A stretch of 64,000 nt of DNA from Minisyncoccota bacterium (GTDB taxonomy: Bacteria > Patescibacteriota > Minisyncoccia > Phycocordibacterales > Phycocordibacteraceae). The stretch spans positions 236,162 through 300,161 of the forward strand of contig JBAZXD010000001.1 in NCBI GenBank assembly GCA_041660025.1. The letters are read 5' to 3'. The notes beneath the pieces are model-generated. The model searched no databases, was not told where the DNA came from, and worked only from the letters and a program-made list of their open reading frames with translations. A program made the position numbers and the translations under genes. Of the stretch, positions 1-64,000 are shown one piece after another (the stretch's first letter is position 1; each line of letters begins with the position of its first letter).

Positions 1-143
1 ACGAGCGATCCGGCAAGCACGATGAGGGCGACCCATGCACCGGACACACCTAGATATTTCCCGACGATTGACCATAGGGCGTATGCAGAAGCTATGCCCG
101 ATGCCCATAGGATAAGAGTGGGGGTGAGTGCGGGTATATTCAC
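1..143 (-). CDS. partial CDS (5' end only) of a hydrophobic membrane protein; GTG start
   Basis: RC of 1-143 translates VNIPALTPTLILWASGIASAYALWSIVGKYLGVSGAWVALIVLAGSL with no stop. AAGGAG SD (RC of 150-155) lies 6 nt upstream of the GTG. Confidence 0.35.
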   Translation of the reverse strand, partial: MNIPALTPTLILWASGIASAYALWSIVGKYLGVSGAWVALIVLAGSL

Positions 144-278
144 GAAGTTCTCCTTGGGTTGATTGTTGGTAGGAACCGCTTATTGTTTCTGAAAGAATGA
201 AAACATGTACGAATAGCACTGTCAAGAGTTCGCGAAAGCAGGCATTAGAAGGACTTTTCTTGATATACTCGGAGCACT

Positions 279-1316
279 ATGGCGCACCAGTCCCTCTATC
301 GGATACATCGGCCCGCAACCTTTGCGGATGTGGTAGGGCAGGAGCAGGTAACGAAGCCGCTGGAAGAAGCGGCGAAGTCGAAGAAGATCGGCCACGCCTA
401 CCTCTTCGCCGGAAGTCGAGGGCTGGGGAAGACTAGCGTCGCGCGCATCTTTGCGGATGCTATCGGTTGTACCGAGAACGATTTGTATGAAATAGACGCG
501 GCGAGCAACAACAGCGTCGAGGACATCCGCGCCTTGACCGAGGGCGTGTACACTCTCCCGTTCGCCTCGCCCTACAAGGTGTACATCCTGGACGAGGTGC
601 ATATGCTCTCCAAGGGCGCGTGGAACGCATTTTTGAAGACGCTCGAGGAGCCGCCTGCACACGCAGTATTCATTCTCGCGACGACCGAGCTCGCGAAGGT
701 GCCCGAGACCGTGCAGTCGCGCTGTCAGGTGTTCGAATTCAAGAAGCCGACGCGAGCAGTACTGGCGAAGATGACCGCCGCGGTGGCGAAGAAGGAGGGG
801 TACACGCTCGCGAGTGACGCCGCCGAGCTTATCGCTCTCTTGGCAGAGGGCTCGTATCGCGATGCGCTCTCGGTCCTGCAGAAGGTGTTCGCCTCATCTC
901 CGGACAAGAAACTCTCGCGGGAGGAGGTAGAGGCGGCGACCGGCGCGCCGAAGCGCGAACACGTGCACGCGCTCATTGCCGCGCTCGCCCAGGGTGAGCG
1001 CGGCAAAGCGCTGGAGGCGATTGAGAGGGCGGCAAAGGCCGATGTGGATATGAAGCTTTTCTTGGAACTTGTGCTGGAAGCGCTTCGCGCCACGCTCCTC
1101 ATCCGCTACGCGCCGGAGCTCCGTGCCTCGCTCCAGAGCGAGCTCGGCGCGGACGAGTTCTCGGCGCTTGAAAAGTTCGCAGCGGGGAAGGATATCACGC
1201 ACGCGACGATGCTCGCCTTCCTCACCGCCGCCGAGCGCATCCGCTACGCGCCCATCCCCGCGCTCCCGCTCGAACTCGCCGTCTTGGAACTCTTTCCTGA
1301 CGGGGAGGAAAAGTAG
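279..1316 (+). CDS. dnaX: DNA polymerase III clamp-loader subunit (gamma/tau DnaX-like, or delta'); AAA+ ATPase
   Basis: Walker A GSRGLGKTS, SRC motif (TVQSRCQVF) and Walker B ILDEVHML; 345 aa. Confidence 0.75.
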   Translation: MAHQSLYRIHRPATFADVVGQEQVTKPLEEAAKSKKIGHAYLFAGSRGLGKTSVARIFADAIGCTENDLYEIDAASNNSVEDIRALTEGVYTLPFASPYKVYILDEVHMLSKGAWNAFLKTLEEPPAHAVFILATTELAKVPETVQSRCQVFEFKKPTRAVLAKMTAAVAKKEGYTLASDAAELIALLAEGSYRDALSVLQKVFASSPDKKLSREEVEAATGAPKREHVHALIAALAQGERGKALEAIERAAKADVDMKLFLELVLEALRATLLIRYAPELRASLQSELGADEFSALEKFAAGKDITHATMLAFLTAAERIRYAPIPALPLELAVLELFPDGEEK

Positions 1317-1346
1317 TGGTAGAGTTTCTTTGTGCGGTATATCCTT

Positions 1347-1419
1347 TGGGGGATCGTCTAACGGTAGGACATGGGCCTTTGAAGCCCAGTATCTTGGTTC
1401 GATTCCAAGTCCCCCAGCC
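1347..1419 (+). tRNA. tRNA-Gln (anticodon TTG)
   Basis: Cloverleaf: acceptor TGGGGGA/TCCCCCA, anticodon stem TGGGC/GCCCA with loop CTTTGAA, T-arm CTTGG-TTCGATT-CCAAG. Close to E. coli tRNA-Gln. Confidence 0.8.
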
Positions 1420-1510
1420 GATTTTTAAGCGTAAAAATCGCGTCGAAAATGTGCTCATTTCGACGAAGGTTTTTTGAGGCAGGTTCGGACTCCGAGGAGG
1501 TTAAACCTGT

Positions 1511-2236
1511 ATGAGTAAAACACAACAATCGCAAAATGATCTGAAAAAGCATCTGGATGAGCAGTTGCATTTTCTGCGTACGTCTGCTGATTCGTATGAC
1601 GCGGGTTACGAAGCCGAAGCAAAGCGTTTGGCTGTAATAATTAGAGTTTTACTTCATGACACTGCGCTAAGTACATCTTTGCTGTCACAACTTGGGCTCA
1701 AGGATAGTCTAGATTTCTACGATTCTGGAATAGTTGAAGGTCCGGGTGTTGCAATAGGTGGTGGCGCATCCCTCGTGGTTATACCTGGCGGTGGCGGGAA
1801 TGCAATCCCATTTTTTGACGATTCTCCCCCTGGAACTAATGGTTATGTAAAATTTACAAAGTATTGGGACAGACCAGTTTTGGAAACTAGAGAAAAACAC
1901 TTCACAAGGAAGGAATTGGTCCTGAGTGTTGCAAATGGAGATGGAGGAGCACATGTTGATCCTGAGTTGGACGAGGAGTACGCAAATCTTTCGCGTAATG
2001 ATGCATTTGGGTGGAAAGCTGGTACCTCTGAGACTGGAATGTCTCCAGTTGGGATAGTCGAGTTGGCTTCTATTAGGCAAATTGCTCATGAGATACTGAG
2101 GACTCTAATCCCAGACTATCCACAGAAAATGCTCCCCAGGACGGGACTGGGCCTCATGTTCCCTAGAATTATTGCTATTAAAGTTGATCCGGAAGATAAA
2201 AAAAAGGACCAAAACAGTCAATCCGAAGAGGGTTAG
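1511..2236 (+). CDS. hypothetical protein (AT-rich island gene 1)
   Basis: ORF with GAGGAGG SD upstream; Gly-rich segment GGGASLVVIPGGGGNAIPFF; no family recognised. Confidence 0.55.
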   Translation: MSKTQQSQNDLKKHLDEQLHFLRTSADSYDAGYEAEAKRLAVIIRVLLHDTALSTSLLSQLGLKDSLDFYDSGIVEGPGVAIGGGASLVVIPGGGGNAIPFFDDSPPGTNGYVKFTKYWDRPVLETREKHFTRKELVLSVANGDGGAHVDPELDEEYANLSRNDAFGWKAGTSETGMSPVGIVELASIRQIAHEILRTLIPDYPQKMLPRTGLGLMFPRIIAIKVDPEDKKKDQNSQSEEG

Positions 2237-2382
2237 AACGGTAAAATAAAAAGTAATCAAAAAAGCCTTGCGGGGCTTGGCGGTATAATGTTCGAGACCG
2301 ATGAGGTCAGCCAAGTCGAGCTAGGTTATCGCGCACGAGATACGTTGCTTAACAAAGTCAGTGAAAGAGATATAATTGACTT

Positions 2383-2889
2383 GTGGATACAATCATACAA
2401 CTAACCCTTGGTCAGGTCTTGGGAGGGACAGCTTTTTTGATAACGTGTGTAGGTCTCCTCCAGTGGCTGATATCTAATTGGCTCAAAATAAGACTAGAAC
2501 AATCAATTAGACATGAGTATGATAAACAGCTTGAAGAGTATAAATTTGCGATTTCGAAACGAGACAGAATTGCGAACATCGCATCCTTCTTTTCGCTATG
2601 GATAAAGTATAGAGGACATGAAAGAAAATGGCTGAATGACAGGGATTTGATTGACTACTATAGAGAGCTCACTCAAATGTCTTTTGAACTAGCATTATGG
2701 GTTGATGATGAGGATCTCTTAAAAGAGGTGATGAAGCGGCTAAAGAATGAAGATGGTTCAGAGAATACAGTCGAGTTATTACTTAGGGCGAAAGGATTGA
2801 TTAGTGAAAACAAAAATTCTACGTTAGGGGCCGACAATATTACTATATGGCCTGCCGACATTAAATTCATTGAAGAGGGGCCAAAATAA
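2383..2889 (+). CDS. hypothetical protein with N-terminal TM helix (island gene 2)
   Basis: 168 aa; hydrophobic N-terminus LGGTAFLITCVGLLQWLI; AT-rich. Confidence 0.5.
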   Translation: MDTIIQLTLGQVLGGTAFLITCVGLLQWLISNWLKIRLEQSIRHEYDKQLEEYKFAISKRDRIANIASFFSLWIKYRGHERKWLNDRDLIDYYRELTQMSFELALWVDDEDLLKEVMKRLKNEDGSENTVELLLRAKGLISENKNSTLGADNITIWPADIKFIEEGPK

Positions 2890-2952
2890 AAGTTCAAGAC
2901 GCATATCAAGGTACTTTTTGCAGTAAGAGCTTTAGGCTCTCACTGCAATTTT

Positions 2953-2961
2953 TGGTATAAT
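2953..2961 (+). promoter_or_regulatory. extended -10 TGGTATAAT; ATG at 2968 is 7 nt downstream (leaderless start)
   Basis: Exact TGnTATAAT consensus; no SD between box and ATG. Confidence 0.5.
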
Positions 2962-2967
2962 CCCTCT

Positions 2968-3333
2968 ATGAAAATCTTTGTTGCCCATTCGAGCAATTTC
3001 GACTTTAAGAATAAGCTCTACGCCCCGCTCCGTAGTTCCGCGCTCAATACCGAGCATGAGATACTTCTCCCTCAGGAAGGGGAGATTGAAGAGATTACGC
3101 GGGAAATGATTAACGGTTGTGACGCAGTCGTGGCGGAGGTATCAGCGCCCTCACTCGGCGCCGGTATCGAGATCGGCTGGGCAGACGCCGCCGGCGTCCC
3201 GGTCATCGCTCTGTACGAGAAGGATGCGCACCCGTCATTCTCTATCGATAATGCCGTCACCGATCGTTTCGCATATGAGAACGCGGACGATATGCTCGAG
3301 AAGCTAGAAGCCGCTCTCAAAGAACTTCAATAA
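2968..3333 (+). CDS. nucleoside 2-deoxyribosyltransferase-like (NDT/DNPH1-fold) small protein
   Basis: 121 aa; CDAVVAEVSAPSLGAGIEIGWADAAGVPVIAL resembles the NDT-family DxGTxFExGyA...GKPV core. Confidence 0.55.
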   Translation: MKIFVAHSSNFDFKNKLYAPLRSSALNTEHEILLPQEGEIEEITREMINGCDAVVAEVSAPSLGAGIEIGWADAAGVPVIALYEKDAHPSFSIDNAVTDRFAYENADDMLEKLEAALKELQ

Positions 3334-3394
3334 ACTTGGAAGTCGAACTTCCAAGTTAGAAACGTGCGGGCAGATTCGGGAGTTATCACAGGGT

Positions 3395-3703
3395 ATGAGC
3401 AACAATCCATTTTTAAATGCCTTTGCGGCGACGGCGTATATCACCGGTATCGCGCTCGCGATGCGGTATGGGCCTAAGGGGCCCGGTGTGGACAGCAGTT
3501 TCATCGCGCCCATTGCCTTCCTCTCCCTCTTCGTTCTCTCCGCCGCGCTGATGGGCTACCTCTTCTTCTACCAGTCCGTCCGGCTCTTGATCGAGGGGAA
3601 ACAACAGGAAGCGGCGAAGTTCCTGTTCACGACCGTGGCGGTGTTCGCCTGCATCACGGGTGCATTTCTCATTGTGTGGCTTATCATCAGCACTCTGCTC
3701 TAG
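3395..3703 (+). CDS. small integral membrane protein (3 predicted TM)
   Basis: 102 aa, strongly hydrophobic. Confidence 0.5.
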   Translation: MSNNPFLNAFAATAYITGIALAMRYGPKGPGVDSSFIAPIAFLSLFVLSAALMGYLFFYQSVRLLIEGKQQEAAKFLFTTVAVFACITGAFLIVWLIISTLL

Positions 3704-3739
3704 GAAGTAAGGGTCAGCTCGGTAGGTTATAATCGAATT

Positions 3740-4099
3740 ATGAACGAAGGGAAACCGAAAGATGAAAAAGTCGTTGACCTTACCGAACGTCAAAGGCAGG
3801 AAATGAATGCGAACAGACGGAAAAGTATAGAAATAACGTCCGAAGGGAGAATCCGGTATCCAGAAGAAGTCCTCGGGATAACGACACGTCAGGCAATAGA
3901 GATCGCCAAAAGGATCGTTGAAGACACTATTGATCTGGATGAGTCGAAGATTGCTTCACAGCGTGAATATATTTCCCTGTCTTCTGTTGGAGAAATACTT
4001 AAGGCGCTTGAACGTTATGAAAAATCCCCTGAATTGTATTCAAGAGAATATGCGCGTGCCATCGCTGAAGAATTAATGAAAAGGTTTCCAGCAAAATAA
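3740..4099 (+). CDS. hypothetical protein (island gene 5)
   Basis: 119 aa; GTTATAAT box at 3726-3733 places the TSS at the ATG. Confidence 0.5.
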   Translation: MNEGKPKDEKVVDLTERQRQEMNANRRKSIEITSEGRIRYPEEVLGITTRQAIEIAKRIVEDTIDLDESKIASQREYISLSSVGEILKALERYEKSPELYSREYARAIAEELMKRFPAK

Positions 4100-4107
4100 G
4101 GCTCTCT

Positions 4108-4136
4108 AAACGGCTCAGACCCCGTCTGAGCCGTTT
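4108..4136 (+). repeat. 29-bp perfect palindrome AAACGGCTCAGAC-CCC-GTCTGAGCCGTTT, copy 1 of 4
   Basis: 13-bp arms with CCC loop; identical copies at 5128, 38858 and 62327. Confidence 0.9.
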
Positions 4137-4276
4137 GAAACGCTCAGTTTTTATTTATGCGGCTTGATTCCATAGATAAAGAAACACTTGTCTTTTATGA
4201 AAGAAAGTTTATAGTGTGTCCAGGCCGCTGTGTGTAGTGGCAAAGATAACGTAGGAATAACCAAAAGGAGCACTGC

Positions 4277-5059
4277 ATGACACCAGAAAACCAGCAAAAT
4301 AAGGAGACAGGCTCCAAACACGTCGATATGGGGGTCGTCTACGACGCCTTTTCGGAGGCGTTCAGGGAGGCTGACCAACTGCCGACGTGGCGGTTCGCCG
4401 GGAAGCCGGCTATGGAGAAACTGCTGGGAGCCTCTTTCGGTTCCAACGCACGTTTCTTGGACTTGGGGTCCGCGAGCGCGCGCGTTGAGGCGGGAGTTCT
4501 GCTTCCCGCTGGCGTGCGTCCCGAAGAGATCACCGGCGTCGAGATTAGCCCGGAGCAAGTGGGGATGGCGAAAGCCCGAATCCCCGGGGCTATCTTCTTC
4601 GTGGGAGACATCACAGATGTGTCGTTGCTGTCTGACCAGTCGGGCGAGTACGACGTGGTGTTCTCGCATATGGTGTTCGAGCACCTCGACGATGCCCAGC
4701 TCGCATTGGCGTGCGCGAACGCATTCCGGCTCCTCAAGTCGAAAGGGACGTTCGCGTTCGTGGTAACCCATCCGGACAAAATGACCGACACGGAAGGGAA
4801 CCTGGTCACGACGTTCGGCGCATTCAAAACGACGGCGCCCTGGGGAGGCGAACTCCACAATTGGCGCAGGAGCGTCGAACAGACGCTCGATATCGTTGAA
4901 GGCGCGGGGTTCCAGTTGGAACTGGTCGAAGGAGTCCAGTTTCCTGAAGAACCGCCGGCTGATTTGAAGGCGGAGGACCTCGCAGCATTTCGCGAAGCGT
5001 CCAAGAAGTATCGAAAATATCCGGCCATCCGGCTCGCGGTAAAAGCAACAAAACCATAG
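4277..5059 (+). CDS. class I SAM-dependent methyltransferase
   Basis: Motif I LDLGSASA, GVEISPEQV, DVVFSHMVFEHL; AAAGGAG SD upstream. Confidence 0.75.
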   Translation: MTPENQQNKETGSKHVDMGVVYDAFSEAFREADQLPTWRFAGKPAMEKLLGASFGSNARFLDLGSASARVEAGVLLPAGVRPEEITGVEISPEQVGMAKARIPGAIFFVGDITDVSLLSDQSGEYDVVFSHMVFEHLDDAQLALACANAFRLLKSKGTFAFVVTHPDKMTDTEGNLVTTFGAFKTTAPWGGELHNWRRSVEQTLDIVEGAGFQLELVEGVQFPEEPPADLKAEDLAAFREASKKYRKYPAIRLAVKATKP

Positions 5060-5081
5060 GCTCAAAAGGCCGCGGACTCAG

Positions 5082-5110
5082 ACGGCGCTTCCGAGCGCCG
5101 TTCTTTTTTA
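5082..5110 (+). terminator. rho-independent terminator
   Basis: ACGGCGCT-TCCG-AGCGCCGT hairpin followed by TCTTTTTT. Confidence 0.7.
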
Positions 5111-5127
5111 ATCCGCCTACTACCATC

Positions 5128-5156
5128 AAACGGCTCAGACCCCGTCTGAGCCGTTT
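5128..5156 (+). repeat. 29-bp palindrome, copy 2
   Basis: Identical to 4108-4136; lies just after the terminator. Confidence 0.9.
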
Positions 5157-5185
5157 AACTTGGAAGCGAACCCTTTAAGTTTTAC

Positions 5186-5194
5186 TGATACAAT
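5186..5194 (+). promoter_or_regulatory. extended -10 TGATACAAT; ATG at 5201 is 7 nt downstream (leaderless)
   Basis: TGn-TACAAT box; no SD before the ATG. Confidence 0.45.
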
Positions 5195-5200
5195 CAGGTT

Positions 5201-5539
5201 ATGGCGACATACGAAGAGTTCCAGAAGATTGATATACGGGTGGGAAAGATTATCGAGATACAGGATTTCCCCGAAGCACGGAAGCCTGCGTATAAGTTAA
5301 AGATCGATTTCGGCTCCGAGGTAGGACTGAAGCAGTCAAGCGTCCAAGCAGTTGGCGCGCATACGAAGGAGGAGCTGTTGAACTCTCTTGTGTGTTGTGT
5401 GGTGAACTTTCCGCCCAAACAGATCGGCCCGTTCACGTCTGAGGTGCTCACGCTCGGTTTTATGAATAACGCGGGTGCTGGCTGGGTGCTTATCGAGCCC
5501 AAGAAGGGCTCGGTAGATCTGGGGAGCAGGCTCGCCTGA
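5201..5539 (+). CDS. csaA: tRNA-binding protein (CsaA/Trbp111-like EMAP domain)
   Basis: FQKIDIRVGKIIEI...KLKIDFG... matches the tRNA-binding OB-fold family. Confidence 0.75.
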   Translation: MATYEEFQKIDIRVGKIIEIQDFPEARKPAYKLKIDFGSEVGLKQSSVQAVGAHTKEELLNSLVCCVVNFPPKQIGPFTSEVLTLGFMNNAGAGWVLIEPKKGSVDLGSRLA

Positions 5540-5547
5540 ATTAGGAT

Positions 5548-6060
5548 ATGAAGTTTATCAGCATCAACGGAAGTACCTGTTCGGGGAAGAGTAGTGTCAT
5601 CAAAGAGGTCTTGAAACAGAGAGACCACCTCTTTTATTTATCCTATGATGCCGTGAAGTGGTCGTTCTCTCACTATTCTCCGGATACGCACTTTAAAGAC
5701 GTGCATACGGTGATGCTCGCTATGGCCGAGGCGTTATGCAAAATGCAATATGACGTCATTTCAGATTCAGGGCTATTCAAGAAGTGGAGGGAAGAATTAC
5801 TCAATATACCTCGCTCTCACGGATACGATGTCGTAGAAATCAACTTGGAGTGCGATTATGAACTGCTCGCGCAGAGATTCGATGAGCGTGTGGCGGCAAA
5901 ACTTGCGAATCCTGAGATCAGAATCTCGAATCTATCAAAAAACAGATTTAAGGAACTGAACGATACCTTTCAGAAAGAAAAAAATACCTCAGCTCTGACC
6001 TTCCGGACTGATACGCAGAGCCTTGAAGAAATTTCAGAAAGCGTACTGAAGCTCTTCTGA
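5548..6060 (+). CDS. P-loop NTPase / putative nucleotide kinase
   Basis: Walker A NGSTCSGKSS; 170 aa; AT-richer than neighbours. Confidence 0.5.
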   Translation: MKFISINGSTCSGKSSVIKEVLKQRDHLFYLSYDAVKWSFSHYSPDTHFKDVHTVMLAMAEALCKMQYDVISDSGLFKKWREELLNIPRSHGYDVVEINLECDYELLAQRFDERVAAKLANPEIRISNLSKNRFKELNDTFQKEKNTSALTFRTDTQSLEEISESVLKLF

Positions 6061-6061
6061 C

Positions 6062-6301
6062 GTGCCGTACTTTGTCTATCTGCTCGAGTGCGAGGATGGG
6101 TCTCTCTATACCGGCGTCACCACCGACGTGAAGCGGCGGTTTGCCGAACATAAAAGCGGGATAGGGAGCAATTTCACGCGGGCGAAGAAGGCGAAGCGCA
6201 TCGTGTATACGGAGGAGCACCCCGACCGGAGCTCGGCGCAGAAGCGCGAGGCCGAGATCAAGCGCTGGTCGCGCGAAAAGAAACTGGCTCTGGTACAATA
6301 A
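6062..6301 (+). CDS. GIY-YIG nuclease family protein (UPF0213/YhbQ-like)
   Basis: FVYLLECEDGSLYTGVTTDVKRRFAEH...E..IK motifs; alternative start codon at 6062. Confidence 0.8.
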   Translation: MPYFVYLLECEDGSLYTGVTTDVKRRFAEHKSGIGSNFTRAKKAKRIVYTEEHPDRSSAQKREAEIKRWSREKKLALVQ

Positions 6302-6308
6302 TTTCGAT

Positions 6309-7385
6309 ATGTCTATACAAAAGCATGGGGCGTATGCGAGCGTCGCCGTGCTCGCGCTGGTCTACACCTTCGGCTATTCAGGCCTCGTCGCGTCGGAGTA
6401 CCGCTCTCCGTCTGCCGATGCGCCCGAGAAATTCATCCCACTGCCGGAGTTCGACAAGGCCGACTACAACGCGCGTCTGCTCGCGCTCGCGCACGTGGCG
6501 ACCACGACTGAGGTCGCTTCGAGCGATACCGCCTCGGTAAGCGTGATATCTACCAGTACGCCGTCTCTCTGGCCCGTAAGCGCGGCCTATCCGAACGCGG
6601 GGGCCATCCTGCCATTCAAGCGCGTTGTCGCCTACTACGGCAACTTCTACTCCCGAGGAATGGGCGTGCTCGGCGAATACCCGACCGAAGAGATGCTCGC
6701 GATGCTCGCGAGCACGACCGCGCTGTGGACCGCCGCAGACCCAAGGACGCCGGCAGTGCCGGCCATCCACTACATCGCGGCTGTGGCGCAGGCGACCGCG
6801 GGGAAGGAAGGGAAGTACATCCTCCGGATGCCGGACGACCAGATCGACCACGCGCTCGAGCTCGCGAATCGCGTGAATGGAATTGTCTTCCTCGACGTGC
6901 AGGTGGCGCTCAGCACGCTCCAGTACGAGCTCCCGATGTTGGAGAAGTATTTGAAGATGCCGAGGGTGCATCTCGGCATCGACCCGGAGTTCTCGATGAA
7001 GCACAATGAGCGGCCCGGGACCGTCATCGGCACCTTCGACGCCGCGGACATCAATTATGCCGCGCAATATCTCGCGAACATCGTCCGCGATAATCACTTG
7101 CCGCCCAAGATCCTCGTCGTGCACCGCTTCACGCAGGATATGGTAACGAATTATAAAAATATTAAACCCTTGCCGGAGGTGCAGATAGTGATAGATATGG
7201 ACGGCTTCGGCTCGAAGGAGAAGAAATACGGGACCTATACCAGAATCGTCGCGCCGGAGCCGGTGCAATTCACGGGCATCAAACTCTTCTACAAGAACGA
7301 TACGAGGCCACCCGCCAACGGCCTCCTCTCGCCGGCCGAAGTGCTCAAACTCACTCCCGCGCCGATGTATATCCAGTACCAGTGA
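6309..7385 (+). CDS. hypothetical exported protein (signal peptide)
   Basis: N-terminal hydrophobic segment; 358 aa; TGGTACAAT box at 6291-6299 lies 7 nt before the TSS. Confidence 0.55.
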   Translation: MSIQKHGAYASVAVLALVYTFGYSGLVASEYRSPSADAPEKFIPLPEFDKADYNARLLALAHVATTTEVASSDTASVSVISTSTPSLWPVSAAYPNAGAILPFKRVVAYYGNFYSRGMGVLGEYPTEEMLAMLASTTALWTAADPRTPAVPAIHYIAAVAQATAGKEGKYILRMPDDQIDHALELANRVNGIVFLDVQVALSTLQYELPMLEKYLKMPRVHLGIDPEFSMKHNERPGTVIGTFDAADINYAAQYLANIVRDNHLPPKILVVHRFTQDMVTNYKNIKPLPEVQIVIDMDGFGSKEKKYGTYTRIVAPEPVQFTGIKLFYKNDTRPPANGLLSPAEVLKLTPAPMYIQYQ

Positions 7386-7389
7386 TTCT

Positions 7390-7881
7390 ATGAATTCAGT
7401 TCCGCAATTGCTTCACGAAGTCGTCATTACGGCTATCGTCGTGAAGGACGGGAAATATTTGATTACGCGGCGCTCACCCTTGAAGAAGCGTTTTGGTGGG
7501 ATGTGGACCGTGCCGGGCGGGAAGCTCGAGACGAGCGACTACGTGAACCTGCCGAAGGATACGAAGGACTATTGGTACAACGTACTCGAACAGGTGCTCC
7601 GCAGAGAGGTGAAAGAAGAGGTTGGACTCGAGATAAAAAATATTGAGTACGTCACGTCGCTCGCGACGATTCACGCCGACGGCGCGCCGTCGCTCGTCAT
7701 CTCCTGTATGGCGGACTGGGAGAGCGGAGAAGTCCTGCTCCAGGAAAGCGAGACCGACCAATTCGCCTGGGTGTCGCTCGAAGAAGCGAAGAAATATGAG
7801 TTGCTCGACGGTATTTACGACGAGCTCTGTATGGCCGACGCGCGTCGCAGGGGCGACAGGTCGGAGTGGAAGCGTGCTTAA
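7390..7881 (+). CDS. NUDIX hydrolase
   Basis: Nudix box GGKLETSDY...REVKEEVGLEI. Confidence 0.85.
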   Translation: MNSVPQLLHEVVITAIVVKDGKYLITRRSPLKKRFGGMWTVPGGKLETSDYVNLPKDTKDYWYNVLEQVLRREVKEEVGLEIKNIEYVTSLATIHADGAPSLVISCMADWESGEVLLQESETDQFAWVSLEEAKKYELLDGIYDELCMADARRRGDRSEWKRA

Positions 7882-7885
7882 AAAG

Positions 7886-7911
7886 AGCGGCCGCGCAGGA
7901 GCGCGGCCGGT
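7886..7911. terminator. GC-rich bidirectional hairpin between the convergent NUDIX genes
   Basis: CGGCCGCGC-AGGA-GCGCGGCCG. Confidence 0.45.
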
Positions 7912-8399
7912 CAGTCAGAGTCAACGAACGGAAGGAAAGGATCTATTTTGAGAAAACCTTTCGCTTTCTCGCGATAGTACACATTTGTACGGAATTTCTC
8001 GCCTCGGATGAGTTGAGGGAGCCAGTGCGGGTCAGACTCAAGCATGCGTTCGAACGGGATCTTGTCGATATCGTGCCACTCGGGAATCATACTTTCGGTC
8101 TCGCGCGGTTCACCGCTGAAGTCGCTCGTGCGGTAGGTGTGCATTTCCATGTACGGCTCGCCGTTTCTATGGAAGGTAATAATTGCGACTTTCTTGGTCC
8201 TCGTCAGATCAAGGAAAATCCCGAATTCCTCTATAACCTCGCGAAAAAGGCATCCGAGAATCGTCCGGTCTCCGAGTTTCGGTTCAAATTTTCCTCCCGG
8301 ACCGTTCAACGTACCTTCGCCAATTTCAGGACTGCCTTGTTTCAAGCCGAGTAGAATTTGGTTTCCGCGTATGATGATTGCTAAGGTTACTATTTTCAT
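7911..8399 (-). CDS. NUDIX hydrolase (MutT-like)
   Basis: Nudix box GPGGKFEPKLGD...REVIEEFGI; start reassigned to MKIVTLAII with GGGAG SD. Confidence 0.8.
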   Translation of the reverse strand: MKIVTLAIIIRGNQILLGLKQGSPEIGEGTLNGPGGKFEPKLGDRTILGCLFREVIEEFGIFLDLTRTKKVAIITFHRNGEPYMEMHTYRTSDFSGEPRETESMIPEWHDIDKIPFERMLESDPHWLPQLIRGEKFRTNVYYREKAKGFLKIDPFLPFVDSD

Positions 8400-8450
8400 A
8401 CATTTCTCCCTAGGTTGTGCGTCTGGTCGATATGGTATCATCGAGCGCAT

Positions 8451-9140
8451 ATGGAAACCAATGACACCAATAGCAAATTTTTACCAGTCGCAGTCGTCGT
8501 CGCCGGGCTCCTCATCGCGGGTGCGGTGATGTGGAACGGCTCGCGACCGGCGGGACCGACCGGTCCCGGAGCCGCACCGGCGGTCAATATTAAAGACATC
8601 AAGACGGACGGTGACCCGTTCATAGGCTCGGCGGATGCTCCCTTGACCATCGCCTTCTGGAGCGATTTCCAGTGCCCGTTCTGCAAGAACTTCGAGCTCG
8701 GTACGCTCCCGCAGATCATCGAGAATTATGTGGACACCGGTAAGGTGAAGCTCGTGATGATGGACTTCACCTTCCTCGGCAATGATTCCGTCGATGCTGC
8801 CGTCTACAGCCGCTCGGTCTGGAAGCTCTATCCGGATCAGTACTTCGCCTGGCGCACCGCGATGTACGTCGCACAGGATGAAGAAGGGGACCAGGGCTTC
8901 GGTGATGCGGCATCCATCGACAAACTCAATGCGACCATCGCCGGCATCGACGCCGCGAAGGTCGTGGCCGACGTGAAGGCGAATGAGAGTGCCTACAAGG
9001 CGGCGGCAGACGCCGACCGTGCCGAAGCGCAGAAGGCCGGCGTTAACGCGACCCCCTCGTTCGTTATCGGCACGCAGGTCATCCAGGGTGCATACCCGTA
9101 CGCGAACTTCCAGGCGGCAATCGACGCGGCGCTGAAGTAG
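8451..9140 (+). CDS. DsbA-family thiol:disulfide oxidoreductase, membrane-anchored
   Basis: Thioredoxin CPFC motif in FWSDFQCPFC; N-terminal TM anchor; TGGTATCAT box at 8433-8441 lies 7 nt before the TSS. Confidence 0.8.
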   Translation: METNDTNSKFLPVAVVVAGLLIAGAVMWNGSRPAGPTGPGAAPAVNIKDIKTDGDPFIGSADAPLTIAFWSDFQCPFCKNFELGTLPQIIENYVDTGKVKLVMMDFTFLGNDSVDAAVYSRSVWKLYPDQYFAWRTAMYVAQDEEGDQGFGDAASIDKLNATIAGIDAAKVVADVKANESAYKAAADADRAEAQKAGVNATPSFVIGTQVIQGAYPYANFQAAIDAALK

Positions 9141-9854
9141 ATGAACGTCCTGCTTATCGCACTGGCCGCCTCGGTCGCCACCTTTATCGGCGGGTCCTTC
9201 GCGCTTCGGTTCCGCGACAAGCTCCATCTCATCCTCGGCTTCTCGGCCGGTGCGGTCGCAGGCGTTGCGCTCTTCGACCTCCTGCCCGAGGCCATCGAGC
9301 TCGGCACGCAGTACCACAGCGCTTCGACCGTCGCGCTCTTCGTCGCGCTCGGGCTCTTCGGCTACCTCATCCTCGACCGGCTCATCCTCTTGCATACGCA
9401 TGAAGAGGACGATGAGACGAACGCGCCGCGAGGATTCTTCGGCGCGCTCACGCTCGCGGCGCACAGCTTCCTCGACGGTATGGCAATCGGCATCGGCTTT
9501 CAGGCATCCGCCGCCGTCGGTATCGTTGTGACGGCGGCGGTGCTTACCCACGACTTCTCCGACGGCATCAACACCGTAAACCTTGTGCTGAAGAACGGGG
9601 GGAGTTGGAAGCAGGCTTTTCGATGGTTGCTCATTGATGCGGCGGCGCCGCTAGCCGGCGCCGCCTCTACGCTCTTCTTCAGTATTCCCGAGTCGGCCAT
9701 CGGACTCGTGCTCGCCGTCTTCGTCGGCACCTTCCTCTATCTCTCGGCGAGCGACCTTATTCCCGAGAGCCACCATCGCCACCCGCGCGCGCTCACGACC
9801 ATTATGACGCTCCTTGGTGCACTCACGCTCTATGCGGTCGTGCATCTGGTATGA
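9141..9854 (+). CDS. zupT: ZIP-family metal (zinc) transporter
   Basis: HSFLDGMAIG, HTHEED, multiple TM helices. Confidence 0.8.
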   Translation: MNVLLIALAASVATFIGGSFALRFRDKLHLILGFSAGAVAGVALFDLLPEAIELGTQYHSASTVALFVALGLFGYLILDRLILLHTHEEDDETNAPRGFFGALTLAAHSFLDGMAIGIGFQASAAVGIVVTAAVLTHDFSDGINTVNLVLKNGGSWKQAFRWLLIDAAAPLAGAASTLFFSIPESAIGLVLAVFVGTFLYLSASDLIPESHHRHPRALTTIMTLLGALTLYAVVHLV

Positions 9855-9861
9855 TTTCTAT

Positions 9862-10197
9862 ATGAAAATATTTTTCCACTGGCTCATTTCGACTATCGCA
9901 ATCCTTATTGCGGCATATATCGTTCCGGGCGTCGCGGCGACTCCTGTCGGCGCGCTCATCGCCGCAGTCGTTCTTGGCGCGATCAACCTCTTCATCCGCC
10001 CGATCATCGTCATCCTCACGCTCCCGATAACCGTCCTCACGCTCGGTCTCTTCTCGCTTGTCATCAACGCGGCTCTGGTGCTTCTCGCCGCATATCTCGT
10101 GCCGGGATTCTTGGTCGCGGGCTTCTGGGCCGCATTCTTCTTCGCGCTCGTGCTCGCCGTCGTCAACTGGGTCTTCAATTCGTGGGGTCGTAATTAG
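9862..10197 (+). CDS. small 4-TM membrane protein, phage holin family 4 (DUF360)-like
   Basis: MKIFFHWLISTIAILIAAYIVPG...; TGGTATGAT box at 9847-9855 lies 7 nt before the ATG. Confidence 0.5.
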   Translation: MKIFFHWLISTIAILIAAYIVPGVAATPVGALIAAVVLGAINLFIRPIIVILTLPITVLTLGLFSLVINAALVLLAAYLVPGFLVAGFWAAFFFALVLAVVNWVFNSWGRN

Positions 10198-10811
10198 ACC
10201 GCGCGCTTGCCGCGCAGGACATTGATGAGGATGGGGAGGAAGGAGACGACGATGATGACAAGCGAGAGCGGGAGGATATAGCGTTCGCTATTTGGGATGA
10301 CTGAACCGAGGAAGTAGCCGAGCGAGAGCATACCCGCACCCCAGAGGAGTCCGCCGAGGATATTGTATTTGAGAAATGTCGGGTAGGTCATCGAGCCGAT
10401 GCCGGCGAGGATGGGTGCGATAGTGCGCACGATAGGCACGAAGCGCGCGAGTACGACCGCGCGCCCGCCATAGGTCTGGTAGAACCGTTCGGTGCGCTTC
10501 AGGTACTCCTGTTTGAAGAAGAACGAATCCTTGCGTTTGAAGAAGTTCACGCCGACGTTCGCGCCGAACCAATAGCCCACCGAGTCGCCGACTATCGCGG
10601 CGATAATGACGATGAATACCAAGGGACCGAAGGTGAGGAATCCGCCGGCGGAGAGAAGCCCCGCCGCGAAGAGGAGCGAGTCGCCAGGGAGGAATATGCC
10701 GAAGAGAAGACCGCTCTCGGCGAAAATGATAAATGCGATGCCGAGGTAGCCGCCGGCCTTAATGATGGCAATCGGGTCGAGCTGTATACATGCGGTGATG
10801 AAGTCGAGCAT
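10194..10811 (-). CDS. DedA/SNARE-associated (VTT domain) membrane protein
   Basis: LPGDSLLFAAG...VARFVPIVRTIAPILAG typical DedA; start at MLDFIT. Confidence 0.8.
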   Translation of the reverse strand: MLDFITACIQLDPIAIIKAGGYLGIAFIIFAESGLLFGIFLPGDSLLFAAGLLSAGGFLTFGPLVFIVIIAAIVGDSVGYWFGANVGVNFFKRKDSFFFKQEYLKRTERFYQTYGGRAVVLARFVPIVRTIAPILAGIGSMTYPTFLKYNILGGLLWGAGMLSLGYFLGSVIPNSERYILPLSLVIIVVSFLPILINVLRGKRAV

Positions 10812-10819
10812 TCGAGTGC

Positions 10820-10825
10820 AGTATA
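10820..10825 (-). promoter_or_regulatory. -10 box within GGGGTATACT motif (minus strand); DedA ATG 8 nt downstream
   Basis: RC reads TGGGGTATACTGCACTCGA-ATG. Confidence 0.4.
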
Positions 10826-10885
10826 CCCCATGAGATAACGTCTGCCCCGTGCATAACGTGAACAATTTTTAATATCTCAACGGGG

Positions 10886-10891
10886 TATACT
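10886..10891 (+). promoter_or_regulatory. -10 box within GGGGTATACTAG motif; ATG at 10899 is 7 nt downstream (leaderless)
   Basis: CGGGGTATACTAGAGAGA-ATG; same 12-mer occurs at 35583. Confidence 0.45.
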
Positions 10892-10898
10892 AGAGAGA

Positions 10899-13670
10899 AT
10901 GGAATCGGCACCGAAGTTGTCCACGCCCGAAGAGGAGCTCGCGTACCTACGCGAGCAAGTCGCGCATAAGGAAGCCGAGCTTGCGGGAAGCGGCGCTCCA
11001 GAGCGGGCAACGATTATTTCAGAAACGATCCGTGAGCATCATGCGGCGCCCGCGGAGGTGCTCGCCCCCGAATATCGCATCAGTGAGGCGACGGCGAGTA
11101 GCGAGGCGGACGCGATACTCGCCGAGCTCGAGCTCGAGCTCGGCGAGGGCGCGAGCGCTATCAACAGCCTGCGCCGGACGATGGAGGAGAAGGGGATCAA
11201 GAACGCGCTCGCAGTCCTAGAGAAGCTCCGCGACCCGCACGTCGCGGACGACTTTCATCGGTATCTGGTGCGCTATGTCGCGGCGGGACTCCCGACTCCC
11301 GGACTCTCCGAGAAGACGCCGCGCTTCCAGGCGCTCCATATGACGCTCTATGAGATAGCGCTCCCGGGACCGAAGAGTACGGAACCGAACGCGCGCCAGA
11401 AGACGCTCAAGGAACTTATCTCCGCAATGGAGCAATTCTACTCTGGACTCCTCTCGGTCGGGGACGCGACGAGCGGCGAGCCGCAGTATTATGCGCTCGA
11501 GCTCGCCGTGCCCTCTGATAGTCCCGAGCTCCAGTTCTACGCGGCGGTGCCAAACGGCAAACGCAATCTCTTCGAGAAACAGCTCCTCGCGATCTTCCCC
11601 GACGCGCACCTGGTGCCACAGCCGTATGACTACAACATCTTCGCGCGCGGCGGGACATCGCTCGTCTCGACGGTGAGCTTCACCCAGAACCCGGCCCTGC
11701 CGCTGAAAGACTACACCGACTTTGATTACGACCCCATCAACGCGATTACGAACGCTTTTGCCAAGATAGAACATACGGGCGAGGGCGCGGCACTCCAGAT
11801 CATCATCGAACCGCGGGCGGAGCGGCACGTGAAGCATTACCGCAAGATCCTCCAGGCACTGCGCAAGGGAGAGAAGCATACGTCGGCGTTCAACACGCCT
11901 GAGACTATGCTCGGCGGATTCGCGCGCGATGTCGGTCGGACCTTCTTCACCAATAAGCCGAAGGACGTCGAGAAGGCGAAGGAGGCCGAGACCCGCCAGA
12001 TCGAGGCGAACAAGGCACACATCGAGCAGGTCGAGAAGAAGATCGCGGCACCGATCGTCGGCGCCACCATCCGACTTGTCGCTTCCTCCGGCAACGAACA
12101 TACCGTAGATCAAGTACTCGGCGATCTCGAGGCGGCGTTCAACCAGTTCGCGAACACACAGGGGAACCAGCTGAAATTCACCCGCGTACCGCCGCAGTCG
12201 GGTCGCGCCCGACGCGTACTCGACGACTTCTCCTTCCGCCTGCCTGATTCTTCCGCGCTCCCACTCTCGCTCCGCGAACTCACAACCATCTACCACTTCC
12301 CGCCGTCGGGCATCGAGAGCTCGCCGCATCTGAGGCAGGCGCGCTTTACCCATGCGCCCGCGTCTATGGAGCTTTCGCAGTCGGGCGCCCTGCTCGGCGT
12401 GAACTCGTATCGAGGTACCCGGACCGAGGTCCGCCTCGACCCCGAAGACCGCCTACGCCACCTCTACATCATCGGCCAGACCGGCACCGGTAAGACCGGG
12501 CTGATGAAGTCGATGATTATGCAGGATATTACCAATGGCGAGGGATGTTGCTTCATCGACCCGCACGGCTCCGACATTCTCGACATCCTCGCCGCTGTGC
12601 CGCCCGAGCGCTACAAGGACGTCATCTACTTCGACCCTGCCGACCTCTCGCGCCCCTTCGGCCTCAACTTCCTCGAGTACGACCTCTCGCGCCCGGAGCA
12701 GAAGACCTTTATCGTGAATGAGCTCCTGATGATATTCCGACGGCTCTACGGCGACGTGCCGGAGAGTATGGGTCCGGCCTTCGAACAGTATTTCCGCAAT
12801 GCGACCCTGCTTGTGATGGAGGACCCGAGTAGCGGCTCGACGATGCTCGATATCGCGCGCGTGCTCAGCAATAGCGAGTTCCGCCGCGAGAAGCTCGCGA
12901 AAAGCATGAACCCGGTCATCAACCAATTCTGGAACGAGATCGCGACAAAGGCCGGCGGCGAGGCTTCGCTCGAGAACATCGTTCCTTACATTACCAACAA
13001 GTTCGACGACTTCACCGCCAACGATTTCATCCGCCCGATCATCGGCCAGCAGGAATCCTCATTCAAGTTCCGCGACGTGATGGATACGAAAAAGATACTG
13101 CTCGTGAATCTCTCGAAGGGCCGCTTGGGGGAGAAGAACGCGAACTTGCTCGGGCTCATCATTGTCGGCAAGCTCTTTATGGCGGCGCTCTCGCGCGCCG
13201 ACAACCCGCGCGCGCCGTATCCGCCGTTCTATCTGTATATCGACGAATTTCAGAACGTTACTACCGACTCCATCCCCGGCATTCTTTCCGAAGCACGCAA
13301 GTACAAGCTCGCGCTCACGGTTGCGCACCAGTTCTTGAGCCAGATAGAAGAGAAGACGCGCGATGCGGTCTTCGGCAACGTGGGCAATATGGCGGCCTTC
13401 CGCGTCGGGGAGGAAGACGCCGAATTCTTCGCTAAGCAGTTCGCACCGGTCTTCGAGTCGCTCGACTTCGTCAATATCGAGAACCGGAACGCGTATGTGA
13501 AGATACTCGCGCACGGCATTCCGCAAAAGCCCTTTGATATGAAGACGGTTGATCTGCCGATGCTGAATTTGGCGCAGATAGACGACCTTATCCGCCTCTC
13601 CTCGCTCACCTACGGCCGCGACCGTGCTACAGTTGAACATATGATTCGCGAGCGTTATCTCTCGCAGTAA
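10899..13670 (+). CDS. VirD4/TraG/TraD-family P-loop ATPase (type IV secretion coupling protein-like), no TM segments
   Basis: Walker A GQTGTGKTG, CFIDPHGSD (VirD4 DPKGE-like), Walker B YLYIDEFQN, LTVAHQFLSQIEE...FGN; 923 aa. Confidence 0.65.
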   Translation: MESAPKLSTPEEELAYLREQVAHKEAELAGSGAPERATIISETIREHHAAPAEVLAPEYRISEATASSEADAILAELELELGEGASAINSLRRTMEEKGIKNALAVLEKLRDPHVADDFHRYLVRYVAAGLPTPGLSEKTPRFQALHMTLYEIALPGPKSTEPNARQKTLKELISAMEQFYSGLLSVGDATSGEPQYYALELAVPSDSPELQFYAAVPNGKRNLFEKQLLAIFPDAHLVPQPYDYNIFARGGTSLVSTVSFTQNPALPLKDYTDFDYDPINAITNAFAKIEHTGEGAALQIIIEPRAERHVKHYRKILQALRKGEKHTSAFNTPETMLGGFARDVGRTFFTNKPKDVEKAKEAETRQIEANKAHIEQVEKKIAAPIVGATIRLVASSGNEHTVDQVLGDLEAAFNQFANTQGNQLKFTRVPPQSGRARRVLDDFSFRLPDSSALPLSLRELTTIYHFPPSGIESSPHLRQARFTHAPASMELSQSGALLGVNSYRGTRTEVRLDPEDRLRHLYIIGQTGTGKTGLMKSMIMQDITNGEGCCFIDPHGSDILDILAAVPPERYKDVIYFDPADLSRPFGLNFLEYDLSRPEQKTFIVNELLMIFRRLYGDVPESMGPAFEQYFRNATLLVMEDPSSGSTMLDIARVLSNSEFRREKLAKSMNPVINQFWNEIATKAGGEASLENIVPYITNKFDDFTANDFIRPIIGQQESSFKFRDVMDTKKILLVNLSKGRLGEKNANLLGLIIVGKLFMAALSRADNPRAPYPPFYLYIDEFQNVTTDSIPGILSEARKYKLALTVAHQFLSQIEEKTRDAVFGNVGNMAAFRVGEEDAEFFAKQFAPVFESLDFVNIENRNAYVKILAHGIPQKPFDMKTVDLPMLNLAQIDDLIRLSSLTYGRDRATVEHMIRERYLSQ

Positions 13671-13675
13671 ACCGT

Positions 13676-15664
13676 ATGGCAAAAAGAATCGATTTTCCGC
13701 CGCCACCACTTCCACGAGGAGAGAATGACGAGCTCTTATCTTCTCCGGATTCACCCGAGAAAAATCGACGGGCCTTTGCCAAGATTGAACAAGGTTCCGA
13801 TGAACCTGCTGTTCAAGTGGAGACGAAGCCGGGACTCGCGTGGACGGAGCCGGAACCGAGCGCGCCGGCAGGACGTGAAAGAAAAAAGCCGGAGGCTCCT
13901 GTTGATGCCGAACATCTCGTTCAAGTGGAGACTAAGGAGCCAGCGACTGTTGATGCCAAACCTCTCGTCCAAGTGGAGACTAAGGCGGCAAAAGCGACTG
14001 ATGAACCAGCAGGATTTGATAGCAGAATAGAACCGACGTTTGGAGCCGAACTAGGAGAACCAGGAGAGCCAATACAAGCAACGGAAATGACCCCGGGCGA
14101 ATCCCTTACGTTGCTGAGCAAGCTTATCGAAGGATACAAGAAGACATTGGAGGTTACGAAAAATGTAACGGAAGGAGTTTTAGAACGCTTCACGAAATCA
14201 AAGGAGTATCTGAACAATCGGGCAAAAGAGATTGACGCCCAGGCCGAAACGAGCGGTCTGGAGAAGGCATTCCGCGTCATCGGCGAAAAATACAATAAAT
14301 TAAATTTGGTACACAAACTCGGCATCGGCGTTGCGCTCGGAGTCGGAACGGCGGTCGGCTCGGCGGTTTCGCTCCCGCTCGCGCTCGCTGGTTTGTCGGG
14401 TTTGATATTGCAGCGCGCGGCGGGTACGGCGGGCATGTTCGTGAGCATTGAAAAGAAGCTTCAAGAAAAGAAGGTTGACGAGTCGTTCCAATTCATGGCG
14501 ACGAAAGAACGCGCTGCACTCGATGCAATGCTGTATACCTTCGCAATGAGCACTGCCATCAATCAGGGGCTGGAATTCGTTCGCGAACATCATCTCGTGG
14601 AGCAAACACGCGAGTGGTGGCTCGGCGATAAGCTCGGGCACAGCACGGCCCCGACAGGGGGTTCCGGGCTACACCAGCCCGCGGCCGTCTCGAACGCGGG
14701 CGAGGCGATCGCGCAAGCCACGACTCCCGAAGTACCGGCGGTCGTGGTTCATGCATCGAGCGGGCACGGCTACGAGTATATGGTGAAGCGAATGTGGGAA
14801 GATTTGCAAGAGAGACAGCTCGACCCGAGCAAGTATGCGGAAGGAAGCGACATTCGCCGATTGCTTGAAGCCGATGCAAGCTCGATCGACAAGGTCGTGC
14901 ATCAAATCGCCGCCGACCCCTCTCACGGATTTTTCAATCCTGACGGCACGAGCGCGGTCATACGCCCCACCGACGCCCTCACCGTCGGCGCGAACGGCCA
15001 GGTGCTCCTTATGACTCCGGACGATGTCATTGCGCATGCGCCCGTCGGAGGGCCGACGACGCCGGCATATCATCCATCTGCAGTTGAACAGGCGCCATAC
15101 CCGGACGGGATTGTACCGCCTGATACTTCACCCGCCGCGCTTGAGGATCAAGAAGCGGGAACTCCCCTCGAAACTCCCGAGACCGAGTCGCCTGAAGCCC
15201 CGCCGCCGCTTCAGGAAGTGAATGTCGTTTCGCCAGAGCCGATAAAAACAGTGGACCTCACACACGAGCAAGATGTCGCAGATTCTGAAAATGCTGTCGT
15301 CCATTCGGAAGCCGTTTCAGAAGCACCTACCTTCATGACGAAAATCGATGGCATTCTCATTGATCCGCGGACCCCGGCGATTTATCAGGCTCAGCTGCCG
15401 ACGGGAGAAACGTATCTAGCCTCTTATGGCGGAAGCTATGAAGAGCGACTCAAATTCATCCAGGAATATTTGATGCGTCCCGAGAACCAAGGACAGACAA
15501 TTCGTATCGCTCACGAAGTGCCCTCGATCCTCGGTCCTCAAATCAAAGTGGATGAGATCGGCGCCAGTACGAACGCGGGGCAAACGTCGTGGATCCTTGA
15601 TTTCTTCAAAAAACCGGTATCCCCGCCGACGCCGGAGACTTTCCTGAAAAAATTATCCAAGTAA
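13676..15664 (+). CDS. acidic/Pro-rich repeat protein with a central TM segment
   Basis: Three LVQVETK repeats (nt ~13800-14010); hydrophobic stretch GIGVALGVGTAVGSAVSLPLALAGLSGLIL; 662 aa. Confidence 0.55.
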   Translation: MAKRIDFPPPPLPRGENDELLSSPDSPEKNRRAFAKIEQGSDEPAVQVETKPGLAWTEPEPSAPAGRERKKPEAPVDAEHLVQVETKEPATVDAKPLVQVETKAAKATDEPAGFDSRIEPTFGAELGEPGEPIQATEMTPGESLTLLSKLIEGYKKTLEVTKNVTEGVLERFTKSKEYLNNRAKEIDAQAETSGLEKAFRVIGEKYNKLNLVHKLGIGVALGVGTAVGSAVSLPLALAGLSGLILQRAAGTAGMFVSIEKKLQEKKVDESFQFMATKERAALDAMLYTFAMSTAINQGLEFVREHHLVEQTREWWLGDKLGHSTAPTGGSGLHQPAAVSNAGEAIAQATTPEVPAVVVHASSGHGYEYMVKRMWEDLQERQLDPSKYAEGSDIRRLLEADASSIDKVVHQIAADPSHGFFNPDGTSAVIRPTDALTVGANGQVLLMTPDDVIAHAPVGGPTTPAYHPSAVEQAPYPDGIVPPDTSPAALEDQEAGTPLETPETESPEAPPPLQEVNVVSPEPIKTVDLTHEQDVADSENAVVHSEAVSEAPTFMTKIDGILIDPRTPAIYQAQLPTGETYLASYGGSYEERLKFIQEYLMRPENQGQTIRIAHEVPSILGPQIKVDEIGASTNAGQTSWILDFFKKPVSPPTPETFLKKLSK

Positions 15665-15668
15665 TGAT

Positions 15669-15977
15669 ATGATTCCACCTATGCAAGACGAACTGACCGC
15701 GCTCATTGCCGCCGATCTCGGCATCAAGGACCTCCCCGTTGAAGAACAGAAGGCGCTCATCGCGCAGTTCGGCGAAGTGGCGCTCAAGGCCGCGACACTC
15801 GCTGTGGTAGAGAAGCTTGCGGCGAGCAGTCGCGACGAATTCGCAAAGCTCGCGGAGGCGGGCGATGCAGCCGCTCTCAAGACGTTCTTGGACCGCGAAG
15901 TTCCCGGGCATGAGGAGGCGGCGAAAGCCGCAGTTGCCGAGGAGGTGAAGCGGTTCAAGGCCTTTCAAGCCGTGTAG
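15669..15977 (+). CDS. hypothetical alpha-helical protein
   Basis: 102 aa; Ala/Glu/Lys rich. Confidence 0.5.
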   Translation: MIPPMQDELTALIAADLGIKDLPVEEQKALIAQFGEVALKAATLAVVEKLAASSRDEFAKLAEAGDAAALKTFLDREVPGHEEAAKAAVAEEVKRFKAFQAV

Positions 15978-16006
15978 TATACTTAAGCCCTATAAATACT
16001 TAATCT

Positions 16007-16528
16007 ATGAAACCAACACAGACCGGTATCGCCGTCGCACTTGCACTCACCGTCGTTGTTCTGTTCTTCATTCTCCCAGGCATCTGGCCGTGGAGTTCAG
16101 CCGCTCCGGCAGAACAAGTGCCAGTTGAATTTACTACCAATACTCAAGCTACATCCCTCACTACTATGCCTACTGTAACAACGCCGATAACACAGCTTAT
16201 GATGAATGACGAGGTCGTGGGCACGGGTGCCGCCGCAGAGGCAGGCGACAGCGTCACGGTGAATTATGTCGGTGCGCTCACGGACGGCACCGTCTTCGAT
16301 GCTTCGGAAAATCACAGCGCGACCGGCTTCACCTTCACACTCGGGGTGGGACAAGTCATAAAAGGGTGGGATCAGGGCATCCTCGGTATGAAAGAAGGAG
16401 GGAAGCGCCAGCTTCTCATCCCCGCAGAGCTCGCGTACGGCAATCAGTCGCCGGCGCCGAGCATTCCGGCGAACTCCGCGCTTGTTTTCGAAGTGGAGCT
16501 CTTGAAGGTAGAGAAAGGGACTCGTTAA
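16007..16528 (+). CDS. FKBP-type peptidyl-prolyl cis-trans isomerase, membrane-anchored
   Basis: VTVNYVGALTDGTVFDAS...GVGQVIKGWDQGILGMKEGGKRQLLIPAELAYG. Confidence 0.9.
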   Translation: MKPTQTGIAVALALTVVVLFFILPGIWPWSSAAPAEQVPVEFTTNTQATSLTTMPTVTTPITQLMMNDEVVGTGAAAEAGDSVTVNYVGALTDGTVFDASENHSATGFTFTLGVGQVIKGWDQGILGMKEGGKRQLLIPAELAYGNQSPAPSIPANSALVFEVELLKVEKGTR

Positions 16529-16546
16529 TTAGTATAAAAATAAGAT

Positions 16547-16572
16547 GGGCGCGAACCGCGAGGTTCGCGCCC
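16547..16572. terminator. bidirectional terminator hairpin
   Basis: GGGCGCGAACC-GCGAG-GTTCGCGCCC then ATTTCC. Confidence 0.6.
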
Positions 16573-16603
16573 ATTTCCGTACCTCCTTATACGGATGTTG
16601 TTT

Positions 16604-17269
16604 TTACCTGGGCAGAGGGGGAAGGTACCCTCTCTGCATTCTGGAGTACGTCGGTTCCGGCGCGTCAGAGACTTCCGGGAGCAGCGCACCACCGACATAG
16701 AGCGGAGCGATCCAGATGCGTTTGAGCTTGCCTTCAAGCTCATCCGCCTTATAGACCATCCCGGTCATACAGTAGCCCTGGAGCACAGCGACCGCCGTTT
16801 CCCAGGTTATCTTGCCGCTCCCGAGCCCGCCGCCGAAGGCCGTGAGGCCGATAGCAATAAGGTAGTCCACCGGTTGTATCAAGCTGCCAAAGCCCAGCCG
16901 GTAGCCGAGTGCCCCGAGAGAACCCTGGAATCCGCCGTAGGTCGAGCCCTGCTTGAGCATCTCGTTGAATTCGCCCTCCATTTCACCGGCCTTCTTGGCA
17001 CAGTACCAGTCGAACTGGCTGATGGCGGTGTATTCCTCGGGAGTCAATTTCGGGTCCGGATTGAAGTTCGCACCAGAACCCGGGTAGATGAGCACCTTGT
17101 ACCGGCTGGTGAACTGCTTGGCCGGCACCTCGGCCGCTGTCGTCGTAATCTTCGGTGGAGTAGCTTCTGCCGCTCCTCCGCGCATCGTACTCGGCGTGTA
17201 TGCAACACACGCGCTGAGTGACATGATACTCGCCAAAATGGCGATCAAACGTAGTGTTCTCATGGTCAA
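16604..17269 (-). CDS. hypothetical lipoprotein
   Basis: Signal peptide with lipobox LSAC; 221 aa. Confidence 0.6.
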   Translation of the reverse strand: MTMRTLRLIAILASIMSLSACVAYTPSTMRGGAAEATPPKITTTAAEVPAKQFTSRYKVLIYPGSGANFNPDPKLTPEEYTAISQFDWYCAKKAGEMEGEFNEMLKQGSTYGGFQGSLGALGYRLGFGSLIQPVDYLIAIGLTAFGGGLGSGKITWETAVAVLQGYCMTGMVYKADELEGKLKRIWIAPLYVGGALLPEVSDAPEPTYSRMQRGYLPPLPR

Positions 17270-17383
17270 AGACCTCCATTCTGGGGTCGGTTCGGTATGA
17301 ACCGGCTAAAACCCATCTGAATACAAGAATACTCAATTATTATAGTTTGTCAATACCGTGTCGATACGATACTGTAGTAAGTA

Positions 17384-18586
17384 ATGAGTGCAATTGATTT
17401 CAGCATAGAGGCACGGGCGCAGCTTCGTGGCGCCCGTGCCGGCACGCTCACGACGCCGCACGGCGTCATCCGCACGCCCGCCTTCGCGCCGGTGGGGACG
17501 AAGGCGAATGTGAAAGGCATCTTGCCGAGCGCCCTGACAGCGCTCGGTGCCGAGGTCGTGCTCGCAAACACGTATCACCTCTATCTTCAGCCGGGCGAGA
17601 AAATTGTAAAAGATGCCGGGGGCTTGGGGAAATTTATGGGCTGGGCTGGCCCCACGATGACCGATTCGGGCGGTTTCCAGGTCTTCTCGCTCGGTGCCGC
17701 CTTCGGCAAGACCATCTCGAAATTCGTCAAAGCCGAAGCGCCCGAGGAAGATACGGTCGCGGTGTATGACGAGAACGTCGCGAGCCAGCACGGCCAGCTT
17801 GCCGTCATCGACGACGAGGGGGTTTCCTTCACGTCGCACCACGATGGTTCGCTTCACCGCTTCACGCCCGAGCGCTCGGTCGAGATACAGCACGCACTCG
17901 GTGCGGATATATTCTTCGCCTTTGATGAATGCACTGCACCGACCGAGCCGTATGAATATCAAAAAGAAGCGATGGAGCGCACGCACCGCTGGGCGGAGCG
18001 TTCTCTCAAAGCGCATCGGCAGAATATTGACGCGAATAAAAAGCAGGCGCTCTTCGGCATCGTGCAGGGCGGCCGCCACGAGGATTTGCGCAAGGAGTCT
18101 GCGCGCGCCATCGCCGCGCTCGGCTTCGACGGCATCGGCATCGGCGGCTCGTTCTCAAAAGAGGATATGAAAGGCGCACTTGCCGCCGCGGTAAGGGAGC
18201 TTCCCGAAGAATTGCCGCGCCATTTCCTCGGTATCGGCGAGCCGGGCGACATTCTGGAGGGCATCGCAGGCGGTATGGACCTCTTCGACTGTGTGGCCGC
18301 GACGCGCCTCGGCCGCCACGGCTCTATCTATACGAAGCACGGCATCATTCACCTCAAGAATGAAAAGTACCGCGCCGACTTCACACCGATTTCAGAAGGC
18401 TCTGAGTTCACATTGGCGTACGTGTCGCACCTCCTGCGTTCCGGCGAGATGCTCGGCGCCTCTATCGCTTCCACGCACAACGTTGGCTTCATTTTGAACC
18501 TGGTTGCCGGCGCGCGCGAAGCCATCCTCGATGGACGGTTTGACGACTACCGTGCAGATTTTATGCAAAATTATTGTTCAAAATAA
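17384..18586 (+). CDS. tgt: queuine tRNA-ribosyltransferase
   Basis: GTLTTPHG.I.TP.F.PVGT, LANTYHL, DSGGFQV motifs. Confidence 0.95.
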   Translation: MSAIDFSIEARAQLRGARAGTLTTPHGVIRTPAFAPVGTKANVKGILPSALTALGAEVVLANTYHLYLQPGEKIVKDAGGLGKFMGWAGPTMTDSGGFQVFSLGAAFGKTISKFVKAEAPEEDTVAVYDENVASQHGQLAVIDDEGVSFTSHHDGSLHRFTPERSVEIQHALGADIFFAFDECTAPTEPYEYQKEAMERTHRWAERSLKAHRQNIDANKKQALFGIVQGGRHEDLRKESARAIAALGFDGIGIGGSFSKEDMKGALAAAVRELPEELPRHFLGIGEPGDILEGIAGGMDLFDCVAATRLGRHGSIYTKHGIIHLKNEKYRADFTPISEGSEFTLAYVSHLLRSGEMLGASIASTHNVGFILNLVAGAREAILDGRFDDYRADFMQNYCSK

Positions 18587-18589
18587 AAA

Positions 18590-18609
18590 AGCCGACCCGC
18601 AAGTCGGCT
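18590..18609. terminator. bidirectional terminator
   Basis: AAAAAAGCCGAC-CCGCAA-GTCGGCTTT. Confidence 0.6.
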
Positions 18610-18630
18610 TTCCGTCGATGATAGAGGAGA

Positions 18631-19053
18631 CTACCAGACGATTTGCCACTTGATACCGAACGGACCGAATATACCGCTTCTTTCGTGCCCCTCGTCGTGT
18701 CCGGGAGGTTTCTCACAGCAGAATCCGGTCGATGGCCCAGTGCCGACCTCGACGGAGAGCACGGTCTTATCGCTCAAAAAACTATATTTTTCTCCCGGAA
18801 GCAGTACCGGTAGCGGAGGTACACGCACCCAGTGAGCACAACGTTTACCAAGGGGGGGTGCATCTGATATGCCTGATTTTTCGACCAGGTACTGCTCGCC
18901 GAGATACTCCCAGTCGATTGAAACCGGAAATCCACGGTGCAAATCTTTTGCGATGACGGAATGCTCGTTCTTGTGGCCGAGTTCTCTTTCGCAGAACGCG
19001 AGAAAGAACCCGTTTGAAGCATTAATAACGCAGGGAGCCTTGCAAAGCATCAT
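18631..19053 (-). CDS. hypothetical protein
   Basis: 140 aa; GGAGGC SD 6 nt upstream of the ATG. Confidence 0.45.
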   Translation of the reverse strand: MMLCKAPCVINASNGFFLAFCERELGHKNEHSVIAKDLHRGFPVSIDWEYLGEQYLVEKSGISDAPPLGKRCAHWVRVPPLPVLLPGEKYSFLSDKTVLSVEVGTGPSTGFCCEKPPGHDEGHERSGIFGPFGIKWQIVW

Positions 19054-19135
19054 TGGAGCCTCCGTGAAGTGGTGATTGTGATTTCTGGCGGAACAACTGA
19101 CCGCATAGTATAGTGTAGAGTCCGTATGTCAAGAT

Positions 19136-21190
19136 ATGGCTAATTTCAAATTACATCTTCCATTTCAGCCGGCGGGGGATCAGCCGCAAGCGATAGAGAA
19201 ACTTGAGCAAGGACTCGAGAAGGGTTTGCGCCATCAGACGCTTTTCGGCGTGACCGGCTCGGGCAAGACATTCACTGTTGCGAACGTCATAGCTTCGAAC
19301 GATAAGCCGACCTTGGTGCTCGCGCACAACAAGACGCTCGCGGCGCAGCTCGCGCAGGAGTATCGGGAATTTTTCCCCGAGAACGCGGTGCACTATTTCG
19401 TCTCGTACTACGACTACTATCAGCCGGAGGCGTACATCGCTCACTCGGATACCTATATAGAGAAGGAGGCGATGATCAACGCCGAGATAGACCGCCTGCG
19501 CCACGCGGCGACGCAGGCGCTTCTCACACGCAAGGACGTCATCATCGTCGCCTCGGTCTCCGCCATCTACGGCCTCGGTTCGCCGGAGGAATATCAGAAA
19601 GTGCACGTCAAGATAGAGAATGGTGCGGCGGAGAATCGCGCCGCGCTTATCCGCAAGCTCGTCGGCATCTACTTTGAGCGGACGAATGCGGACCTCAATC
19701 CGGGTCAGCTGCGTGCTATTGGCAATTCGCTTGAATTTATGCCGGTCAACGAGCGCGCCATCTTCCGCATCACCTTCGACGGCGACCGTATCGCATCAAT
19801 AGACCAGCTCGATCCGGTCTCACGCGCGAAGCTCCGTGAGCCCAAGTCGGTCTTCGTCTTTCCGGCGAAGCACTTCGTCACAAGCGAGGAGGAGCGCGAC
19901 CGCGCGATAGCGGACATTAGATTGGAACTTGAGGAACAGCTCGCGAAGTTCAAGCGCGAGGAGAAGCCGCTTGAAGCTGAACGCATCAAGCGCCGCACCC
20001 TCCACGACCTCGCGCTCATCCGCGAGCTCGGGTACACAAGCGGTATTGAAAATTATTCCCGCCACTTTGATGGGCGCGCTCCCGGCGAGCCGCCGCACAC
20101 GCTTCTCTCGTATTTCCCACACAAGAAAGACGGCTCGGCGGACTTCCTCACCGTCATAGACGAGTCGCACGTCACCGTCCCGCAGATTGGCGGTATGTAT
20201 GCGGGCGATAAGTCGCGCAAGGACAATCTCGTCGAGTATGGCTTCCGTCTCCCCTCGGCGCGCGACAATCGGCCGCTCCGCTTTGAAGAGTTCGAGGAGC
20301 GCGTGGGACAAGTACTGTACACAAGCGCGACACCGGGGCCGTATGAAAAAGCGCACTCCGAACAGGTGGTGGAGCAGATAATCCGCCCGACTGGCCTTAT
20401 CGACCCCGAGCTTACGGTGCGTGCTGTGAGCGAGACGGGGAGCTGTCGAGGACAAATCGCCGATTTCATTAGTGAGGCGGAGATAGTTATCAAGCGCGGC
20501 GGGCGCGCACTCGCGACCACGCTCACGAAGCAGATGGCCGAGGACCTCTCCTCGTTCCTGCGCGAGAAGGGAATCAAGGCCGAGTATCTCCACTCGGACG
20601 TGAAGACGATAGACCGCATCGATATCCTCACGAATTTCCGCAAAGGCACTTTCGATATTCTCGTTGGCGTGAACTTGCTTCGCGAAGGGCTCGACTTGCC
20701 GGAAGTGGAACTCGTGGGCATCCTGGATGCCGACAAAGAAGGGTTCCTTCGATCCGAAACAAGCTTGATCCAGACCATCGGGCGCGCGGCGCGCAACGTG
20801 CTTGGCCGCGTCATCCTCTATGCCGACGTGATGACCGGTTCGCTGGAAAAGGCTATCAGCGAGACGAATCGTCGCCGCGCGCTCCAGATGGCATACAACG
20901 AGAAACACGGCATCACGCCGCTGACCATCAAGAAAGAGATCCGCGACATCGCCGCCTCGATGCGCACTGAGCATCAGCGCACCATCGACGAGCTCCTCGT
21001 GCTCGACACGATTGCATACAAAGACGATCCGAAAGATTTTATAAAGCGTAAGAGGGAAGAGATGGCGGAAGCGGTCGAGCAACTGGACTTTGAGACGGCT
21101 GCCCTCATCCGCGACGAAATATATAAACTCGAAGGCACCGGCCCTAAGGCTCGCAAACCCCGCACCCGCAAACCGCTTTCTGGGGCTTGA
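19136..21190 (+). CDS. uvrB: excinuclease ABC subunit B
   Basis: GVTGSGKTFT, helicase motifs, C-terminal UvrB/UvrC-interaction domain. Confidence 0.97.
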   Translation: MANFKLHLPFQPAGDQPQAIEKLEQGLEKGLRHQTLFGVTGSGKTFTVANVIASNDKPTLVLAHNKTLAAQLAQEYREFFPENAVHYFVSYYDYYQPEAYIAHSDTYIEKEAMINAEIDRLRHAATQALLTRKDVIIVASVSAIYGLGSPEEYQKVHVKIENGAAENRAALIRKLVGIYFERTNADLNPGQLRAIGNSLEFMPVNERAIFRITFDGDRIASIDQLDPVSRAKLREPKSVFVFPAKHFVTSEEERDRAIADIRLELEEQLAKFKREEKPLEAERIKRRTLHDLALIRELGYTSGIENYSRHFDGRAPGEPPHTLLSYFPHKKDGSADFLTVIDESHVTVPQIGGMYAGDKSRKDNLVEYGFRLPSARDNRPLRFEEFEERVGQVLYTSATPGPYEKAHSEQVVEQIIRPTGLIDPELTVRAVSETGSCRGQIADFISEAEIVIKRGGRALATTLTKQMAEDLSSFLREKGIKAEYLHSDVKTIDRIDILTNFRKGTFDILVGVNLLREGLDLPEVELVGILDADKEGFLRSETSLIQTIGRAARNVLGRVILYADVMTGSLEKAISETNRRRALQMAYNEKHGITPLTIKKEIRDIAASMRTEHQRTIDELLVLDTIAYKDDPKDFIKRKREEMAEAVEQLDFETAALIRDEIYKLEGTGPKARKPRTRKPLSGA

Positions 21191-21253
21191 CAGATAAGGT
21201 ATATGTGATATCCTGCCTTATACAGGAACGTTCCTGATTGACTGGAGTGTCTG

Positions 21254-21442
21254 ATGATGATGAAGACTTATGACCTCGTGTACAGGGCAACAATAACATC
21301 CACGGATTCAAACGAAGAAGGACTCCGAGGCCTTGAATCCAAGGTTTCGCAAGCGGCTCTCCTTACAATTGCCGCATCGAAGTCGGTCTCGAATTTCAAA
21401 TTCGAGAACTGTACAATTACAGAAAAGAAAAAAGAATCGTAG
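21254..21442 (+). CDS. small hypothetical ORF (62 aa) between uvrB and uvrA
   Basis: GGAG SD and a TTGACT upstream; no homology recognised. Confidence 0.2.
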
Positions 21443-21523
21443 CGTTCTCTGCGACGTTGTGTGCATCCATCTCGTGTTCATCCGCCGGCCCAAAGATATT
21501 CTGGGGTCGGCGTTCTCTTTTTG

Positions 21524-21532
21524 TGGTACAAT
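21524..21532 (+). promoter_or_regulatory. extended -10 TGGTACAAT upstream of uvrA
   Basis: Followed by a ~32-nt leader containing the CCTGCCC-N6-GGGCAGG hairpin (21543-21562). Confidence 0.35.
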
Positions 21533-21570
21533 CCACCTCGTACCTGCCCCGCCACGGGCAGGAAATTTGC

Positions 21571-24267
21571 ATGCCAAAACCCCTTAAATCAACAGCAAAA
21601 GAGGAGCCCCGCGAGATAGCCGCAGACGGCATCTCACGGGGTAGACGCCAGCACAAGCACGGGAGCGACTGGCTCCGCGTGAAGGGTGCGCGCACCCATA
21701 ATCTAAAAAATATTTCAGTAGAGATGCCGCGCGGCGCGATGACGGTCATCACCGGTCTCTCGGGGAGCGGGAAGTCCTCTCTCGCCTTCGACACTATCTT
21801 TGCTGAGGGTCAGCGGCGTTATGTCGAATCGCTCTCCGCCTACGCGCGCCAATTTTTGAACCAGATGGCGAAGCCGGACGTGGACGAGATCGTCGGCCTC
21901 TCGCCCGCGATTTCTATAGACCAGAAGAGCCGTTCCAATAATCCGCGCTCCACAGTCGCCACCGTCACCGAAATCTATGACTACCTGCGCGTGCTCTACG
22001 CGCGCGCGGGCCAGCCGTACTGCATCCACCACGACGTGCCCATCGTCCGGCTCTCCAAGGAAGAGATGATTAAGATGGTGTTCGCGCGCGTGGAGGCGAA
22101 ACGGAAGGTGAGTAGCACGAGTGTCATGGGCGTCGCCGTCGATAAAACTGCGGTGACTATCTACGCGCCGGTCGTCGTCGGGAGAAAGGGCGAATACTAT
22201 CAGCTTCTCTACGACCTCCTCGGCAAGGGATACGAAAAGGTCGTCGTGGACGGGAAAGTGCACTCGCTGCGCGAGAAGATAGTTATGGAGCGCAATAAGA
22301 TGCACAGCATCGATGCGGTCGTCGACAGTATTTTCGTTTCTGAATTTGCGCGCACGACTGCGGGCGCGCGCGAGCGGCTCTCGGAGGCGCTTGAGCTGGC
22401 GCTGAAGCAGGCGGACGGCCTGGTGAAGATCAAGCACGCCGACGGCACGCTCGAGACGCTCTCGTCGAAGTTTATCTGTCCCGACGACGGCGCGTCGTTC
22501 CCAGAAGTGGAACCACGCCTGTTCTCCTTCAACTCGCCCTACGGAGCGTGCCCGGCCTGCCACGGTCTCGGCACCGAATCGCTTTTCTCCGAAGAGGTGT
22601 GTCCGGTCTGCGAAGGGAAGCGTCTCCGCCCCGAAGCGCTCCGCGTGTATCTCAAGAGCAAAAAAGATAAGACGCTCGGGAAAAGCATTGTGGATTTCAC
22701 CAATATGTCGATACGGGAGGCGAAGGAGTTCGTCGATTCCATCGAGCTCTCGGAAATGAAGAAAGATATCGCCGCACCTATTCTCAAAGAGATCGATGCT
22801 CGTCTGACCTTTATGCTCAACGTCGGCCTTGATTACCTTACGCTCAACCGCTCGGCGGCGACGCTCTCCGGCGGAGAAGCTCAGCGCATCCGGCTCGCCT
22901 CTCAGCTCGGGAGCGGGCTCACGGGCGCGCTCTACGTGCTCGACGAGCCGACCATCGGGCTCCATCAGCGCGACAATGACCGCCTCATCAAGACACTGCT
23001 CATATTGAAAGAGCTTGGGAATACCATCATTGTCGTGGAGCATGATGAAGAGACCATTTTCTCCTCCGATTATTTGATAGATATCGGTCCTGGCGCGGGT
23101 GTGCACGGCGGAAATGTTGTCGTGTCGGGTTGGCTTGATGACCTCTTGAAGGCGAAGGAAAACGAGAGCGGCTCGCTCACGCTCGCGTATATACGGGAGG
23201 AAAAAGAAATTCCCGTGCCGGAGACGCGCCGCACGAGCGAGAAGGGCTGGCTGAAAGTGCGCGGCGCGACGTTGCATAATCTCGTGAACCAGAATGTCGA
23301 TGTACCACTCGGAAAACTTGTCTGCATTACGGGCGTCTCGGGGAGCGGGAAGTCCACGTTCTTGTATGACATTCTGCACCGCAATATTGCCAGCAGATTC
23401 GCTCGCCGCGAAGCGAAACTTGAACACGTCGCTTCGCTTACCGGCACTGAATACGTCGGCCGCGCGGTACTCATCGACCAGTCGCCTATCGGCCGCACGC
23501 CGCGCTCTAATCCCGCGACCTACACCGGCGCCTTCACCCACATCCGCGACCTCTTCGCCGCCACTTCCGAGTCCCGCGCGCGGGGCTGGAAGCCGGGGCG
23601 ATTCTCCTTCAACGTCCCGGGCGGTCGCTGTGAAGCCTGTCAGGGCAACGGTTCTATCGCGGTGGAGATGCACTTCCTCCCGACGGTATACGTTACCTGC
23701 GACATCTGTATGGGTAAACGTTTTATGAAGGAAACGCTTGAAGTGACGTTCCGCGGCAAGAACATCTACGATGTACTCCAGATGACGGTGGAGGAGGCGG
23801 AGAAATTCTTCGGCGATATCCCGGCAATCGCCGATCGCCTGATGAGCCTGAACTCGACCGGGCTCCAGTACCTCACGCTCGGCCAGAGTGCGACGACGCT
23901 CTCGGGCGGGGAAGCTCAGCGCGTGAAGATAGCGAGCGAGCTGTACCGCTCGATGCCGATGAAGACCATCTATCTCCTCGACGAGCCGACGGTCGGTCTC
24001 CACTACGAGGATGTGAAGAAGCTCATCGAGATACTGCAGGAGCTCGTGCGGCGCGGGAACACGGTCGTCGTCATCGAGCACAATCTCGATGTCATCAAGA
24101 GTTCAGATTACGTCATTGACTTCGGCCCCGAGGGTGGTGCCGGCGGCGGTAAAATCATCGCGAAAGGCACGCCCGAAGAAGTCGCCGATACCGAAGGTTC
24201 CTACACGGGCGAGTATCTGGAGAAAGTTCTCCGACGCCATGCAAAAAAGCAACCTACAAAGGAGTAA
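21571..24267 (+). CDS. uvrA: excinuclease ABC subunit A
   Basis: Two ABC ATPase modules ([23 protein letters not shown]), zinc-finger Cys clusters, LSGGEAQR signatures. Confidence 0.97.
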
Positions 24268-25483
24268 TCTGCCGGATGTGCCGGGCGTGTACCTCTTCAA
24301 GCAGGGGAGGAAAGTCTTGTACGTGGGCAAAGCGACGTCGCTCCGCGACCGCGTGCGAAGCTACTTTGACGATGACCTGATTGCGACGCGGGGGCCGCGC
24401 GTGGTGGATATGGTGACGAAGGCCGACCGCGTCGCGTTTGAAGCGACACCGACGGTGCTCGAGGCGCTCGTGCGCGAGGCGGCGCTCATCAAGAAGTACC
24501 TGCCGCACGCGAATGTGGATGGAAAGGACGACAAAACCTTTCTCTACGCGGTCATCACGCAGGAAGATATTCCGCGCGTGCTCGTCGTGCGCGGGAAGGA
24601 TCTGGATTTTAAGGCGAAACGAACGAGCGACGGACAGAAACTGAAGGCGCTTTACGGTCCGTTTCCGTCGGGGGCGCAGCTACGCGAGGGTCTGCGGCTT
24701 ATTCGACGCATCTTTCCATTTTTCGACACGCCGAAGCCGGTCGGGGTAAAAAGCAAACATCAGATAGCGCAGATAGAATTTAATACGCAGATTAAGCAGT
24801 ATCCACGCAGTTTCGATGCGAGAGAGTATCGGCGCACCATACGTCATGTGATGCTTTTCCTCAGCGGTCGCGGGAAAGAATTGCGCGTGACGCTTGAGAA
24901 AGAGATGCGGCAGGCGGCTCGAGAAGAACGTTTCGAAGACGCGGCAACCGCAAGGCGCGAACTCTTCGCACTCGACCACATCCAGGACGTCTCGCTCATC
25001 AAGGACGAGAGCCTCGAGGACGCGCGGCGCACAGCGGCGCGCGGAGTGCGCATCGAGGCCTATGACACGGCGCACCTCTCGGGCACGAACGCCATCGGCG
25101 TAATGACGGTTCTCATTGACGGCGTACCGAGTAAAAAAGAGTATCGAACTTTTAATATTCGCGGTGTAAAGAAAAATGATGACATAGCATCTCTGAAAGA
25201 AATTCTCTCACGTCGGCTCGCACATCCCGAATGGTCACTTCCGAGCGCCATCGTCGTGGACGGCGGTACGACACAGAAGAAAACGGCGGAAGCGGTTTTG
25301 AAGGAAGCCGGAGTTGTCATACCGGTTGCCGCAGTCGTGAAGGATGAGCGGCACCGTCCGCGTGAAGTCATCGCCGCAAGGGCGGCCCGCGTCTCCGAGG
25401 CGGACGCGGTTCTCGCGAATGCCGAGGCGCATCGTTTTTCGCTCGCGCGGCACCGCGCTATGCGTTCAAAAAGCCTACAGTAA
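24239..25483 (+). CDS. uvrC: excinuclease ABC subunit C, short form (no C-terminal HhH)
   Basis: GIY-YIG LPDVPGVYLF..VLYVGKA; UvrBC-homology region; RNase H-like domain IEAYDTAHLSGTN; overlaps the uvrA 3' end by 29 nt. Confidence 0.8.
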   Translation: MQKSNLQRSNLPDVPGVYLFKQGRKVLYVGKATSLRDRVRSYFDDDLIATRGPRVVDMVTKADRVAFEATPTVLEALVREAALIKKYLPHANVDGKDDKTFLYAVITQEDIPRVLVVRGKDLDFKAKRTSDGQKLKALYGPFPSGAQLREGLRLIRRIFPFFDTPKPVGVKSKHQIAQIEFNTQIKQYPRSFDAREYRRTIRHVMLFLSGRGKELRVTLEKEMRQAAREERFEDAATARRELFALDHIQDVSLIKDESLEDARRTAARGVRIEAYDTAHLSGTNAIGVMTVLIDGVPSKKEYRTFNIRGVKKNDDIASLKEILSRRLAHPEWSLPSAIVVDGGTTQKKTAEAVLKEAGVVIPVAAVVKDERHRPREVIAARAARVSEADAVLANAEAHRFSLARHRAMRSKSLQ

Positions 25484-25570
25484 AAAGAGGAGAGTATATT
25501 GACACGAAAGTACTCATCTATAGTATGAGCGGGGGGAATGTCCCGATATCTACGGAGGTGTACCTTGGAG

Positions 25571-25969
25571 ATGACAGTCGTTCTTATCAAACCCGACGCA
25601 GTTGAGATGGGTCTCACTGAGTCAATTATCAACCGCTACACTGCTGCAGGTCTGCGCGTATTTCGCCGCGGGAAGTATAGGATGACCCCGGATCAAGCGA
25701 AGCAGTTCTACGCCGAACACGAGAATCGTTTTTATTTCGCGGCGCTCATTCTTGCGATGACGAGCGGACCGATCGAAATGCTCATTCTTCACGGCGAGAA
25801 TGTCGTACAGCAGGTTCGTGAGATGAACGGGGCAACGGATCCGAATAAGGCGACTGCCGGGACCATTCGACATGATTTTCGAAGTGCCGGTGGACCGTTC
25901 AATACGGTACACGCCTCCGACAGTCTTGCTGCCGCATCTCGAGAATTTGACCTTCTCATGAAGTGGTAA
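25571..25969 (+). CDS. ndk: nucleoside diphosphate kinase
   Basis: VVLIKPDAV...GATDP..A..GTIR.DF; GGAGGTG SD; TTGACA at 25499. Confidence 0.9.
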   Translation: MTVVLIKPDAVEMGLTESIINRYTAAGLRVFRRGKYRMTPDQAKQFYAEHENRFYFAALILAMTSGPIEMLILHGENVVQQVREMNGATDPNKATAGTIRHDFRSAGGPFNTVHASDSLAAASREFDLLMKW

Positions 25970-26032
25970 GTCGAGATGCCGTGTGAAATGTCGCTCGCCA
26001 GGGCGGCATTTCTTTTTGTTATACTAAACTTT

Positions 26033-26995
26033 ATGCAAACCATCGTCGGAGTGTTGCGGGGAGGGCCGTCGCGCGAGCACGAAGTCTCACTCAAGACCGG
26101 TGCCGCAATGCTCGCAAATCTTCCCGAGGAACGATTCTCCGTGCGAGATATTTACATAGATCGGAACGGAGTCTGGCACGACCGCGGTCGCCCCGTGGAG
26201 CCTGAGCGCATTCTGCGGCAGCTCGACGCCGTTCTTATCGGGCTCCATGGCGAATATGGCGAGGACGGGGAAGTACAGAAGCTTCTTGAGCGATTTGGCG
26301 TCCCCTATGCCGGTGCGGACTCCTTCGGATCGTATCTTGCGATGCACAAGCTTATGGCGAAGGCGCGCGCGCAGGAAGCGGGACTGCTCACTCCAGCGTC
26401 TCACTTTGTCGAGCGCGCGACCGACGCCGAGGCGGCGGCGGGCGAGATTATCCGCACCTTCCATCAACCAGTCATAGTGAAGCCTATCGGCTGGGGCTCC
26501 TCGGTCGGCGTCTCTATCGTGGGCGGTTACGCGCCGGTGCTCGCCGCCATCGAAAATCTCTTTGCGGAGGGCGCGCCCGGCGTTCTCGTCGAAGAGCTCA
26601 TTCGCGGGAGGGAAGCGACCGCCGGCGTTGTCGAAGGGCTCCGTGGCGAGGCGCTCTACGCGCTCCCGGTTATCGAGATAATCCCACCCGAAGACGATTT
26701 TTATAGTTATGACTCGAAGTATTCCGGTGCAACTCGGCATGTATGTCCGGGAAATTTTTCTCGCGTCGCCGCCGAAGAACTCCAGCGGGCAGCAAAGGTG
26801 ATACACCGCGCTTTAGGACTCCGTCACTATTCGCGAAGTGATTTCATCGTCACGCCGAAGGGTATTTATTATCTCGAAACGAATACACTCCCCGGACTTA
26901 CGTCCGAATCGAATCTTCCGATATCCCTCGCCGCTGTCGGCGTCACCTTCCCCGACTTCCTCTCGCATCTGGTCAATCTCGCCCTCTCGCGGTAA
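26033..26995 (+). CDS. ddl: D-alanine--D-alanine ligase
   Basis: ATP-grasp; GVLRGGPSREHEVSL, HG..GEDG..Q.LLE motifs. Confidence 0.85.
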   Translation: MQTIVGVLRGGPSREHEVSLKTGAAMLANLPEERFSVRDIYIDRNGVWHDRGRPVEPERILRQLDAVLIGLHGEYGEDGEVQKLLERFGVPYAGADSFGSYLAMHKLMAKARAQEAGLLTPASHFVERATDAEAAAGEIIRTFHQPVIVKPIGWGSSVGVSIVGGYAPVLAAIENLFAEGAPGVLVEELIRGREATAGVVEGLRGEALYALPVIEIIPPEDDFYSYDSKYSGATRHVCPGNFSRVAAEELQRAAKVIHRALGLRHYSRSDFIVTPKGIYYLETNTLPGLTSESNLPISLAAVGVTFPDFLSHLVNLALSR

Positions 26996-27006
26996 AGTCT
27001 TCAAAC

Positions 27007-27082
27007 GGGCCCTTAGCTCATCTGGTAGAGCGCCTCATTTGCAATGAGGAGGTAAGCGGTTCAAGTCCGCTAGGGTCCACCA
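27007..27082 (+). tRNA. tRNA-Ala (TGC), CCA encoded
   Basis: G3:U70, acceptor GGGCCCT/AGGGTCC, anticodon loop TTTGCAA. Confidence 0.85.
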
Positions 27083-27153
27083 AAGTTTTTGATTACATTC
27101 GGCTTTCCAATCTGGGAATCTAATCGGATATCTGCTATGGTAAAGTTGTGCTC

Positions 27154-27227
27154 GCGCTCCTAGCTCAGTTGGTTAGAGCGTACGCTTCACACGCGTAAGG
27201 TCGCAGGTTCGATCCCTGCGGAGCGCA
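27154..27227 (+). tRNA. tRNA-Val (CAC)
   Basis: Acceptor GCGCTCC/GGAGCGC, anticodon loop TTCACAC. Confidence 0.8.
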
Positions 27228-27246
27228 CACGGGAGGTGTTCTGTGT

Positions 27247-27317
27247 CGGGCCGGAGTATGCCGGTAGTACGTACGATTCGGGTTCGTATAGACCGGGTTC
27301 GATTCCCGGCGGCCCGA
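27247..27317 (+). tRNA. tRNA-Pro (CGG)
   Basis: Acceptor CGGGCCG/CGGCCCG, anticodon stem TACGA/TCGTA with loop TTCGGGT. Confidence 0.75.
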
Positions 27318-27413
27318 CAGAGAACGTCTCCTAACGCGGGCTATAAGTAAGCTTGTATCTCCGCGTTCCGGAGAGAATAATCACGAGAAGACTCGTGTTA
27401 TTCTTCCTCCACG

Positions 27414-27484
27414 CGGGCTATCGTATAATGGTAGTACGCATGGCTGGGGGTCATGCAGCCTGGGTTCGATTCCCAGTAGCCCGA
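27414..27484 (+). tRNA. tRNA-Pro (GGG)
   Basis: Acceptor CGGGCTA/TAGCCCG, anticodon loop CTGGGGG. Confidence 0.75.
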
Positions 27485-27607
27485 TGAAAATAATTTTCGA
27501 GCGTGGTAGCATATTCCGCACGGGCCCGTATCTTCGCGGACTCGATACAGAACCCTCGTTCGGAGAAACTGAACGAGCGAAGACGTTCATTCAGTTTTCC
27601 TCACTTC

Positions 27608-27680
27608 GGGCCCGTAGCTCATCTGGTAGAGCGCGTCATTCGCATTGACGAGGTAAGCGGTTCAAGTCCGCTCGGGTCCA
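27608..27680 (+). tRNA. tRNA-Ala (CGC)
   Basis: G3:U70, anticodon stem CGTCA/TGACG with loop TTCGCAT. Confidence 0.85.
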
Positions 27681-27882
27681 CATAATAGGAAAGCGCAACA
27701 AAACGGCCACTTCTGGCTTGTACTTTCCCGCTGTGTGGTCTATTCTTGAAATAGCTCGGACTTTCGCCGCCGGTGGGGTGGTGGCGAGTACCTCTGCTGA
27801 AAACCGCAAAAGAGCCCGAGGAAACATCGGCTCGAACCGTGTAGTGTGAGGAAAAGAAAATTTCTTATTCATACAATTCAAT

Positions 27883-28515
27883 ATGAAACGAACTTTCAAA
27901 ATTGGTGGAGTAATAATACTTGTTTTACTTTTGAGCGGAGGTTTCATTCGTTGGTTTTTTTCTCCTTTTTTCACATCAGACGAATGTAAGTACTATCAAG
28001 AAAGACTTGCATCTAGAGCTTGTTATGCACTTGATGGCACAATAATACCTATTGCTGAACAGCCAGGCACCATGTTCACAATTCGTTATGATTACGCTTT
28101 CGGAATGGGACCGGGTTGGAGTGCGTACTCAGAAAAAGAATCTAACGGACAAGCACGGTTTTGGACCTATCTTAATCCCCACACAACACTCCCTATATCC
28201 ACCGACGGGACTCGGTATATTGCGCTCTACTATGTTGGCGACAATCAAAGCGGGAAAGATAATCTGTATTTAGGACTCTTTTCTCTTCCGACTTCCGCCA
28301 GAGGACCATTTACATATCAGGACGCGGTTCTTGTTGGAAGTGGTAAAAGAAGTCATTTATCCCACACCACTTTCGAACAGAGGAGTGATGGTGTGATACA
28401 AGTGTCTTACAAAGTAACTCGCTTTGTAGATGATGCTCAACCACAATTGCAGACTGTTCTAGAGGACACGGTGCTTTACCAGATAATTGGCGATAAAATA
28501 CAGGAAATTCAATAG
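27883..28515 (+). CDS. hypothetical signal-anchored/secreted protein in an AT-rich cassette within the tRNA cluster
   Basis: 210 aa; N-terminal TM GGVIILVLLLSGGFI. Confidence 0.5.
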   Translation: MKRTFKIGGVIILVLLLSGGFIRWFFSPFFTSDECKYYQERLASRACYALDGTIIPIAEQPGTMFTIRYDYAFGMGPGWSAYSEKESNGQARFWTYLNPHTTLPISTDGTRYIALYYVGDNQSGKDNLYLGLFSLPTSARGPFTYQDAVLVGSGKRSHLSHTTFEQRSDGVIQVSYKVTRFVDDAQPQLQTVLEDTVLYQIIGDKIQEIQ

Positions 28516-28748
28516 AAATTGTACACAGGTGATACCTGTAGATGGATATGTTAGGAGTACAATATACTCATGCAACAAATGTCCTTGCGACAGTAGGCGA
28601 TGAAACTTCGTCAGAAGGGAAAACGTATTCTGAAATAGAAAGCTTTAGTTGAAGGGGTCTATGGTGTAGCGGTAACGCGTGACTATGGCATAATCGAATC
28701 TCGGGCTCGATTATCCCTAGGTCCACCGTGCGTCGGAAAGAAGGGAAT

Positions 28749-28824
28749 GGGCCCTTAGCTCATCTGGTAGAGCGCGTCCATGGCATGGACGAGGTGACCG
28801 GTTCAAGTCCGGTAGGGTCCACCA
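28749..28824 (+). tRNA. tRNA-Ala (GGC), CCA encoded
   Basis: G3:U70, anticodon stem CGTCC/GGACG with loop ATGGCAT. Confidence 0.85.
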
Positions 28825-28841
28825 AATTAATACATAGTCAT

Positions 28842-29243
28842 ATGCTCAAAGAATTCAAACAATTTTTGCTTCGAGGAAACGTCGTTGACCTGGCGGTCGG
28901 CGTTGTAGTCGGTGCCGCCTTCGGCACGCTCGTGAGCGCGCTCGTCGCCGATCTATTAACCCCGTTCATCGCGGCGGTGGCCAAAGTGCCGGACTTCGAT
29001 AGTCTCTCGTTCACGTTGAACGGTAGCAAATTCATGTACGGACACCTCATCAATGCCGTTATTTCATTCCTACTCGTCGCGACCGCGGTATTTTTCTTCG
29101 TCGTGAAGCCGATGAACGTGCTCATCGCCCGCTCGCACGGGGGAGTACCCGCGAATTACACGACCAAAAAGTGCTCCGAATGTCTGAGCGAGATTCCCAT
29201 CGGCGCGAAGCGCTGCAAGTACTGCACCCAGGCTGTCGCTTAA
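28842..29243 (+). CDS. mscL: large-conductance mechanosensitive channel with C-terminal CxxC-x10-CxxC zinc ribbon
   Basis: MLKEFKQFLLRGNVVDLAVGVVVGAAFG closely matches the MscL N-terminus; C-terminus KKCSECLSEIPIGAKRCKYC. Confidence 0.85.
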   Translation: MLKEFKQFLLRGNVVDLAVGVVVGAAFGTLVSALVADLLTPFIAAVAKVPDFDSLSFTLNGSKFMYGHLINAVISFLLVATAVFFFVVKPMNVLIARSHGGVPANYTTKKCSECLSEIPIGAKRCKYCTQAVA

Positions 29244-29245
29244 AC

Positions 29246-29275
29246 ACAAAACCCGCCGTGAGGCGGGTTTTGTGT
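29246..29275. terminator. bidirectional rho-independent terminator
   Basis: ACAAAACCCGCC-GTGA-GGCGGGTTTTGTGT. Confidence 0.75.
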
Positions 29276-29294
29276 AGTACACGACCAGGCTCGA

Positions 29295-29546
29295 TTAGCT
29301 CAGGTGCGGCGAAACGAGTTTTGTCATCTCGAACATCGTCACCTCGCTCTTACCACCGAAAACTACCTTCAATTTCTCGTCGGCGAGAATATTGCGCTTG
29401 TTCGCCGGATTCTGGAGGTTGTGCTTCTTGATGTATACCCAAAGCTGTTTAACCACCTCGGTTCTCGGCATCGGACCCTTACCGACAACCGCCTCCAATT
29501 CGGAAGAAAGGTTGAGCGGCTTCGACAGTGCTGCGTTTATTGCCAT
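29295..29546 (-). CDS. SWIB/MDM2 domain protein
   Basis: LSSELEAVVGKGPMPRTEVVKQLWVYIKKHNLQNP..R.I..DEKL matches the SWIB domain; start at MAINAAL. Confidence 0.75.
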   Translation of the reverse strand: MAINAALSKPLNLSSELEAVVGKGPMPRTEVVKQLWVYIKKHNLQNPANKRNILADEKLKVVFGGKSEVTMFEMTKLVSPHLS

Positions 29547-29610
29547 AGTGAATGTAATTGTATTAATACTAAGGGACTGACCTAGTATATAGCATAGAGT
29601 ACGGGTCATC

Positions 29611-29619
29611 TGGTAGAAT
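29611..29619 (+). promoter_or_regulatory. extended -10 TGGTAGAAT for the atp operon; atpB start at 29628
   Basis: TSS predicted ~29626, 2 nt before the first of two adjacent in-frame ATGs. Confidence 0.45.
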
Positions 29620-29627
29620 GCAAGTAC

Positions 29628-30374
29628 ATGCATGAGGGTATCTCAGTCGTCCTCAAGGCGGAGCAGTTAGGCTCCGTTTTCGGTTTTCCTATTACAAACT
29701 CGCTTTTGATGGCGTGGCTCGTGATGGCACTCCTCATCGGTCTCGCGTATTTCTTCGGTCGTTCGCTCTCACTCGTGCCCGGGAAGCTCCAGGCCGGCAT
29801 CGAGTGGGCCTTTGAAGGAACGCTCGCGTATATGGCCGAGGTGCTCGAGAGCGAGAAGCTCGCCCGACGGTTCTTCCCGCTCGTGGTCTCTATCTTCATT
29901 TTCGTCGCTTTCATCAACGAGCTGGAGTTCTTCCCGGGGGTCGGCTCGCTCGGCCTCTGGCACGCCTCTGAATTCTTGCCGATCCTGCGGGCGCCGACCA
30001 CCGACCTCAACTTCACCCTCGCGCTCGCGCTCATCGCCTTCTTCACCATCGAGGTGACGGGCATCGCGATGCTCGGTTTTTTCAACTATGCGAGAAAGTA
30101 TGTTAATCTGAAGTCGCCGATCGGATTTGTCGTCGGGCTCATCGAGCTCGTCAGCAATCTTGGTCGGCTTATCTCGTTCTCGTTCCGTCTCTTTGGCAAC
30201 ATTTTCGCCGGCGAAGTGATGGTACTGGTCGCCATATTCTTCCTCCCGTACGTGCTCCCGGCGCCCTTGATGGGATTCGAGATGTTCATCGGCCTCGTGC
30301 AAGCGCTCGTTTTCGCGATGTTGACGCTGTTCTTCATAAAGCTCGCGATTGCGGCTCCGCACGAGGAGCATTAA
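29628..30374 (+). CDS. atpB: ATP synthase F0 subunit a
   Basis: RLFGNIFAGE motif, multi-TM. Confidence 0.9.
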   Translation: MHEGISVVLKAEQLGSVFGFPITNSLLMAWLVMALLIGLAYFFGRSLSLVPGKLQAGIEWAFEGTLAYMAEVLESEKLARRFFPLVVSIFIFVAFINELEFFPGVGSLGLWHASEFLPILRAPTTDLNFTLALALIAFFTIEVTGIAMLGFFNYARKYVNLKSPIGFVVGLIELVSNLGRLISFSFRLFGNIFAGEVMVLVAIFFLPYVLPAPLMGFEMFIGLVQALVFAMLTLFFIKLAIAAPHEEH

Positions 30375-30381
30375 TACTTAA

Positions 30382-30621
<240 letters not shown>

Positions 30622-30640
30622 CGAATACCTGTTTCGGACA

Positions 30641-31090
30641 ATGCAACAGCTTTTCGACGCATTCGGCATCAATTGGAGCCTTCTCATCGCGCAGGCGGTG
30701 AACTTCGCCATTGTGCTCGTCGCACTCTGGTACTTCCTCTATAAGCCGGTGATGGCGGTACTCGACAAGCGGCAGAAGGTCGTCGCGAAGGGTGTTGAGG
30801 ATGCGGCGCAGGCGGGCGCACTGCTCGCGGGTGCGGACGGCGAGGCGCGCGCCCGCGTAACTGCGGCGGACGAACAGGCGGACAGCATCGTTGCCGCGGC
30901 GCGCGAATCTGCCACTGCGGAGAAGGCACGGCTCTTGAAAGAAGCAGAGGCGCGCGCGCTTGCCGTGACGAAAGACGCCGAGGCACGCGCAAGTGAAGTT
31001 GCGGCACGCTCTCTTCGGGAGAGCGAACAGGAGGTCGCGCGGCTCGCCATCCTCGCCGCCGAGAAGATATTGAAAGCACGCCATGATTGA
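30641..31090 (+). CDS. atpF: ATP synthase F0 subunit b
   Basis: N-terminal TM then long Ala/Glu/Arg-rich helix; operon position. Confidence 0.8.
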   Translation: MQQLFDAFGINWSLLIAQAVNFAIVLVALWYFLYKPVMAVLDKRQKVVAKGVEDAAQAGALLAGADGEARARVTAADEQADSIVAAARESATAEKARLLKEAEARALAVTKDAEARASEVAARSLRESEQEVARLAILAAEKILKARHD

Positions 31091-31454
31091 CGACTACACG
31101 CGCCTTCTGGAGGCCACGGCGGAGCTCGAGGATAAAGCGGCGTCAGACGCGGCGGTGACGAAACTCATTTTACATTTGAAGAGCGCGGGGCGTATGAAGA
31201 TGCTCCCTCAGATCGCGCGCGAGCTGAAGAAGGTTGCGGCGCGTCGCCATTCGCTCCGTCCGCACATAGAGGTCGCTCACAAGAAGGAAGAGGCGGCGGC
31301 GCTCCGCGCCGCCGCCGAGGCGGGCATCATCGCCCGGCACGCGAGCGTGAACACGTCGCTCATCCACGGTTGGCGCGCTCGGGCCGGCGATCGGCTTGTC
31401 GACCGTTCGGCGAAACGCGCCCTTTTACACATTTATCAGCAGGTAGCTCCCTAG
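31083..31454 (+). CDS. atpH: ATP synthase F1 delta subunit (short OSCP-like)
   Basis: Operon position between b and alpha; 123 aa. Confidence 0.6.
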   Translation: MIDDYTRLLEATAELEDKAASDAAVTKLILHLKSAGRMKMLPQIARELKKVAARRHSLRPHIEVAHKKEEAAALRAAAEAGIIARHASVNTSLIHGWRARAGDRLVDRSAKRALLHIYQQVAP

Positions 31455-31457
31455 CGT

Positions 31458-33014
31458 ATGCAAAGCATCATTGAGAGAATTGAGAAAGAGATCGCCGCGT
31501 GGACGCCCGAGGCGGGCGCCGAGGAGACCGGCATCGTCCGGGCGACCGGCGACGGCATCGCAGAGATTGACGGCCTCTCGAAGGCCGCGATGTCCGAGAT
31601 GGTGCTCTTCGACCCGACCTTTGACCGCTCGCTCGCCGAGGCGCTCAAAGATTCCCGGCCGCTCTATGGCCTTATTTTGAACCTCGAGGAGGATGGCGTG
31701 CGCGCCGTTATTCTCGGCGATGCATCGAAGATTTATGAGGGGATGCTCGTGCGCCGGCTCGGACGCCTACTCTCGATACCGGTCGGCGACTCGCTCGTCG
31801 GCCGTGTCGTGAGCCCGCTCGGCGAACCGGTCGACGGCAAGGGTCCGACCAAGGCGACCGACCTGCGACCCATCGAACGCGAGGCGTACGGCGTCATCGA
31901 CCGTGCGAGCGTGAACGTGCCGCTCCACACCGGCATCAAGGCAATCGACGCGATGATCCCGATCGGTCGCGGCCAGCGCGAGCTCATCATCGGCGACCGC
32001 GGCACCGGCAAGACCAGCATCGCCATCGACACCATCATCAATCAAAAGAGCGAGTCCCTAGCGACGCGTCCGATCTGCATTTACGTCGCCATCGGACAGA
32101 AGGAGTCGAAGACAGCGAAGCTTGTCGCCGAGCTCGAGAGCCGCGGCGCGATGGAGTACACCATCGTCGTGACGGCTCCGGCAAGCGCTCCCGCCGCACT
32201 GCAATTTCTCGCGCCGTTTGCTGGTGCCGCTATCGGTGAATATTTTATGGAACAAGGTAGGGACGCGCTCGTCGTGTACGACGACCTGAGTAAGCAGGCG
32301 GTCGCCTATCGCCAGATGTCGCTTCTCCTTCGCCGCCCGCCTGGCCGCGAAGCATATCCGGGCGACATCTTCTACCTGCATTCGCGCCTCTTGGAGCGCG
32401 CGGCGAAGCTCTCGAAGGAGAAGGGCGGCGGCTCCTTAACCGCGCTCCCCATCATCGAGACGCAGGAAGGGGACGTCTCCGCATACATCCCGACGAACGT
32501 CATCTCGATCACCGACGGCCAGATCTATCTGGAAGCGAACCTCTTCAACAAGGGTCAGCGACCGGCCATCAACGTCGGTATCTCGGTCTCGCGTGTGGGA
32601 AGCTCGGCGCAGACGAAGGCGATGAAGAAGGTTGCCGGCAAGATCAAACTCGAGCTCGCGCAGTTCCGCGAACTGGAAGCGTTCATGCAGTTCTCCTCCG
32701 ATCTCGATGCCGAGACGAAGAAACGCATTGATGCGGGCCGGCGCATGACCGAAGTCTTGAATCAAGGGCGCGGCGTGCCGCTCGCCTTCGAGATGGAGGC
32801 CGCAGTCATCTTCGCCGCGACGAACGGCTACCTCGACACATTCTCACCGGAAGAGGTAAGCGATATCGAACGACGGTTGCAAGAATACCTCGCGCGCGAG
32901 GCGGATGGCGTGCTCACGTCTATCCGCGAATCGAAGGAGATCCGCGAGGAGTCGGAGAAGACGCTCCGCGAGAAACTAGATACGTTCGTCGCTCGTCATA
33001 CATCTGCCGCATAA
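31458..33014 (+). CDS. atpA: ATP synthase F1 alpha subunit
   Basis: [11 protein letters not shown] Walker A; full-length homology. Confidence 0.97.
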
Positions 33015-33016
33015 CT

Positions 33017-35306
<2,290 letters not shown>

Positions 35307-35313
35307 CGCACCT

Positions 35314-35562
35314 ATGGCGAAAACATTTCACCTCACAATCGCAAAAGTCGGCGAGAATCTCTTCGACGGGGAGGCGATTTCCGCGACGATGCCCGGGAAG
35401 GAGGGAGTGTTCCAGGTCCTCGCTGAACATGAGGCGTTCGTTTCTGAACTCACGCCGGGCACGATGGAGGTGAAAACGGCGGACGACCACACGCACCGTT
35501 TCGAGATTCCTACGGGCGGCATCGCCGAGGTCTCGCGTAACCAGGCGACTATACTTCTCTAG
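35314..35562 (+). CDS. atpC: ATP synthase F1 epsilon subunit (beta-sandwich domain only)
   Basis: 82 aa; operon position. Confidence 0.8.
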   Translation: MAKTFHLTIAKVGENLFDGEAISATMPGKEGVFQVLAEHEAFVSELTPGTMEVKTADDHTHRFEIPTGGIAEVSRNQATILL

Positions 35563-35586
35563 CCCTTGCGCATTGTCCATAAGGGG

Positions 35587-35592
35587 TATACT
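35587..35592 (+). promoter_or_regulatory. -10 TATACT within AGGGGTATACTAGG; ATG at 35601
   Basis: Same GGGGTATACTAG 12-mer as at 10882. Confidence 0.4.
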
Positions 35593-35600
35593 AGGGGCAT

Positions 35601-36044
35601 ATGAGTTCTGACGGCGATAATGAGGGCGGGGGAGATAACGGGGGAAGCATTATAAAAGTGCCTCCGCGCCACGTAATATTGCATTATCACGGCGACGAAC
35701 TGCGCGCCCTCTTCATCATTAGCGCTATCGTGCTTATCGTCGCGCAGTCGACCGGCGCGGACCTGCCGCTCTCGACAACCGGCGCCGTCGTCTCCGCTAT
35801 TCTGCTCGTGATCGCGGCCGGTATTACGAATCCGGCGCAATACGGGATCCATTGGTTGAATGCGCTTATCGCGATTGCCGGTACATTCATCTTCGGTATC
35901 ACCGCCGTCGACCGCTATCGCGCGGAGATAAGCTTCCTTGACCCCTCATTCATTTACGTCGAAGCGCTCGCGCTCCTCTCGCTCGTCGCGCTTTACTTCA
36001 CTACGCGGACTATCCGCGGCATCAAACAACGTCCCCGATTTTAA
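35601..36044 (+). CDS. hypothetical integral membrane protein
   Basis: 147 aa; multiple hydrophobic helices. Confidence 0.5.
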   Translation: MSSDGDNEGGGDNGGSIIKVPPRHVILHYHGDELRALFIISAIVLIVAQSTGADLPLSTTGAVVSAILLVIAAGITNPAQYGIHWLNALIAIAGTFIFGITAVDRYRAEISFLDPSFIYVEALALLSLVALYFTTRTIRGIKQRPRF

Positions 36045-36064
36045 TTCCCGTTCATTATTTTCGT

Positions 36065-36298
36065 ATGTCATTCCAAAGCTTTCTTATTAATCAGTACGCC
36101 AAGTGGAAGATGAAGGATGTGCCGGCGGCACAGCGGGAGCAGATGACTGCGCTCGTGACGAAGGATCCGCAACTGTTCAAGAAGATCGGCGAGGAGATAG
36201 AACGGCGGAAGAAGGGCGGCGAGAGCGAGATGAAGGCGTCGATGGAGGTGATGAAGAAGTATCGCGCCGAGCTCGGTGCGCTTATGCAGAAAAGATAA
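36065..36298 (+). CDS. small hypothetical protein
   Basis: 77 aa; Lys/Glu rich. Confidence 0.4.
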   Translation: MSFQSFLINQYAKWKMKDVPAAQREQMTALVTKDPQLFKKIGEEIERRKKGGESEMKASMEVMKKYRAELGALMQKR

Positions 36299-36299
36299 T

Positions 36300-36806
36300 A
36301 TGCCCACTCTCGTTCCTCTCCTCGTATTCTGCCAGGCGCTCGGCGCGAGCATCGGCGCTCTGACGGCGGTCTGGAGCGAGCTCGCCTACGTTAAGGCGAT
36401 GCGAGACGGTCAACTCGACCGCGCCGAACGCGCCCATCTCGACAGTATCGCTCACGGACTGCGCTACGGTATGGTGCTCCTCCTCCTCGCCTCGCTCGGA
36501 CTCGTCATCGTCGCCTATACGCGGCAGGCTACTTTTCAGCCGGCTCTGACCGCGAGTTACTGGATACTCACGGTGCTCGCGCTCCTTGTCATCGGCGTTT
36601 CCTGGGCGCTCTCGCGGCGGCGCATCTCCTTCGCGCTCGGCTCCGCCATTGTGTTTACCGCGTGGTGGTTCCTCGCCTATCTCTCGCTCGGGTGGCTGCC
36701 GTCCTTGTCCTTCGGCGCCGCGGTGATGTCCTTCATCGTTGCGACGGCGATTTTCTATGCTCTGCTCTCCTACGCGCGCCTCCTCGCTTCGCCCAAAGGT
36801 ACTTGA
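36300..36806 (+). CDS. hypothetical integral membrane protein
   Basis: Start placed at MPTLVPLL immediately after the upstream stop; multi-TM. Confidence 0.5.
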   Translation: MPTLVPLLVFCQALGASIGALTAVWSELAYVKAMRDGQLDRAERAHLDSIAHGLRYGMVLLLLASLGLVIVAYTRQATFQPALTASYWILTVLALLVIGVSWALSRRRISFALGSAIVFTAWWFLAYLSLGWLPSLSFGAAVMSFIVATAIFYALLSYARLLASPKGT

Positions 36807-37015
36807 CAGAAGAGAGCAGGTCTGCTAGGGTGGTAATGAACCTGATTTTTCCAGACATATTGCCCGGGCGAGACGGCGTGAGTCTCCTCAAAGTGCCGAA
36901 CGCAACGCTGATGTTCTTCTAAATCAGCGCACCAATCGGCTCCTCTGAGGTAAGTGAATGAAGTTATCTTATTTTGGAGAAACAACATTCGCTTAACCGC
37001 CGTTTCGCCCGCTGC

Positions 37016-37050
37016 GGGGGATCACCAGTTGGTGATCCTCTTCCTTTTTA
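37016..37050 (+). terminator. rho-independent terminator hairpin 25 nt upstream of ychF
   Basis: GGGGGATCACC-AGTT-GGTGATCCTC then TTCCTTTTT. Confidence 0.55.
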
Positions 37051-37075
37051 TACGCAAGCACGGTAGGTTTGAATA

Positions 37076-38173
37076 ATGCTCAAAATAGGAATCGTCGGTT
37101 TACCGAACGTGGGAAAGTCCACGCTTTTTAATGCACTCACGAAGGCCTCCGTGCCGGCGGAGAATTACCCGTTCTGTACCATCGACCCCTCGGTCGGTGT
37201 CGTTGGCGTTCCCGACGCGCGCCTCGGCGCGCTCGCAGAGTTCTCTTCGAGCGAGAAGGTCGTCCCGGCGGCGATAGAATTCGTGGATATTGCGGGCTTG
37301 GTGAAGGGCGCCGCAGAGGGCGAAGGGCTCGGCAACCAGTTCCTCGCGAATATTCGCGAGACCGATGCGATACTCCAGGTCGTGCGGTTCTTCGACGACC
37401 CGAACGTGCTCCACGTCGAAGAAACCGTCGAACCGTATAAGGACATCGAGATCATCAATCTCGAACTCGCGCTCGCTGACGCCGAACAGGTCAGGAAGCG
37501 CCGCGACAAGATCGCGGGCGATATAAAGGCGGGGCGGAAAGAGTTCGTCGCGGAGGATGCGGCGCTTGCGAAGCTTGCGCAGGGGTTCGCTGCGGGGAAG
37601 CTCGCCCTCCATTCTGGTCTCACTGACGATGAGAAGAAGCTCGTCGGGGCATTGAATCTCCTCACAATGAAGCCAATCCTCTATGCTTTGAATAAGAAAA
37701 GCGGCGGACACAATCTCGATGAACTCGCGGACGGGCGCGCGGAGCGCGCATTCGAGCTTATCTCGACGCTCGGCGGGCAGTATATCTTCCTCGATGCGGC
37801 GACGGAACGCGAGCTGAACGATGTCGCAGACGATGACCGCGTCGGCTTCCGCCGGGAGCTCGGCGTATCGGAGGACGGCCTCGCCGCACTCATCCGCGGC
37901 GCATACGAGACGCTTGGGCTTATTTCATTCTTCACTACGGGTACTGACGAGACACGCGCGTGGACGATCAAGGAGGGCAGTACGGCGCCGGTCGCCGGCG
38001 CCGCTATTCATAATGATTTCCTGGAGAAATTTATCCGCGCCGAGGTCATCGAGTGGAAAAAGCTTTTGGATGTCGGCTCCTATGCCGCCGCCCGCGATAA
38101 GGGCCTCGTCCGGGTGGAGGGGAAGGAGTACGTCGTCGCCGACGGCGACGTGATGGTCTTCCTCCACGGCTAA
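37076..38173 (+). CDS. ychF: ribosome-binding ATPase YchF
   Basis: GIVGLPNVGKSTLFNALT, TGS C-terminal domain. Confidence 0.95.
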   Translation: MLKIGIVGLPNVGKSTLFNALTKASVPAENYPFCTIDPSVGVVGVPDARLGALAEFSSSEKVVPAAIEFVDIAGLVKGAAEGEGLGNQFLANIRETDAILQVVRFFDDPNVLHVEETVEPYKDIEIINLELALADAEQVRKRRDKIAGDIKAGRKEFVAEDAALAKLAQGFAAGKLALHSGLTDDEKKLVGALNLLTMKPILYALNKKSGGHNLDELADGRAERAFELISTLGGQYIFLDAATERELNDVADDDRVGFRRELGVSEDGLAALIRGAYETLGLISFFTTGTDETRAWTIKEGSTAPVAGAAIHNDFLEKFIRAEVIEWKKLLDVGSYAAARDKGLVRVEGKEYVVADGDVMVFLHG

Positions 38174-38401
38174 CTTGACGAATTACTAAATTTCAGTAGC
38201 ATAAAGCCCAGGAGATTGGTAGCACATTGAGCCGGGAGTAATATCCCTTTCTGAAATCAAAAAAAGGAAGTCAAACATGTTCAATCCGTTCAGATGGTTG
38301 GATGGCATCTTATTGGGCACTGCACAGAAATTATGTGATAAACCCAACGAGTTATCGGTCTGACGAAATTTACGTTCGAAAAGTGGGCAGTAATACTATC
38401 G

Positions 38402-38803
38402 GTGTTATTCCACTGGGGGACTTATTTTTTCAGTCCGGTACTTGCCTTAGTCGTCCCGCTTTTAATGTACGCCACTGGTGGGGCGTTCCTGGTACGCAGT
38501 ATTGAAAGAAAGGAAGCTGAGTTCTTGAAAAATGGGAACTTTGTGCAGCCTTTTTTTGATATGCCAGTGAGAGTCGCGATTCTCATCGGTATTGGTTCTT
38601 TGGCGACTGTGAATTTTGTTTCGGCGGACTTCGGGAATAATGTATTGTCATATGGGCAAATCAGCTATATCGCATGTGCATACTTTGATGCTTGTATTCC
38701 GCGGCCGCCGAGCAAGAGCAAGGTGCGGGAGTTGTACGAAAAGGGGCTATGGTGGCTGAATGATAAGCTCCAACCAGCGCCTCTTCCCGAGACCAATCAA
38801 TAA
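38402..38803 (+). CDS. hypothetical membrane protein in an AT-rich cassette (alternative start codon)
   Basis: 133 aa; hydrophobic; overlapping ORFs in other frames upstream make the start uncertain. Confidence 0.35.
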   Translation: MLFHWGTYFFSPVLALVVPLLMYATGGAFLVRSIERKEAEFLKNGNFVQPFFDMPVRVAILIGIGSLATVNFVSADFGNNVLSYGQISYIACAYFDACIPRPPSKSKVRELYEKGLWWLNDKLQPAPLPETNQ

Positions 38804-38827
38804 TCCGTTTCTCGTCTCAACTTCACG

Positions 38828-38854
38828 TCCCCGCCTTGTGCGGGGATTTTGTTT
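38828..38854 (+). terminator. rho-independent terminator
   Basis: TCCCCGC-CTTGT-GCGGGGA then TTTTGTTT. Confidence 0.75.
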
Positions 38855-38857
38855 ACC

Positions 38858-38885
38858 AAACGGCTCAGACCCCGTCTGAGCCGTT
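38858..38885 (+). repeat. 29-bp palindrome, copy 3 (last base diverged)
   Basis: AAACGGCTCAGACCCCGTCTGAGCCGTT then C. Confidence 0.85.
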
Positions 38886-38916
38886 CGGGGGGTTGCCGTA
38901 TCGCCCTTTTCCTGTG

Positions 38917-38925
38917 TGGTATAAT
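38917..38925 (+). promoter_or_regulatory. extended -10 TGGTATAAT; ATG at 38934 (leaderless)
   Basis: Exact consensus 9 nt before the ATG. Confidence 0.5.
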
Positions 38926-38933
38926 GCAGGCAT

Positions 38934-39905
38934 ATGGACAAACCCAAAACAACAGCAAAGGATTTCTTCTTGTGGGCGGGGGCGATGGTGACCTTCTACT
39001 GGAGCGTCATTGCGTTCGTTCTCCTCACGTTCGATTACATCAACTACACGTTCCCGAATGTGCTGAGCTATTACCCGGCCGACCCGTACCAGAGCGGCAT
39101 CAGCTACGAGATGGCGTCGGTCATTGTTCTTCTGCCGATCTATATGCTGCTTATGTGGCTCATCCGTAAGGATGCTTTCGTGGATACATCAAAAAAGGAA
39201 ATATGGGTGCGCCGCTGGGCGATCATCCTCACGCTCTTCGTCGCCGGCATCGCCGTGGCCGCCGACCTCATTACTCTGCTTACCACCTTCCTCAACGGAG
39301 AGGCGCTGACGACCGCATTCCTCCTCAAAGTGCTCATCGTCTTCCTCGTTGCGGTGGGAGTATTCCTGCACTTCATCGCAGATCTGAAGGGCTACTGGGA
39401 CGCGTTCCCGCTCCGGAAACGTGCGGTCTGTAGCGGTGTAGCGGTCCTCGCTCTTGCCACGATAATCGTCGGCTTCTTCATCGTCGGTACGCCGGCGGAG
39501 GCGCGCCTCGCGCGCTTCGACGCAGAGAAGGTGATTGACCTTCAAAACATCCAGTCGCAAGTTGTGTATTACTGGCAGGCGAAGCAGAAGTTGCCGGCGG
39601 CGATTACCGACCTCGAAAACTCTCTCGCATACGGCCCCTTACCAGTCGATGCTCAAACAGGAGAATCGTATGTGTATCAGGCGACCGGAGCACTCTCGTT
39701 CAAGCTCTGTGCAGACTTCAACGCGGCGAGCCGCGCCAATCCAAGCGCTCTTACGGAGACTCGTCCCGTTGAACCGGTTCCGGTTGGTGTCGGCGGCAAG
39801 GACGTCATGATGCAAGTCGACAACTGGCAGCACAGCGCGGGACAGGTCTGCTTCGACCGGACCATCGACCCGAGCTTCTATCCGCCGCTTACCAAGCAAC
39901 CGTAA
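38934..39905 (+). CDS. hypothetical multi-TM membrane protein
   Basis: 323 aa; N-terminal half strongly hydrophobic. Confidence 0.55.
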   Translation: MDKPKTTAKDFFLWAGAMVTFYWSVIAFVLLTFDYINYTFPNVLSYYPADPYQSGISYEMASVIVLLPIYMLLMWLIRKDAFVDTSKKEIWVRRWAIILTLFVAGIAVAADLITLLTTFLNGEALTTAFLLKVLIVFLVAVGVFLHFIADLKGYWDAFPLRKRAVCSGVAVLALATIIVGFFIVGTPAEARLARFDAEKVIDLQNIQSQVVYYWQAKQKLPAAITDLENSLAYGPLPVDAQTGESYVYQATGALSFKLCADFNAASRANPSALTETRPVEPVPVGVGGKDVMMQVDNWQHSAGQVCFDRTIDPSFYPPLTKQP

Positions 39906-39929
39906 TAACGTTTGGTCTTGTAATTCAGG

Positions 39930-42338
39930 ATGGCGTACGACCATACAGACATCGAGAAAAAGGCCCAGGAGAAATGGGCCTCTCTCGATTTATACAAGTC
40001 TGACCTTTCGGATGAGTCGAAGGAGCCCTACTACCTTCTCGTCGAGTTCCCGTACCCCTCGGGCGACCTGCATATCGGGCATTGGTACGCCTTCGCCGTG
40101 ACCGACATCTACGCGCGGATGCTGCGCGCGCGCGGGAAGAACGTACTGTTCCCGATTGGCTTCGACGCGTTCGGCCTACCGGCCGAGAATGCCGCCATCA
40201 AGCACGGCGTCGACCCGAAGGAGTGGACGTATAAGAACATCGAGCGGATGCGCGAACAGCTCGCCTCGATGGGCCCGTCGTTCGACTGGAGCAAGGAGGT
40301 CCTCACCTGCGACCCGGGCTACTACCAGTGGACGCAGTGGCTCTTTGCCAAGCTCTTCGAGCACGATCTTGCCGAGCATAAGAGTGCAGCGGTGAAGTGG
40401 TGCCCGAAGGACCAGACCGTGCTCGCGAATGAGCAGGTGGTCGACGGCCGTTGCGAGCGTTGCGGCACCGAGGTGGAGGAGAAAAAGCTGACGCAATGGT
40501 TCCTGAAGATCACCGACTACGCCGAACGCCTTCTTGAAGGATTGGAGAAATTGCCGTGGCGCAATGAGATAAAAGACGCTCAGCGCGCGTGGATAGGGAA
40601 GAGCGATGGCGCATATCTCGAATTCCAAATCGTCGGGCGCGAAGAAAAAATAAAAGTGTTCACCACGCGGCCGGACACCGTTTTCGGCGCCACCTATGTC
40701 GTGCTCGCGCCCGAGCACGCGCTTGTTTCATCACTGTTGGACGGCGTTTCAAATAAGAAAGAGATCGAGGAGTATGTGCGTACGACCGCGCAGAAGACCG
40801 AGCGCGAACGGAGCGAGAATAAAGAGAAGACCGGCGTGAAGCTCGAGGGCGTTTCAGCGATAAACCCAGCGACAAAAGAAGAAATCCCAGTCTACGTCGC
40901 CGATTACGTCCTCGCCTCCTACGGCACGGGCGCGGTGATGGCCGTCCCCGCCCACGACGAACGCGATTTTGAATTCGCACAAAAATTCGATTTGCCGATA
41001 CAGGAAGTCGTTTCCGCCGAGGGAATGCAGATCCCCTATACTGGCATCGGCACGCTTACCAATTCGAGTGAGTTTACCGGTAAGAACAGCGAGGAGGCGA
41101 AGTGGGACATCGTGAAGTATGCGGGCGGGGAGAAGGCGACTCAGTACCGCATCCGCGATTGGCTCGTGAGCCGCCAGCGCTATTGGGGATGCCCGATACC
41201 CATCGTCTACGACCCGGAGGGGAAGCCGCACGCGATACCTGCCGAGCATTTGCCCTGGCTCCTGCCGACGGATGTCGACTTCACGCCAACGGGCAAGGCG
41301 CCGCTCGCATCCTCACAAGAATTGCAGGAGCGCGTGGTGCGCATTTTCGGCGAGGGCTGGACGCCGGAATACGATACGCTCGATACCTTCATCGACTCCT
41401 CGTGGTACTTCCTCCGCTATCTCGACCCGAAAGATTCGCACGATTTTTCCGATGTGGCGCTGATGAAGAAGTGGTTGCCGGTCAATCGCTACTCGGGCGG
41501 GAGCGAGCACACGACGATGCACCTCCTCTACGCGCGATTCTTTATGAAGGCGCTCTACGACCTCGCGCTTGTGCCGGTGGAAGAGCCGTTCACTGAGCGC
41601 TTCAACCGCGGGCTCGTTATGGGCCCCGACGGGCAGAAGATGAGCAAGTCGAAGGGGAACGTCGTGAATCCGGACGAATTCGTACAGAAGTACGGCGCGG
41701 ACGCGGTGCGTGTCTTCCTTGCATTTATCGGCCCCTACAACGAGCCGGGGAGCTATCCCTGGAGCCTCGACGGCGTCGCTTCGATGCGTAAGTTCCTTGA
41801 GCGCGTGGCTAGAATGGTCGGAATTGTACAGGGAGCACAAGGGATTCTTCGCACACTAGGGAAAGAAATAAATCATAAACCGATAGATCCATTAATTGCT
41901 GCAACGGTCAAAAAAGTTGCTGAAGATGGCGACCGCTTCAAATTTAATACAGGAGTGGCTGCTCTGATGAGTCTTCTAAATGAGATGGAGATCTCATCTC
42001 AAGTATCACTCTCGAATGTTCGCGACTTTGTCATCATGCTCGCGCCTTTTGCGCCACACCTCGTCGAACACCTCTGGGAACAGCTTGGTGGGGAAGGGAG
42101 TGTTCATCAGCAGTCGTGGCCCATCTTTGACCCGAGTCTACTTATCTCGAGTACTGTGAATGTCACAGTGCAGGTCAATGGCAAGCGTCGCGGTTCGATT
42201 ATTCTTCCGGCAGACGCTCCAGAAGACAGCGCCATCGCAGAAGCTCTCAAAATTCCTGTCGTGACGGCCTCATTCACCGGTAAAGAACCAAAGCGAGTTG
42301 TGTACGTACCAAATAAAATAATTAATCTCGTTGTATAA
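39930..42338 (+). CDS. leuS: leucyl-tRNA synthetase
   Basis: HIGH (GDLHIGH), KMSKS (QKMSKSKGNVV), full-length class I homology; the last ~500 nt are AT-richer. Confidence 0.97.
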   Translation: MAYDHTDIEKKAQEKWASLDLYKSDLSDESKEPYYLLVEFPYPSGDLHIGHWYAFAVTDIYARMLRARGKNVLFPIGFDAFGLPAENAAIKHGVDPKEWTYKNIERMREQLASMGPSFDWSKEVLTCDPGYYQWTQWLFAKLFEHDLAEHKSAAVKWCPKDQTVLANEQVVDGRCERCGTEVEEKKLTQWFLKITDYAERLLEGLEKLPWRNEIKDAQRAWIGKSDGAYLEFQIVGREEKIKVFTTRPDTVFGATYVVLAPEHALVSSLLDGVSNKKEIEEYVRTTAQKTERERSENKEKTGVKLEGVSAINPATKEEIPVYVADYVLASYGTGAVMAVPAHDERDFEFAQKFDLPIQEVVSAEGMQIPYTGIGTLTNSSEFTGKNSEEAKWDIVKYAGGEKATQYRIRDWLVSRQRYWGCPIPIVYDPEGKPHAIPAEHLPWLLPTDVDFTPTGKAPLASSQELQERVVRIFGEGWTPEYDTLDTFIDSSWYFLRYLDPKDSHDFSDVALMKKWLPVNRYSGGSEHTTMHLLYARFFMKALYDLALVPVEEPFTERFNRGLVMGPDGQKMSKSKGNVVNPDEFVQKYGADAVRVFLAFIGPYNEPGSYPWSLDGVASMRKFLERVARMVGIVQGAQGILRTLGKEINHKPIDPLIAATVKKVAEDGDRFKFNTGVAALMSLLNEMEISSQVSLSNVRDFVIMLAPFAPHLVEHLWEQLGGEGSVHQQSWPIFDPSLLISSTVNVTVQVNGKRRGSIILPADAPEDSAIAEALKIPVVTASFTGKEPKRVVYVPNKIINLVV

Positions 42339-42339
42339 T
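42332..42339 (+). promoter_or_regulatory. -10 TGTATAAT overlapping the leuS stop codon; downstream ATG at 42346
   Basis: TAA stop (42336-42338) lies inside TATAAT. Confidence 0.4.
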
Positions 42340-42345
42340 CACTCC

Positions 42346-42948
42346 ATGAATACAACCCAAAAGGGTTTCGCGAGTGTTGTTTTAATTATCGCTCTAGTCA
42401 TCATCATTGTGGGTTGGTTGGGCTATTTTGAATTAACACAAAAATCGAGTGTTACTACAACCTCTAGCCCAGAAAAAAGTCAGTCAACGAAGGAAGACCA
42501 AGAAATACCCTGGAAAGAGTACGTCAATCTCGACTTTGGCATATCCTTTTCTCATCCAGACAGCTGGCAGTGCAAAACTTATAAGACAAACCTCTTTCAT
42601 CCAGATTGGTATCAAACAATCTGTGATGATGATGGCACATGGTCGGGGGACTCATTGGTAGCCATTTCGGTACCGCACACCACGAACACCCGATCGCTTG
42701 GGGTTAGCACAATTCGCAGCGGGACAATCACGGGGCAAAATTCATCTACAATCACGAAAACCATTTACCATTCTGATAAATTTGAAGATCTGGGCTCGGT
42801 TGCATATATCTTTAGCGGATCTTCGAACATGAAGAGCTATGATATGGGCGCTATGTATGGTGGCCTCGATAAACCATACAGGAGCGCTGAAGAAGCCGAG
42901 GATGTCTTGGATACCATTGCTAAATCTCTCATCATTCGCTCAAATTAA
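42346..42948 (+). CDS. hypothetical signal-anchored/secreted protein in the AT-rich segment
   Basis: 201 aa from MNTTQKGF; N-terminal TM. Confidence 0.5.
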   Translation: MNTTQKGFASVVLIIALVIIIVGWLGYFELTQKSSVTTTSSPEKSQSTKEDQEIPWKEYVNLDFGISFSHPDSWQCKTYKTNLFHPDWYQTICDDDGTWSGDSLVAISVPHTTNTRSLGVSTIRSGTITGQNSSTITKTIYHSDKFEDLGSVAYIFSGSSNMKSYDMGAMYGGLDKPYRSAEEAEDVLDTIAKSLIIRSN

Positions 42949-42971
42949 AACCAAAAACGGTATGCATCTGA

Positions 42972-43094
42972 CACCGCCGCCGGCTAGAGCTGGCCGAGGC
43001 GCTCAAGATACCGGCTGTCACGGTCGCCATCGACGGGAATGAGCCGAAGCGGGTTATTTATGTGCCGGGCAGAATCCTAAACCTTGTGGTATAA
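42972..43094 (+). pseudogene. leuS: displaced remnant of an alternative leuS 3' end
   Basis: Translates ...LAEALKIPAVTVAIDGNEPKRVIYVPGRILNLVV* versus the leuS C-terminus IAEALKIPVVTASFTGKEPKRVVYVPNKIINLVV*; in-frame TGA upstream. Confidence 0.65.
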
Positions 43095-43103
43095 TCCGCG
43101 CTA

Positions 43104-43132
43104 TTGACTCTTTATAAGGCATTTGCTATAAA
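43104..43132 (+). promoter_or_regulatory. sigma70-like promoter TTGACT-17-TATAAAT
   Basis: Consensus spacing; the ATG of the next gene at 43142 is ~3 nt after the predicted TSS. Confidence 0.5.
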
Positions 43133-43141
43133 TTAGACCAC

Positions 43142-44221
43142 ATGAAGAAGGCCAGCAAAACCGTGACGCAAGGGAAGACGAAAACCGCCCCTATTGCCTC
43201 GTTTTCTTTTGATAGTGCGACGCTCGCGAAGCGCCTCTTGGCCGCCGCTCCGGAGCGCGCGCGCGAAGTCCTTATCCGCCGTTTCGGCCTGGGTACGAAC
43301 CCGGAACGTGAGACCCTGGAGGCTATCGGCGACCAGTCCAGCATTACCCGCGAGCGCGTACGCCAGATCGAGGCCGCCGGACTCGACGCCGTACGGGCAA
43401 GCAAAGCTTTTAAAGAGGCGCACACCGCTTTTGAAGAGATCGCGAAGTATATCCACTCGCTCGGCGCCATCGTGCCCGAAGAGACGCTCCTTTCCGCGCT
43501 CGGCAAGGATGAGAAGAGTCGTAATCGGTTCCGCTTCTTCCTTATGGTCAATGCGGCGTTCTTCCGCGAACGTGAGACGAACGATTTCCTCGCCCGCTGG
43601 CACGTAGACCACGCGACGGCGAAGCATATTCACGATGCTCTCACGCGCCTCTACTCCTCGCTTTCCGATACCGACGTGATCCCCGAGGGAGAACTGCTTG
43701 ACCGTTTCCTCGACGAGCTGAAGAGCGTCAATGATGCCTACAAGAACGAGGAAGTGCTGAAGCGCTGGCTCTCGCTCTCTAAGCACATCGGGAGCAATCC
43801 GCTATACGAGTGGGGTCGCACGACGGCGCCCGCCATCCGCGTCAAGGGCGTCCGCGATTACGCGTACCTCGCGGTCAAGCGCCATGGCGCTCCGATGCAT
43901 TTCTCCGATGTCGCCAAGACTATCGGTACGCTCTTCTCGAAGAAGGCGCACATTGCGACAACGCACAACGAGCTCATCAAGGATCCTCGCTTTGTACTCG
44001 TCGGCCGCGGGCTCTACGCGCTTACCGAGTGGGGATATAAGCCGGGCGTCGTGCGCGAGGTTATCCGCGAGACGCTTGAGGCGCAGGGCCCGATGAAGAA
44101 AGAGGAGATCATCAAGCATGTGAAGAAGGCCCGTTTTGTGAAGGACAACACCATCCTGGTGAATCTCAACGATTCCCGCTATTTCAAGCGCCTCAAGGAC
44201 GGTCGTTACGCGGCGGTCTGA
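43142..44221 (+). CDS. DNA-binding protein with sigma-70 region 4-like HTH and C-terminal HARE-HTH domain
   Basis: ETLEAIGDQSSITRERVRQIEAAGL (region 4 signature); GAPMHFSDVAKTI...RFVLVGRGLYALTEWGY (HARE-HTH signature). Confidence 0.55.
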   Translation: MKKASKTVTQGKTKTAPIASFSFDSATLAKRLLAAAPERAREVLIRRFGLGTNPERETLEAIGDQSSITRERVRQIEAAGLDAVRASKAFKEAHTAFEEIAKYIHSLGAIVPEETLLSALGKDEKSRNRFRFFLMVNAAFFRERETNDFLARWHVDHATAKHIHDALTRLYSSLSDTDVIPEGELLDRFLDELKSVNDAYKNEEVLKRWLSLSKHIGSNPLYEWGRTTAPAIRVKGVRDYAYLAVKRHGAPMHFSDVAKTIGTLFSKKAHIATTHNELIKDPRFVLVGRGLYALTEWGYKPGVVREVIRETLEAQGPMKKEEIIKHVKKARFVKDNTILVNLNDSRYFKRLKDGRYAAV

Positions 44222-44228
44222 TATTCAT

Positions 44229-44272
44229 ACACAAACGGCGTCCCGCGCATAGCGGGACGCCGTTTGTGTTTG
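44229..44272 (+). terminator. long-stem rho-independent terminator
   Basis: CACAAACGGCGTCCCGC-GCATA-GCGGGACGCCGTTTGTG then TTTGCT. Confidence 0.7.
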
Positions 44273-44279
44273 CTATACT
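44271..44279 (+). promoter_or_regulatory. extended -10 TGCTATACT; ATG at 44286 (leaderless)
   Basis: 7 nt between the box and the ATG. Confidence 0.45.
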
Positions 44280-44285
44280 TCGCGT

Positions 44286-45683
44286 ATGGTCTCGCTCCCG
44301 TATTTGCACGAACTCCACAAGCTGAAAGATACTATCACTGGTCGGTTCGGCATCCGTTTCGACCCGTGGACGCTTCTCGCTCCAGGATTGATACTCATCG
44401 CCCTCGCGTATGTGCTTATGCCGGGTCCGATCTCCTTCGCCTTCTCGATCGCGCTATTCCTGTCTCCCGTGTGGCTACCGTTCCTTATCATAGGTGGAGC
44501 AGTGAAATTATGGTATGTTCTCGGACGCTCGGAGTTCATCGCGAAACAAAAGTACGTCCTCCTCGAAATAAAGCCGCCGCGCAATCTGGTAAAGACGCCG
44601 CTCGCGATGGAGGCCTTCCTCTCAGCTATCCATCTTACGGGCGGCGAGTCGACCTGGTACGCGCGCTTCAAGGGCGGCATCCGGCCCTTCTACTCTCTCG
44701 AAATGGCTTCGTTCGAGGGGCAAGTGCATTTTTTCATATGGGGGCGCGCGAATTTGCGCAGGATCATAGAGGGGCAAATGTACGCGCAATATCCGGGTGT
44801 GCAGGTGGTTGAGGCGCCTGACTATACCCGGCTCATATCCGCGGATCCGGATGAGTGGGGCGTTTGGGGGTGCGATTTTGCGGCGACGGGGAAGAATCCT
44901 CTCCCTATCAAGACTTATATCGAATACGGACTCGATAAAGTACAAAAGGAGCCGGAACAGGTCGACCCGCTCGCAAACCTTGTCGAATTCTTGGGTTCCA
45001 TTGGGAAGGGGGAAAATATCTGGCTCCAATTCGTTATTCGTGCGCATCAGGGCGAACGGTATGGTCCCAGCCCGGGCGGCAAAGAGGGCGTGAGAAAAAA
45101 CGCCGAAGGGAAGACCTACACCTGGAGGGACGAAGGGAAAGAGCTGATCGAAGAGATACGCAAGAAAGCGCGCAATCCGTACATAGATCCGGCGACTGGC
45201 GAGGAACGGCCGGGATTCCCGAACCCGACTAAAGGAGAATCGGAGCTTATGGCCGCCATCGACCGCAATACCACGAAGCTCGCCTATGACGTGGGCGTGC
45301 GCGGCGTCTATATCGCTAGGCCGGAAAAATTCAACGTGGCCGCTATCACGCATATGATAGGTCTCTTCAAGCCGTTCACCAACACCGGCTGGAACGGTAT
45401 CAATTCGATAAAATGGATGAAGCGGTTCGACGATTATCCGTGGGAGATCGGCGTCGAAAAAAGAAAAAAGCATTATCGCGAAAAACTCATCGAGGCGTAT
45501 CGCCGCCGCCAATTCTTTTATGATCCATTTTTCCACGACGGCCTCTTCGGGGACGAAACGATGATATTGAGCACTGAGGAGCTCGCGACCATCTATCACA
45601 TCCCTTCGCAATCCGTCCAGTCGCCGAGCCTCACGCGTATCCAGTCGGCGACCAGCGAGGCTCCCGTCAATCTCCCGACCTAG
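44286..45683 (+). CDS. hypothetical membrane protein (N-terminal TM helices, large soluble domain)
   Basis: 465 aa; no recognised family. Confidence 0.55.
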   Translation: MVSLPYLHELHKLKDTITGRFGIRFDPWTLLAPGLILIALAYVLMPGPISFAFSIALFLSPVWLPFLIIGGAVKLWYVLGRSEFIAKQKYVLLEIKPPRNLVKTPLAMEAFLSAIHLTGGESTWYARFKGGIRPFYSLEMASFEGQVHFFIWGRANLRRIIEGQMYAQYPGVQVVEAPDYTRLISADPDEWGVWGCDFAATGKNPLPIKTYIEYGLDKVQKEPEQVDPLANLVEFLGSIGKGENIWLQFVIRAHQGERYGPSPGGKEGVRKNAEGKTYTWRDEGKELIEEIRKKARNPYIDPATGEERPGFPNPTKGESELMAAIDRNTTKLAYDVGVRGVYIARPEKFNVAAITHMIGLFKPFTNTGWNGINSIKWMKRFDDYPWEIGVEKRKKHYREKLIEAYRRRQFFYDPFFHDGLFGDETMILSTEELATIYHIPSQSVQSPSLTRIQSATSEAPVNLPT

Positions 45684-45688
45684 CGCGT

Positions 45689-46645
45689 ATGAATTTCTTC
45701 ACGTCCCACAAGGAGTGGTGCTACTCGTTTATCATTGCCGTACTTCTTGTTGTGGGATATTCGCTCACACTGGCTCCTCCGTCGGATTTTCCGTCAAGAA
45801 GCATTGCCGTCGTTGCACGTGGCGCGGTCGTGTCTGAGGTCGCGACGGAGCTTGCCGATGCGCGCATCATCGCGCATCCGACGCTCCTGCGTTTCGTCCT
45901 GCGCGTCTCGGGGCAGAGCGCGCGGGTGCAGGCGGGCGCCTACCTTTTCAACACTCCCGAAAATCTGCTCACCGTCGCATGGCGGCTCGCTACGGGCGAC
46001 TTCGGCCTCCCGCCCGTGCGGATCACCTTTCCCGAGGGTGAGACCGCGCGCGAGATGTCAGTACGTGTGAACGATGCGTTCCCCGACATCAGTGCATCCG
46101 ACTTTCTCTCTGCGGCACAACCCTATGAAGGGTATCTCTTCCCTGATACGTATCTCTTCCTCCCGTCGGCGAACGCCGCGTCGATCGTCGCGATTATGCG
46201 AGAAAATTTCAACGAGAAGATACAGCCGTTGTCGGGAGCCATCGCGGAGTCCGGACACTCGCTTTCCGACCTCGTCACTATGGCGTCGCTCATCGAGAAG
46301 GAGGCGCGCTCGACCGCGGCGCGCCGTATGGTCTCCGGCATTCTCTGGAACCGCCTCGCGCGCAATATGCCGCTCCAGGTGGATGCGGTCTTCGGCTACA
46401 TCCACGGCCGCGACACCTACTCGCCTTCGTATGCGGACCTGAAAGTCGATTCTCCCTACAATACCTATACGCACCGGGGACTGCCTCCGGGACCGATCAG
46501 TAATCCCGGGATGGATTCCATTTCCGCCGCGCTTTATCCAACGAAAACCGACTACCTGTATTACCTCACCGGCACCGACGGCCTGATGCACTACGCGACG
46601 ACCTACGCCGGCCACCAGGCGAACCAGCGGAAGTATTTACGATAG
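45689..46645 (+). CDS. mltG: endolytic murein transglycosylase MltG (YceG-like)
   Basis: N-terminal TM anchor; GLPPGPISNPG, core-fold motifs. Confidence 0.85.
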   Translation: MNFFTSHKEWCYSFIIAVLLVVGYSLTLAPPSDFPSRSIAVVARGAVVSEVATELADARIIAHPTLLRFVLRVSGQSARVQAGAYLFNTPENLLTVAWRLATGDFGLPPVRITFPEGETAREMSVRVNDAFPDISASDFLSAAQPYEGYLFPDTYLFLPSANAASIVAIMRENFNEKIQPLSGAIAESGHSLSDLVTMASLIEKEARSTAARRMVSGILWNRLARNMPLQVDAVFGYIHGRDTYSPSYADLKVDSPYNTYTHRGLPPGPISNPGMDSISAALYPTKTDYLYYLTGTDGLMHYATTYAGHQANQRKYLR

Positions 46646-46704
46646 ACAATCGGAGTAAGCGAGCGTATTGTCTGTTTCAGAGTCATCTTAGAGGAGTACC
46701 GTTA

Positions 46705-47142
46705 ATGCAAGAAAATCAGAATGAGAATGTTTTCTACGGGATATATAACTCCGGGAAAATGTCGATAAATCTCGAAAGTGCCGAACCGTTCTTCAAAGCT
46801 CTTAATAGAGTTTTACATATCTACATCGTCCCGTGTTCTGTGATTGAACGCTTTAACCATGGACCTGGATGTGGGCTCGTCGTAGATATGGCGCGATACC
46901 GGATGGAACGGCGTAAATATGTAATGTACATTGCGGAAGATTTGCCACATTCCGAACGGCTCATCACAATAGCCCACGAATTGATTCATCTGATACTGAC
47001 GATGCAGGGGTTTTCGTTTGAGCGCCAATGGCTTGATGAAAAGAGTGAGCCGTGGATAGAGGAAATAGCTAAGCGGTTTTACCAAGCAAACCCTAACTTC
47101 CTGAATTGGGTGTATAGAGATTACGTGAGAATCGCCGGTTGA
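46705..47142 (+). CDS. HExxH metallopeptidase-like protein (ImmA/IrrE-like?) in an AT-rich cassette
   Basis: ITIAHELIHLIL zinc-binding motif; 145 aa. Confidence 0.4.
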   Translation: MQENQNENVFYGIYNSGKMSINLESAEPFFKALNRVLHIYIVPCSVIERFNHGPGCGLVVDMARYRMERRKYVMYIAEDLPHSERLITIAHELIHLILTMQGFSFERQWLDEKSEPWIEEIAKRFYQANPNFLNWVYRDYVRIAG

Positions 47143-47227
47143 AGAGCGTCCCGCCCATGACGCTCTTTTTATTTCGTACGCATATTCCTTCTGTCCACTG
47201 CGGTGGCTCCCAACTTGTAAGCATGAT

Positions 47228-47233
47228 TAGATA
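47228..47233 (+). promoter_or_regulatory. -10 TAGATA 7 nt upstream of the mnmA ATG (leaderless)
   Basis: TGATTAGATAGTAAGC-ATG. Confidence 0.3.
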
Positions 47234-47239
47234 GTAAGC

Positions 47240-48172
47240 ATGAACGTACGCGGGAAGAAGATATTCGTGGGGCTGTCGGGCGGGGTGGACTCGGCCGTCT
47301 CCGCCGCGCTCCTCCAACAGGCGGGAGCGCGGGTGACGGGCGTGTTCATCAAGGGCTGGTACCCACCGGGAATGCCCTGCACCTGGGCGAATGAGCGTCG
47401 CGATGCGATGCGGGTGGCGGCGCGTCTTCATATTCCGTTTCTCACACTCGACGCAAGCGCCGAATACAAAAAGAGCGTCATCGACTACTTGCTCGCAGAG
47501 TATAGTACCGGCAGGACGCCGAATCCGGATGTTATGTGCAACAAGGAGGTGAAGTTTGGCGCATTCTATCGCTTCGCGAAGTCGCACGGAGCGGACGCCA
47601 TCGCCACGGGCCACTATCGTTCTGGAGAAAAGGATCAGAGCTACTTCCTCTGGGCGGTGCCGAAGGATATTCTGCAGGCGGCGTTGTTTCCGGTAGGGAA
47701 GATGGACAAACGCGACGTGCGCTCGCTCGCGAAGCAGTTCAACCTTCCGGTCTCCGAAAAGAAGGATAGTCAAGGCATCTGCTTCCTCGGTACGGTCTCG
47801 GTCAAAGAATTTTTAGAAAATGAATTCGGAAGCAATAATCCGGCGCTCCTCTATACGCTGGGGCAGAGGACTTCGCTTCCAAACGGCCCGTGGTACGTAG
47901 TTGGGAAGGATGTCGAGAAAAAAGAAATTATGGTTTCAAAGACGCGAACATCCGGCGCGCAGGCAATTCCCTTTACTGATGCGAATTGGCAGAGCGAACC
48001 GGCGGGCGAGCTCGAAGCGCAGTACCGCTATCGGGGTCCGCGCGTCGCGGGACGCATCGAGGGCAACCGGTTCGTGAGCAGGGAGCCGCTCCCTGAGGTT
48101 CCCGCGCCGGGACAGTCGGTCGTCTTGTATCGGGATGACGAATTGGTCGGTGGTGGTAGTATTACAGGATGA
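47240..48172 (+). CDS. mnmA: tRNA-specific 2-thiouridylase MnmA
   Basis: PP-loop VGLSGGVDSAVSA, catalytic Cys motifs. Confidence 0.93.
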   Translation: MNVRGKKIFVGLSGGVDSAVSAALLQQAGARVTGVFIKGWYPPGMPCTWANERRDAMRVAARLHIPFLTLDASAEYKKSVIDYLLAEYSTGRTPNPDVMCNKEVKFGAFYRFAKSHGADAIATGHYRSGEKDQSYFLWAVPKDILQAALFPVGKMDKRDVRSLAKQFNLPVSEKKDSQGICFLGTVSVKEFLENEFGSNNPALLYTLGQRTSLPNGPWYVVGKDVEKKEIMVSKTRTSGAQAIPFTDANWQSEPAGELEAQYRYRGPRVAGRIEGNRFVSREPLPEVPAPGQSVVLYRDDELVGGGSITG

Positions 48173-48582
48173 AACACTCGCGTCTGTGGCTTTCGGCGAC
48201 CATCATCGCTCTCGTCGTAATCGGCGGCTTCATCCTCTCCGTGCCGCACACCGAGAAGGATGATGGCGCGTTTCTGTCGAAGAGCGCCGAAGCGAATATA
48301 CCGCTCGTCACTCTGCGGGACTCCTTCAAAAAGGGCGTGCATACCATCACCGGGTCGCTCGAAGCGCCGAATGCCTGCACAAGCGTGTCCGCAGAAGCAG
48401 TGTACGCCACTGATTCGCCGGAAACAGGCGACATCCTCGTCTTACTGTCGCTTCTTGCGGACCCGGGCATCTGCCTGCAGCTACCGACGCGGATCAGCTT
48501 CACTGCGACGGTAAGCGCGCCGGCGAACCTTCCGATCAGGGTGCTGGTCGACGGGGCGGCGGCGACCACGACGGCGCTATGA
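48169..48582 (+). CDS. hypothetical membrane-anchored protein
   Basis: 137 aa; N-terminal TM. Confidence 0.45.
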   Translation: MKHSRLWLSATIIALVVIGGFILSVPHTEKDDGAFLSKSAEANIPLVTLRDSFKKGVHTITGSLEAPNACTSVSAEAVYATDSPETGDILVLLSLLADPGICLQLPTRISFTATVSAPANLPIRVLVDGAAATTTAL

Positions 48583-49448
48583 CGACCCTGCCGACCATCA
48601 TAAAGGCCGACGGGTCGAAAGAGACTTTCGACCCGTCGCGTCTTGCAATGTCGCTCCAGATGGCGGGAGCGGGCGAGCATACGGCACAGCGCATCGCCGA
48701 GACGATCACGGGCACCATCGTGCCCGGCGCTACCTCGAAGGAGATATATGCGCGCGCCTTCGCGCTCCTGCGGAGAGAAGCGCGTCCGCTCGCCGCCCGC
48801 TACGCGCTGCGGCGAGCGCTCTTCGAGCTCGGGCCGACGGGCCATCCGTTCGAAGATTTCATTTCGCATCTTTTCCGCGCTGAGGGCTGGCAGGTCGAGA
48901 CGCGGAAAATAATCCGCGGGAAATGCGTATCACACGAGGTCGATTTCTACGCATCGCATCCGGGAGAGAATACCTTCCTCGCCGCTGAGCTCAAATATCA
49001 CAACGATCCGGGATATAAGACCGACGTGAAGGTCGCCCTCTATGTGAAGAGCCGTTTCGACGATATCTTCGCATGCGATCCGAGAGCGCGCGCCTGCCCG
49101 ATCGACCGCGGCATCCTCGTTACCAATACCAAATTCACCTCCGATGCCATCGCGTATGCCGAGTGCGCCGGCGTCGAGCTTCTCGGCTGGAGCTATCCCG
49201 CAAACGACAGTCTCTTTATGCGTATGGGCCGTGCGAAGGTATATCCGGTCACCGCGCTTACCGGCCTTTCGCACGCCGAGAAACGACTCCTTATCGAACA
49301 CGGCGTCATCGCCGTCGACGAGATACTGAAGAACCGTAGTTCGCTCGATATCCTCCACCTCTCGAGCGAACGGGTCGGCGAGCTTCTCGCGGAGATCGAT
49401 GGCTTTCTTGCGCTCCCCTCGGCTCCGCATGATATTGTTCCCGTATGA
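48579..49448 (+). CDS. ATP-cone domain fused to Mrr-like restriction endonuclease fold (PD-(D/E)xK)
   Basis: N-terminal IIKADGSKETFDPSRLAMSLQMAG (ATP-cone-like); VDFYA...LAAELKYH gives D...ExK. Confidence 0.6.
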   Translation: MTTLPTIIKADGSKETFDPSRLAMSLQMAGAGEHTAQRIAETITGTIVPGATSKEIYARAFALLRREARPLAARYALRRALFELGPTGHPFEDFISHLFRAEGWQVETRKIIRGKCVSHEVDFYASHPGENTFLAAELKYHNDPGYKTDVKVALYVKSRFDDIFACDPRARACPIDRGILVTNTKFTSDAIAYAECAGVELLGWSYPANDSLFMRMGRAKVYPVTALTGLSHAEKRLLIEHGVIAVDEILKNRSSLDILHLSSERVGELLAEIDGFLALPSAPHDIVPV

Positions 49449-49921
49449 CGCCGCGCTTCTCGACAAGTTCCTTTGTCGCCGGCCTTATGCTCGGCATCCT
49501 GCTTACGGGCGCCTGGTTCCTCGGCGACGCCACGCGCCTTGTCTCCTTCGCCCCCGCTCCGCTCGCCGGGACGACCGATGAGCTCCCGCTACCTGAGAGC
49601 GGCGCGGTCTCGGTGGCCGACCAACCCTCCGGCGACGACGTCGTTGTCGAATCGGTCACGGTGCCGCCGCCGGGCGCCTGGGTTGCCGTGCGCGAGACGA
49701 ACGGGCGCGACTTGGGGAACGTGCTCGGAGCGGCGCGCGTAGCCGGTCCGCACACCTCCGTCGTCGTCCAGCTCCTGCGCGCGACCGAGCCGGGACGCTC
49801 CTATGCGGTCCAGTTGTATCGCGACGATAACGGAGGCGCTTTTGACCCTTCGCGGAACAGCGTGTATGTCGACTTCGACACCGGTGCGCGCGTCGTCGCG
49901 TACTTTACGACCATTCCCTAA
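49445..49921 (+). CDS. hypothetical membrane-anchored protein
   Basis: 158 aa; N-terminal TM. Confidence 0.45.
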   Translation: MTPRFSTSSFVAGLMLGILLTGAWFLGDATRLVSFAPAPLAGTTDELPLPESGAVSVADQPSGDDVVVESVTVPPPGAWVAVRETNGRDLGNVLGAARVAGPHTSVVVQLLRATEPGRSYAVQLYRDDNGGAFDPSRNSVYVDFDTGARVVAYFTTIP

Positions 49922-49922
49922 T

Positions 49923-50717
49923 ATGGCAGGTGCTTTTAAATCGAAAAGATACAGCACATTTGACCCGACATCGCCGGAGCCGTTTAAGGTGAGCCGTTCG
50001 AAGATAGATCTCTTCAGCGAATGTCAGCGCTGTTCGTATCTCGACCTCAGACTTGGCGTGAAGCGCCCAAGCATGCCCGCGTTTACGCTCAACAACGCGG
50101 TCGACGAGCTTCTCAAGCGCGAGTTCGATATTCATCGCGCCAAAGGGAGTAAGCATCCGCTCGTGGAAAAGTATGGTCTCGACGCCGTTCCGCTTGTCGA
50201 CGAGCGGATGGAGGAGTGGCGCGACGCGCTTCGTCGCGGCATCGCGTACCTGCACGAGCCGACAAATATACTGGTGCGCGGCGGTATTGATGATGTATGG
50301 GTGAATCCTGCGGGAGAACTCATCATTGTCGATTACAAGGCGACGAGCAAGAAGATAGGCCCGAGTACAGAAGATGATCTGTACGATTCGTATAAGCGGC
50401 AACTTGAGATTTACCAGTGGCTGTTCCGCAAGAACGGTTTCGCCGTCTCGCCGACGGTCTATTTCGTATACGTGAACGGGAAGTCGGACGCGGAAGCCTT
50501 TGACGGGAAATTGGAGTTCGATATCGAACTCATTCCATATACCGGAAGCGACACCTGGGTCGAACCGGCCGTGTATGACCTGAAGAAAATGCTTATGAGC
50601 GATGAGATTCCGCCTATCGGGAAGGCATTTGGCGGCGGCCCATGCGAATACTGCACGTATCGAGATAATGCCGGGAAGATACTTCGCGAATTGCATACCA
50701 AGAACAAGAAGAAATAA
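49923..50717 (+). CDS. PD-(D/E)xK nuclease, Cas4/RecB-like with 4-Cys cluster
   Basis: IIVDYKAT, QLEIYQW; Cys pairs CQRC (N-terminal) and CEYC (C-terminal). No adjacent CRISPR array. Confidence 0.6.
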   Translation: MAGAFKSKRYSTFDPTSPEPFKVSRSKIDLFSECQRCSYLDLRLGVKRPSMPAFTLNNAVDELLKREFDIHRAKGSKHPLVEKYGLDAVPLVDERMEEWRDALRRGIAYLHEPTNILVRGGIDDVWVNPAGELIIVDYKATSKKIGPSTEDDLYDSYKRQLEIYQWLFRKNGFAVSPTVYFVYVNGKSDAEAFDGKLEFDIELIPYTGSDTWVEPAVYDLKKMLMSDEIPPIGKAFGGGPCEYCTYRDNAGKILRELHTKNKKK

Positions 50718-50719
50718 CT

Positions 50720-50980
50720 ATGACCGAAAGTTCGTTCGCCAATCGTGTTCGAGACGCCGTGCGGCAGATTCCGAAAGGGGAGACGAAGAGTTATGGAGAA
50801 GTCGCGGCGGCTATCGGTTACCAGGGTGCCGCCCGCGCGGTCGGCACCGTGATGAAGAATAACTTCGACCCGACGGTGCCGTGCCACCGCGTCATCCGAG
50901 CCGACGGTACGCTCGGCGGCTACAATCGTGGCGGGGAACGCGAGAAGATGCGTTTGTTGGAGAAAGAAGGCGCATTATGA
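50720..50980 (+). CDS. ogt: methylated-DNA-protein-cysteine methyltransferase, C-terminal active domain only
   Basis: Active site PCHRV; 86 aa. Confidence 0.85.
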   Translation: MTESSFANRVRDAVRQIPKGETKSYGEVAAAIGYQGAARAVGTVMKNNFDPTVPCHRVIRADGTLGGYNRGGEREKMRLLEKEGAL

Positions 50981-51645
50981 ACGTCAAGATAGATCCGTCG
51001 TGGGCGAAGCATCTCGCGGGCGAGTTTGAGAAATCGTACTTTGCAGAGCTCACGGCGTTTGTGAAGCAAGAATACAAAGACGGCGTTGTGTATCCGGCGC
51101 CGAAGAACATTTTCCGCGCATTCGACCTGTGTCCGTTCGACAAAGTAAAAGTTGTTATCCTCGGACAGGACCCCTACCACGGCGAGAAGCAGGCGAACGG
51201 GCTCGCCTTCGCTGTTGATGAAGAAACAAGAGTTCCGCCGTCGCTTCAAAATATTTTTAAAGAGATACAGAGCGATTTCGGCAAGCCGCTCGTACATACT
51301 GACGGTGACCTTACTCGCTGGGCGAAGCAGGGCGTACTGCTCTTGAATGCGACGCTCACCGTTCGCGCCCACACGGCGGGTTCTCATCAGGAAAAGGGGT
51401 GGGAGCAATTTACTGATGCCGTTATTCACACGCTCTCGCAAGAGCGTGCGGGTTTAGTATTTATGCTCTGGGGCAACTATGCGAAGGCGAAGGGTGCGCA
51501 CATCGACCGCAGTAAACATTTGGTACTCGAAGCCCCGCACCCGTCGCCTTTCTCTGCCGCCTCCGGCTTCTTCGGCTGTAAGCACTTTAGCCGTGCGAAC
51601 GAATATCTTTCCGCGCACAACGAAACTCCGATAGATTGGCTTTAA
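50977..51645 (+). CDS. ung: uracil-DNA glycosylase family 1
   Basis: ILGQDPYH, GVLLLN motifs; start overlaps the ogt stop. Confidence 0.93.
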   Translation: MNVKIDPSWAKHLAGEFEKSYFAELTAFVKQEYKDGVVYPAPKNIFRAFDLCPFDKVKVVILGQDPYHGEKQANGLAFAVDEETRVPPSLQNIFKEIQSDFGKPLVHTDGDLTRWAKQGVLLLNATLTVRAHTAGSHQEKGWEQFTDAVIHTLSQERAGLVFMLWGNYAKAKGAHIDRSKHLVLEAPHPSPFSAASGFFGCKHFSRANEYLSAHNETPIDWL

Positions 51646-52017
51646 TTATTTCTGCCAATACGTCTTGAAGTTGATGATCTCGGAGACCAGCGTTTCGGCG
51701 GACTCTCCCTTGTAGCAGATGGCGCGGTCATCGACGTAGACAAAGGCGATCGGCTTACCAGGATTCTCACCCTCTTTGTGTGGCTGGCGATTTATATGAT
51801 CAACGGGGATGGAGAACCGTTCGCAATACATCTTGATAAACTCATCGCCGCGCGTTGAATGGATAAGTATCTCGCACCCTTTTTCTTTAAGAGTATGGAT
51901 CGCTTTGACGACTTCGGTGTTCGGCTCTTGCACGTCGTCTTTGGCGATGAATCCGTTGTAGGTGGCGAGAACGCCGTCGAAGTCAAAGGCGATAATGCGC
52001 GGATGCGGAGTGTTCAT
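51646..52017 (-). CDS. HAD-superfamily hydrolase (small phosphatase/nucleotidase-like)
   Basis: IIAFDFDGVL motif I; start at MNTPHP. Confidence 0.5.
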   Translation of the reverse strand: MNTPHPRIIAFDFDGVLATYNGFIAKDDVQEPNTEVVKAIHTLKEKGCEILIHSTRGDEFIKMYCERFSIPVDHINRQPHKEGENPGKPIAFVYVDDRAICYKGESAETLVSEIINFKTYWQK

Positions 52018-52030
52018 ATGATTCAAGATA

Positions 52031-53998
52031 TCACCAAATCTTCGCGCGCTCGGAGGGAGCGCGATAGAGCGCATCGCCCTTTTGTACGCCGAAGGCTTCG
52101 TAGAATTCAGGGAGGTTCGATGCCGGCCCGTTTATGCGGAACTGGCCGGGGGAGTGCGGGTCGGTGAGTACCTGGGTCTTCTCCGCCTCCGGGCGGCGCA
52201 GTTCGCGCTCGAAGAGTGCGAAACTGAGGAAGAACCGCTGTTCGGGAGTGAAGCCGCCGATATCCTTGCGTCCGGTCCTCGCGAGGCGGAGCCGGTATGC
52301 GTCAAAGGCGATGGAGATGCCGCCGAGGTCGGCGATATTCTCGCCGAGTGTCAATTGTCCGTTCACCGCGAGCCCGCCCGCGACTTTATAGGTATTAAAT
52401 TCTTTGACGAGTACCTTCGCCTTCTTGTCGAAGCGGGCGCGGTCAGTCTTTGTCCACCACGTTTTTCTGTTCCCTTTACCGTCGAACTTCGACCCCTGAT
52501 CGTCGAAGCTGTGTGTTATCTCGTGGCCGATGACCGCGCCGATACTGCCGTAATTGACCGCATCGTCCGCGTGTACCGAGAAGAACGGCGGCTGGAGAAT
52601 AGCGGCGGGGAAGACGATATCGTTGAGGCCGAAACTACAGTACGCATTCACCGTCTGTGGCGTCATAAACCACTCCTTGCGGTCGACGGGCTTCTTCAAG
52701 CGGCGGAGCACGCGCGCGTGCTCGAAGAGCGTCGCGCGGACTGCATTTCCGAAATAGTCATCGGGTCTAATTATGAGCGTACGATAGCTACGCCACTTGT
52801 CCGGATACCCGAGCTTACGGGTCACCTGATGGAGCTTCTGCACCGCCTTCTTCTTCGTCGCGACGCTCATCCAATCGAGGTTCTTGATGCGCGCTTCGTA
52901 TGCCTCGAAGAGGTCGGCGACGACTCCCACTATCCTCTTCTTCGCCTCGGGGCCGAAATATTCCTGCACATAGAGCTTGCCGAGGACCTCGCCGAGATTG
53001 CCGTTCACGGCGCGGAGCGCGCGCCGCCAGAGAGGCTTCATTACCTTCACGCCCGAGAGCACCGTACCGTAAAAGGCGAAATTCTGTTTCTCGAACTTGG
53101 CGGAGAGATAGCTCGCCGAGCCGCCGACCAAATGCCAAGTGAGATATGTTTTCCAATCCTCTATGGATTCTTTCGCGAGCATCTCGCTTATCGCTTTGAG
53201 GAATTTCGGTTGCATCACGATAACCTCGCGCGGCCTCCCGGCCCCGATGATTTTGAAATACGAATGCCAATCGATACCGCGTGTGAGGCGAGAGAGCGCA
53301 GGGAGATTCATCTTGTGATACGTCTTATCCACGTCGCGCAGGTCCTCTTTCGTCATCGAGACCTTCGCGATAGCAGTCTCGATGCACATAATCGTCTCGC
53401 GATTGCGTTTCGCTTCGGCTGTATCCGCACCCATAAGTGCGAACATCGCTTCGAGATGCTTCTGGTAGGCGGCGCGCACCCGCATCGACTCGGCGTCGCT
53501 CTTCAGATAGTAGTCGCGGTCGGGCATTCCGAGGCCGCTCTGGTGGATATAAATGAGGTACTTTTCGCTATCCTGCATATCCTGGTCAACCATAAGTCCC
53601 CAGGGGCCGCCACCGCCGATCTTCTCGAGGTGAGCGAAGGTTGATACGAGCGACGGGACATCTCGTATCTTCTCTATGCGCCCAAGCCACGGCCGAAGCG
53701 GAGAGAGACCGAGCGCATTGCGCTTCTGCATATCCAAACCGGAGCGATAAAGATCGCGCACCATCTGTTCGGGACTGCCGGCCGCAAGGTGCTTCATATT
53801 CCGTACCTTGGTGACAAGAGCACGGAGCTTCTTCTCGGTGTCATAGCGGAGCATCAGGAAGGAGCCCCAGCTCGCCTCGTGGGGCGGGATTTTATTCCTC
53901 TTTAGCCACCCGCCGTTCGCGTAGCGGTAGAAATCGTCCTGCGGCCGCACCTTCGTATCGATGTCCCGCGTATCGAATCCCCAGCCTCGTTTCTGCAT
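52031..53998 (-). CDS. pepO: M13-family zinc metallopeptidase (PepO/neprilysin-like)
   Basis: HEITHSFD zinc motif; full-length M13 homology. Confidence 0.93.
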   Translation of the reverse strand: MQKRGWGFDTRDIDTKVRPQDDFYRYANGGWLKRNKIPPHEASWGSFLMLRYDTEKKLRALVTKVRNMKHLAAGSPEQMVRDLYRSGLDMQKRNALGLSPLRPWLGRIEKIRDVPSLVSTFAHLEKIGGGGPWGLMVDQDMQDSEKYLIYIHQSGLGMPDRDYYLKSDAESMRVRAAYQKHLEAMFALMGADTAEAKRNRETIMCIETAIAKVSMTKEDLRDVDKTYHKMNLPALSRLTRGIDWHSYFKIIGAGRPREVIVMQPKFLKAISEMLAKESIEDWKTYLTWHLVGGSASYLSAKFEKQNFAFYGTVLSGVKVMKPLWRRALRAVNGNLGEVLGKLYVQEYFGPEAKKRIVGVVADLFEAYEARIKNLDWMSVATKKKAVQKLHQVTRKLGYPDKWRSYRTLIIRPDDYFGNAVRATLFEHARVLRRLKKPVDRKEWFMTPQTVNAYCSFGLNDIVFPAAILQPPFFSVHADDAVNYGSIGAVIGHEITHSFDDQGSKFDGKGNRKTWWTKTDRARFDKKAKVLVKEFNTYKVAGGLAVNGQLTLGENIADLGGISIAFDAYRLRLARTGRKDIGGFTPEQRFFLSFALFERELRRPEAEKTQVLTDPHSPGQFRINGPASNLPEFYEAFGVQKGDALYRAPSERAKIW

Positions 53999-54045
53999 AG
54001 CCGCATAGTATATGAATCCTCCGTCTCGTGCTATCTTTTTCCAGT

Positions 54046-55914
54046 ATGACGGTCAATGAAGTACGTAGTCGCTATTTAGCTTTCTTCAAGGCGCGCGGGC
54101 ACGCGATAATTCCCTCGGCGCCGATTGTGCCCGAGAATGACCCAACCACGCTTTTCACCAGTAGCGGGATGCAGCCCCTGGTCCCGTACCTGCTGGGTGA
54201 GCCTCACCCGGAGGGCACGCGCCTCGCCGACTCCCAATTATCGTTTCGTGCGGGAGATATCGAGGAGGTGGGCGATAATCGCCACACGACCTTCTTCGAG
54301 ATGCTCGGCAACTGGTCTCTGGGCGATTACTTCAAGAAAGAACAGCTCCCGTGGATATTTGAATTTCTTACGAACAAAGAAGAAGGTCTTGGTTTTGATC
54401 CGCAAAAATTCTATGTAACCGTCTTCGACGGAGACGCCGATGTGGGCGTGGATCTCGATACAGAATCCGTCGAAATCTGGAAAACGATCTTTGCGGAGAA
54501 GGGAATCACTGACGAACTGGTGCGCGTAGGTACCGAGGAAGCCGGTTATGAGAGAGGTATGCAGGGCGGACGCATCTTCTCGTATGGCGACAAGAATTGG
54601 TGGAGTCGTGCCGGCGCACCTTCGAAAATGCCGACGGGAGAGATAGGAGGACCGGACTCCGAGATCTTCTACGACTTCGGCACTCCGCACGACCCGAAAT
54701 GGGGCAAGGAATGTCATCCGAACTGCGACTGCGGTCGCTTCGTCGAGATATGCAATTCAGTCTTTATGCAGTTTATGAAGAATGCCGACGGGAGCTTCTC
54801 TGAATTGCCGAAACGAAATGTCGATTTCGGCGGAGGACTCGAACGCTTCGCCGCGACGACGCTCCCGAGCGCGGATGTCTTTGATATAGACGTGTTCAAA
54901 GCGCCGCGACAGGCGCTTGAAAGGAATTCCGGAAAGAAATACGGGGACGGAGGCGCAACGCGCTCGTTCCGGATCATTCTCGACCACGTTCGCGCCGCCA
55001 TATTCATCCTTGCTTCCGGCATCCGACCGTCGAACACAGAGCAAGGGTATGTGCTCCGTCGCCTTATCCGCCGCGCGATTCGAGAAGTCGACAATCTAGG
55101 CATCAAGGAAGCCATCTTACCGGAAGTGGCAAGCAGTTTCGCGGACGCGTACGCGGATCACTATCCGTTCGTGAAAGAAGCTGCGACAAAGATCCGCGAA
55201 GAACTCGAGAAAGAGGAAACGCAATTCAGGAAAACGCTCACGCACGGCATGCGCGAGCTTGAAAAGATGGGAAGCGGCATTGATGCCTTTATGCTTTTTA
55301 CGACTTACGGATTCCCGGTGGAACTCACCGAAGAAATTGCGAAAGAGCGCGGCATCGCGCTCGATATGGACGCAGTAAAGGCGAAAATGGGGGAGCATCA
55401 GGCGCTCTCGCGTGCGGGCGCGGCGCAGAAGTTCGCGGGCGGGCTCGCCGACCACGCGGAGCAGACGGTCCGCTACCACACCGCGCACCACCTCCTTCTC
55501 AAGGCGCTCCAGATGGTGCTCGGCCCCGATGTCCACCAGCGCGGGAGCAACATTACGAGCGAACGCTTGCGCATCGACTTCAGCTACGGACAGAAAATGA
55601 CGCCTGAGCAGAAAGCGGAAGTGGAGAAAATCGTAAACGAGAAAATCGCGGAAGCCATTCCGGTTATCCGCACCGATATGAAGAAAGGAGAAGCAGAAAA
55701 GCTCGGTGCGGAACACGAGTTCGGTGCGACGTACCCGGATATGGTCTCGGTCTATTCGGTGGGCCCCTTAGGTGGCGCGTTTTCCATAGAATTCTGCGGC
55801 GGACCGCACGTGAGCAATACGAGCGAGCTTGGAGCGGGTGGTAAGCATTTCAAGATACAAAAAGAAGAGGCGTCATCCGCGGGCATTCGCCGCATCAAGG
55901 CGGTGTTAGAATAG
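54046..55914 (+). CDS. alaS: alanyl-tRNA synthetase, short form lacking C-Ala domain
   Basis: RHTTFFEMLGNWSLGDYFK class II signature; editing motif HTAHHLL; 622 aa. Confidence 0.9.
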   Translation: MTVNEVRSRYLAFFKARGHAIIPSAPIVPENDPTTLFTSSGMQPLVPYLLGEPHPEGTRLADSQLSFRAGDIEEVGDNRHTTFFEMLGNWSLGDYFKKEQLPWIFEFLTNKEEGLGFDPQKFYVTVFDGDADVGVDLDTESVEIWKTIFAEKGITDELVRVGTEEAGYERGMQGGRIFSYGDKNWWSRAGAPSKMPTGEIGGPDSEIFYDFGTPHDPKWGKECHPNCDCGRFVEICNSVFMQFMKNADGSFSELPKRNVDFGGGLERFAATTLPSADVFDIDVFKAPRQALERNSGKKYGDGGATRSFRIILDHVRAAIFILASGIRPSNTEQGYVLRRLIRRAIREVDNLGIKEAILPEVASSFADAYADHYPFVKEAATKIREELEKEETQFRKTLTHGMRELEKMGSGIDAFMLFTTYGFPVELTEEIAKERGIALDMDAVKAKMGEHQALSRAGAAQKFAGGLADHAEQTVRYHTAHHLLLKALQMVLGPDVHQRGSNITSERLRIDFSYGQKMTPEQKAEVEKIVNEKIAEAIPVIRTDMKKGEAEKLGAEHEFGATYPDMVSVYSVGPLGGAFSIEFCGGPHVSNTSELGAGGKHFKIQKEEASSAGIRRIKAVLE

Positions 55915-55918
55915 GCGG

Positions 55919-56959
55919 ATGAGTTTCTTCGGGGATTTTTTTCGTACACAACGGACAGAATCGGTCGCGCTGATCGATATCGGCGCCGCTTCGGTCGCGG
56001 GCGCCTATGTGCAGTACGCTCCCGATACGCAGCCCGTCCTGCTCTACACGCGCCGCTTGCCGATCGAGCGACGAGACCGAGAGACGCACGAGCGCGCTAT
56101 GTTCCGCGCGCTCGAGGTGCTCGGTGCCGCTCTTATCCGCGAGGGAGCGCCGGCGCTCCTGCGCGCCACCGGCAGCGGAAGTATCAATGCCGTGCTCGTA
56201 TCGGTGGACGCGCCGTGGCAAAAGACGTCGATACGGACGGAATATTTCGAACGGAAAACGCCGTTCACCTTCAGTAAGAAACTGGTCTCTGCGGCGCTTG
56301 AGAAGACGAGTGCGGCGGCGCCCGGGGAGCTCCTCGTCGATGAGAGCATCATCGGCACTATCCTCAATGGCTACGAGACCCGCGACCCGTACGGGAAGGA
56401 GGTGCATCGCGCCTCCGTCGTCATCCTGACATCGCGGATTGACGAGCATGTTGCGGGCGGCATCACCTCGCTTATGCGAAGCCTGTATCACACCAAGCAT
56501 ATCCTCTCTATTGCCGGCAGCTCACTACGCTATCAGGCAATGCGTATTGCATTCCCGCACGAGCGCGAGGCGCTCATTCTCGACGCGACCGGACCGCTCA
56601 CCTCTCTCGCGCTCGTGCGCAGAGACCTCCTTGTCGATGTGGTCAATGTCAGGAGTCATACGAACGGCACCCATGCGTGGCTGAAGGAGGTCTTGGACGA
56701 GCTGGCGGAGCTGGCGGAGAAGTTCCCGCTCCCGCGCACCATATTCCTTCTCGCGCCCGCATCAGAGATCGAATCTCTGCGGAAGATGCTCGACACGACG
56801 GATCTGGGGAAGCTCTGGCTTTCGGACAACCCCCCGAAGATAGTCTCTGTTATGGGGAGCCACCTCAGCGGCCTGGTGCGGCAGGCGACTACCGCCTCTC
56901 CCGACCTCTCACTCCTCCTTATGGCGCTGTACTTCCGGCACCGTAATCCCGAAGGGTAG
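55919..56959 (+). CDS. actin-like ATPase (FtsA/PilM family?)
   Basis: VALIDIGAASVAGAYV and LILDATGPLTSLALV resemble ASKHA phosphate motifs; weak. Confidence 0.35.
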   Translation: MSFFGDFFRTQRTESVALIDIGAASVAGAYVQYAPDTQPVLLYTRRLPIERRDRETHERAMFRALEVLGAALIREGAPALLRATGSGSINAVLVSVDAPWQKTSIRTEYFERKTPFTFSKKLVSAALEKTSAAAPGELLVDESIIGTILNGYETRDPYGKEVHRASVVILTSRIDEHVAGGITSLMRSLYHTKHILSIAGSSLRYQAMRIAFPHEREALILDATGPLTSLALVRRDLLVDVVNVRSHTNGTHAWLKEVLDELAELAEKFPLPRTIFLLAPASEIESLRKMLDTTDLGKLWLSDNPPKIVSVMGSHLSGLVRQATTASPDLSLLLMALYFRHRNPEG

Positions 56960-57016
56960 CCCCGGAGGGGACAACTATTTCCAAACTTGCAATACGAGGT
57001 GCTATACTCTCCGCAT

Positions 57017-58231
57017 ATGCGCACACTTGATGACATCATTCCGCCGTCCCGCCGTAAAGAAACAGAGTCTCTGAGCCGTCCCGCCGGCCGCGGGCCGCTC
57101 CATTCTCCCGATCGCCCGTCGAAGTTCCCCTACGCGACGCTCGGCGCCATCGTGCTCGTCATCGCGGTCTCGGTCGGCGCGCTCTTCTACTTCTCGACGG
57201 CCTCGGTCGAAGTAACACCGAACACGGTTTCCGCCGCAGTGCAGAGTTCCTTCACCGCGAACCAGAGTACGGGTGCGTTGCCGTATGAGATAGTCGTTTC
57301 GGAGAAGATTGCGTCCCAGAGCGTGAAGAGCAGCGGCACGAAGACCGTGAATTCTTCCGCCTCGGGGACGCTTACCATCTACAACACCCAATCGAAGTCG
57401 CAGACGCTTATCGCGAACACTCGTTTCGCGACCACCGCCGGGCTCATCTTCCGCATCCGCACCGCGGTGACCGTCCCTTCCGGCAGTACCGCGAAGCCCG
57501 GCAGTCTGACCGTGAAGGTCTACGCCGACAAGGCGGGTGAGGCGTACAACGTCGGCCCGACCTCCTTTACCATCCCGGGATTCGCGGGGACGCCGCAGGC
57601 CAGCCAGGTATACGCGCGCTCGACGAGCGCGATGACCGGCGGCGCCTCGGGCAGTGTGCCGATCGTAGACGCCGCGGTCGAGACCGCGGCCCGTACCGCC
57701 CTGAAAAAGGCTCTCGCCCCCGACCTCGCGACCAGCCTTGAGGCGCAGGTCCCTGCCGGATACATCCTCTTGCCGGGCGCCGCGGTAACAACGTTCCAGG
57801 AACTCACCTCCGCTCCGTCTTCGACGACCGGACAGGTCGAGGTGAAGGAACAGGGGACTATCACGGCTGTCGTCTTCCCGAACGCGGCGCTCGCCAAGGC
57901 GATCGCGACCTCGGTCGGCGGACTCGGATACCAGGGCGAGCCGCTTACCCTCGCCTCCGCCGCCGAATTGAAGCTCTCGGCGACGAGCGGCCTGCCCGAG
58001 CCGGACGCGGCATCATTCTCCTTTACGCTCAGCGGCACTGCGCCGCTTATCTACACCGTCGATCCGACCCGCATTGCCGCGGCGGTGAGCGGGAAAACGC
58101 GTTCGGCGGCTGAAGTCGCCCTCACGAATTACCCGGAGGTCAAGCGCGCCGTCATCATCCTGCGGCCGTTCTGGCGACAAATGTTCCCCCAGGACCCAGC
58201 TTCTATCGACGTCATCGTGGCGAATCAATAG
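57017..58231 (+). CDS. hypothetical signal-anchored Ser/Thr/Ala-rich protein
   Basis: TM at ~aa 40-60, then low-complexity extracellular region. Confidence 0.45.
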   Translation: MRTLDDIIPPSRRKETESLSRPAGRGPLHSPDRPSKFPYATLGAIVLVIAVSVGALFYFSTASVEVTPNTVSAAVQSSFTANQSTGALPYEIVVSEKIASQSVKSSGTKTVNSSASGTLTIYNTQSKSQTLIANTRFATTAGLIFRIRTAVTVPSGSTAKPGSLTVKVYADKAGEAYNVGPTSFTIPGFAGTPQASQVYARSTSAMTGGASGSVPIVDAAVETAARTALKKALAPDLATSLEAQVPAGYILLPGAAVTTFQELTSAPSSTTGQVEVKEQGTITAVVFPNAALAKAIATSVGGLGYQGEPLTLASAAELKLSATSGLPEPDAASFSFTLSGTAPLIYTVDPTRIAAAVSGKTRSAAEVALTNYPEVKRAVIILRPFWRQMFPQDPASIDVIVANQ

Positions 58232-58296
58232 TACGGTTGACGGCTTTCGGTATACCTGCTACATTTACCAAGTACTGCATGGGTAACGCACGATAA

Positions 58297-58536
58297 ATGA
58301 GCGAAGGCGAAGAGATAAAATCGACGGTGACAGGAACCGTTGAAGAAGTATTGCCTAACTCGCTTTTCCGCGTTCGCCTCCCGGCCGCCCCGGAAGGAGG
58401 GGAGGGGGAGCTGAAGCTTGCCTACCTTGCAGGGAAAATGCGTTTGCATCGTATCCGCGTCCTGATGGGCGACCAGGTGGAGATGGTGCTCGACCCCTAC
58501 GGGGGCCGCGCGAGGATTGTGCGCCGATTAACCTAA
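58297..58536 (+). CDS. infA: translation initiation factor IF-1 (9-aa insertion)
   Basis: S1-like fold; GKMR...IR.L.GD.V....PY. Confidence 0.9.
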
Positions 58537-58555
58537 CCTTAAAGAGATTTTCAAA

Positions 58556-58672
58556 ATGAAAGTTCGTGCGTCTATCAAAGTCCAGCAGCCAGGTGATCAG
58601 CTCGTCCGTCGCGGCGGGCGCCTGTACCGTATCAATAAGAAGAATCCGCGCCGCAAGGCTCGCCAGGGTTAA
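58556..58672 (+). CDS. rpmJ: 50S ribosomal protein L36, zinc-independent (C-) type
   Basis: [38 protein letters not shown]; 38 aa, no Cys/His; resembles the E. coli YkgO-type paralogue; absent from the ORF track (<60 aa). Confidence 0.8.
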
Positions 58673-58692
58673 TTAATTTTTAAGTACTTACT

Positions 58693-59073
58693 ATGCGTAT
58701 CGCCGGCGTTACCATTCCCGATAACAAGCAGCTCGCGTATTCACTGCCGCTCATTTTCGGCATCGGACCGACGCGTGCGCGCGATATCCTGAAGCAGGTC
58801 GGCATCAGTGCGACGAAGAAAGGGAGCGAGCTCTCCAACGACGAGGAACAGAAGATCCGCGTCCTCGCCGAAGGCTTCACGATCGAAGGCGAGCTGCGCC
58901 GCGAGATAGGGCAGAACATCAAGCGACTGAAGGACATCAAGTCGGCGCGCGGCGATCGGCATTCCCGCGGTCTGCCGGTGCGCAATCAGCGCACGAAGAC
59001 GAATTCTCGGACGCGGCGCGGCAACGTCCGTAAGACGATGACCTCCGGTCGCCGGACGCTCGAAAAGACATAA
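58693..59073 (+). CDS. rpsM: 30S ribosomal protein S13
   Basis: MRIAGVTIP...IFGIG. Confidence 0.95.
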   Translation: MRIAGVTIPDNKQLAYSLPLIFGIGPTRARDILKQVGISATKKGSELSNDEEQKIRVLAEGFTIEGELRREIGQNIKRLKDIKSARGDRHSRGLPVRNQRTKTNSRTRRGNVRKTMTSGRRTLEKT

Positions 59074-59076
59074 TTT

Positions 59077-59511
59077 ATGGGAAAGAAACGCATCATCAAG
59101 AAGAGCGGGCGAGGCATGGACGCCGGGCGCAAGGAGCGCGCGATGTCGAAGGTTACCAAGCGCCATCTCGAGAAGGGCATCCTGCACATCGACGCGACCT
59201 TCAACAACACGAAGGCTATCCTCACCGACGAGAAGGGGAATGCTGTTATCTCTTCGAGCGCGGGCGCGCTCGGCTTCTCCGGTGCACGCAAGTCGACGCC
59301 GTATGCGGCGGCGAAGGTCGGCGAATTCCTTGGCGAGAAGGGAATGATGATTGGCCTCAAGGAGGCGACGGTCATCATCCGCGGCGTCGGCGCCGGCCGC
59401 GAGTCGGTCCTGCGCGCGTTCTCGGGCAAGGGCGTCCAGATCAAGTCCATCAAGGACGTGACACCGGTGCCGCACAACGGTCCGCGCCCGCCAAAGCCGC
59501 GTCGCGTCTAA
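59077..59511 (+). CDS. rpsK: 30S ribosomal protein S11
   Basis: GILHIDATFNNT..TDEKGNA. Confidence 0.95.
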   Translation: MGKKRIIKKSGRGMDAGRKERAMSKVTKRHLEKGILHIDATFNNTKAILTDEKGNAVISSSAGALGFSGARKSTPYAAAKVGEFLGEKGMMIGLKEATVIIRGVGAGRESVLRAFSGKGVQIKSIKDVTPVPHNGPRPPKPRRV

Positions 59512-59526
59512 TCTTTTACTGCCAGT

Positions 59527-60138
59527 ATGAAAACAGGACCACGATATAAAATAGCGAAGCGCCTCGGCGCAACCGTCTTCGAGAAAGCGCAGACGCAGAA
59601 GTTCGCTATCTCCGCCGAGCGTTCGGCGAAGAACAAACGTCGTAGCCGCGGTCGCCAGAGCGAGTACGGCAAGCAGATGCTCGAGAAGCAGAAGGTGCGC
59701 ATTACCTACGGGCTCCCCGAGCGACAGTTCCGCAACTATGTGAACAAGGCGCTCTTGGCGCACAGCGCGAAGCCCTCTGAGCGCCTGCACGAGCTCCTTG
59801 AGCTTCGGCTCGACAACGTCGTCTGGCGGCTCGGGCTCGCGTCCACGCGGCGCGGCGCACGCCAGATGGTGGCGCACGGCCACGTGATGGTCGGCGACAA
59901 GAAGATGCGCGTTCCCTCGCACCTGCTCGCGGTCGGCGACCGTATCAGCGTGCGCCAGGGTTCCTTGGAGCATGGCGTCCTGGTCGGCTTCGCCGAGCGC
60001 TTCGCTGAGCGCCCGCTCCCGTCCTGGCTCGTCTGGGACGCGAAGAAGATGGAGGGCGGGGTGAAGGAGCTACCCACCTCGGCGTCGGCGGATGTCGCGG
60101 GCGACCTGGTCGCCGTGCTCTCGTTCTACACGAGATAA
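59527..60138 (+). CDS. rpsD: 30S ribosomal protein S4
   Basis: S4 domain LELRLDNVVWRLG. Confidence 0.95.
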   Translation: MKTGPRYKIAKRLGATVFEKAQTQKFAISAERSAKNKRRSRGRQSEYGKQMLEKQKVRITYGLPERQFRNYVNKALLAHSAKPSERLHELLELRLDNVVWRLGLASTRRGARQMVAHGHVMVGDKKMRVPSHLLAVGDRISVRQGSLEHGVLVGFAERFAERPLPSWLVWDAKKMEGGVKELPTSASADVAGDLVAVLSFYTR

Positions 60139-60187
60139 CAGAGTATAGTAATTTGAGTATTAATTAATTGGTAATTACGATTGCGTT

Positions 60188-61129
60188 ATGGAATACCACA
60201 TCACCCTACCGAGTAAGCCCCGTATCGTTTCTGAAGAAGGACTGCAGGGCGTCTATGAGATCGACTCGCTCTACCCGGGCTACGGACACACCCTCGGCAA
60301 TTCTCTGCGCCGCATCATCCTTTCCTCGCTCCCCGGCGCTTCTGTTACGCAGGTAAAGATCGAGGGCGTCCCGCACGAGTTCGCCACCATCGACGGTGTC
60401 CGCGAGACTGTTATGGAGCTTCTCCTCAACCTCAAGCGCGTCCACTTCGTCCTCCACGGCGATGAGCCACAGACTATCTCGCTCTCGGCCAAGGGTACAA
60501 AGGAGGTCACTGCAAATGACTTCAAGCTCCCAAGCCAGGTGGAGATCAAGAATCCTGAACAACACCTCTGCGACCTCTCGGGCAAGGCAGTTCTCGAGCT
60601 CGAGGCGACCATCGAGCGTGGCCTGGGCTACGTCGCACGCGAGGCGCTCACGAAGGACAAGGTCGACATCGGCACCATCGCGCTCGACGCGACCTTCACC
60701 CCTATTCGCCGCGTGAACTACGAGGTGGAGAATATGCGCGTCGGCGACCGCACCGACTTCAATCGCCTGCGCATCCTTATCGAGACCAACGGCACTATCG
60801 CGCCGCGCGAAGCGCTGGAGAAGTCCATCGAGACGATGATCCACCAGCTGAAGGCGGTCATCGGCTTCCAGGAGGAAACTATGGAGGCCTCGACCAAGAG
60901 TGCAGAGGGCGATGCTCTCAGCACGAGTGCCGCAAAGGTTAAGATCGCGGACCTGAATCTTCCGCCGCGCGTCACCTCCTCGCTCGAGGATGCCGGTATC
61001 AAGAGCGCGGCAGGGCTCGCGCGGAAGACCGCGGGCGCCCTCAAGGAGCTCGACGGCATCGGCGAGAAGGCGATCGAGGAGATCTCTGAAGCGCTCGCCG
61101 GCCACGGCCTCACGCTGAAGGCCGAATAA
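60188..61129 (+). CDS. rpoA: DNA-directed RNA polymerase alpha subunit
   Basis: N-terminal dimerisation domain and C-terminal domain. Confidence 0.95.
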   Translation: MEYHITLPSKPRIVSEEGLQGVYEIDSLYPGYGHTLGNSLRRIILSSLPGASVTQVKIEGVPHEFATIDGVRETVMELLLNLKRVHFVLHGDEPQTISLSAKGTKEVTANDFKLPSQVEIKNPEQHLCDLSGKAVLELEATIERGLGYVAREALTKDKVDIGTIALDATFTPIRRVNYEVENMRVGDRTDFNRLRILIETNGTIAPREALEKSIETMIHQLKAVIGFQEETMEASTKSAEGDALSTSAAKVKIADLNLPPRVTSSLEDAGIKSAAGLARKTAGALKELDGIGEKAIEEISEALAGHGLTLKAE

Positions 61130-61134
61130 TTACT

Positions 61135-61488
61135 ATGGCGCATACCACCAAAGCACAGACCTTCCATCGCGAAATCGGCCAGCGCGCGGCGCTTATCCGT
61201 TCGCTCGCGCGTTCCCTCGTCCTCGAGGAGCGCATCTCGACTACCGAGGCGAAGGCGAAGGCGCTCCGCCCGTTCGTCGAGCGGCTCGTCACCTACGCGA
61301 AGACCAATACGCTCGCGAGCCGCCGGCTCGCGGAGAAACGCATCCACGACAAGGCGGCGGTGAAGAAGCTCTTCAGCACCATCGGCCCCCGCTACGCGGA
61401 CCGCAAAGGCGGCTACACGCGCGTGGTAAAGCGCACCAAGCGCGGGACGAACGACGCGCGCAAACTTGCGTACATTGCGTTCGTCTAG
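61135..61488 (+). CDS. rplQ: 50S ribosomal protein L17
   Basis: LVLEERISTTEAKAKALRPFVERL. Confidence 0.9.
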   Translation: MAHTTKAQTFHREIGQRAALIRSLARSLVLEERISTTEAKAKALRPFVERLVTYAKTNTLASRRLAEKRIHDKAAVKKLFSTIGPRYADRKGGYTRVVKRTKRGTNDARKLAYIAFV

Positions 61489-61504
61489 TATTCATTACGT
61501 ATCT

Positions 61505-61876
61505 ATGACCAGCAACACAAAACCAGCCCCGACGACCTACACGATAGACGCGACCGACCGTACCCTCGGCCGCGTGTGTAGCGAGGCGGCGGGCGTCCTC
61601 CTCGGCAAGAAGTCCGTCCACTTCGCGAAGAATCAGACCATTCCGGTCACCGTCACCGTTACCAACGCGGGCAAGCTCCACCTCTCTGCGCGCCGCACGA
61701 AAGGGAAGGTCTATACGCGCTACACGGGCTACCCGGGCGGTCTCTACTCGATGACGATGGAGGATATGATCGCTAAGAAGGGTATCGCAGAAGTCGTGAA
61801 GAAGACCGTCGACGGGATGATCCCGCGCAACAAGCTCCGCAAACCGCGGATGAAGAACCTCATCGTCACCGAATAA
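61505..61876 (+). CDS. rplM: 50S ribosomal protein L13
   Basis: TYTIDATDRTLGRV...; start at MTSNTK. Confidence 0.9.
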   Translation: MTSNTKPAPTTYTIDATDRTLGRVCSEAAGVLLGKKSVHFAKNQTIPVTVTVTNAGKLHLSARRTKGKVYTRYTGYPGGLYSMTMEDMIAKKGIAEVVKKTVDGMIPRNKLRKPRMKNLIVTE

Positions 61877-61881
61877 TATTT

Positions 61882-62277
61882 ATGCAAAAAGATTTCATCA
61901 CCGCCGTCGGACGCCGTAAGACCGCCATCGCGAGCGTGCGTATGCAGAAGGCCGCGAAGTCGAGCCTCATAGTGAACGGCAAGAGCCCGAAGGACTATTT
62001 CAAGACCGATCTGCGCGCACTCATCGCTGAAGAGGCGTTCGCGAAGGCGGAGAGCGCCGAGAACTACGCCGTCACGGCGCACGTGCAGGGTGGCGGTATC
62101 GCCGCCCAGGCGGACGCGGTGCGCCACGCACTCTCGCGCGCGCTCACCAAGGCAGAGCCGAAGACGCGCGCCGTGCTGAAGGCCGCGACCTTCCTCAAGC
62201 GCGACCCGCGCGCCAAGGAGCGCAAGAAGCCGGGCCACGTCAAAGCGAGAAAATCGAAACAGTGGTCTAAGCGTTAA
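61882..62277 (+). CDS. rpsI: 30S ribosomal protein S9
   Basis: GRRKTAIASV...GGGIAAQADAVRHALSRAL; C-terminal KR. Confidence 0.95.
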   Translation: MQKDFITAVGRRKTAIASVRMQKAAKSSLIVNGKSPKDYFKTDLRALIAEEAFAKAESAENYAVTAHVQGGGIAAQADAVRHALSRALTKAEPKTRAVLKAATFLKRDPRAKERKKPGHVKARKSKQWSKR

Positions 62278-62290
62278 GTATTTTACAAAA

Positions 62291-62318
62291 GCAAAAACCG
62301 CCGCAAGGCGGTTTTTGC
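62291..62318. terminator. bidirectional rho-independent terminator after rpsI
   Basis: GCAAAAACCGCC-GCAA-GGCGGTTTTTGC. Confidence 0.8.
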
Positions 62319-62326
62319 TTTTGCCG

Positions 62327-62353
62327 AACGGCTCAGACCCCGTCTGAGCCGTT
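62327..62353 (+). repeat. 29-bp palindrome, copy 4 (first arm base diverged)
   Basis: GAACGGCTCAGACCCCGTCTGAGCCGTTT. Confidence 0.85.
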
Positions 62354-62416
62354 TGACGTTAAGCTTTATTAAGGTAAGGTGGCGGCAGAACGGGACTGTT
62401 TCCCAAGGAGATCCAG

Positions 62417-62830
62417 ATGATTGATGCTCTCATTGGCATTGTTATTTACGCAATATGGGTGTTTCTCGGCCTTGTTGTTTCCGTGCTCACCGTCTGTGGG
62501 ATATTCCTAGCGATCGCTGTGCGTAATGCCAACAAGCTCATGTGGGACTTGCCGTGGCTGAAATGGCTCACGCTCGATGAGATCGTGGAAATGGGATTCT
62601 CGAGGTTTTGGTCCGAGTTCTTTCTTCCGCTGTTCTATAAAAAAGGTTATCTCGAGATTCGGATCTCCTCCGACTGCCCGAAGGAAAAAATGAGGCTGAT
62701 TGAATTTATAGGATTCAATTCCTACACTGTTCAATTTCACGAGTTCAAACTCACAAAACGCAGCGGAAGGAAAAAGCCGAAGCCGTGGAAGTTGCCGGCC
62801 ATTTTTGAATGGCGTCCCGTCTCGGCATAG
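62417..62830 (+). CDS. hypothetical membrane protein in an AT-rich cassette
   Basis: 137 aa; N-terminal TM; AAGGAG SD. Confidence 0.45.
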   Translation: MIDALIGIVIYAIWVFLGLVVSVLTVCGIFLAIAVRNANKLMWDLPWLKWLTLDEIVEMGFSRFWSEFFLPLFYKKGYLEIRISSDCPKEKMRLIEFIGFNSYTVQFHEFKLTKRSGRKKPKPWKLPAIFEWRPVSA

Positions 62831-62882
62831 TCGCTCTATTCATCTTTGATTGAATCGACAACGAAGAAAGGAGGAATACACC

Positions 62883-62954
62883 ATGGCCAAGCTTAGGATG
62901 TTGCGCGGCCGGACGGCCCAAGCGGCTATAAGACCTACGAGCAAAAACTCGTAG
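62883..62954 (+). CDS. candidate 23-aa basic small ORF with strong SD and own terminator (could instead be an sRNA)
   Basis: AAAGGAGGA SD 8 nt upstream; MAKLRMLRGRTAQAAIRPTSKNS; terminator hairpin AGACCTACGAG-CAAAAA-CTCGTAGGTCT + T7 at 62931-62965 includes the stop codon. Confidence 0.25.
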   Translation: MAKLRMLRGRTAQAAIRPTSKNS

Positions 62955-63053
62955 GTCTTTTTTTATCTCACCCACCTTTAGGCGTGGAAGAGGTAAAAAG
63001 GAAAGCGCACCTCGTGAGAGGCGCGCTTGGCGGGTATGTCGCTCTGTGCGACA

Positions 63054-63527
63054 TCAGTGCAGTTTCGTTCTGCGGACAGAGACCGTGACGCATGACTGAG
63101 CCTTCATCCACCGCTTGGCCTTCCGGTCGAATTTCTTGATGACGACAGTCATCACACCGACCTTGACGGGGAGCGTTTCTGCGCTGTTGAAGCGCCGACA
63201 CGCGGTCTTGGCGGGGCCGAAATTCGGCAGGTAGTCCGGGTCAACGGTGATGAGCGGAGAGCGGTCTTTCATATCCTCCCGCACACTCGCCTCCGTCTCG
63301 CCTGGGCCGAGCGGCTCGTCCGGATCCTGGAAGTAGATCCTGTTGATGTACTCTTTCTCGTCCTCTTCAGTCCACTCCCAAGCGAACTCGTCGACCAGGT
63401 AGTAGCGGTCATCCCGCTCCGGGCCGCTGGCCTCGTCGTAGCCGGGGTTCGAGCTGAAGAGATTCCCCAGCACGTGGCCCTCCACCATTGGAGTGAAAAA
63501 TCCCAAATCTCCCAACAGAGTGCTCAT
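63054..63527 (-). CDS. hypothetical acidic protein
   Basis: Start reassigned to MSTLLGDLGFF (GGGAGA SD); the upstream ATG at 63578 lies inside the -10 box. Confidence 0.45.
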   Translation of the reverse strand: MSTLLGDLGFFTPMVEGHVLGNLFSSNPGYDEASGPERDDRYYLVDEFAWEWTEEDEKEYINRIYFQDPDEPLGPGETEASVREDMKDRSPLITVDPDYLPNFGPAKTACRRFNSAETLPVKVGVMTVVIKKFDRKAKRWMKAQSCVTVSVRRTKLH

Positions 63528-63576
63528 GTTCTTTCTCCCAGAAACGTTAATCAAAGGTACCCAGAATTCAGCTTTC

Positions 63577-63606
63577 ATTATACTACATATATAAGTATTT
63601 TGTCAA
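63577..63606 (-). promoter_or_regulatory. sigma70-like promoter TTGACA-18-TATAAT on the minus strand
   Basis: RC reads TTGACAAAATACTTATATATGTAGTATAAT. Confidence 0.5.
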
Positions 63607-63712
63607 TACCCCAATTTCCATTCACCACCAGGCAAAGAGGGCGCGGATGGAATTGACGCTATCTATGTATTATGCTATATTGCAAAGCGGATAAATTCAC
63701 CAGGAGGTTCAC

Positions 63713-64000
63713 GTGTCCAAACACCAACTCTCGCTCGAAGAATCGCAAATCCTGTTTTTCACGGAGCTGATCGCCTTGATGTACTGCTCAGCCGTGAGAA
63801 AAGCTTGTCAGATGTTCATTCAGTCGGATGTCCCGATCGGACCTCTTTTCCTCGAGGGGGCGCTTCGGGAAAATCTCCGGGCACTGCTCCGCGAGCCGCT
63901 CCGCAACCCGTTCTTCCGGGAGAAATTCAACCGGTACTTCCGGACTCATGAGCACCCTGACATACGCAATGTCGCGTATGAATGGATGGGAGAAATATTG
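63713..64000 (+). CDS. partial CDS (5' part) of a hypothetical protein, GTG start
   Basis: AGGAGG SD 7 nt upstream; ORF open to the window end. Confidence 0.35.
   Translation, partial: MSKHQLSLEESQILFFTELIALMYCSAVRKACQMFIQSDVPIGPLFLEGALRENLRALLREPLRNPFFREKFNRYFRTHEHPDIRNVAYEWMGEIL

Follow-up and report, generated by a model that had tools for sequence, protein, structure and literature searches.

Directly downstream of a tRNA-Gln gene in a Minisyncoccota bacterium lie five small genes, designated here g1 through g5, whose base composition and lack of familiar relatives pose a simple question. Did these genes arrive together as a functional unit, or do they merely share an address? A first-pass annotation, made from the 64,000-nucleotide window that we analysed (GCA_041660025.1 JBAZXD010000001.1:236162-300161), had favored a single acquired defence or accessory island, and the position of its tRNA, its five open reading frames and the 29-bp palindrome at its end were all borne out. 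It seems likely, however, that the region from 1420 to 6061 is a clade-wide insertion hotspot located 3′ of dnaX-tRNA-Gln(ttg) in Kaiserbacteria-like Patescibacteria, where a decayed mosaic of separate acquisitions has accumulated and where the five genes form no functional unit. The features of the locus are as follows.

279..1316, plus strand: dnaX, clamp-loader gamma/tau subunit (Pfam DNA_pol3_delta2 and DNA_pol3_gamma3); conserved left flank
1347..1419, plus strand: tRNA-Gln(ttg) (ARAGORN; Rfam tRNA, 62.6 bits); hotspot anchor and attachment point
1441..1475, plus strand: terminator-like hairpin and T-run after the tRNA (predicted fold of 1420-1513 and sequence)
1474..1499, plus strand: 26-nt junction motif TTGAGGCAGGTTCGGACTCCGAGGAG; left edge of the g1 segment
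1511..2236, plus strand: g1, 241 aa, phrog_7805 family; AT-rich, putative recent import and candidate stand-alone defence effector
2383..2889, plus strand: g2, 168 aa, membrane-anchored helical protein of a Patescibacteria-only family; AT-rich, putative import
2968..3333, plus strand: g3, 121 aa, DNPH1/NDT-family N-glycosidase-like protein (Pfam PF05014); native-like composition except for its first 48 nt
3395..3703, plus strand: g4, 102 aa, small membrane protein with two strong transmembrane segments; probable older hotspot resident
3740..4099, plus strand: g5, 119 aa, AT-rich, of a small, fast-evolving family (relatives from a full HMMER search)
4108..4136, no strand assigned: copy of the 29-bp palindrome, REP-like; dispersed, not island-specific
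4277..5059, plus strand: class I SAM methyltransferase (Pfam Methyltransf_11/25); variable-region gene
5128..5156, no strand assigned: second, identical copy of the palindrome
5201..5539, plus strand: CsaA-like tRNA-binding-domain protein (Pfam tRNA_bind); variable-region gene
5548..6060, plus strand: AAA_33/zeta-toxin-like P-loop kinase (Pfam AAA_33, KTI12 and Zeta_toxin); variable-region gene
6062..7385, plus strand: GIY-YIG protein (6062-6301) and 358-aa protein (6309-7385); conserved right flank

The limits of the region become evident on comparison with sister species, whose loci are given L numbers. The dnaX-tRNA-Gln pair is kept in 73 of 80 sister-species loci, and the dnaX orthologues upstream of the tRNA are 73-91% identical. 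Beyond the tRNA, sister genomes carry either the GIY-YIG/358-aa gene pair almost directly or 0.5 to >10 kb of mostly unrelated genes, such that the tRNA and this gene pair bound the variable interval. In ~40 sister loci the pair lies 37 bp to 8 kb beyond tRNA-Gln; the gap between the tRNA and the anchor gene is 461-870 bp in five loci and reaches a maximum of 7965 bp (L041). In the empty site (L060), alignment with the window places the GIY-YIG gene 37 bp after tRNA-Gln. The methyltransferase gene had been proposed as the conserved flank that should follow the tRNA in an empty site. Because the empty site instead joins tRNA-Gln to the GIY-YIG gene, the methyltransferase lies inside the variable region, which in the window begins one base after tRNA-Gln and comprises 1420-6061 (4.6 kb, eight genes).

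Turnover within this interval is very high. When 135 sister-hotspot ORFs were clustered with 13 window proteins, 107 of the ~148 proteins were singletons with no relative in the set. No copy of g1, g2, g5 or the methyltransferase gene is present at the locus in any of the 80 sister species, the CsaA-like gene occurs in just four sister hotspots, and the kinase gene occurs in L046 only. Even the closest relative found (DnaX 91% identical) has only g4 in common with the window, and carries beside its tRNA 3.2 kb of its own low-GC ORFs without a Pfam match. Insertions are also observed between other genes of the neighborhood, for example between the 358-aa gene and a Nudix gene, and part of the variability seen here is general genome fluidity.

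Base composition divides the genes in a manner that a single import does not predict. The AT-rich stretch of ~2.7 kb noted previously is real for 1400-3000 (GC 0.38-0.46) and for 3700-4200 (0.42-0.46), but it is not one block, as GC recovers to 0.54 over 3000-3700 (window mean 0.566). Measured against 65 window ORFs (GC3 0.667 ± 0.115), g1 (0.364), g2 (0.391) and g5 (0.375) are outliers with z values of -2.4 to -2.6, whereas g3 (0.615), g4 (0.777) and the methyltransferase gene (0.713) are within the norm of the window; the CsaA-like gene is likewise native in composition. The composition of g1 and g2 is that of their relatives in low-GC Patescibacteria. Low GC near the tRNA is also a wider property of the site: over 61 genomes, GC falls 4.7 points short of the locus mean in the 1.5 kb that follow the tRNA and exceeds this mean by 0.5 points upstream of dnaX (Wilcoxon p 1.7e-8), showing that the tract 3′ of the tRNA is systematically AT-rich throughout the clade.

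A low-GC segment that begins at a tRNA might be produced by metagenome assembly, by joining unrelated sequences at the tRNA. The ends of an independent short contig, L001, coincide exactly with the end of the tRNA and with the GC jump, as might be expected of such a chimera. However, native sequence is present on both sides of the segment, JGI records place g2 and g5 together on a single 387-kb contig (for g5, those of NCBI and ENA do so as well), and g3 passes through the junction as an intact ORF with its conserved family motif. The same kind of AT-rich tract is also found at this site in sister genomes. We therefore give an assembly artifact almost no credence.

Another way to account for these data without any import is that the region is ancestral, and that differential loss and fast divergence, together with relaxed selection on small, weakly expressed genes, have produced both its patchiness and its low GC. 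The native composition of g3, g4 and the methyltransferase and CsaA-like genes fits this proposal, as does the presence of g4 homologues with 50-69% identity in the same interval of several sisters (L008, L018, L028 and L173/L174) and the recurrence of dnaX-tRNA-Gln-g2 synteny in the distant lineages L100 and L104. It is difficult to reconcile with g1, which is 92% identical in protein and 84% identical in DNA to a gene located directly after tRNA-Gln in a 44% GC genome with different neighbors, far closer than core genes would allow. Similarly, g2 homologues beside tRNA-Gln in genomes of 33-47% GC are ~68% identical to g2, whereas the DnaX proteins of these genomes are only ~50% identical. 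The lack of g1, g2 and g5 in all sister species and the overwhelming presence of the g1 family on mobile elements also argue against an ancestral origin, which we judge to be improbable. The suggestion that DNA of horizontal origin resides beside this tRNA is thus upheld, on the basis of cargo absent from sister loci (g1, g2, g5 and methyltransferase), the resemblance of g1 and g2 to low-GC Patescibacteria genes, and the recombinase elements that occupy the same tRNA in seven sisters.

Horizontal origin leaves open the choice between one acquisition and several. If the five genes were a single acquired defence or accessory module, it might consist of one or more soluble effectors with g2 and g4 as membrane partners. 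The genes are adjacent, on one strand and beside a tRNA, the g1 family is tied to defence islands and prophages, and L001 carries g1 with g2. Yet the split in GC3 between g1, g2 and g5 (0.36-0.39) and g3 and g4 (0.62-0.78) is not that expected of a unit, nor is the arrangement of transcription signals. Genes g2, g3 and g5 each carry their own TATAAT-N6-start promoter signature of the leaderless type (TATAAT-N6-ATG for g5), the Shine-Dalgarno leader of g1 is contained in the conserved 26-nt junction motif, and a hairpin lies behind each of g1, g2 and g3; the genes appear to be separate transcription units. The 92% identical g1 has none of g2 through g5 nearby and travels alone as a ~800-bp segment, with nucleotide homology confined to window positions 1474-2275. 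Furthermore, g1 is missing beside g2 homologues in eight other contexts, g3 and g4 are found singly in the hotspots of other sisters, no recurrent partner exists among g1 neighbors in 41 viral contigs, and no pair among g1-g5 recurs across the contexts examined. PADLOC gave no model match for any of the five at E values up to 1. A five-gene module is therefore largely refuted and, in our estimation, very unlikely.

These observations are better accommodated by the mosaic hotspot. Under this model, the window would represent a decayed, recombinase-less residue of several integration events, in which two recent AT-rich imports, one carrying g1 and g2 (1474 to about 3018) and the other g5 (about 3705-4250), are interleaved with genes that may be older or clade-internal (g3, g4 and the genes for the methyltransferase, CsaA-like protein and kinase).

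How such segments enter the site is a separate matter, and the tRNA itself offers the clearest indication. Large serine recombinases are encoded at tRNA-Gln in seven sisters (L024, L026, L035, L052, L068, L081 and L086), and are 35-70% identical to those of two g1-carrying elements (L088/L089). Because the recombinase gene converges on the tRNA in these sisters, and its ORF overlaps with the 3′ end of the tRNA in the three loci inspected (L024, L026 and L081), we conclude that tRNA-Gln is an attachment site for integrative elements. In the window, tblastn searches with LSR, rve, Y1 and tyrosine integrase queries, which have limited sensitivity for tyrosine integrases, revealed no remnant of a recombinase, transposase or integrase. 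The 22-nt 3′ end of the tRNA also occurs only once in the window, and direct repeats of the tRNA 3′ end are in general lacking in the sisters' hotspots, although duplicated fragments of the tRNA 3′ end, such as site-specific integration produces, are present in L002 and L008. A degraded att repeat suspected at 4166-4180 did not survive examination: that site is absent among the matches to the tRNA 14-mer with up to three mismatches, and these matches occur at chance level (10 in the window versus 7.2 expected). An inverted copy of the 14-mer with one mismatch is present at 5159-5172. Because the window holds neither a recombinase remnant nor tRNA 3′-end repeats, decay is something that we infer for this genome rather than observe.

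The same lack of recombinase and att duplication could indicate that most cargo enters the hotspot through homologous, or homology-facilitated illegitimate, recombination, wherein donor Patescibacteria DNA is anchored on dnaX-tRNA-Gln and in some cases also on a downstream gene common to both, such as g3. Relatives of g1 and g2 reside beside tRNA-Gln elsewhere, so donor DNA would carry the anchor, and Patescibacteria are thought to take up DNA. In addition, L001 spans exactly 1421-3015, from the tRNA end to the GC jump ~50 nt inside g3, where the low-GC tract stops (GC 0.33 for the first 48 nt of g3 versus 0.56 for the remainder). However, genes of this genome tend in general to have AT-rich first codons, and thus the junction within g3 is only suggestive. 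The tRNA offers an anchor of only 73 nt, and the isoacceptors of the window and L002 are just 83% identical. Given also the true integrase-type occupancy of the site in seven sisters and the duplicated tRNA fragments in two loci, we regard homologous recombination as the main route as unlikely.

The island had been thought to end at a copy of the perfect 29-bp palindrome, but this element does not mark a boundary. It is dispersed in four intergenic copies in the window (4108, 5128, 38858 and 62326) and is also found after the housekeeping gene for ribosomal protein S9, whereas it is missing after g1, g2, g3 and g4 and from all 166 loci searched. An integron-type cassette array was considered and rejected, since no integrase was found and the sole repeated palindrome also lies behind housekeeping genes.

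A different repeated element is located at the left edge of g1. Homology with the g1 locus of L002 begins at the 26-nt motif (1474), which has no chance expectation in the window. Copies of the motif are also present in L170 and 12 sister loci, 3-175 nt beyond tRNA-Gln, each with a different gene behind it. We have entertained the possibility that this motif, TTGAGATAGGTTCGGACTCCGAGGAG, is the recombination site of a cassette-capture platform of Kaiserbacteria-like Patescibacteria, by which orphan genes are captured singly behind a portable leader, and that the g1 family constitutes a new and widespread group of defence effectors that act alone through a divergent, HEPN-like active site made of two Rx3H motifs. 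This combined proposal is highly speculative. If true, the platform would resemble an integron anchored on a tRNA, its enzyme would act in trans or would since have been lost, and its captured genes would often be of conflict type (g1, a Hypoth_Ymh HEPN protein, DUF4238 and a SLOG-like protein). The motif was not found in the recombinase-bearing elements L088/L089, nor in six of the seven recombinase-bearing sister loci, and therefore the link between the arrival of g1 and large serine recombinases is circumstantial.

A mosaic, tRNA-linked insertion hotspot is a known kind of feature. As with tRNA-linked islands and integrative elements, the cargo lies directly 3′ of a tRNA, is partly atypical in composition, is absent from relatives that include an empty site, and has recombinase-bearing counterparts at the same tRNA in seven sisters. 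It differs in that the window has no integrase or flanking direct repeats and presents a stack of single-gene units of different ages. The recombinases at this tRNA-Gln are of the large serine type, whereas tyrosine integrases are the more typical users of tRNA attB sites. Gene-flux hotspots between core genes share its conserved flanks, very high turnover and some conflict-type occupants, here Hypoth_Ymh/HEPN, RhuM-Fic, DUF4238 and g1. Unlike in defence islands, most occupants of the tRNA-Gln hotspot are non-defence genes, among them HAD hydrolases, MazG, dehydrogenases, transporters and methyltransferases. Since PADLOC models match just a few of the 135 sister-hotspot ORFs, the site is an accessory hotspot of a general kind, not a defence island. 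The methyltransferase of the window matches PADLOC mad2 only via its generic methyltransferase domain.

The individual genes offer some clues to function. Gene g1 matches phrog_7805 (E 1e-48) and has 878 homologues in a large, uncharacterised family that is found in prophages, plasmids and defence islands and is overwhelmingly carried by mobile elements. Relatives occur in 59 IMG/VR contigs. Gordonia phage JuJu and Lactobacillus phage PL-1 carry one in their lysogeny modules, a Patescibacteria prophage has one adjacent to HEPN_AbiU2, and others neighbor type I R-M, a Gabija-like ATPase and helicase pair, and an ABC-three-component system on plasmids; prophages and plasmids may carry the family as an accessory gene. 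The protein has no Pfam match and no PDB match by Foldseek. Its predicted fold is helical with a weakly HEPN-like core and invariant Arg, His and Asp residues, including the conserved motifs R45-x3-H49 and R189-x3-H193. HEPN abortive-infection and toxin proteins (AbiV, AbiU2, HEPN-MNT toxins and Csm6) instead carry R-x4-6-H, and g1 differs further by a large, beta-rich insertion that contains an invariant DGGAHxD loop. No sequence similarity of g1 to AbiU2 or Hypoth_Ymh HEPN proteins was found, and profile comparison by hhalign with one protein of each kind was likewise negative (probability 0.2%). From its associations and the weak fold match, g1 is most likely a stand-alone effector of the abortive-infection type.

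Rugutis, a lactococcal single-gene, plasmid-borne antiphage protein with a SEC-C motif (PMC11381338), likewise has a fold without a PDB match, and its SEC-C zinc motif is shared by most g1 relatives. Rugutis carries this motif at its N-terminus and the g1 family at its C-terminus, and the window g1 lacks it altogether. Homology between the two was rejected because profile comparison aligns only the 23-residue SEC-C motif and the core domains are unrelated. A true g1 homologue does reside elsewhere on the Rugutis plasmid, pUCCL633A.

The predicted membrane association of g2 and g4 was confirmed, with one N-terminal hydrophobic transmembrane helix in g2 (AF2 pLDDT 72) and two strong ones in g4. 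All 30 g2 homologues are from Patescibacteria or unnamed organisms, in five of nine contexts the gene is at most 1.5 kb 3′ of a tRNA-Gln, and none was found in the viral contigs searched. For g5, a word-indexed search returned only itself, whereas a full HMMER search gave 29 matches including itself, and thus 28 remote relatives with 27-51% identity; ten of these were scanned with no meaningful Pfam match. The NDT-like assignment of g3 was confirmed, as its Pfam Nuc_deoxyrib_tr match (PF05014, 32.0 bits) exceeds the curated cut-off of 28.8. Compared with DNPH1/Rcl, MilA/BlsM and nucleoside 2-deoxyribosyltransferases, g3 is shorter (121 aa), and its N-terminus appears unlike the phosphate-binding N-terminal motif of DNPH1. 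The protein aligns to Rcl/DNPH1 over the catalytic-Glu segment (VVAEVSAPSLGAGIEIGWA versus VVAEVTQPSLGVGYELGRA in Rcl), where SLGAGIEIGWA is matched to SLGVGYELGRA and the catalytic glutamate of the G-x-G-x-E-x-G segment is present. By sequence, g3 is probably a nucleotide or nucleoside N-glycosidase for salvage, and the catalytic-Glu segment is also conserved in a 30% identical homologue in the hotspot of L034.

The tRNA-Gln(ttg) gene, called by both ARAGORN and Rfam, lies directly 3′ of dnaX, and the five small ORFs that the first-pass annotation described downstream of it (g1 through g5) are all present where it placed them. An Rfam scan of positions 1-7000 yields no family besides the tRNA. 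The features of this region are listed below, with GC3 values judged against 65 window ORFs (0.667 ± 0.115).

279-1316, dnaX, immediately upstream of tRNA-Gln
1347-1419, tRNA-Gln(ttg)
1511-2236, + strand, g1 (GC3 0.364, z about -2.6)
2383-2889, + strand, g2 (GC3 0.391, z about -2.4)
2968-3333, + strand, g3 (GC3 0.615, ordinary)
3395-3703, + strand, g4 (GC3 0.777, ordinary)
3740-4099, + strand, g5 (GC3 0.375, z about -2.5)
4277-5059, methyltransferase gene (GC3 0.713, ordinary)
5201-5539, CsaA-like gene (GC3 0.664, ordinary)
5548-6060, kinase gene
6062-6301, GIY-YIG protein gene
6309-7385, gene for a 358-aa protein

The drop in base composition that had been noted across the five genes is evident for positions 1400-3000 (GC 0.38-0.46, relative to a window mean of 56.6%) and 3700-4200 (0.42-0.46), but not for positions 3000-3700 (0.54), where g3 and g4 have ordinary GC3. 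Because both the GC profile and GC3 separate g1, g2 and g5 from g3 and g4, the apparent AT-rich island is actually two AT-rich tracts with native-looking genes between them. The first tract seems to end ~50 nucleotides into g3 (2968-3018), where GC is 0.33 in the first 48 nucleotides of the gene versus 0.56 in the remainder, a contrast that ranks second most extreme among 63 genes. Window positions 1421-3015 are matched identically by an independent short Logan contig from a public run (L001), whose ends coincide with the base after the tRNA and with the GC jump inside g3. A recombination junction inside g3, or a mixture of strains in the sampled source, may account for this arrangement.

A search with DnaX, restricted to one genome per species, yielded 80 sister loci (DnaX identity 73-90%), mostly labeled Candidatus Kaiserbacteria, Paceibacterota or Patescibacteria, and dnaX is followed by tRNA-Gln(ttg) in 73 of them. 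The recurrent downstream anchors are the GIY-YIG protein, the 358-aa protein and Nudix proteins. The methyltransferase gene, previously proposed as the conserved right neighbor that would flank an empty site, is not among these anchors. Rather, the GIY-YIG gene follows the tRNA in L060, an empty site confirmed by alignment in which only 37 bp separate the tRNA from the first anchor. This gap is 461-870 bp in five other loci, 4642 bp in the window, and as much as 7965 bp (L041). Therefore, the variable region of the window spans positions 1420-6061 and carries eight genes, and the right-hand boundary formerly set near position 4136 is superseded. Insertions also occur between other nearby genes, and therefore the neighborhood is fluid in general, with the tRNA-proximal site as its most variable point.

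The contents of this hotspot differ greatly among species. Homologs of g1, g2, g5 and the methyltransferase are absent from all 80 sister loci. Four sister hotspots have the CsaA-like gene, three have g4 (50-53% identity), and g3 (30% identity) and the kinase occur in one each. Clustering of about 148 proteins, 13 from the window and 135 encoded by hotspot ORFs of 37 anchored sister loci, left 107 without a relative in the set. Pfam matches in the sister hotspots are mixed, including HAD hydrolases, MazG, dehydrogenases, transporters, methyltransferases, Hypoth_Ymh, RhuM/Fic and CYTH, and few of the proteins match PADLOC models. Even the nearest relative found (L173/L174, DnaX 91%) has only g4 in common (69% identity), and beside its tRNA lie 3.2 kb of different ORFs that are low in GC (0.36-0.43) and lack Pfam matches. 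A JGI metagenome search with a 39-mer from the tRNA returned five contigs, the closest with DnaX at 91% identity, and yielded no variant of the same species.

AT-rich DNA beside tRNA-Gln is a property of the entire clade. The first 1.5 kb past the tRNA averages 4.7 GC points below the locus mean across 61 genomes, and in 25 of these the deficit exceeds 5 points. In contrast, the 1.5 kb upstream of dnaX exceeds the mean by 0.5 points, and a deficit of more than 5 points occurs in none of 54 genomes (Wilcoxon p 1.7e-8).

Although the window carries no recombinase, tblastn searches with the recombinases of loci retrieved for other purposes reveal large serine recombinases at this site in seven sister loci (L024, L026, L035, L052, L068, L081 and L086). 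These proteins are 35-70% identical to the recombinases of L088 and L089, two elements that carry g1 homologs. All seven loci belong to those lacking a downstream anchor within 10 kb, and the recombinase-bearing elements run past the 10 kb examined. In each, the recombinase gene is convergent with tRNA-Gln, and its ORF overlaps the tRNA 3′ end in L024 (11469-13159), L081 (11067-12763) and L026 (10984-12675). Such overlap is the layout expected when an element integrates in a tRNA gene and provides a new 3′ end. The convergent genes and overlapping ORFs show that, in this clade, integrative elements use tRNA-Gln(ttg) as an attachment site. L052 also encodes an HNH endonuclease and a C5 DNA methylase.

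Duplicated tRNA fragments, as left by integration, are present in L002, L008 and L056 and absent from the window, which also lacks a second copy of the 22-nucleotide tRNA 3′ end. Duplicates of the tRNA 3′ end are not a general signature of sister hotspots (1 observed versus 0.8 expected), and closer inspection of these hotspots located partial duplicates in L008 and L056 only. L002 is a metagenomic locus encoding a protein 92% identical to g1. Its tRNA-Gln(ctg) is followed by an inverted tRNA-3′-like fragment (6595-6619, 0.04 expected by chance) and, ~290 nucleotides downstream, by a direct 13-nucleotide repeat of the tRNA 3′ end. The 6577-6870 interval resembles a scar left by a small integration. 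In L006, a variant of L002, an rve-family transposase is inserted upstream of the same tRNA.

The direct repeat in L002 ends 2 nucleotides before a 26-nucleotide motif, TTGAGATAGGTTCGGACTCCGAGGAG (L002 6868-6893; L052 5644-5669), which is found in the window at 1474-1499 with two mismatches, at the point where similarity to another genome's g1 locus sets in. The motif resides less than 400 nucleotides past tRNA-Gln in L170 and in 12 sister loci (L008, L010, L011, L014, L017, L025, L040, L041, L043, L052, L072 and L082), and in five of these loci it begins merely 2 nucleotides beyond the tRNA end. With L002 included, its distance from tRNA-Gln spans about 3-292 nucleotides. It is missing from the inspected empty sites L060, L042 and L056. 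In most loci the first gene begins within about 40 nucleotides of the motif and differs between genomes, with examples encoding a Hypoth_Ymh HEPN protein, DUF4238, DUF6864, DUF1801 and a SLOG/DprA-like protein. The motif includes a Shine-Dalgarno-like GGAG, and no convincing RNA fold was obtained for it. It may be an element end, an att half-site or a portable leader, and it is absent from L088, L089 and six of the seven recombinase-bearing sisters.

Two other sequence features had been offered as the right end of the island. The first, a 29-bp perfect palindrome (AAACGGCTCAGAC-CCC-GTCTGAGCCGTTT), is indeed present at 4108-4136, but it recurs at 5128-5156, 38858-38886 and 62326-62354. All four copies are intergenic with mutually unrelated flanks, and three sit 10-25 nucleotides past an ordinary terminator hairpin, in one case behind rpsI (ribosomal protein S9). 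No copy occurs in any of 166 loci compared, including the 80 sister species. The palindrome is therefore a lineage-specific dispersed repeat (a REP-like element or protein-binding site) and marks neither a boundary of the island nor an attC-like site. The methyltransferase gene lies between two identical copies. The second feature, a degraded att site near 4166-4180, does not hold up, as evident by the fact that window matches to a tRNA 14-mer with up to three mismatches occur at chance level (10 versus 7.2 expected) and do not include the proposed site. An inverted 14-mer at 5159-5172, just past the second palindrome, matches the tRNA-Gln T-arm with one mismatch, and the hairpin 3′ of g3 (3333-3357) is made of similar sequence. 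Both may derive from a tRNA or be coincidental.

The g1 protein belongs to a widespread family with at least 878 homologs, and matches phrog_7805 (E 1e-48) but no Pfam, NCBIfam or PADLOC model. Invariant or nearly invariant positions include D30, K38, R45-x3-H49-D50, W119, R133, D144-G-G-A-H148-x-D150 and R189-Q-x-x-H193-E194. Most homologs carry a C-terminal SEC-C zinc motif that g1 itself lacks. The AlphaFold model is confident (pLDDT 89, pTM 0.87), and a Foldseek search of the PDB with this model gave no match. The motif spacing differs from the HEPN R-x4-6-H pattern, and profile comparisons with AbiU2 and Hypoth_Ymh HEPN proteins were negative. HEPN is thus a lead and not an assignment.

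The 92% identical protein derives from lake metagenome contigs (L002-L007) of a 44% GC genome, where it likewise lies 3′ of a tRNA-Gln but has other neighbors (release factor, ftsEX, CTP synthase). Nucleotide similarity between the two loci (84%) is confined to window positions 1474-2275, equivalent to one gene plus its leader, which demonstrates that g1 moves independently. Another relative (59%) follows tRNA-Ser. Members of the family are also present in 59 IMG/VR contigs, in Arthrobacter phages, and in dairy and clinical plasmids. In Gordonia phage JuJu the homolog resides in the lysogeny/accessory region near RelBE and a serine integrase, and in Lactobacillus phage PL-1 it lies between the integrase and a Cro-like regulator. 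Patescibacteria elements with family members carry a serine recombinase, a terminase and DNA methylases, and in one instance the g1-family gene adjoins HEPN_AbiU2. On plasmids, the homolog adjoins a type I R-M system in Lactococcus, an ABC-three-component system on a megaplasmid of Pseudomonas aeruginosa and, in Staphylococcus xylosus, a Gabija-like ATPase and helicase pair together with DUF262 and Fst. Sampling of neighbors in 41 of the 59 viral contigs showed assorted phage genes and no recurrent partner, and Patescibacteria contigs gave only weak, non-recurring Zn-ribbon/VWA matches.

Such genomic surroundings fit a role in conflict, and it is plausible that g1 is a stand-alone defense effector of an uncharacterized family. 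Neither Pfam nor PADLOC has a model for this family and its fold is unmatched in the PDB, which makes it a sensible choice for experimental defense screens. The lactococcal antiphage protein Rugutis also carries SEC-C (PMC11381338). Its alignment with the g1 family is limited to the 23-residue zinc motif, and g1 is not Rugutis. Plasmid pUCCL633A carries both the published Rugutis gene (L098 42084-43163, 359 aa, SEC-C N-terminal) and, 6 kb away, a g1-family homolog (L096 3001-3885, 294 aa).

Matches to Pfam, NCBIfam and PADLOC are likewise lacking for g2, g4 and g5. The membrane character previously ascribed to g2 and g4 agrees with one N-terminal hydrophobic helix in the former and two strong ones in the latter. 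Every one of the 30 proteins in the g2 family comes from Patescibacteria or an unnamed source, and a search of viral contigs gave no member. Nine contexts were examined, and in five the g2 homolog lies less than 1.5 kb downstream of tRNA-Gln, three of these five being dnaX-tRNA-Gln loci. The genomes with tRNA-Gln-linked homologs are 33-47% GC, and in L100 and L104 g2 is about 68% identical to that of the window versus about 50% for DnaX. The g2 model combines one long helix with a small bundle of helices, and its modest confidence (pLDDT 72, pTM 0.46) does not suffice for a fold search. Two unrelated Patescibacteria contigs (L102 4197-5519; L107 2999-4441) have the g2 homolog directly 3′ of a class I SAM methyltransferase with no homology to the window methyltransferase detectable by tblastn. 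The NDT-like label given to g3 is upheld by a Pfam Nuc_deoxyrib_tr match above the curated cut-off, and alignment with Rcl/DNPH1, MilA and NDT covers the catalytic-Glu segment. A full HMMER scan was needed to detect the 28 remote relatives of g5 (29 matches with itself), which carry no informative domain and permit no assignment.

The five genes also appear to be transcribed separately. Hairpins lie 3′ of g1, g2 and g3, and TATAAT occurs six bases ahead of the start codon of g2, g3 and g5, a leaderless-type signature. TATAAT-N6-ATG starts number six in the window versus 0.98 expected, the g2 instance with its GTG start was read off the sequence, and instances 6-8 nucleotides before the start are located at 2370-2385, 2956-2970, 3728-3742, 38920-38936 and 42334-42348. 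The signature is concentrated on small low-GC or variable genes. No pair among g1 through g5 recurs in any context examined, and this finding, together with the absence of PADLOC matches for g1, g2, g4 and g5, argues against the novel defense module suggested earlier. Acquired DNA beside the tRNA stands, but a single five-gene module or defense island does not.

The sister genomes show that the site beside tRNA-Gln is an insertion hotspot throughout the clade and is occupied by recombinases in some of its members. The window locus is best explained as a decayed mosaic at this hotspot, and we infer that its content derives from such recombinase-bearing elements. Hotspots linked to tRNA genes are a well-known kind of feature, and nothing suggests a new multi-gene mechanism. 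Patescibacteria are tiny-genome episymbionts, and a literature search returned nothing specific on their mobile elements and defense genes, about which little has been described. The present locus is precisely bounded and comparable over about 80 species, with an empty site, recombinase-bearing occupants and a decayed mosaic, and could serve to study gene gain and loss in this group and to collect candidate conflict genes.

Beyond g1, g2 and g5, just two window genes have comparably low GC3. The gene at 27883-28515 (z -2.9) lies inside a six-tRNA cluster (27007-28824), and that at 42331-42948 (z -1.8) is PsbP_2-like with a TATAAT-N6-ATG start. Both are probably other recent acquisitions.

Follow-up and report, generated by a model that had tools for sequence, protein, structure and literature searches.

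Four intergenic copies of one palindrome, here named P, occur in the window (the whole 64-kb stretch of DNA that was analysed), and it can be proposed with moderate confidence that they belong to a small family of dispersed palindromic repeats of the REP (repetitive extragenic palindrome) kind, present in a subset of Paceibacteria (Patescibacteria/CPR). The reading is supported by a location restricted to intergenic DNA, invariant arms, kept pairing, a centre that can flip, lineage-specific gains, decay of individual copies and a position at the borders of accessory genes. Against it stand the lack of a transposase or recombinase gene in the window and among annotated neighbours of other copies, the presence of one exact copy per MAG in two MAGs, the absence of several REP hallmarks, and arms that are identical in lineages at 77% EF-Tu identity, which is unusual for REPs. 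An earlier note on this DNA had suggested a repeated intergenic palindrome of this kind, and the suggestion holds: P recurs in other genomes, always between genes, has been gained, lost and decayed, and has maintained its pairing. The window itself has ~57% G+C, with nearly all genes on one strand, among them dnaX, uvrABC, the ATP synthase operon, ychF, leuS and ribosomal protein genes; the closest relatives of its proteins are named Candidatus Paceibacterota, Kaiserbacteria or Patescibacteria, and its methyltransferase has a 100% identical counterpart on a 387,177-bp contig of a Paceibacterota MAG.

P reads AAACGGCTCAGAC-CCC-GTCTGAGCCGTTT, with perfect arms of 13–15 bp around a 3-nt centre and a total length of 29–33 bp. 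Its four copies in the window are:

4108–4136, no strand assigned: P1 (copy 1), exact 29-mer, loop CCC
5128–5156, no strand assigned: P2 (copy 2), exact 29-mer, loop CCC
38858–38886, no strand assigned: P3 (copy 3), loop CCC, one mismatch at the outermost pair
62326–62354, no strand assigned: P4 (copy 4), loop CCC, one mismatch at the outermost pair

The four copies announced as perfect 29-bp palindromes are thus real, but only P1 and P2 are the exact 29-mer AAACGGCTCAGACCCCGTCTGAGCCGTTT. The four copies are spaced by 1, 34 and 23 kb, a density of 1 per 16 kb. The chance expectation of such an element is ~0, with 0 matches in 100 dinucleotide-preserving shuffles of the window. The 9-mer half-site GGCTCAGAC is found eight times, always paired within the four P copies, never elsewhere in the window and never in genes. 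A palindrome search found no second repeated palindrome in the window, the remaining palindromes being individual terminators. The consensus of the family is longer than 29 nt and reads CCAAACGGCTCAGAC-NNN-GTCTGAGCCGTTTGG (33 nt), its arms extending to CCAAACGG...CCGTTTGG with the flank consensus CCAA/TTGG; the stem is flanked by AAA/TTT. The predicted stability of the hairpin ranges from -20.5 kcal/mol (29 nt) to -26.4 kcal/mol (33 nt). Another reading of P has inverted arms of 13 bp and, between them, an asymmetric core of 7 bp, CCAAACGGCTCAG-ACCCCGT-CTGAGCCGTTTGG (13-7-13).

Within the window, the loop is CCC on the + strand in 4/4 copies and each copy follows a + strand gene, as the earlier note had seen; each lies between + strand genes. 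The neighbourhoods of P1 to P3 comprise the following features:

3395–3703: gene X, upstream of the 119-aa gene
3740–4099, + strand: low-GC 119-aa gene without a Pfam family, between gene X and P1
4137–5127, + strand: module bracketed by P1 and P2, with its own promoter, a methyltransferase gene and its own terminator
4188–4215, + strand: methyltransferase promoter TTGTCT-16-TATAGT, upstream of the methyltransferase gene
4277–5059, + strand: class I SAM methyltransferase gene, between P1 and P2
5081–5102, + strand: methyltransferase terminator, from the terminator scan
6062–6301: GIY-YIG gene, downstream end of the interval compared from gene X
38178–38857, + strand: low-GC insert of ~680 bp, absent from loci L003 and L037, abutting the left edge of P3
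38402–38803, + strand: small gene in the ~680-bp insert, with almost no homologues
38829–38854, + strand: terminator of the small gene, just left of P3

P1 starts 8 nt (not 9 nt, as first counted) past the stop codon (4097–4099) of the 119-aa gene and lies ~52 nt upstream of the methyltransferase promoter. The alternative CTGAGC/GCTCAG pairing with a downstream T-tract, proposed for this copy, is present in the sequence, but the predicted fold retains the palindrome hairpin. P2 is found ~19–25 nt past the methyltransferase terminator and its T-run, and 32 nt separate its end from the -10 box TACAAT (5189–5194) of a near-leaderless tRNA-binding (CsaA-like) gene with its ATG at 5201. P3 is flanked by the terminator of the inserted small gene, starting ~3 nt past the T-run, and by the -10 box TATAAT (38920–38925) of a near-leaderless DUF5671 gene (ATG 38934). 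P4 starts 2 nt past the extended rpsI terminator palindrome (62286–62323), with 62 nt between its end and the 137-aa membrane-protein gene that follows. The 15–30 nt from a terminator claimed for copies 2–4 therefore apply to copy 2 and not to copies 3 and 4. An independent assembly (contig L047, Logan SRR18595301) is 100% identical to window positions 3838–5157 and terminates at P2, so that the P1–methyltransferase–P2 arrangement is unlikely to be an artefact of the assembly of the window. More generally, a sequencing adapter or assembly artefact was considered and rejected, P being intergenic only, found in independent projects (JGI, ENA Hainich, Logan, NCBI MAGs) and kept at orthologous positions.

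Recurrence of P beyond the window was established by a search with the exact-match core pattern ACGGCTCAGAC-NNN-GTCTGAGCCGT. The core is present in two GTDB species-representative MAGs, a Patescibacteria group bacterium and a Doudnabacteria bacterium, with one exact copy per whole MAG, and on 27 JGI/ENA metagenome contigs, with one copy each, representing ~19 distinct loci. The abundance throughout the genome that the earlier note expected is not supported by the two MAGs. All P-carrying loci elsewhere are Patescibacteria-like; the carriers are deeply divergent (EF-Tu of L001 and L014 are 77% identical) and the G+C content of the loci ranges from 45 to 59%. A phage or plasmid origin was rejected, since the exact core had no match in IMG/VR and the 33-mer none in INPHARED phages and PLSDB plasmids. 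Because most copies were found with an exact-match pattern, the diversity of the family is under-sampled. When the outer arms alone were used in a relaxed pattern (AACGGCTCA-N3-20-TGAGCCGTT), 24 viral contigs matched, all with a different inner sequence and resembling generic terminators. Outer arms alone are therefore not diagnostic, and two ‘variants’ in L042 were dropped from the family. Several Logan contigs end in or at P, which suggests that P is multi-copy in the samples whose contigs break there. In the searchable literature, no description was found of a dispersed palindromic repeat family, REP-like or uptake sequence, or of a mobilising enzyme, in CPR/Patescibacteria.

P is intergenic in the four window copies and in all of the ~21 distinct loci. 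It usually lies 0–26 nt past a stop codon or just past a resident terminator, and upstream of the next promoter; the flanking genes may be in tandem, convergent (L004, L014) or divergent (L007). Most copies have CCC or GGG at the centre, L003 and L011 have CTG/CAG, and L014 has GAG. Outside the window, its orientation relative to gene direction is as in the window in ~10 cases and opposite in eight, and orthologous copies with flipped loops occur, so that the strand rule drawn from the window does not generalise. All-against-all BLASTP of the locus ORFs revealed no gene common to the P loci beyond synteny. With Rfam, only tRNAs match at gathering score in the window, and around P there are only chance-level matches (E >= 0.18). 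A membrane-anchored winged-helix protein precedes P in L009 and a variant of P in L010; the window encodes no homologue of it.

Homologues of the DUF5671 protein encoded downstream of P3 gave loci picked independently of the palindrome (L036 and L037), and P occupies the same DUF5671 site in L036 (90% protein identity), L037 (88%) and L003. When the window is compared with these three loci, variable columns number 0/24 in the arms, 3/3 in the centre (CCC, CTG, GGG and CCC in the window, L003, L036 and L037) and 19/48 in the adjacent spacer flank (Fisher p = 1.3e-4). Flipped centres in orthologous copies are seen twice, CCC in the window versus GGG in L036, and CCC in L005 versus GGG in L010. 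The second copy in L010 is the variant CAAATGGCTCATAC-CCC-GTATGAGCCATTTG, with two compensatory double changes, located 14 nt past a gene whose L009 homologue is followed at the orthologous site by canonical P; L010 thus carries canonical P and the doubly compensated variant on one contig. The outer three pairs covary (AU, CG, GC, GU), and in none of the five measures does any of 500 shuffles or any slid control reach the observed value. The base pairing of P itself, beyond its sequence, is thus maintained via compensatory changes.

Copies come and go between relatives. At the ychF (YchF)/DUF5671 site, P is present in the window, L003, L036 and L037 and absent in the more distant L030, L043 and L045. 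At the LeuRS/sigma-70-like site, L021 carries a perfect P and L045 one with a single mismatch, and P is absent in L043, L030 and the window (~43095), where the orthologous spacer is an empty site:

43086–43104, no strand assigned: empty site, spacer from the upstream gene to the sigma-70-like gene, without P

In L021 and L045, P lies within ~77 extra bases relative to this empty site. Since presence and absence differ at the two sites, P has been gained at different sites in different lineages. Decay takes several forms: one substitution in L045, a 2-nt deletion in L022, a remnant of left arm, centre and 3 nt in L038, and in L005 a collapsed copy with an intact one 40 nt away, the only close pair seen.

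These properties invite comparison with the REP/REPIN elements of Proteobacteria, which are moved by RAYT, a Y1 HUH transposase resembling those of IS200/IS605. P and REPs alike are short, GC-rich and palindromic, can fold into a stem-loop, lie strictly outside genes, typically right behind one, and have no coding capacity. Several dispersed copies, presence that varies between relatives and decay of some copies are further common traits, and in either case the hairpin is likely the recognised form. REPs are normally species-specific, reach tens to hundreds of copies per genome, and the RAYT gene is typically REP-flanked. P departs from classical REPs in five respects: its stem is perfect where that of REPs is imperfect; it lacks a conserved 5' GTAG-type (GT[AG]G) tetranucleotide; its copies are singletons, whereas REPs form doublets (REPIN) or clusters (BIME); its copy number is low where it can be counted; and its arms are identical across deeply divergent lineages. 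A search for a RAYT partner, as the earlier note had advised, gave none among the window proteins or the annotated genes adjoining copies at other loci, and Pfam scans of ~40 window and ~40 neighbour proteins detected neither an HUH/Y1 transposase or RAYT nor a recombinase. As a 30-bp hairpin identical across lineages at 77% EF-Tu identity, P needs a specific recognition partner. If P is of the REP kind, it would act as a hairpin in single-stranded DNA (or RNA), recognised and spread by a trans-acting enzyme not encoded in the window, for which the closest model would be a hairpin-recognising enzyme of the HUH/RAYT type. Directly after a gene, it may also give the transcript a stable 3' hairpin, and as a 30-bp sequence common to genomes it could serve as portable homology for accessory-gene exchange.

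Gene content next to P differs in 5/6 comparisons with relatives. The best-documented interval starts at gene X, directly after whose stop codon a palindrome stands in L016 and L038. The order is X, P, GIY-YIG in L016; X, half-P, methyltransferase, hydrolase, NUDIX, 127-aa gene, P in L038; and X, 119-aa low-GC gene, P1, methyltransferase, P2, CsaA-like, AAA kinase, GIY-YIG in the window. With a further arrangement in L022, where a decayed P precedes and a P follows a DNA methylase fragment, the modules enclosed by a pair of P copies number three. The methyltransferase gene moves between genomes, because its homologues occupy unrelated contexts elsewhere (L039, L042). Other genes adjoining P encode the Tsp45I restriction enzyme (L023), DNA methylases (L002, L022, L010/L005), Fic (L007, L010), NYN and MazG-like proteins (L010) and a RelE-like toxin-antitoxin pair (L006); core genes (tuf, rpsI, pilB-ruvB, ftsA) do so as well. 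The small gene beside P3 has a sole homologue of 38% identity (L048–L050), with no P near it. Low-GC accessory genes are also inserted at P-free sites of the window (27883–28515, 42331–42948, 46705–47142). The association of P with accessory genes is thus suggestive, and not proven. Similarly, site-specific insertion at the left edge of P, raised from two junctions, was then down-weighted: no more than 0–11 nt separate P from the upstream gene, so that any viable insertion there must abut P.

In an unlikely alternative, small gene modules would be exchanged as cassettes with P as the point of crossover, much as at lox/dif, in plasmid pdif modules or at integron attC; two P copies would be joined by a recombinase whose gene lies elsewhere, and modules would thereby be inserted, excised or swapped. 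A broader formulation, slightly less probable still, regards P as the capture or crossover site of a CPR gene-cassette exchange involving methyltransferase, restriction-modification, toxin-antitoxin and small-gene modules, the agent being an unlinked recombinase, a hairpin-recognising HUH enzyme, or cruciform breakage with homology-anchored repair after natural transformation. The 13-7-13 reading of P fits such a site, and directly oriented copies bracket modules in the window (P1–methyltransferase–P2) and in L038 (half-P to P, same loop), while in the L022 bracket the relative orientation is unreadable. One copy is decayed in three bracketed modules, as expected if intact direct repeats cause excision, and the change in gene content beside P is in line with exchange. 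P3 adds a further hint. Its left outer arm, the last bases of the insert, is the family consensus CCA where orthologues have CG or TG, and its right outer arm is that of the orthologues, hence the outermost A/C mismatch. This suggests that P3 may be a hybrid site (donor left outer arm, resident right outer arm) resulting from a crossover inside the palindrome with a donor copy, with very few bases involved.

Likeness to known recombination sites is partial. P shares with loxP (13-8-13), dif/pdif (11-6-11) and attC inverted arms, a short asymmetric centre giving polarity and the ability to bracket small modules, but it is asymmetric in its three central bases only. Compared with integron attC sites (55–140 bp, imperfect), it is short (29–33 bp) and perfect, has neither R''/L''-L'/R' boxes nor extrahelical bases, and its flanks do not fit RYYYAAC/GTTRRRY; the window holds no integrase. 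Palindrome-associated elements (PATEs) of the IS200/IS605 type, whose cargo lies between subterminal hairpins of one and the same strand, resemble the modules of the window methyltransferase and of L038 as two like-oriented hairpins around non-transposase cargo, but PATE ends are two different imperfect hairpins with cleavage tetranucleotides, whereas P ends are the same perfect palindrome and TnpA is not seen. Moreover, the 119-aa gene and the 680-bp insert have P on one side only, which reciprocal site-specific recombination does not predict, and the four directly oriented copies bracket essential genes (ATP synthase, ribosomal protein) that an active site would delete. Insertions at P-free sites and junction positions partly forced by selection speak in the same direction. 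Collectively, the cassette reading is weakened by the one-sided insertions, by the direct copies around essential genes and by the recombinase missing from the window and from the neighbourhood of every copy. If true, it would mean an integron-like function without an integron, at a 30-bp palindrome common to divergent Paceibacteria.

The remaining explanations, a transcript 3' hairpin, a duplex protein site and an uptake signal, are less likely than the REP-like and cassette readings. In the first, a rather improbable one, P is a transcript 3'-end hairpin only, either an unconventional bidirectional terminator or an mRNA-stabilising stem-loop, whose stem is recognised by an RNA-binding protein or a ribonuclease. 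P stands 0–26 nt past the stop codon, with no other terminator, in 14 of ~20 tandem contexts (e.g. L003, L009, L016, L020, L021, L025, L037 and P1); its stem is very stable and has AAA/TTT flanks; either orientation yields the same RNA stem, so that loop flips are tolerated; and compensatory changes keep the pairing. However, an intrinsic terminator combines a hairpin with >=5 T in 8, and P is followed by TT or TTT (2–3 T) only; the terminator scan does not call P while it calls the neighbouring true terminator. A generic terminator also needs no conserved sequence. The purely 3'-UTR element entertained by the earlier note does not fit copies 2–4, which lie past a separate canonical terminator and upstream of the next near-leaderless promoter and are probably little transcribed, nor P between the divergent gene starts of L007 and in the convergent contexts of L004 and L014. 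Gain, loss, decay and two-copy modules are likewise unexplained.

More doubtful still is a double-stranded DNA site bound by a protein dimer, be it a transcription regulator or a chromosome organiser of the ParB/Noc/MatP kind, that leaves the central 3 bp uncontacted. Symmetric and strictly conserved arms, a free and orientation-independent spacer, a low copy number per genome with a local cluster of four in 64 kb, and two window copies ending 32–34 nt upstream of a -10 box would agree with it. Like CIRCE, the HrcA operator (TTAGCACTC-N9-GAGTGCTAA), P has long inverted repeats and a free spacer, is conserved across distant lineages and has a low copy number, but CIRCE is fixed in the promoters of one regulon (groE, dnaK), while P stands beside unrelated genes at variable distances, and comes and goes. 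An operator holds a fixed position at the promoters of a coherent regulon; for P the distance to the downstream -10 box varies from 19 to ~85 nt, no relationship links the downstream genes, presence differs at orthologous promoters of close relatives, and no promoter is expected at the convergent-gene copies (L004, L014). Furthermore, one protein would not read both the canonical and the compensated palindromes that coexist in L010 if positions matter, and 13 bp conserved per half-site is far above the need of regulators. Among known motifs, SOS box, CIRCE, parS, dif and matS were compared, and none fits P in sequence or spacing.

Finally, it is highly improbable that CPR bacteria use P in natural transformation, as a signal for DNA uptake or recombination of the type of the inverted DUS pairs of Neisseria: the identical sequence in divergent lineages that may share a gene pool, the inverted-repeat pair downstream of genes, the position at borders of horizontally acquired modules, the PilB gene adjoining one copy (L012), the competence genes carried by CPR bacteria, and the GTCTGA and GCCGT common to half-site GTCTGAGCCGT and the Neisseria DUS GCCGTCTGAA are outweighed by a far too low density (1 per 16 kb in the window and a single exact copy in each of two MAGs, versus ~1 per kb for known uptake sequences), by the absence of isolated half-sites from the window and from genes, and by the lack of literature support found. 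Inverted DUS pairs, which act as terminators, do resemble P as conserved 10–13-mer inverted repeats downstream of genes, cross-species and with no linked transposase; P is ~10–1000x less dense, without single half-sites and without copies in coding DNA, where uptake sequences occur in both orientations and as single sites in coding and non-coding DNA.

Among close relatives, P copies come and go, and their positions mark the boundaries of acquired genes. In practice, P breaks short-k-mer assemblies, and it conveniently marks hot spots of variable gene content in Paceibacteria MAGs. For the biology of these organisms, the partner of P could reveal how accessory genes are exchanged in reduced, probably naturally competent, symbiotic CPR bacteria with tiny genomes.

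Both the promoter and the roughly 60-nt 5' leader (GTGTCCAGGC...) of the class I SAM methyltransferase gene bracketed by two copies of the hairpin repeat P (29-33 bp) are conserved and move with the gene between genomes; the leader matches no family in Rfam. Their positions in the window and in the comparison contigs (L numbers) are:

window 4214-4276, promoter/leader
L038:about 215-271, promoter/leader
L039 and L042, promoter/leader upstream of the gene

Elsewhere, just 6-8 nt separate -10 boxes (TGgTATAAT, TACAAT) from the start codons downstream of them (window 38920-38936 and 5189-5203; also L021, L030, L043 and L045), and the genes so arranged are probably leaderless. Within these spacers, in the window and the same four contigs, conservation is highest at the -10 region.

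Three contigs encode members of a family of small winged-helix proteins with a membrane anchor (…DVQALLGVSDATAERYL…), which has no homologue in the window:

L009:538-939, winged-helix gene
L010:12484-12870, winged-helix gene
L042:843-1139 and 1213-1800, winged-helix genes

Directly 3' of the gene lies the repeat in L009 and its compensated variant, carrying two compensatory double changes, in L010. Unrelated Patescibacteria contigs also carry copies of a different palindrome family (CTATTCTAGTATTTTGCAAAATACTAGAATAG and variants of it), and the window holds a further palindrome of its own:

L010:6381-6418 and 3296-3330, CTATTCTAGTATTTTGCAAAATACTAGAATAG family
L005:2648-2690, CTATTCTAGTATTTTGCAAAATACTAGAATAG family
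L048:1780-1815, CTATTCTAGTATTTTGCAAAATACTAGAATAG family
window 44226-44272, palindrome with 20-bp arms, CATACACAAACGGCGTCCCGCG...CGCGGGACGCCGTTTGTGT

Since one L010 copy lies directly upstream of an ArsR-like HTH gene, the CTATTCTAGTATTTTGCAAAATACTAGAATAG palindrome is probably an operator. Apart from the outer AAACGGC/GCCGTTT, which repeat P also has, the window palindrome is unique; it probably serves as an ordinary bidirectional terminator.

Two domain arrangements were also noted. In an unusual fusion, LexA DNA-binding, Peptidase_S24 and N6/N4 DNA methylase domains are joined in one 529-aa protein:

L010:7612-9201 (-), fusion gene
L005:3599-5149 (-), homologue

LeuRS comprises 802 aa in the window (39930-42338) versus 944-1134 aa in relatives (L030:11013-14417, L043:1341-4175), where Ser_hydrolase and/or NUDIX domains sit between the synthetase halves. 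Free-standing Ser_hydrolase and NUDIX genes are found in the palindrome-bracketed module of L038 (L038:1167-2406).

In L006 and L030, roughly 27-30 nt from the 3' end of the upstream gene are imperfectly duplicated, flanking a small inserted gene module in each:

L006:2956-3640, RelE-like toxin-antitoxin pair 3' of a SIMPL gene (compared with L025:1849-1893)
L030:about 9880-9930, case with two small genes 3' of ychF

Neither insert contains an integrase; the duplications look like those of att-type integration into gene 3' ends. In the window, small genes of 39-44% GC (1511-2889, 27883-28515, 42331-42948 and 46705-47142) stand in a genome of 57% GC. The second lies between the following tRNA genes:

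window 27007-27681 and 28749-28824, cluster of six genes (Ala, Val, Pro, Pro, Ala) and a further tRNA-Ala

Most of these low-GC genes lack a Pfam family, one being PsbP_2-like and one Peptidase_M78-like, and the repeat adjoins none of them. At least two, the third and fourth, are missing from the syntenic regions of L030, L043 and L045. The low-GC genes are probably recent acquisitions.

Follow-up and report, generated by a model that had tools for sequence, protein, structure and literature searches.

Coupling proteins (T4CPs) of the VirD4/TrwB type, such as TrwB of R388, TraD, DotL and Cagβ, possess a two-helix transmembrane (TM) domain. Some of them are served by small helical partners: CagZ in the case of Cagβ, and IcmS/IcmW in the case of DotL. 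The ATPase VirB4 (TrwK of R388) contacts VirB3 and VirB8 via its N-terminal domain (NTD), as seen in the R388 structures. Patescibacteria, which live in dependence on other cells and may represent much of the diversity of bacteria, harbour relatives of both ATPases. According to a recent survey, T4CP homologues occur in 2,918 of 3,035 Patescibacteria genomes (96%), thus exceeding VirB4 (80%). Only 148 of 5,713 t4cp homologues lie near virB4, most of them being far away, and the homologue of S. epibionticum was reported to be non-essential, whereas its T4SS genes are essential. For the orphan homologues, exaptation was suggested as a possibility (Quinonero-Coronel et al. 2025, PMC12102498). In the T4SS cluster of Patescibacteria, no coupling protein could reportedly be recognised (PMC10633639).

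The locus described here is located in a window of 64 kb, the whole stretch of DNA that was analysed, which represents a housekeeping region of a Kaiserbacteria-like Patescibacteria chromosome. It consists of three genes adjoining uvrBAC, and the three open reading frames described in the earlier note were confirmed, all on the plus strand. Gene A (10899..13670) encodes an ATPase of 923 aa, gene B (13676..15664) an acidic, fast-evolving protein of 662 aa (pI 4.9) with a central membrane segment, and gene C (15669..15977) an acidic, Ala/Glu/Leu-rich protein of 102 aa, or possibly 98 aa, of the family DUF5663. The gaps between A and B (5 nt) and between B and C (4 nt), together with the common strand, define one operon. 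A promoter and terminator scan of the locus gave nothing exceeding the shuffled expectation. With a probability of about 50%, we read A as a Patescibacteria-specific motor of the VirB4/VirD4 clade, which shares its operon with a tether, scaffold or client (B) and an adaptor or regulator (C).

The C-terminal part of A (residues 497–923, 12387..13667) is a RecA-like NBD of the VirB4/VirD4/HerA clade. The VirD4-type motifs quoted in the earlier note are all real and map to residues 526–533 (GQTGTGKT, the Walker A motif, 12474–12497), 553–559 (IDPHGSD), 780–786 (YIDEFQN, the Walker B motif, 13236–13256), 810–815 (HQFLSQ) and 825–827 (FGN). The Walker motifs are intact, and the catalytic motifs are invariant among homologues. 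An all-helical insertion (residues 601–730, 12699–13088) provides the all-alpha domain within the NBD that serves to recognise T4CPs. In profile searches, A reached 25.5 bits against TraG-D_C (Pfam cut-off 22), and its best NCBIfam matches were SXT_TraD (6e-14) and the VirD4-like CD1115 (2.7e-9, residues 516–840), both below the equivalog cut-offs. The NCBIfam models of VirB4 match the P-loop only (E 0.005–0.024; 12–15 bits versus cut-offs of 590–643), and the Pfam VirB4 families CagE_TrbE_VirB and VirB4_CagE gave no match to the C-terminal domain. A profile of the A family, compared with the PDB, placed TrwB (1.8e-7) and DotL (6.6e-6) ahead of HerA (1.6e-3). Structural scores do not separate VirD4, HerA and VirB4 for this domain. 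The closest relatives devoid of DUF8128, one of which lies near a Replic_Relax relaxase, are 44–46% identical in the ATPase and exceed the cut-offs of TrwB_AAD_bind and T4SS-DNA_transf. Judged from its sequence, the ATPase domain thus appears to belong with the VirD4/TrwB coupling proteins, and the VirD4/TraG-type assignment of the earlier note stands.

The same ranking bears on the reading of A as a stand-alone HerA/FtsK-like nucleic-acid translocase or helicase, which would work on chromosomal DNA, for instance during its repair or segregation, with B and C as unrelated syntenic neighbours. We regard this as unlikely. The housekeeping contexts of A, beside uvrBAC here and after secY–adk–map elsewhere, would suit such a function, as would the near-universal occurrence of T4CP homologues in the phylum according to the survey and the lack of B and C in the flanks of most relatives. 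However, T4CPs outrank HerA in the sequence profiles, and A has neither the HAS-barrel N-domain and NurA-type nuclease partner of HerA nor the four-helix TM domain and gamma domain of FtsK. The fold search with its N-domain returned VirB4 and not HerA. Moreover, a TM helix anchors most members of the A family in the membrane, and B-like and DUF5663 genes recur beside A in two gene orders. A paper on the transcriptome of TM7x, a saccharibacterium, reportedly mentions FtsK, which also speaks against this reading.

The N-terminal half of A sets it apart from the described coupling proteins. Instead of the two-helix TM domain, it has a domain of ~330 aa resembling the VirB4 NTD, preceded by a helical extension (residues 1–135, 10899..11303; motifs PEEELAYLREQV and DPHVADDFHRYL) with model helices at residues 10–128. 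In other lineages, an acidic protein of ~125–148 aa is encoded directly upstream of TM-type A homologues. An HMM built from 17 of these separate upstream proteins matched residues 11–124 of A with an E-value of 2e-11 in a search space of 6,715 ORFs called in the fetched loci, and it also matched the N-termini of 41 long-form homologues. Residues 1–135 are therefore a copy of this small partner protein fused to the motor.

The subsequent alpha/beta domain (residues ~146–470, 11334..12308) corresponds to DUF8128. The public protein P0001, which is identical to A, carries PF26449 (DUF8128), PF01935 and PF12696, and PF26449 is precomputed on this protein and on all 120 homologues listed. Conserved polar residues are E201, D278, Q300, K381, R392 and H466-F-P468. 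A sequence search of DUF8128 against the PDB gave nothing meaningful, and sequence similarity to the VirB4 N-domain was not detectable. In the AF2 model of A (pLDDT 89.9, pTM 0.81), however, the domain is predicted to adopt the fold of the VirB4 NTD, since chains of TrwK were the sole Foldseek matches at E<=1e-3. The N-terminal ~480 aa, for which the earlier note had proposed a profile search, comprise the fused partner and a domain with this VirB4-like fold.

Hydropathy analysis bears out that A lacks N-terminal TM helices. No segment is of TM grade, and the sole stretch with KD19 >1.5 (from residue 747) lies inside the ATPase fold. Most members of the family (~800 aa) have one N-terminal TM helix, in contrast to the two typical of T4CPs, and the absence of the helix from the subfamily of A is a derived loss. 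Because its N-terminus comprises a fused partner and a VirB4-NTD-like fold, A is better described as a VirB4/VirD4 hybrid than as a plain VirD4. The "cytoplasmic VirD4" of the earlier note thus holds for the ATPase and the missing TM helix, but not for the overall architecture. VirB4 itself, in turn, differs from A in its C-terminal domain, whose profiles A misses, and in its VirB3, VirB6 and VirB8 companions, which are not found beside A in the window and the related loci scanned.

A VirB4-like N-domain on a T4CP-type ATPase raises the possibility that A is the coupling protein of a chromosomal Patescibacteria T4SS. It would dock via this domain on an inner-membrane complex of the VirB3/VirB6/VirB8 type, whose genes lie at another site near dnaA, and would hand substrates over to this machine; B and C would be substrates or adaptors. 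The predicted fold is the one that contacts VirB3 and VirB8 in R388, and the T4SS cluster reported without a coupling protein would leave room for such a role. Possible as it is, we consider this reading doubtful. According to the survey, t4cp homologues are rarely neighbours of virB4, are more widespread than VirB4 and, in S. epibionticum, are dispensable where the T4SS genes are not. Furthermore, T4SS genes were not found in the window and about 80 related loci. In agreement with the earlier note, which had seen no VirB4, relaxase or pilin gene adjacent, a Pfam scan of the 40 larger ORFs of the 64-kb window, A, B and C included, revealed none of these; comEC, for which a genome-wide search had been proposed, was likewise not found among these ORFs. 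Relaxase and Mpf genes (VirB4, VirB6, VirB8) were also not found among the genes called in L001, L002 and L104–L106, and relaxase/Mpf genes were not found in 20 scanned flanking ORFs (L018, L027, L048, L053, L056, L060–L063, L065, L068, L071). The lack of a nearby relaxase or Mpf gene and the chromosomal location, which stays the same amid housekeeping genes across the relatives examined, further distinguish A from VirD4/TrwB-type T4CPs, as does the near-universality in the phylum of the survey's T4CP class (PMC12102498).

Distant homologues of A are encoded by Bacillus phages and phage-plasmids (phrog_5156, 1e-62; phage G gp156; 0105phi7-2 gp033). These proteins of ~850 aa, annotated as "DNA helicase or translocase", are 21–24% identical to A and align with it from residue ~200–250 to the C-terminus, that is, over part of DUF8128 and the ATPase; the depositors recorded an HHpred match to TrwK. 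Unlike A, they reside in a mobile context beside RepA/ParA-type genes, with no B or DUF5663. A might accordingly be what is left of an integrated conjugative element, a gene from a phage-plasmid or an anti-phage ATPase of the HerA type, and serve no present function in the cell. ATPase-domain relatives adjoining relaxases and PADLOC matches to mad8 (2.6e-13, ATPase core only) and, weakly, HerA/DndH would agree with this; B and C gave no PADLOC matches. Nevertheless, such an origin is very improbable. No integrase, relaxase or flanking repeats were found at the locus, and its GC content (0.58–0.60) shows no shift against the window (0.46–0.63, typically 0.54–0.60). The chromosomal position is stable across many genera with housekeeping-level identity, the catalytic motifs are invariant, and a scan of viral contigs yielded ATPase-domain relatives only. 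Nuclease, Sir2 or methylase partners were not found beside A, and the locus is conserved and syntenic rather than a variable island.

Under the preferred reading of A as a VirB4/VirD4-clade motor, a VirB4-type N-terminal docking domain would be joined to a VirD4/TrwB-type NBD with its all-helical insertion. In most of the phylum, the motor is held by one N-terminal TM helix and co-transcribed with an acidic helical partner of ~140 aa. In the lineage of A, the partner has become part of the N-terminus and the TM helix has disappeared, so A would be soluble alone and reach the membrane via its partners. B may tether or scaffold the motor at the membrane, so that docking would proceed via B, or it may be its client, and C may act as an adaptor or regulator, by analogy with the small helical partners of coupling proteins. 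We assume that A forms a hexameric ring, in which ATP hydrolysis would power the movement of a polymer (protein or nucleic acid) on the cytoplasmic side of the membrane, either on behalf of a T4SS or as a stand-alone motor. A channel-forming partner was not identified in the loci examined.

Protein B is Pro/Glu/Ala-rich and of low complexity at residues 1–135 and 451–560, where the Pro/Glu-rich tails of the earlier note are to be placed. The LVQVETK repeats seen there correspond to three lineage-specific copies of VQVETK in the N-terminal low-complexity region (residues 46–103, 13811..13984). They start at residues 46, 82 and 98, and just the last two, 16 aa apart, are nearly tandem. They are neither aligned nor conserved in orthologues, and TRF found no tandem array at the DNA level. 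The central hydrophobic segment is Gly/Ala-rich (residues 215–246, 14318..14413; KD19 up to 1.89), is flanked by EKYNKL on its N-terminal and by QRAAGTAG on its C-terminal side, and represents the conserved core of B-like proteins. E204, Y206, K214 and R247 are invariant across 34 homologues, and a similar core is found in large proteins preceding DUF5663 at distant loci. The best-conserved region (residues 360–445, 14753..15010) reads GHGYEYMVKRMWEDLQ...SDIRRLLEAD...VVHQIA...HGF...DGTS, with almost invariant columns from G363 to I429. Comparison of B with PDB sequences, this region included, gave nothing meaningful.

The homologues of B are 480–999 aa long and 28–65% identical. Pfam detected no domain in them except an N-terminal DnaJ in P0279 and P0290; since a J domain occupies this position in some orthologues, the N-terminus is probably cytoplasmic. 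B retains 26–34% identity where neighbouring genes retain 60–90%; for L001 and L002, tblastn gave 30–34% for B, as opposed to 80–83% for A and 78–81% for TGT. A leave-out HMM of distant B-like proteins recognised the orthologue of L010 (3.8e-8) but not B of the window, whose homology to these proteins is therefore transitive only.

The helical protein encoded by C is real and can be assigned to a family, but it may be shorter than the 102 aa originally given. It is annotated publicly with 98 aa, and the second ATG is a possible start codon. Residues 5–102 make up the public protein P0321, which carries PF18908.7 (DUF5663), although C scored 19.4 bits against an older Pfam model of DUF5663, below the cut-off of 23.7. 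Its identity is 69–81% in L001 and L002, and a sequence search against the PDB gave nothing meaningful. When the small partner was searched against Pfam along with eight proteins resembling B or C, weak DUF5663 matches were the only outcome.

The order A-B-C was found in the window and in L001, L002, L005, L010, L028 and L104–L106. At L009, L047, L076 and L082, A is followed by a large acidic TM protein and DUF5663, whereas at L054, L057, L059 and L069, B-like and DUF5663 genes precede the small partner and A in tight packing. In distant lineages, B-like and DUF5663 genes are thus paired beside A homologues in either of two arrangements. The co-conservation of the three genes, which the earlier note had put forward as a check, is strict in the Kaiserbacteria-like clade and reordered in some distant lineages, but does not extend to the flanks of most relatives: B and C lie <=7 kb from A in just 16 of 82 loci, and in most long-form relatives (Nomura/Taylor types), A is located between secY–adk–map and ndk, and neither B nor C lies in the vicinity. 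As the entire neighbourhood is syntenic in the Kaiserbacteria-like clade, the adjacency there proves little.

The A family probably represents the orphan T4CP homologues in the survey of Quinonero-Coronel et al. 2025 (PMC12102498), which are VirD4-profile matches mostly far from virB4. That survey mentions them just as orphan coupling-protein homologues, with no mention found of a DUF8128/VirB4-like N-domain, one-TM versus fused forms, the small partner, or B-like and DUF5663 neighbours, and no description of the architecture or partners of the A family was found in the literature. The predicted VirB4-like fold, the obligate small partner, fused in this lineage, and the recurrent linkage to a fast-evolving membrane protein and DUF5663 give what was just a label in annotations the form of hypotheses on a phylum-wide machine that can be tested. 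The T4CP class to which A appears to belong is reported from 96% of the genomes surveyed, and the hybrid architecture bears on the divergence of VirB4 and VirD4. A bolder proposal, which we hold tentatively and think rather unlikely, is that DUF8128 proteins constitute a distinct, undescribed class of T4SS-superfamily ATPases forming a stand-alone apparatus with the small partner, a B-like scaffold and DUF5663. This class would be an evolutionary intermediate between VirB4 and VirD4, or a recombinant of both paralogues. Its apparatus would be near-universal in Patescibacteria, independent of the essential T4SS, and would move DNA or proteins at the host-cell interface.

Some further candidates were discarded. 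A is conserved at the level of housekeeping genes, and the idea of exceptional conservation was dropped, its identity being equal to that of TGT and below that of UvrB. P0180, a long homologue, ends in a Pro/Ala tail of 1,200 aa, which was considered as a fused B but has no similarity to B, and the N-regions of T4CP relatives outside the Patescibacteria (P0231 group) found no support as diverged forms of DUF8128 (hhalign probability 0.2). The other conserved neighbours of TM-type homologues are heterogeneous and include a PMT_2 glycosyltransferase, a Na/H exchanger, a pilin-like lectin and ClpB.

The three genes lie on the plus strand at exactly the positions given in the earlier note: the ATPase gene A at 10899-13670 (923 aa), the gene for the acidic membrane protein B at 13676-15664 (662 aa) and the gene for the small protein C at 15669-15977 (102 aa). 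Since they share a strand and are separated by gaps of only 5 nt (A-B) and 4 nt (B-C), they look like a single operon. The window has the gene content of ordinary chromosome, including NUDIX, DsbA-like, ZIP, DedA/VTT, FKBP, TGT, uvrB-uvrA-uvrC, ddl, tRNAs, ATP synthase, ychF, leuS, alaS, rpoA, and DUF5671 and DUF5663 proteins, and its local GC does not shift at A-B-C. Public proteins identical to those of the window carry the annotation Candidatus Paceibacterota, whereas their close relatives are assigned to Kaiserbacteria. A Pfam scan of the 40 larger ORFs of the 64-kb window found no gene for VirB4, a relaxase, a pilin or ComEC, which extends the earlier remark that none of the first three adjoins A.

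Within the contiguous uvrB, uvrA and uvrC genes, the longest uvrC ORF (24089-25483) overlaps the 3' end of uvrA (21457-24267) by 179 nt (24089-24267), so uvrC probably starts further downstream. Six tRNA genes (Ala-TGC, Val-CAC, Pro-CGG, Pro-GGG, Ala-CGC and Ala-GGC; 27007-28824) form a cluster flanked by ddl on one side and the ATP synthase operon on the other. Sizeable ORFs without a Pfam match occur at 6309-7385, 44286-45683 and 55919-58231 (plus strand) and 58741-59973 (minus strand). Another such ORF, of 221 aa (16604-17269, minus strand), lies between FKBP and TGT; near its N-terminus is a hydrophobic stretch that ends in Cys, possibly that of a lipoprotein. The 6309-7385 and 16604-17269 ORFs have putative counterparts, matched by size and position, in four loci of relatives (L001, L002, L104 and L106).

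The ATPase carries every VirD4-type motif previously quoted: GQTGTGKT (aa 526-533), IDPHGSD (553-559), YIDEFQN (780-786), HQFLSQ (810-815) and FGN (825-827). A library clustered at 50% identity contains around 5,300 relatives of A with E<1e-30. Precomputed Pfam assigns PF26449 (DUF8128) to the protein identical to A and to all 120 closest homologues listed, usually accompanied by PF01935 (DUF87) and/or PF12696 (TraG-D_C); in local scans, both TraG-D_C and DUF87 exceed their cut-offs on A. The best NCBIfam matches are TraD and the VirD4-like CD1115, which covers aa 516-840, and VirB4 models make contact only at the P-loop. A profile of 63 diverse homologues, searched against PDB sequences, ranked TrwB (1.8e-7) and DotL (6.6e-6) ahead of HerA (1.6e-3). 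The nearest relatives without DUF8128 share 44-46% identity in the ATPase region and exceed the TrwB_AAD_bind and T4SS-DNA_transf cut-offs; one is located near a Replic_Relax relaxase. Outside the DUF8128 family, two public T4CP-like ATPases (P0219 and P0237) have similar extra N-terminal sequence followed by a long TM-less region. In P0219 this sequence matches a response-regulator receiver domain (Pfam, 2.2e-14), and the type appears to be an unusual fusion of signalling input and coupling-protein engine.

The N-terminal ~480 residues do not fit the plain VirD4 protein previously envisaged. A confident AlphaFold2 model from 63 homologues (pLDDT 89.9, pTM 0.81) comprises three blocks: residues 10-128 are helical, ~148-465 form an alpha/beta domain, and the ATPase begins at 497 and carries an all-helical insertion (601-730). 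All 13 Foldseek matches with E<=1e-3 were chains of TrwK, the VirB4 of R388, and the next E-value was 0.03. The predicted structure thus assigns the domain to the VirB4/TrwK type at the level of fold; no VirB4-type signal was found in its sequence.

As noted before, A has no N-terminal TM helices, and no TM-grade hydrophobic segment was found in it. Most family members are ~800 aa long and have a single TM helix immediately ahead of DUF8128; in the ~920-aa subfamily of the window, a TM-less helical extension takes the place of that helix. ORFs were called de novo in 80 loci of GTDB species representatives. Most of these loci are labelled as Patescibacteria lineages, and a minority have titles that are generic or evidently assigned automatically (Bdellovibrionales, Gammaproteobacteria, Bacillota). 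Upstream of the TM-type genes lies a separate acidic protein of 125-148 aa with the motif GI..AV..A..L.DPY.LD.FHD.L. An HMM built solely from 17 of these separate proteins matches A residues 11-124 (E 2e-11, search space 6,715 locus ORFs) and the N-termini of other long-form homologues. Among 82 loci, this partner is fused in 41 and separate in 21; the remaining 20 mostly have too little upstream sequence, or a truncated or split A, for assignment. The "cytoplasmic" state of A is therefore derived, by fusion of the partner and loss of the TM helix. That A is a stand-alone HerA/FtsK-like DNA enzyme is less likely, given that most family members have a TM anchor, that profiles rank T4CPs above HerA and that partners recur. 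Some DUF8128 proteins (P0174, P0178, P0180 and one at L004 8001-14021) reach 1,200-2,000 aa through Pro/Ala-rich low-complexity C-terminal tails, which terminate with a conserved motif of ~20 aa, KL.PGE[VI][YF][VI]D..GNV; no similarity of these tails to B was found.

B is acidic (pI 4.9). Its residues ~215-246 form a hydrophobic stretch rich in Gly and Ala, and residues 1-135 and 451-560 are rich in Pro, Glu and Ala. The segment and tails described earlier are thus present; the tandem repeats are reduced to three VQVETK copies (aa 46, 82 and 98), only two of them near-tandem, and the copies are not shared by orthologues. The 47 detectable homologues (480-999 aa) lack Pfam domains, except two with a genuine N-terminal J domain, which puts this end of the protein in the cytoplasm. 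C is a DUF5663 protein. Between the window and the syntenic L001 and L002, identity is 80-83% for A, 69-81% for C, 78-81% for TGT, 59-63% for FKBP and ~90% for UvrB, and only 30-34% for B by tblastn (26-31% in global alignment). A is thus conserved at an unexceptional housekeeping-enzyme level, with B as the outlier.

The order A-B-C-FKBP-TGT-UvrB recurred in all three contigs looked up for B homologues; such adjacency weighs little, because this clade is syntenic throughout. Linkage in distant lineages is more informative. Four loci (L009, L047, L076 and L082) encode A, a large acidic TM protein and DUF5663 in that order, and four others (L054, L057, L059 and L069) have the large protein, DUF5663, small partner and TM-type A tightly packed. 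B and these large proteins have a core in common, made up of E.YN.LP..K, a Gly/Ala-rich hydrophobic stretch and R...G. A leave-out HMM matched the L010 orthologue (3.8e-8) and not the window's B, whose homology to them is only transitive. Co-conservation of the three genes holds only in part: no more than 16 of 82 loci have DUF5663 within 7 kb of A, which counts against a strict three-gene module. In Nomura/Taylor-type genomes, A lies between secY-adk-map and ndk-RNase J. In the region L018 4018-12654 its homologue follows adk, and in L027 3922-12466 it follows map; next come ndk, the gene for a small TM protein and one resembling RNase J. Neither B nor C is present in this core housekeeping context. 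The 423-aa ORF with 10 TM segments upstream of adk is compatible with SecY, judged solely by its size and position. At one locus (L062 94-1410), a type IV pilin-like protein with an N-terminal methylation motif and a Laminin_G_3 lectin domain is encoded directly upstream of the small partner and a TM-type A.

The earlier interpretation is supported in part, as to a VirD4/TraG-type ATPase, and the best-supported reading is a motor derived from T4CPs that carries a docking domain of the VirB4 type. This motor would act at the membrane with its small helical partner, fused in the window's lineage, where B may also serve as tether, scaffold or client and C as adaptor. We infer that A is a hexamer docked at the membrane; its substrate and any T4SS link are likewise inferred. 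Coupling of A to a T4SS is rather unlikely: the VirB4-like domain speaks for docking in the manner of a T4SS, but the distribution data argue against obligate coupling. Quinonero-Coronel et al. (2025, PMC12102498) surveyed 3,035 Patescibacteria genomes and counted 5,713 VirD4-type T4CP homologues in 2,918 of them; just 148 of these homologues are near virB4, and VirB4 itself occurs in 2,417 genomes. The authors describe the Southlakia T4CP homologue as non-essential and do not exclude exaptation. According to Wang et al. (2023, PMC10633639), no coupling protein is recognisable in the essential T4SS cluster. A mobile-element remnant or defence gene is also less likely than the docked motor, since synteny is stable, selection is purifying and effector and mobility genes are absent.

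The gene class itself is already known. Full-text searches gave no match for DUF8128 or DUF5663, and no description was found of the hybrid architecture, of the small partner in either form, fused or separate, or of neighbours of the B-like/DUF5663 kind. Distant relatives of A (~850 aa, 21-24% identity) occur in Bacillus phages and phage-plasmids, such as phage 0105phi7-2 (L107, OQ317942.1, 5524-8067) and phage G (gp156). Their alignment with A starts inside DUF8128 and runs as far as the ATPase C-terminus (phrog_5156, E 1e-62), their depositors record an HHpred match to TrwK, and the phage gene adjoins RepA/ParA-type partition genes.

Follow-up and report, generated by a model that had tools for sequence, protein, structure and literature searches.

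Within the 64,000-nucleotide stretch of Minisyncoccota DNA analyzed here (in the following, the window), LeuS is a full-length chimera with parts originating from lineages of very different GC content. The last fifth of leuS is, together with the cargo gene behind it, foreign, AT-richer, and derived from a lower-GC relative, and the fragment found downstream of both is the displaced native 3′ end of leuS, still of native composition. With about even confidence, we attribute this arrangement to an import by homology-facilitated illegitimate recombination (HFIR), anchored in leuS and originating from a lower-GC relative among the Paceibacteria. The features of the locus are collected in Table 1.

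Table 1. Features of the leuS–sig359 locus, with positions counted from the first nucleotide of the window.
Feature	Positions	Strand	Remarks
Whole leuS	39930–42338	+	continuous ORF, 802 codons
Native 5′ four-fifths of leuS, codons 1–626	39930–41807	+	GC 0.59, GC3 0.78
Left (homologous) recombination junction	41775–41823	+	GC3 change point interval, best 41808
Imported 3′ fifth of leuS, codons 627–802 and stop	41808–42338	+	GC 0.47, GC3 0.42
Cargo gene, 200 aa from ATG	42346–42948	+	GC 0.43, GC3 0.46
Right junction filler, origin uncertain	42949–42989	+	AT-rich 42949–42963, GC-rich 42964–42989
Displaced original leuS 3′ end	42990–43094	+	34 in-frame codons and TAA, GC3 0.71
Native intergenic region, promoter-like	43095–43141	+	read from sequence
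sig359, 359-aa Sigma70_r4 and HARE-HTH protein	43142–44221	+	native, GC3 0.76

The compositional border within leuS was located by maximum likelihood on third-codon-position GC (GC3), placing the change point at codon 626 (nt 41808) with a 2-lnL support interval of 41775–41823. The likelihood ratio of 77.9 was matched by none of 500 permutations, and GC3 drops from 0.78 upstream to 0.42 downstream of this point, bearing out the AT-richer 3′ segment that a first-pass annotation had let begin at ~41825. The GC3 difference between the N-terminal and the C-terminal part amounts to 0.36 in this gene vs. 0.05 ± 0.056 (maximum 0.165) in 38 related leuS, marking the shift as peculiar to this genome. 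The native part shares 83–87% aa identity with the closest Paceibacteria LeuS. The imported part is in frame and retains the conserved C-terminal motifs; no sampled LeuS exceeds 67–70% identity to it, consequently the donor is unsampled. A search of the C-terminal 172 aa against 5.8 billion proteins returned short fragments only (≤70% identity), and rescoring of all fetched proteins over the whole imported part revealed no donor among them (≤67% identity). The current LeuS ends in IAEALKIPVVTASFTGKEPKRVVYVPNKIINLVV*. On protein level, the imported C-terminal part exceeds the expected divergence only slightly (mean residual −0.056, rank 3 of 66), and this discordance is, for this reason, given secondary weight. 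The protein database contains an exact copy of this LeuS (P0001), which the exact-sequence contig lookup did not return, and no same-species genome without the insertion was present in the collections searched.

The left junction coincides with the 3′ border of the block of highest conservation in LeuS (FLAFIGPYNEPGSYPWSLDGVASMRKFLERV; column conservation 0.8–0.98), which is also the longest near-invariant one, and a variable linker begins just past it. When diverged sequences recombine, the end of such a block is where a homologous anchor would be expected.

The cargo gene starts 7 nt past the leuS stop. An AT-rich extra gene for a secreted protein had already been recognized at this position in the first-pass annotation, and only its length of 201 aa has to be corrected, to 200 aa. 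The encoded protein begins with a membrane anchor, continues through a linker rich in Ser and Thr, and carries a beta-sandwich domain of the PsbP/Mog1-like type in which two Cys are conserved; it matches the Pfam family PF18933 (PsbP_2, E = 3e-8). Its AlphaFold model (pLDDT 86) has CyanoP/PsbP as best PDB fold matches (probability 1.0), and T6SS immunity proteins gave weak fold matches only (E 0.06 or worse). The cargo is treated here as a membrane-anchored PsbP-fold protein, predicted to be secreted. The family is small, comprising 17 cluster representatives at E ≤ 1e-10, and a word-indexed search yielded only two homologues (52–56% identity), one of which adjoins rve transposase fragments, while the other is located beside a type IV pilus cluster; leuS is adjacent to neither. 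Viral contig and phage genome collections held no relatives of the cargo. Its N-terminal leader is generic, with well over 100 of the 150 listed library matches covering residues 1–80 only.

Downstream of the cargo gene, a GC-rich remnant homologous to the LeuS C-terminus had been proposed from 42972 onward. The homology itself proved correct, being in frame with 23 of 34 aa (68 of 105 nt) identical to the current LeuS end, an aa match that none of 100,000 shuffles reached. Its start, in turn, lies at 42990, and the 18 GC-rich nucleotides of 42972–42989 are not clearly homologous to leuS. The remnant translates into LAEALKIPAVTVAIDGNEPKRVIYVPGRILNLVV* and contains TGGTATAAT in its final bases. 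Third positions host 25 of the 37 mismatches between remnant and current copy, 16 of these being A/T in the current copy and G/C in the remnant. Lacking a start codon and having a stop codon nine codons ahead of its first residue (L, 42990), it represents a pseudogene fragment. Its aa identity to the three nearest relatives is 79–82% (P0003/P0002) and 71% (P0004), compared with 56–65% for the current leuS end, and it terminates 47 nt before sig359, where intact leuS stops in relatives. Both the greater closeness to these relatives and the position confirm the early assignment of this fragment as the displaced original leuS 3′ end.

In related genomes, sig359 follows directly 3′ of leuS within the kept gene order DUF5671–leuS–sig359–p465–yceG. 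The comparison set comprised 109 related loci with a readable leuS–sig359 junction, in which the gap is mostly 44–60 nt or due to small insertions. A cargo gene behind leuS is missing from 108 of the 109 loci, the exception being locus L105. The intergenic region in front of sig359 is almost unchanged across more than 80 related loci and contains a promoter-like arrangement of TTGACT (43104–43109), 17 nt, TATAAA (43127–43132), and a further 9 nt to the ATG. A consensus promoter scanner made no call at 43095–43141, owing to an A at position six of the −10 hexamer. At least nine related loci carry a MITE at the leuS/sig359 junction, and two LeuS types of ~50% identity sit in the same syntenic slot within the family. 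leuS is thus a recombination hot spot in the family, and its junction with the sigma-like gene a local hot spot, with inserted genes, MITEs, and the exchange of entire leuS alleles. Three loci in which leuS lacks an adjacent sig359 (L007, L017, and L141) were set aside as rearrangements by housekeeping-looking genes with no obvious integrase on ORF inspection only, and two short LeuS C-terminal ORFs considered as further remnants (P0165 and P0162; both on long contigs) were traced to leuS calls that are fragmented or cut off at a contig end.

HFIR is known from natural transformation in Acinetobacter, Streptococcus pneumoniae, and Pseudomonas stutzeri, where it generates insertions and deletions of ~1 kb with one homologous and one illegitimate end (PMC3240628). 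Applied to the window, linear DNA from a lower-GC member of the Paceibacteria would have recombined into the chromosome, carrying the ~176 terminal codons of the donor leuS together with the next gene downstream, which encodes the PsbP-fold protein. Its left end would have paired with the recipient leuS in the conserved block near codon 626, followed by a homologous crossover within ~41775–41823, and its right end, devoid of a homologue, would have been joined illegitimately within the 3′ region of the recipient leuS, shortly before 42990. By this event, ~1.15–1.2 kb would have been gained and ~420 nt of native leuS (codons ~627–767) lost, with the last 34 native codons stranded before the intact promoter of sig359. 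This would leave the genome with a LeuS that is chimeric yet full-length, an added cargo gene, and an orphaned piece of the leuS 3′ end. An insertion of ~1.15–1.2 kb combined with a deletion of ~0.4 kb fits the scale of HFIR (PMC3240628).

The likeness to HFIR includes foreign DNA added past the conserved leuS block, a kilobase-scale insertion accompanied by a recipient deletion, and independence from an element recombinase, and it would extend to an anchor at the left end alone, with the right end joined illegitimately. HFIR would further be expected to leave 3–10 bp of microhomology at the illegitimate joint and to depend on DNA uptake and RecA in the host. The DNA beyond the anchor is non-homologous, as seen from the cargo missing in 108 of the 109 loci, and compositionally foreign. 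In contrast to the described cases, the window provides a natural footprint only, located in a metagenome-assembled genome of the CPR, from which we infer both an illegitimate right joint and transformation as the route of transfer. A further difference is the anchor, here a diverged essential gene, with a product that, judged by its sequence, would be a functional chimeric enzyme. Natural competence has been demonstrated in Saccharibacteria, another phylum of the Patescibacteria, according to two reports (PMC10187176, PMC10633639). A recombination import from a lower-GC relative, put forward in the first-pass annotation as a fallback, is the explanation favored by the evidence.

Several points speak against the HFIR reading: the collections searched yielded neither the donor lineage nor a genome of the same species free of the insertion, the closest cargo homologues lie away from leuS, the protein-level discordance of the imported part is slight, and the faint leuS likeness of the right junction filler would suit a donor already carrying the remnant. 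In the frame NQKRYASDTAAG, the filler weakly resembles LeuS ..NGKRRGS..DA.E..A, with a score attained in 1.7% of shuffles and three frames tried, and it may extend the leuS remnant in a decayed form that has shifted out of frame. We regard it as a minor but real possibility that a pre-formed cassette (leuS–cargo–old remnant–sig359 in the donor) was acquired by two homologous crossovers, the left one near 41808 and the right one near 42964–42990, between donor remnant and recipient leuS 3′ end. Such a cassette would spread between genomes via leuS homology on both sides. It would account for the 41-nt filler resembling LeuS in a shifted frame, the first part of which is AT-rich like the import. 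It would also suit L105, where a cargo gene is flanked by a duplicated leuS end in another genome: the leuS 3′ end is followed there by an 8-nt spacer, the gene of a different small anchored protein, and a leuS remnant of 15–30 nt. Both cargos share a 52%-identical N-terminal leader and a spacing of 7–8 nt past the leuS stop. However, the filler likeness is weak, the leader is of the generic kind described above, and no donor of such a structure was found in the collections searched. Furthermore, the remnant in L105 is far shorter, so that no common cassette is shown. The junctions are not recurrent, L105 being the only one of the 109 loci with an inserted gene, and this with another cargo and another remnant length. 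The variation in remnant length fits illegitimate joints, not a fixed att core.

Phage 21 and e14 in icd as well as islands in tRNA and tmRNA genes supply a substitute 3′ end and leave the original 3′ end duplicated downstream. They are characterized by an integrase, identical att cores, and a displaced piece equal in extent to the replaced one. The first-pass annotation had interpreted the locus along these lines, as the insertion of an element comparable to tRNA- and tmRNA-targeting islands. As with phage 21 and e14 in icd, the target gene is kept intact by the incoming 3′ end, the reading frame of leuS running unbroken through 802 codons, whereas integrase, att cores, and matching extent are all absent here. 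The statement that no integrase is present was corroborated by Pfam analysis, which detected neither integrase nor recombinase or transposase domains in the scanned ORFs between 35.6 and 54 kb (~10 kb around the locus) and in the low-GC ORFs. Rfam and tRNA scans of 41–44 kb gave no matches. The block is not bordered by att-like direct repeats; the sole common word is the 7-mer GGCTAGA, and a shared 7-mer between the junction windows arises in 17% of shuffles. Consideration of this word as att core or target-site duplication was abandoned, since ~139 leuS codons separate its two positions and such a match is within chance. Moreover, ~176 codons were replaced (41808–42338) vs. 34 clearly homologous codons in the remnant, which a single site-specific crossover cannot produce, and the insertion of an island-like element was not upheld.

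A decayed variant of such an element, i.e., an island or prophage that brought its own leuS 3′ end in the manner of phage 21 or e14 in icd and subsequently lost its integrase, the bulk of its other sequence, and ~400 nt of the displaced leuS copy by deletion, appears doubtful. The layout such elements leave, with a substitute 3′ end, a cargo, and the displaced end, is indeed present, and low-GC islets adjoin tRNA genes elsewhere in the window. Against this stand the missing recombinase and transposase domains and att-like repeats, and the unequal extent of remnant and replaced segment, for which an extra, fortuitously placed deletion would be needed. In addition, the 109 readable related loci contain no integrase-bearing or large insert at the leuS–sig359 junction, so that the search for an integrase at leuS elsewhere came back empty for this set. 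Viral and phage relatives of the cargo are likewise missing from the collections searched, and a brief literature search found no published description of an element integrating into leuS.

It is rather unlikely that the window and L105 belong to a family of integrase-less single-gene cassettes homing repeatedly to the leuS-stop/sig359-promoter junction of Paceibacteria by host recombination alone. In such cassettes, the leuS 3′ end would serve as homology arm, the TATAAT at the stop codon might double as −10 box, and the cargo mRNA would be near-leaderless. If true, homing cassettes would constitute a recombination-driven delivery of variable surface proteins.

An assembly chimera, in which a GC-rich and a co-occurring lower-GC member of the Paceibacteria were joined via shared leuS k-mers, is highly improbable: the left junction does lie beside a cross-species conserved block and contigs of related populations do break near the borders (L001, L105/L107), but the 387-kb MAG contig and the independent Logan contig L001 (SRR18595301; 100% identity to 41766–43135 of the window) are identical across both junctions, the contig breaks are explained by promoter and leuS blocks near-identical across species, and a leuS 3′ fragment right after the cargo would still be needed in one organism, leaving the remnant real. 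The same breaks in L001 and L105/L107 were considered as insertion polymorphism within a population and rejected, cross-species k-mers in the promoter and leuS blocks being the better explanation.

Horizontal transfer and mosaicism occur in aminoacyl-tRNA synthetase genes. As in these cases, a foreign synthetase segment replaces the native one in the window; in contrast to them, the breakpoint is located inside the gene, a passenger gene is included, and the scar is still visible. A second parallel is provided by the effector loci of Rhs, CDI, and T6SS, consisting of a constant 5′ part and displaced orphan 3′ ends, for which HFIR is discussed as mechanism (PMC5361080). There as here, a new 3′ end with a linked gene displaces the old 3′ end, which is left downstream. 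However, the gene affected in the window is a housekeeping aminoacyl-tRNA synthetase and not a polymorphic toxin, a single orphan is found rather than an array, and neither immunity-gene logic nor any sign of orphan reuse is apparent.

The footprint neatly exemplifies, in a CPR bacterium, a process that is already known and leaves the current understanding of recombination mechanisms unchanged. In annotations, the label of pseudogene fragment is appropriate for the remnant, and phylogenies that include the chimeric leuS call for caution. The particular value of the locus lies in its clean natural record, with readable junctions, of an uncultivated CPR bacterium with a reduced genome gaining a gene attached to a piece of an essential gene. 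It indicates that an aminoacyl-tRNA synthetase may be a functional chimera across very different GC content, and that inter-lineage recombination operates in Paceibacteria, probably after DNA uptake.

The window belongs to a metagenome-assembled genome of Candidatus Paceibacterota. Its exact LeuS protein (P0001), found on a 387-kb contig in NCBI and JGI, is encoded by a single uninterrupted open reading frame of 802 codons. Its third-codon-position GC (GC3), calculated in 30-codon blocks, amounts to 0.67-0.93 up to 41819, except for 0.57 at 40560-40649, and to 0.23-0.57 from there to the stop. Likelihood change-point analysis placed the switch at codon 626, with GC3 of 0.78 before and 0.42 after it, and the observed ratio was reached by none of 500 permutations. 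The N- and C-terminal parts of leuS differ in GC3 by 0.36 in the window, compared with 0.05 +/- 0.056 (maximum 0.165) in 38 relatives; thus, the shift is not intrinsic to the LeuS C-terminal domain, and the AT-richer 3' part described in the first-pass annotation is confirmed quantitatively. At protein level, this imported part shows mild excess divergence (rank 3 of 66, mean residual -0.056), and no LeuS sampled by protein database search and rescoring exceeded 67-70% identity to it, pointing to an unsampled donor lineage yet the same broad LeuS type. The left junction adjoins the most conserved LeuS block at its 3' edge, directly before a variable linker; in diverged genes, this is the most likely place for a homologous crossover.

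Downstream, the displaced original leuS 3' end had been proposed at 42972-43094. Its in-frame LeuS homology holds, while clear homology begins at 42990 and not at 42972. Translation yields LAEALKIPAVTVAIDGNEPKRVIYVPGRILNLVV before the stop, compared with IAEALKIPVVTASFTGKEPKRVVYVPNKIINLVV at the present LeuS end; 23 of 34 residues are identical, which none of 100,000 shuffles achieved. On DNA level, 68 of 105 nt agree, and 25 of the 37 mismatches fall on third positions, mostly with A/T in the current copy versus G/C in the fragment, whose GC3 of 0.71 is native-like. The fragment lacks a start codon and is preceded by a stop nine codons upstream. Its own stop is followed after 47 nt by the gene of a 359-aa Sigma70_r4/HARE-HTH protein (sig359), preceded by the same promoter-like motif as in relatives; spacing and motif place the remnant at the exact ancestral position of the leuS end. 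The leuS 3' ends of relatives agree with the proposal: compared with P0002, P0003, and P0004, the three nearest relatives by N-terminal LeuS sequence, the remnant shows 82, 79, and 71% identity versus 65, 65, and 56% for the current end. Across the 20 closest relatives, which are not independent, mean identity was 0.63 versus 0.58 (paired Wilcoxon p=0.008).

Features of the leuS region and of related loci (window positions unless a locus handle, L, is given)
Feature	Position	Description
leuS	39930-42338	chimeric
GC3 switch	41808	2-lnL interval 41775-41823
GGCTAGA	41807-41813; 42982-42988	both import borders
Passenger gene	42346-42948	seven nt past leuS stop; 200 aa; GC3 0.46
Filler	42949-42989	41 nt; weak resemblance to further leuS sequence, shifted frame
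Remnant	42990-43094	native leuS 3' end
TTGACT-17-TATAAA	43104-43132	promoter-like
sig359	43142-44221	
Low-GC3 islets	1511-4100; 27883-28515; 46705-47142	GC3 0.34-0.49; small genes
tRNA-Gln	1347-1419	directly followed by an islet
Palindrome AAACGGCTCAGACCCCGTCTGAGCCGTTT	4108-4136; 5128-5156	perfect, 29 nt
MITE-like element, leuS stop codon	L080 9400-9472	also L013, L089, L099, L100, L103, L134, L135; L149 (truncated copy)
MITE-like element, yceG start	L002 9336-9391; L013 11207-11262	
Tandem duplication, leuS stop	L132 about 135-160	TGTGGTATAA and TGTGGCATAA
Two-LeuS-type comparison		L097, L099, L100, L110, L131, L148, L154, L159, L163 set against others
Domain-inserted LeuS		P0009, P0012, P0013, P0017, P0082, P0109 and others; L050, L053, L057, L062, L064, L066, L080

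The extra AT-richer gene reported between the two leuS ends is likewise present. Its product, most likely an extracytoplasmic protein with a binding or scaffold function, carries a membrane anchor at the N-terminus, a Ser/Thr-rich linker, and a ~150-aa domain with two conserved cysteines; the Pfam match, PsbP_2, chiefly covers the leader region. The AlphaFold model (pLDDT 86, alignment of 17 sequences) gave CyanoP/PsbP as top solved-structure matches with probability 1.0 and modest TM-scores of 0.37-0.45. The family is small: of 1.84 billion cluster representatives, 17 matched at E<=1e-10, and among the 150 matches listed, well over 100 are confined to the generic leader. The two closest homologues found (52-56% identity) are not adjacent to leuS, and no relatives appeared in the viral or phage collections searched.

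For comparison, 80 loci of species-representative genomes (LeuS query) and 80 metagenome loci (downstream-protein query) were collected. The gene order in Paceibacteria/Kaiserbacteria is DUF5671 protein, leuS, sig359, 465-aa protein, and YceG, with a true leuS-sig359 gap of usually 44-60 nt in the 109 loci with readable leuS end and sig359 start. The promoter-like motif is near-identical in >80 loci, with 9 nt separating its end from the sig359 ATG, a spacing that implies a very short predicted mRNA leader. TGGTATAAT overlaps the leuS stop codon; in the window and in the groundwater contig L105, the cargo genes begin 7-8 nt past the equivalent TATAAT. Two LeuS types only about 50% identical to each other share the slot between DUF5671 and sig359; they show about 80% versus about 50% amino acid identity to the window N-part, with 70-91% for the flanking proteins. 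Such divergence between conserved flanks indicates in situ replacement of the whole leuS via flanking homology within this family.

Further variation was observed at these loci. Many related LeuS proteins measure 935-1134 aa, with NUDIX (PF00293) and/or alpha/beta-hydrolase domains inserted at positions equivalent to window residues ~237 and ~362-369. At least nine related loci, the window not among them, carry a MITE-like element at the leuS stop codon (~85 nt inserted, 56-73 nt core), in which terminal inverted repeats of 12 nt (CCCGTTAGAGAC/GTCTCTAACGGG) enclose a variable core and for which 6 bp of target sequence (GTGGTA or ATGGAT) are duplicated; it lacks an Rfam match and turns the LeuS end into ..NLVVPR. 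The duplication in L132 may have been left by an earlier insertion or deletion at the same hot spot. Among the low-GC3 islets of the window, one is bounded on either side by a tRNA-Ala gene and codes for an anchored protein of 210 aa, and one follows yceG and encodes a Peptidase_M78-like protein; the ORFs scanned there contained no integrase domain. A hairpin closely related to the 29-nt palindrome sits in the leuS-sig359 spacer of L125 and L154.

The leuS region is a recombination scar: the essential gene is a chimera, one further gene was imported along with its new end, and the native 3' end is left as an orphan. Its anatomy fits homology-facilitated illegitimate recombination (HFIR), in which one homologous and one illegitimate end lead to kb-scale insertion with deletion (PMC3240628); the published description of HFIR also includes 3-10 bp of microhomology at the joint. 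For T6SS/Rhs loci, HFIR was put forward as the origin of orphaned 3' ends (PMC5361080). We consider such a one-sided import about evenly probable. A linear donor fragment would recombine by homologous crossover at the edge of the conserved block and be joined within the 3' region of the recipient leuS, at the cost of about 420 nt and with a gain of about 1.15-1.2 kb. Selection would place the joint there, since joints between anchor and sig359 promoter keep both genes working, making a leuS remnant of arbitrary length inevitable. Transformation is a plausible uptake route, as natural competence has been demonstrated for Saccharibacteria, another Patescibacteria lineage (PMC10187176, PMC10633639).

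A second, independent case is provided by L105 (2.1 kb), where the leuS end is followed by an 8-nt spacer, a 129-aa ORF, the remnant AACCTTGTGGTATAA (perhaps 30 nt in total), and the conserved promoter, with GC3 of 0.56 (leuS end), 0.41 (ORF), and 0.68 (sig359). The first 54 residues of the ORF are 52% identical to the window cargo leader; its Cys-rich C-terminus is unrelated. Since the two remnants differ in length, illegitimate joints are favoured over a fixed att site. Short-read contigs from several samples break at or near the block borders (L001, 41766-43135; start of L105; start of L107, equal to L105 position 940), likely because different species have k-mers in common within the conserved leuS block and promoter, and population polymorphism may contribute.

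L105 is also compatible with a pre-formed, leuS-repeat-flanked cassette moved by two homologous crossovers, at which the faint leuS likeness of the filler weakly hints; we regard this variant as unlikely. Quite doubtful is a decayed site-specific integrative element, comparable to the tRNA- and tmRNA-targeting islands invoked initially. In keeping with the integrase absence already noted, the ORFs scanned within about 10 kb contained no recombinase/transposase domain, and large inserts occurred at this site in none of the 109 readable loci. The junction windows share just GGCTAGA, rejected as an att core because 17% of shuffles give a shared 7-mer and its copies occupy non-homologous positions within leuS. 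Moreover, ~176 leuS codons were replaced versus 34 left downstream, which a single crossover cannot yield. An assembly artefact is highly improbable; the independently assembled Logan contig L001 matches the window at 100% across both junctions.

The scar is a further instance of an already described process, from a phylum that has been little studied, and is useful rather than surprising.
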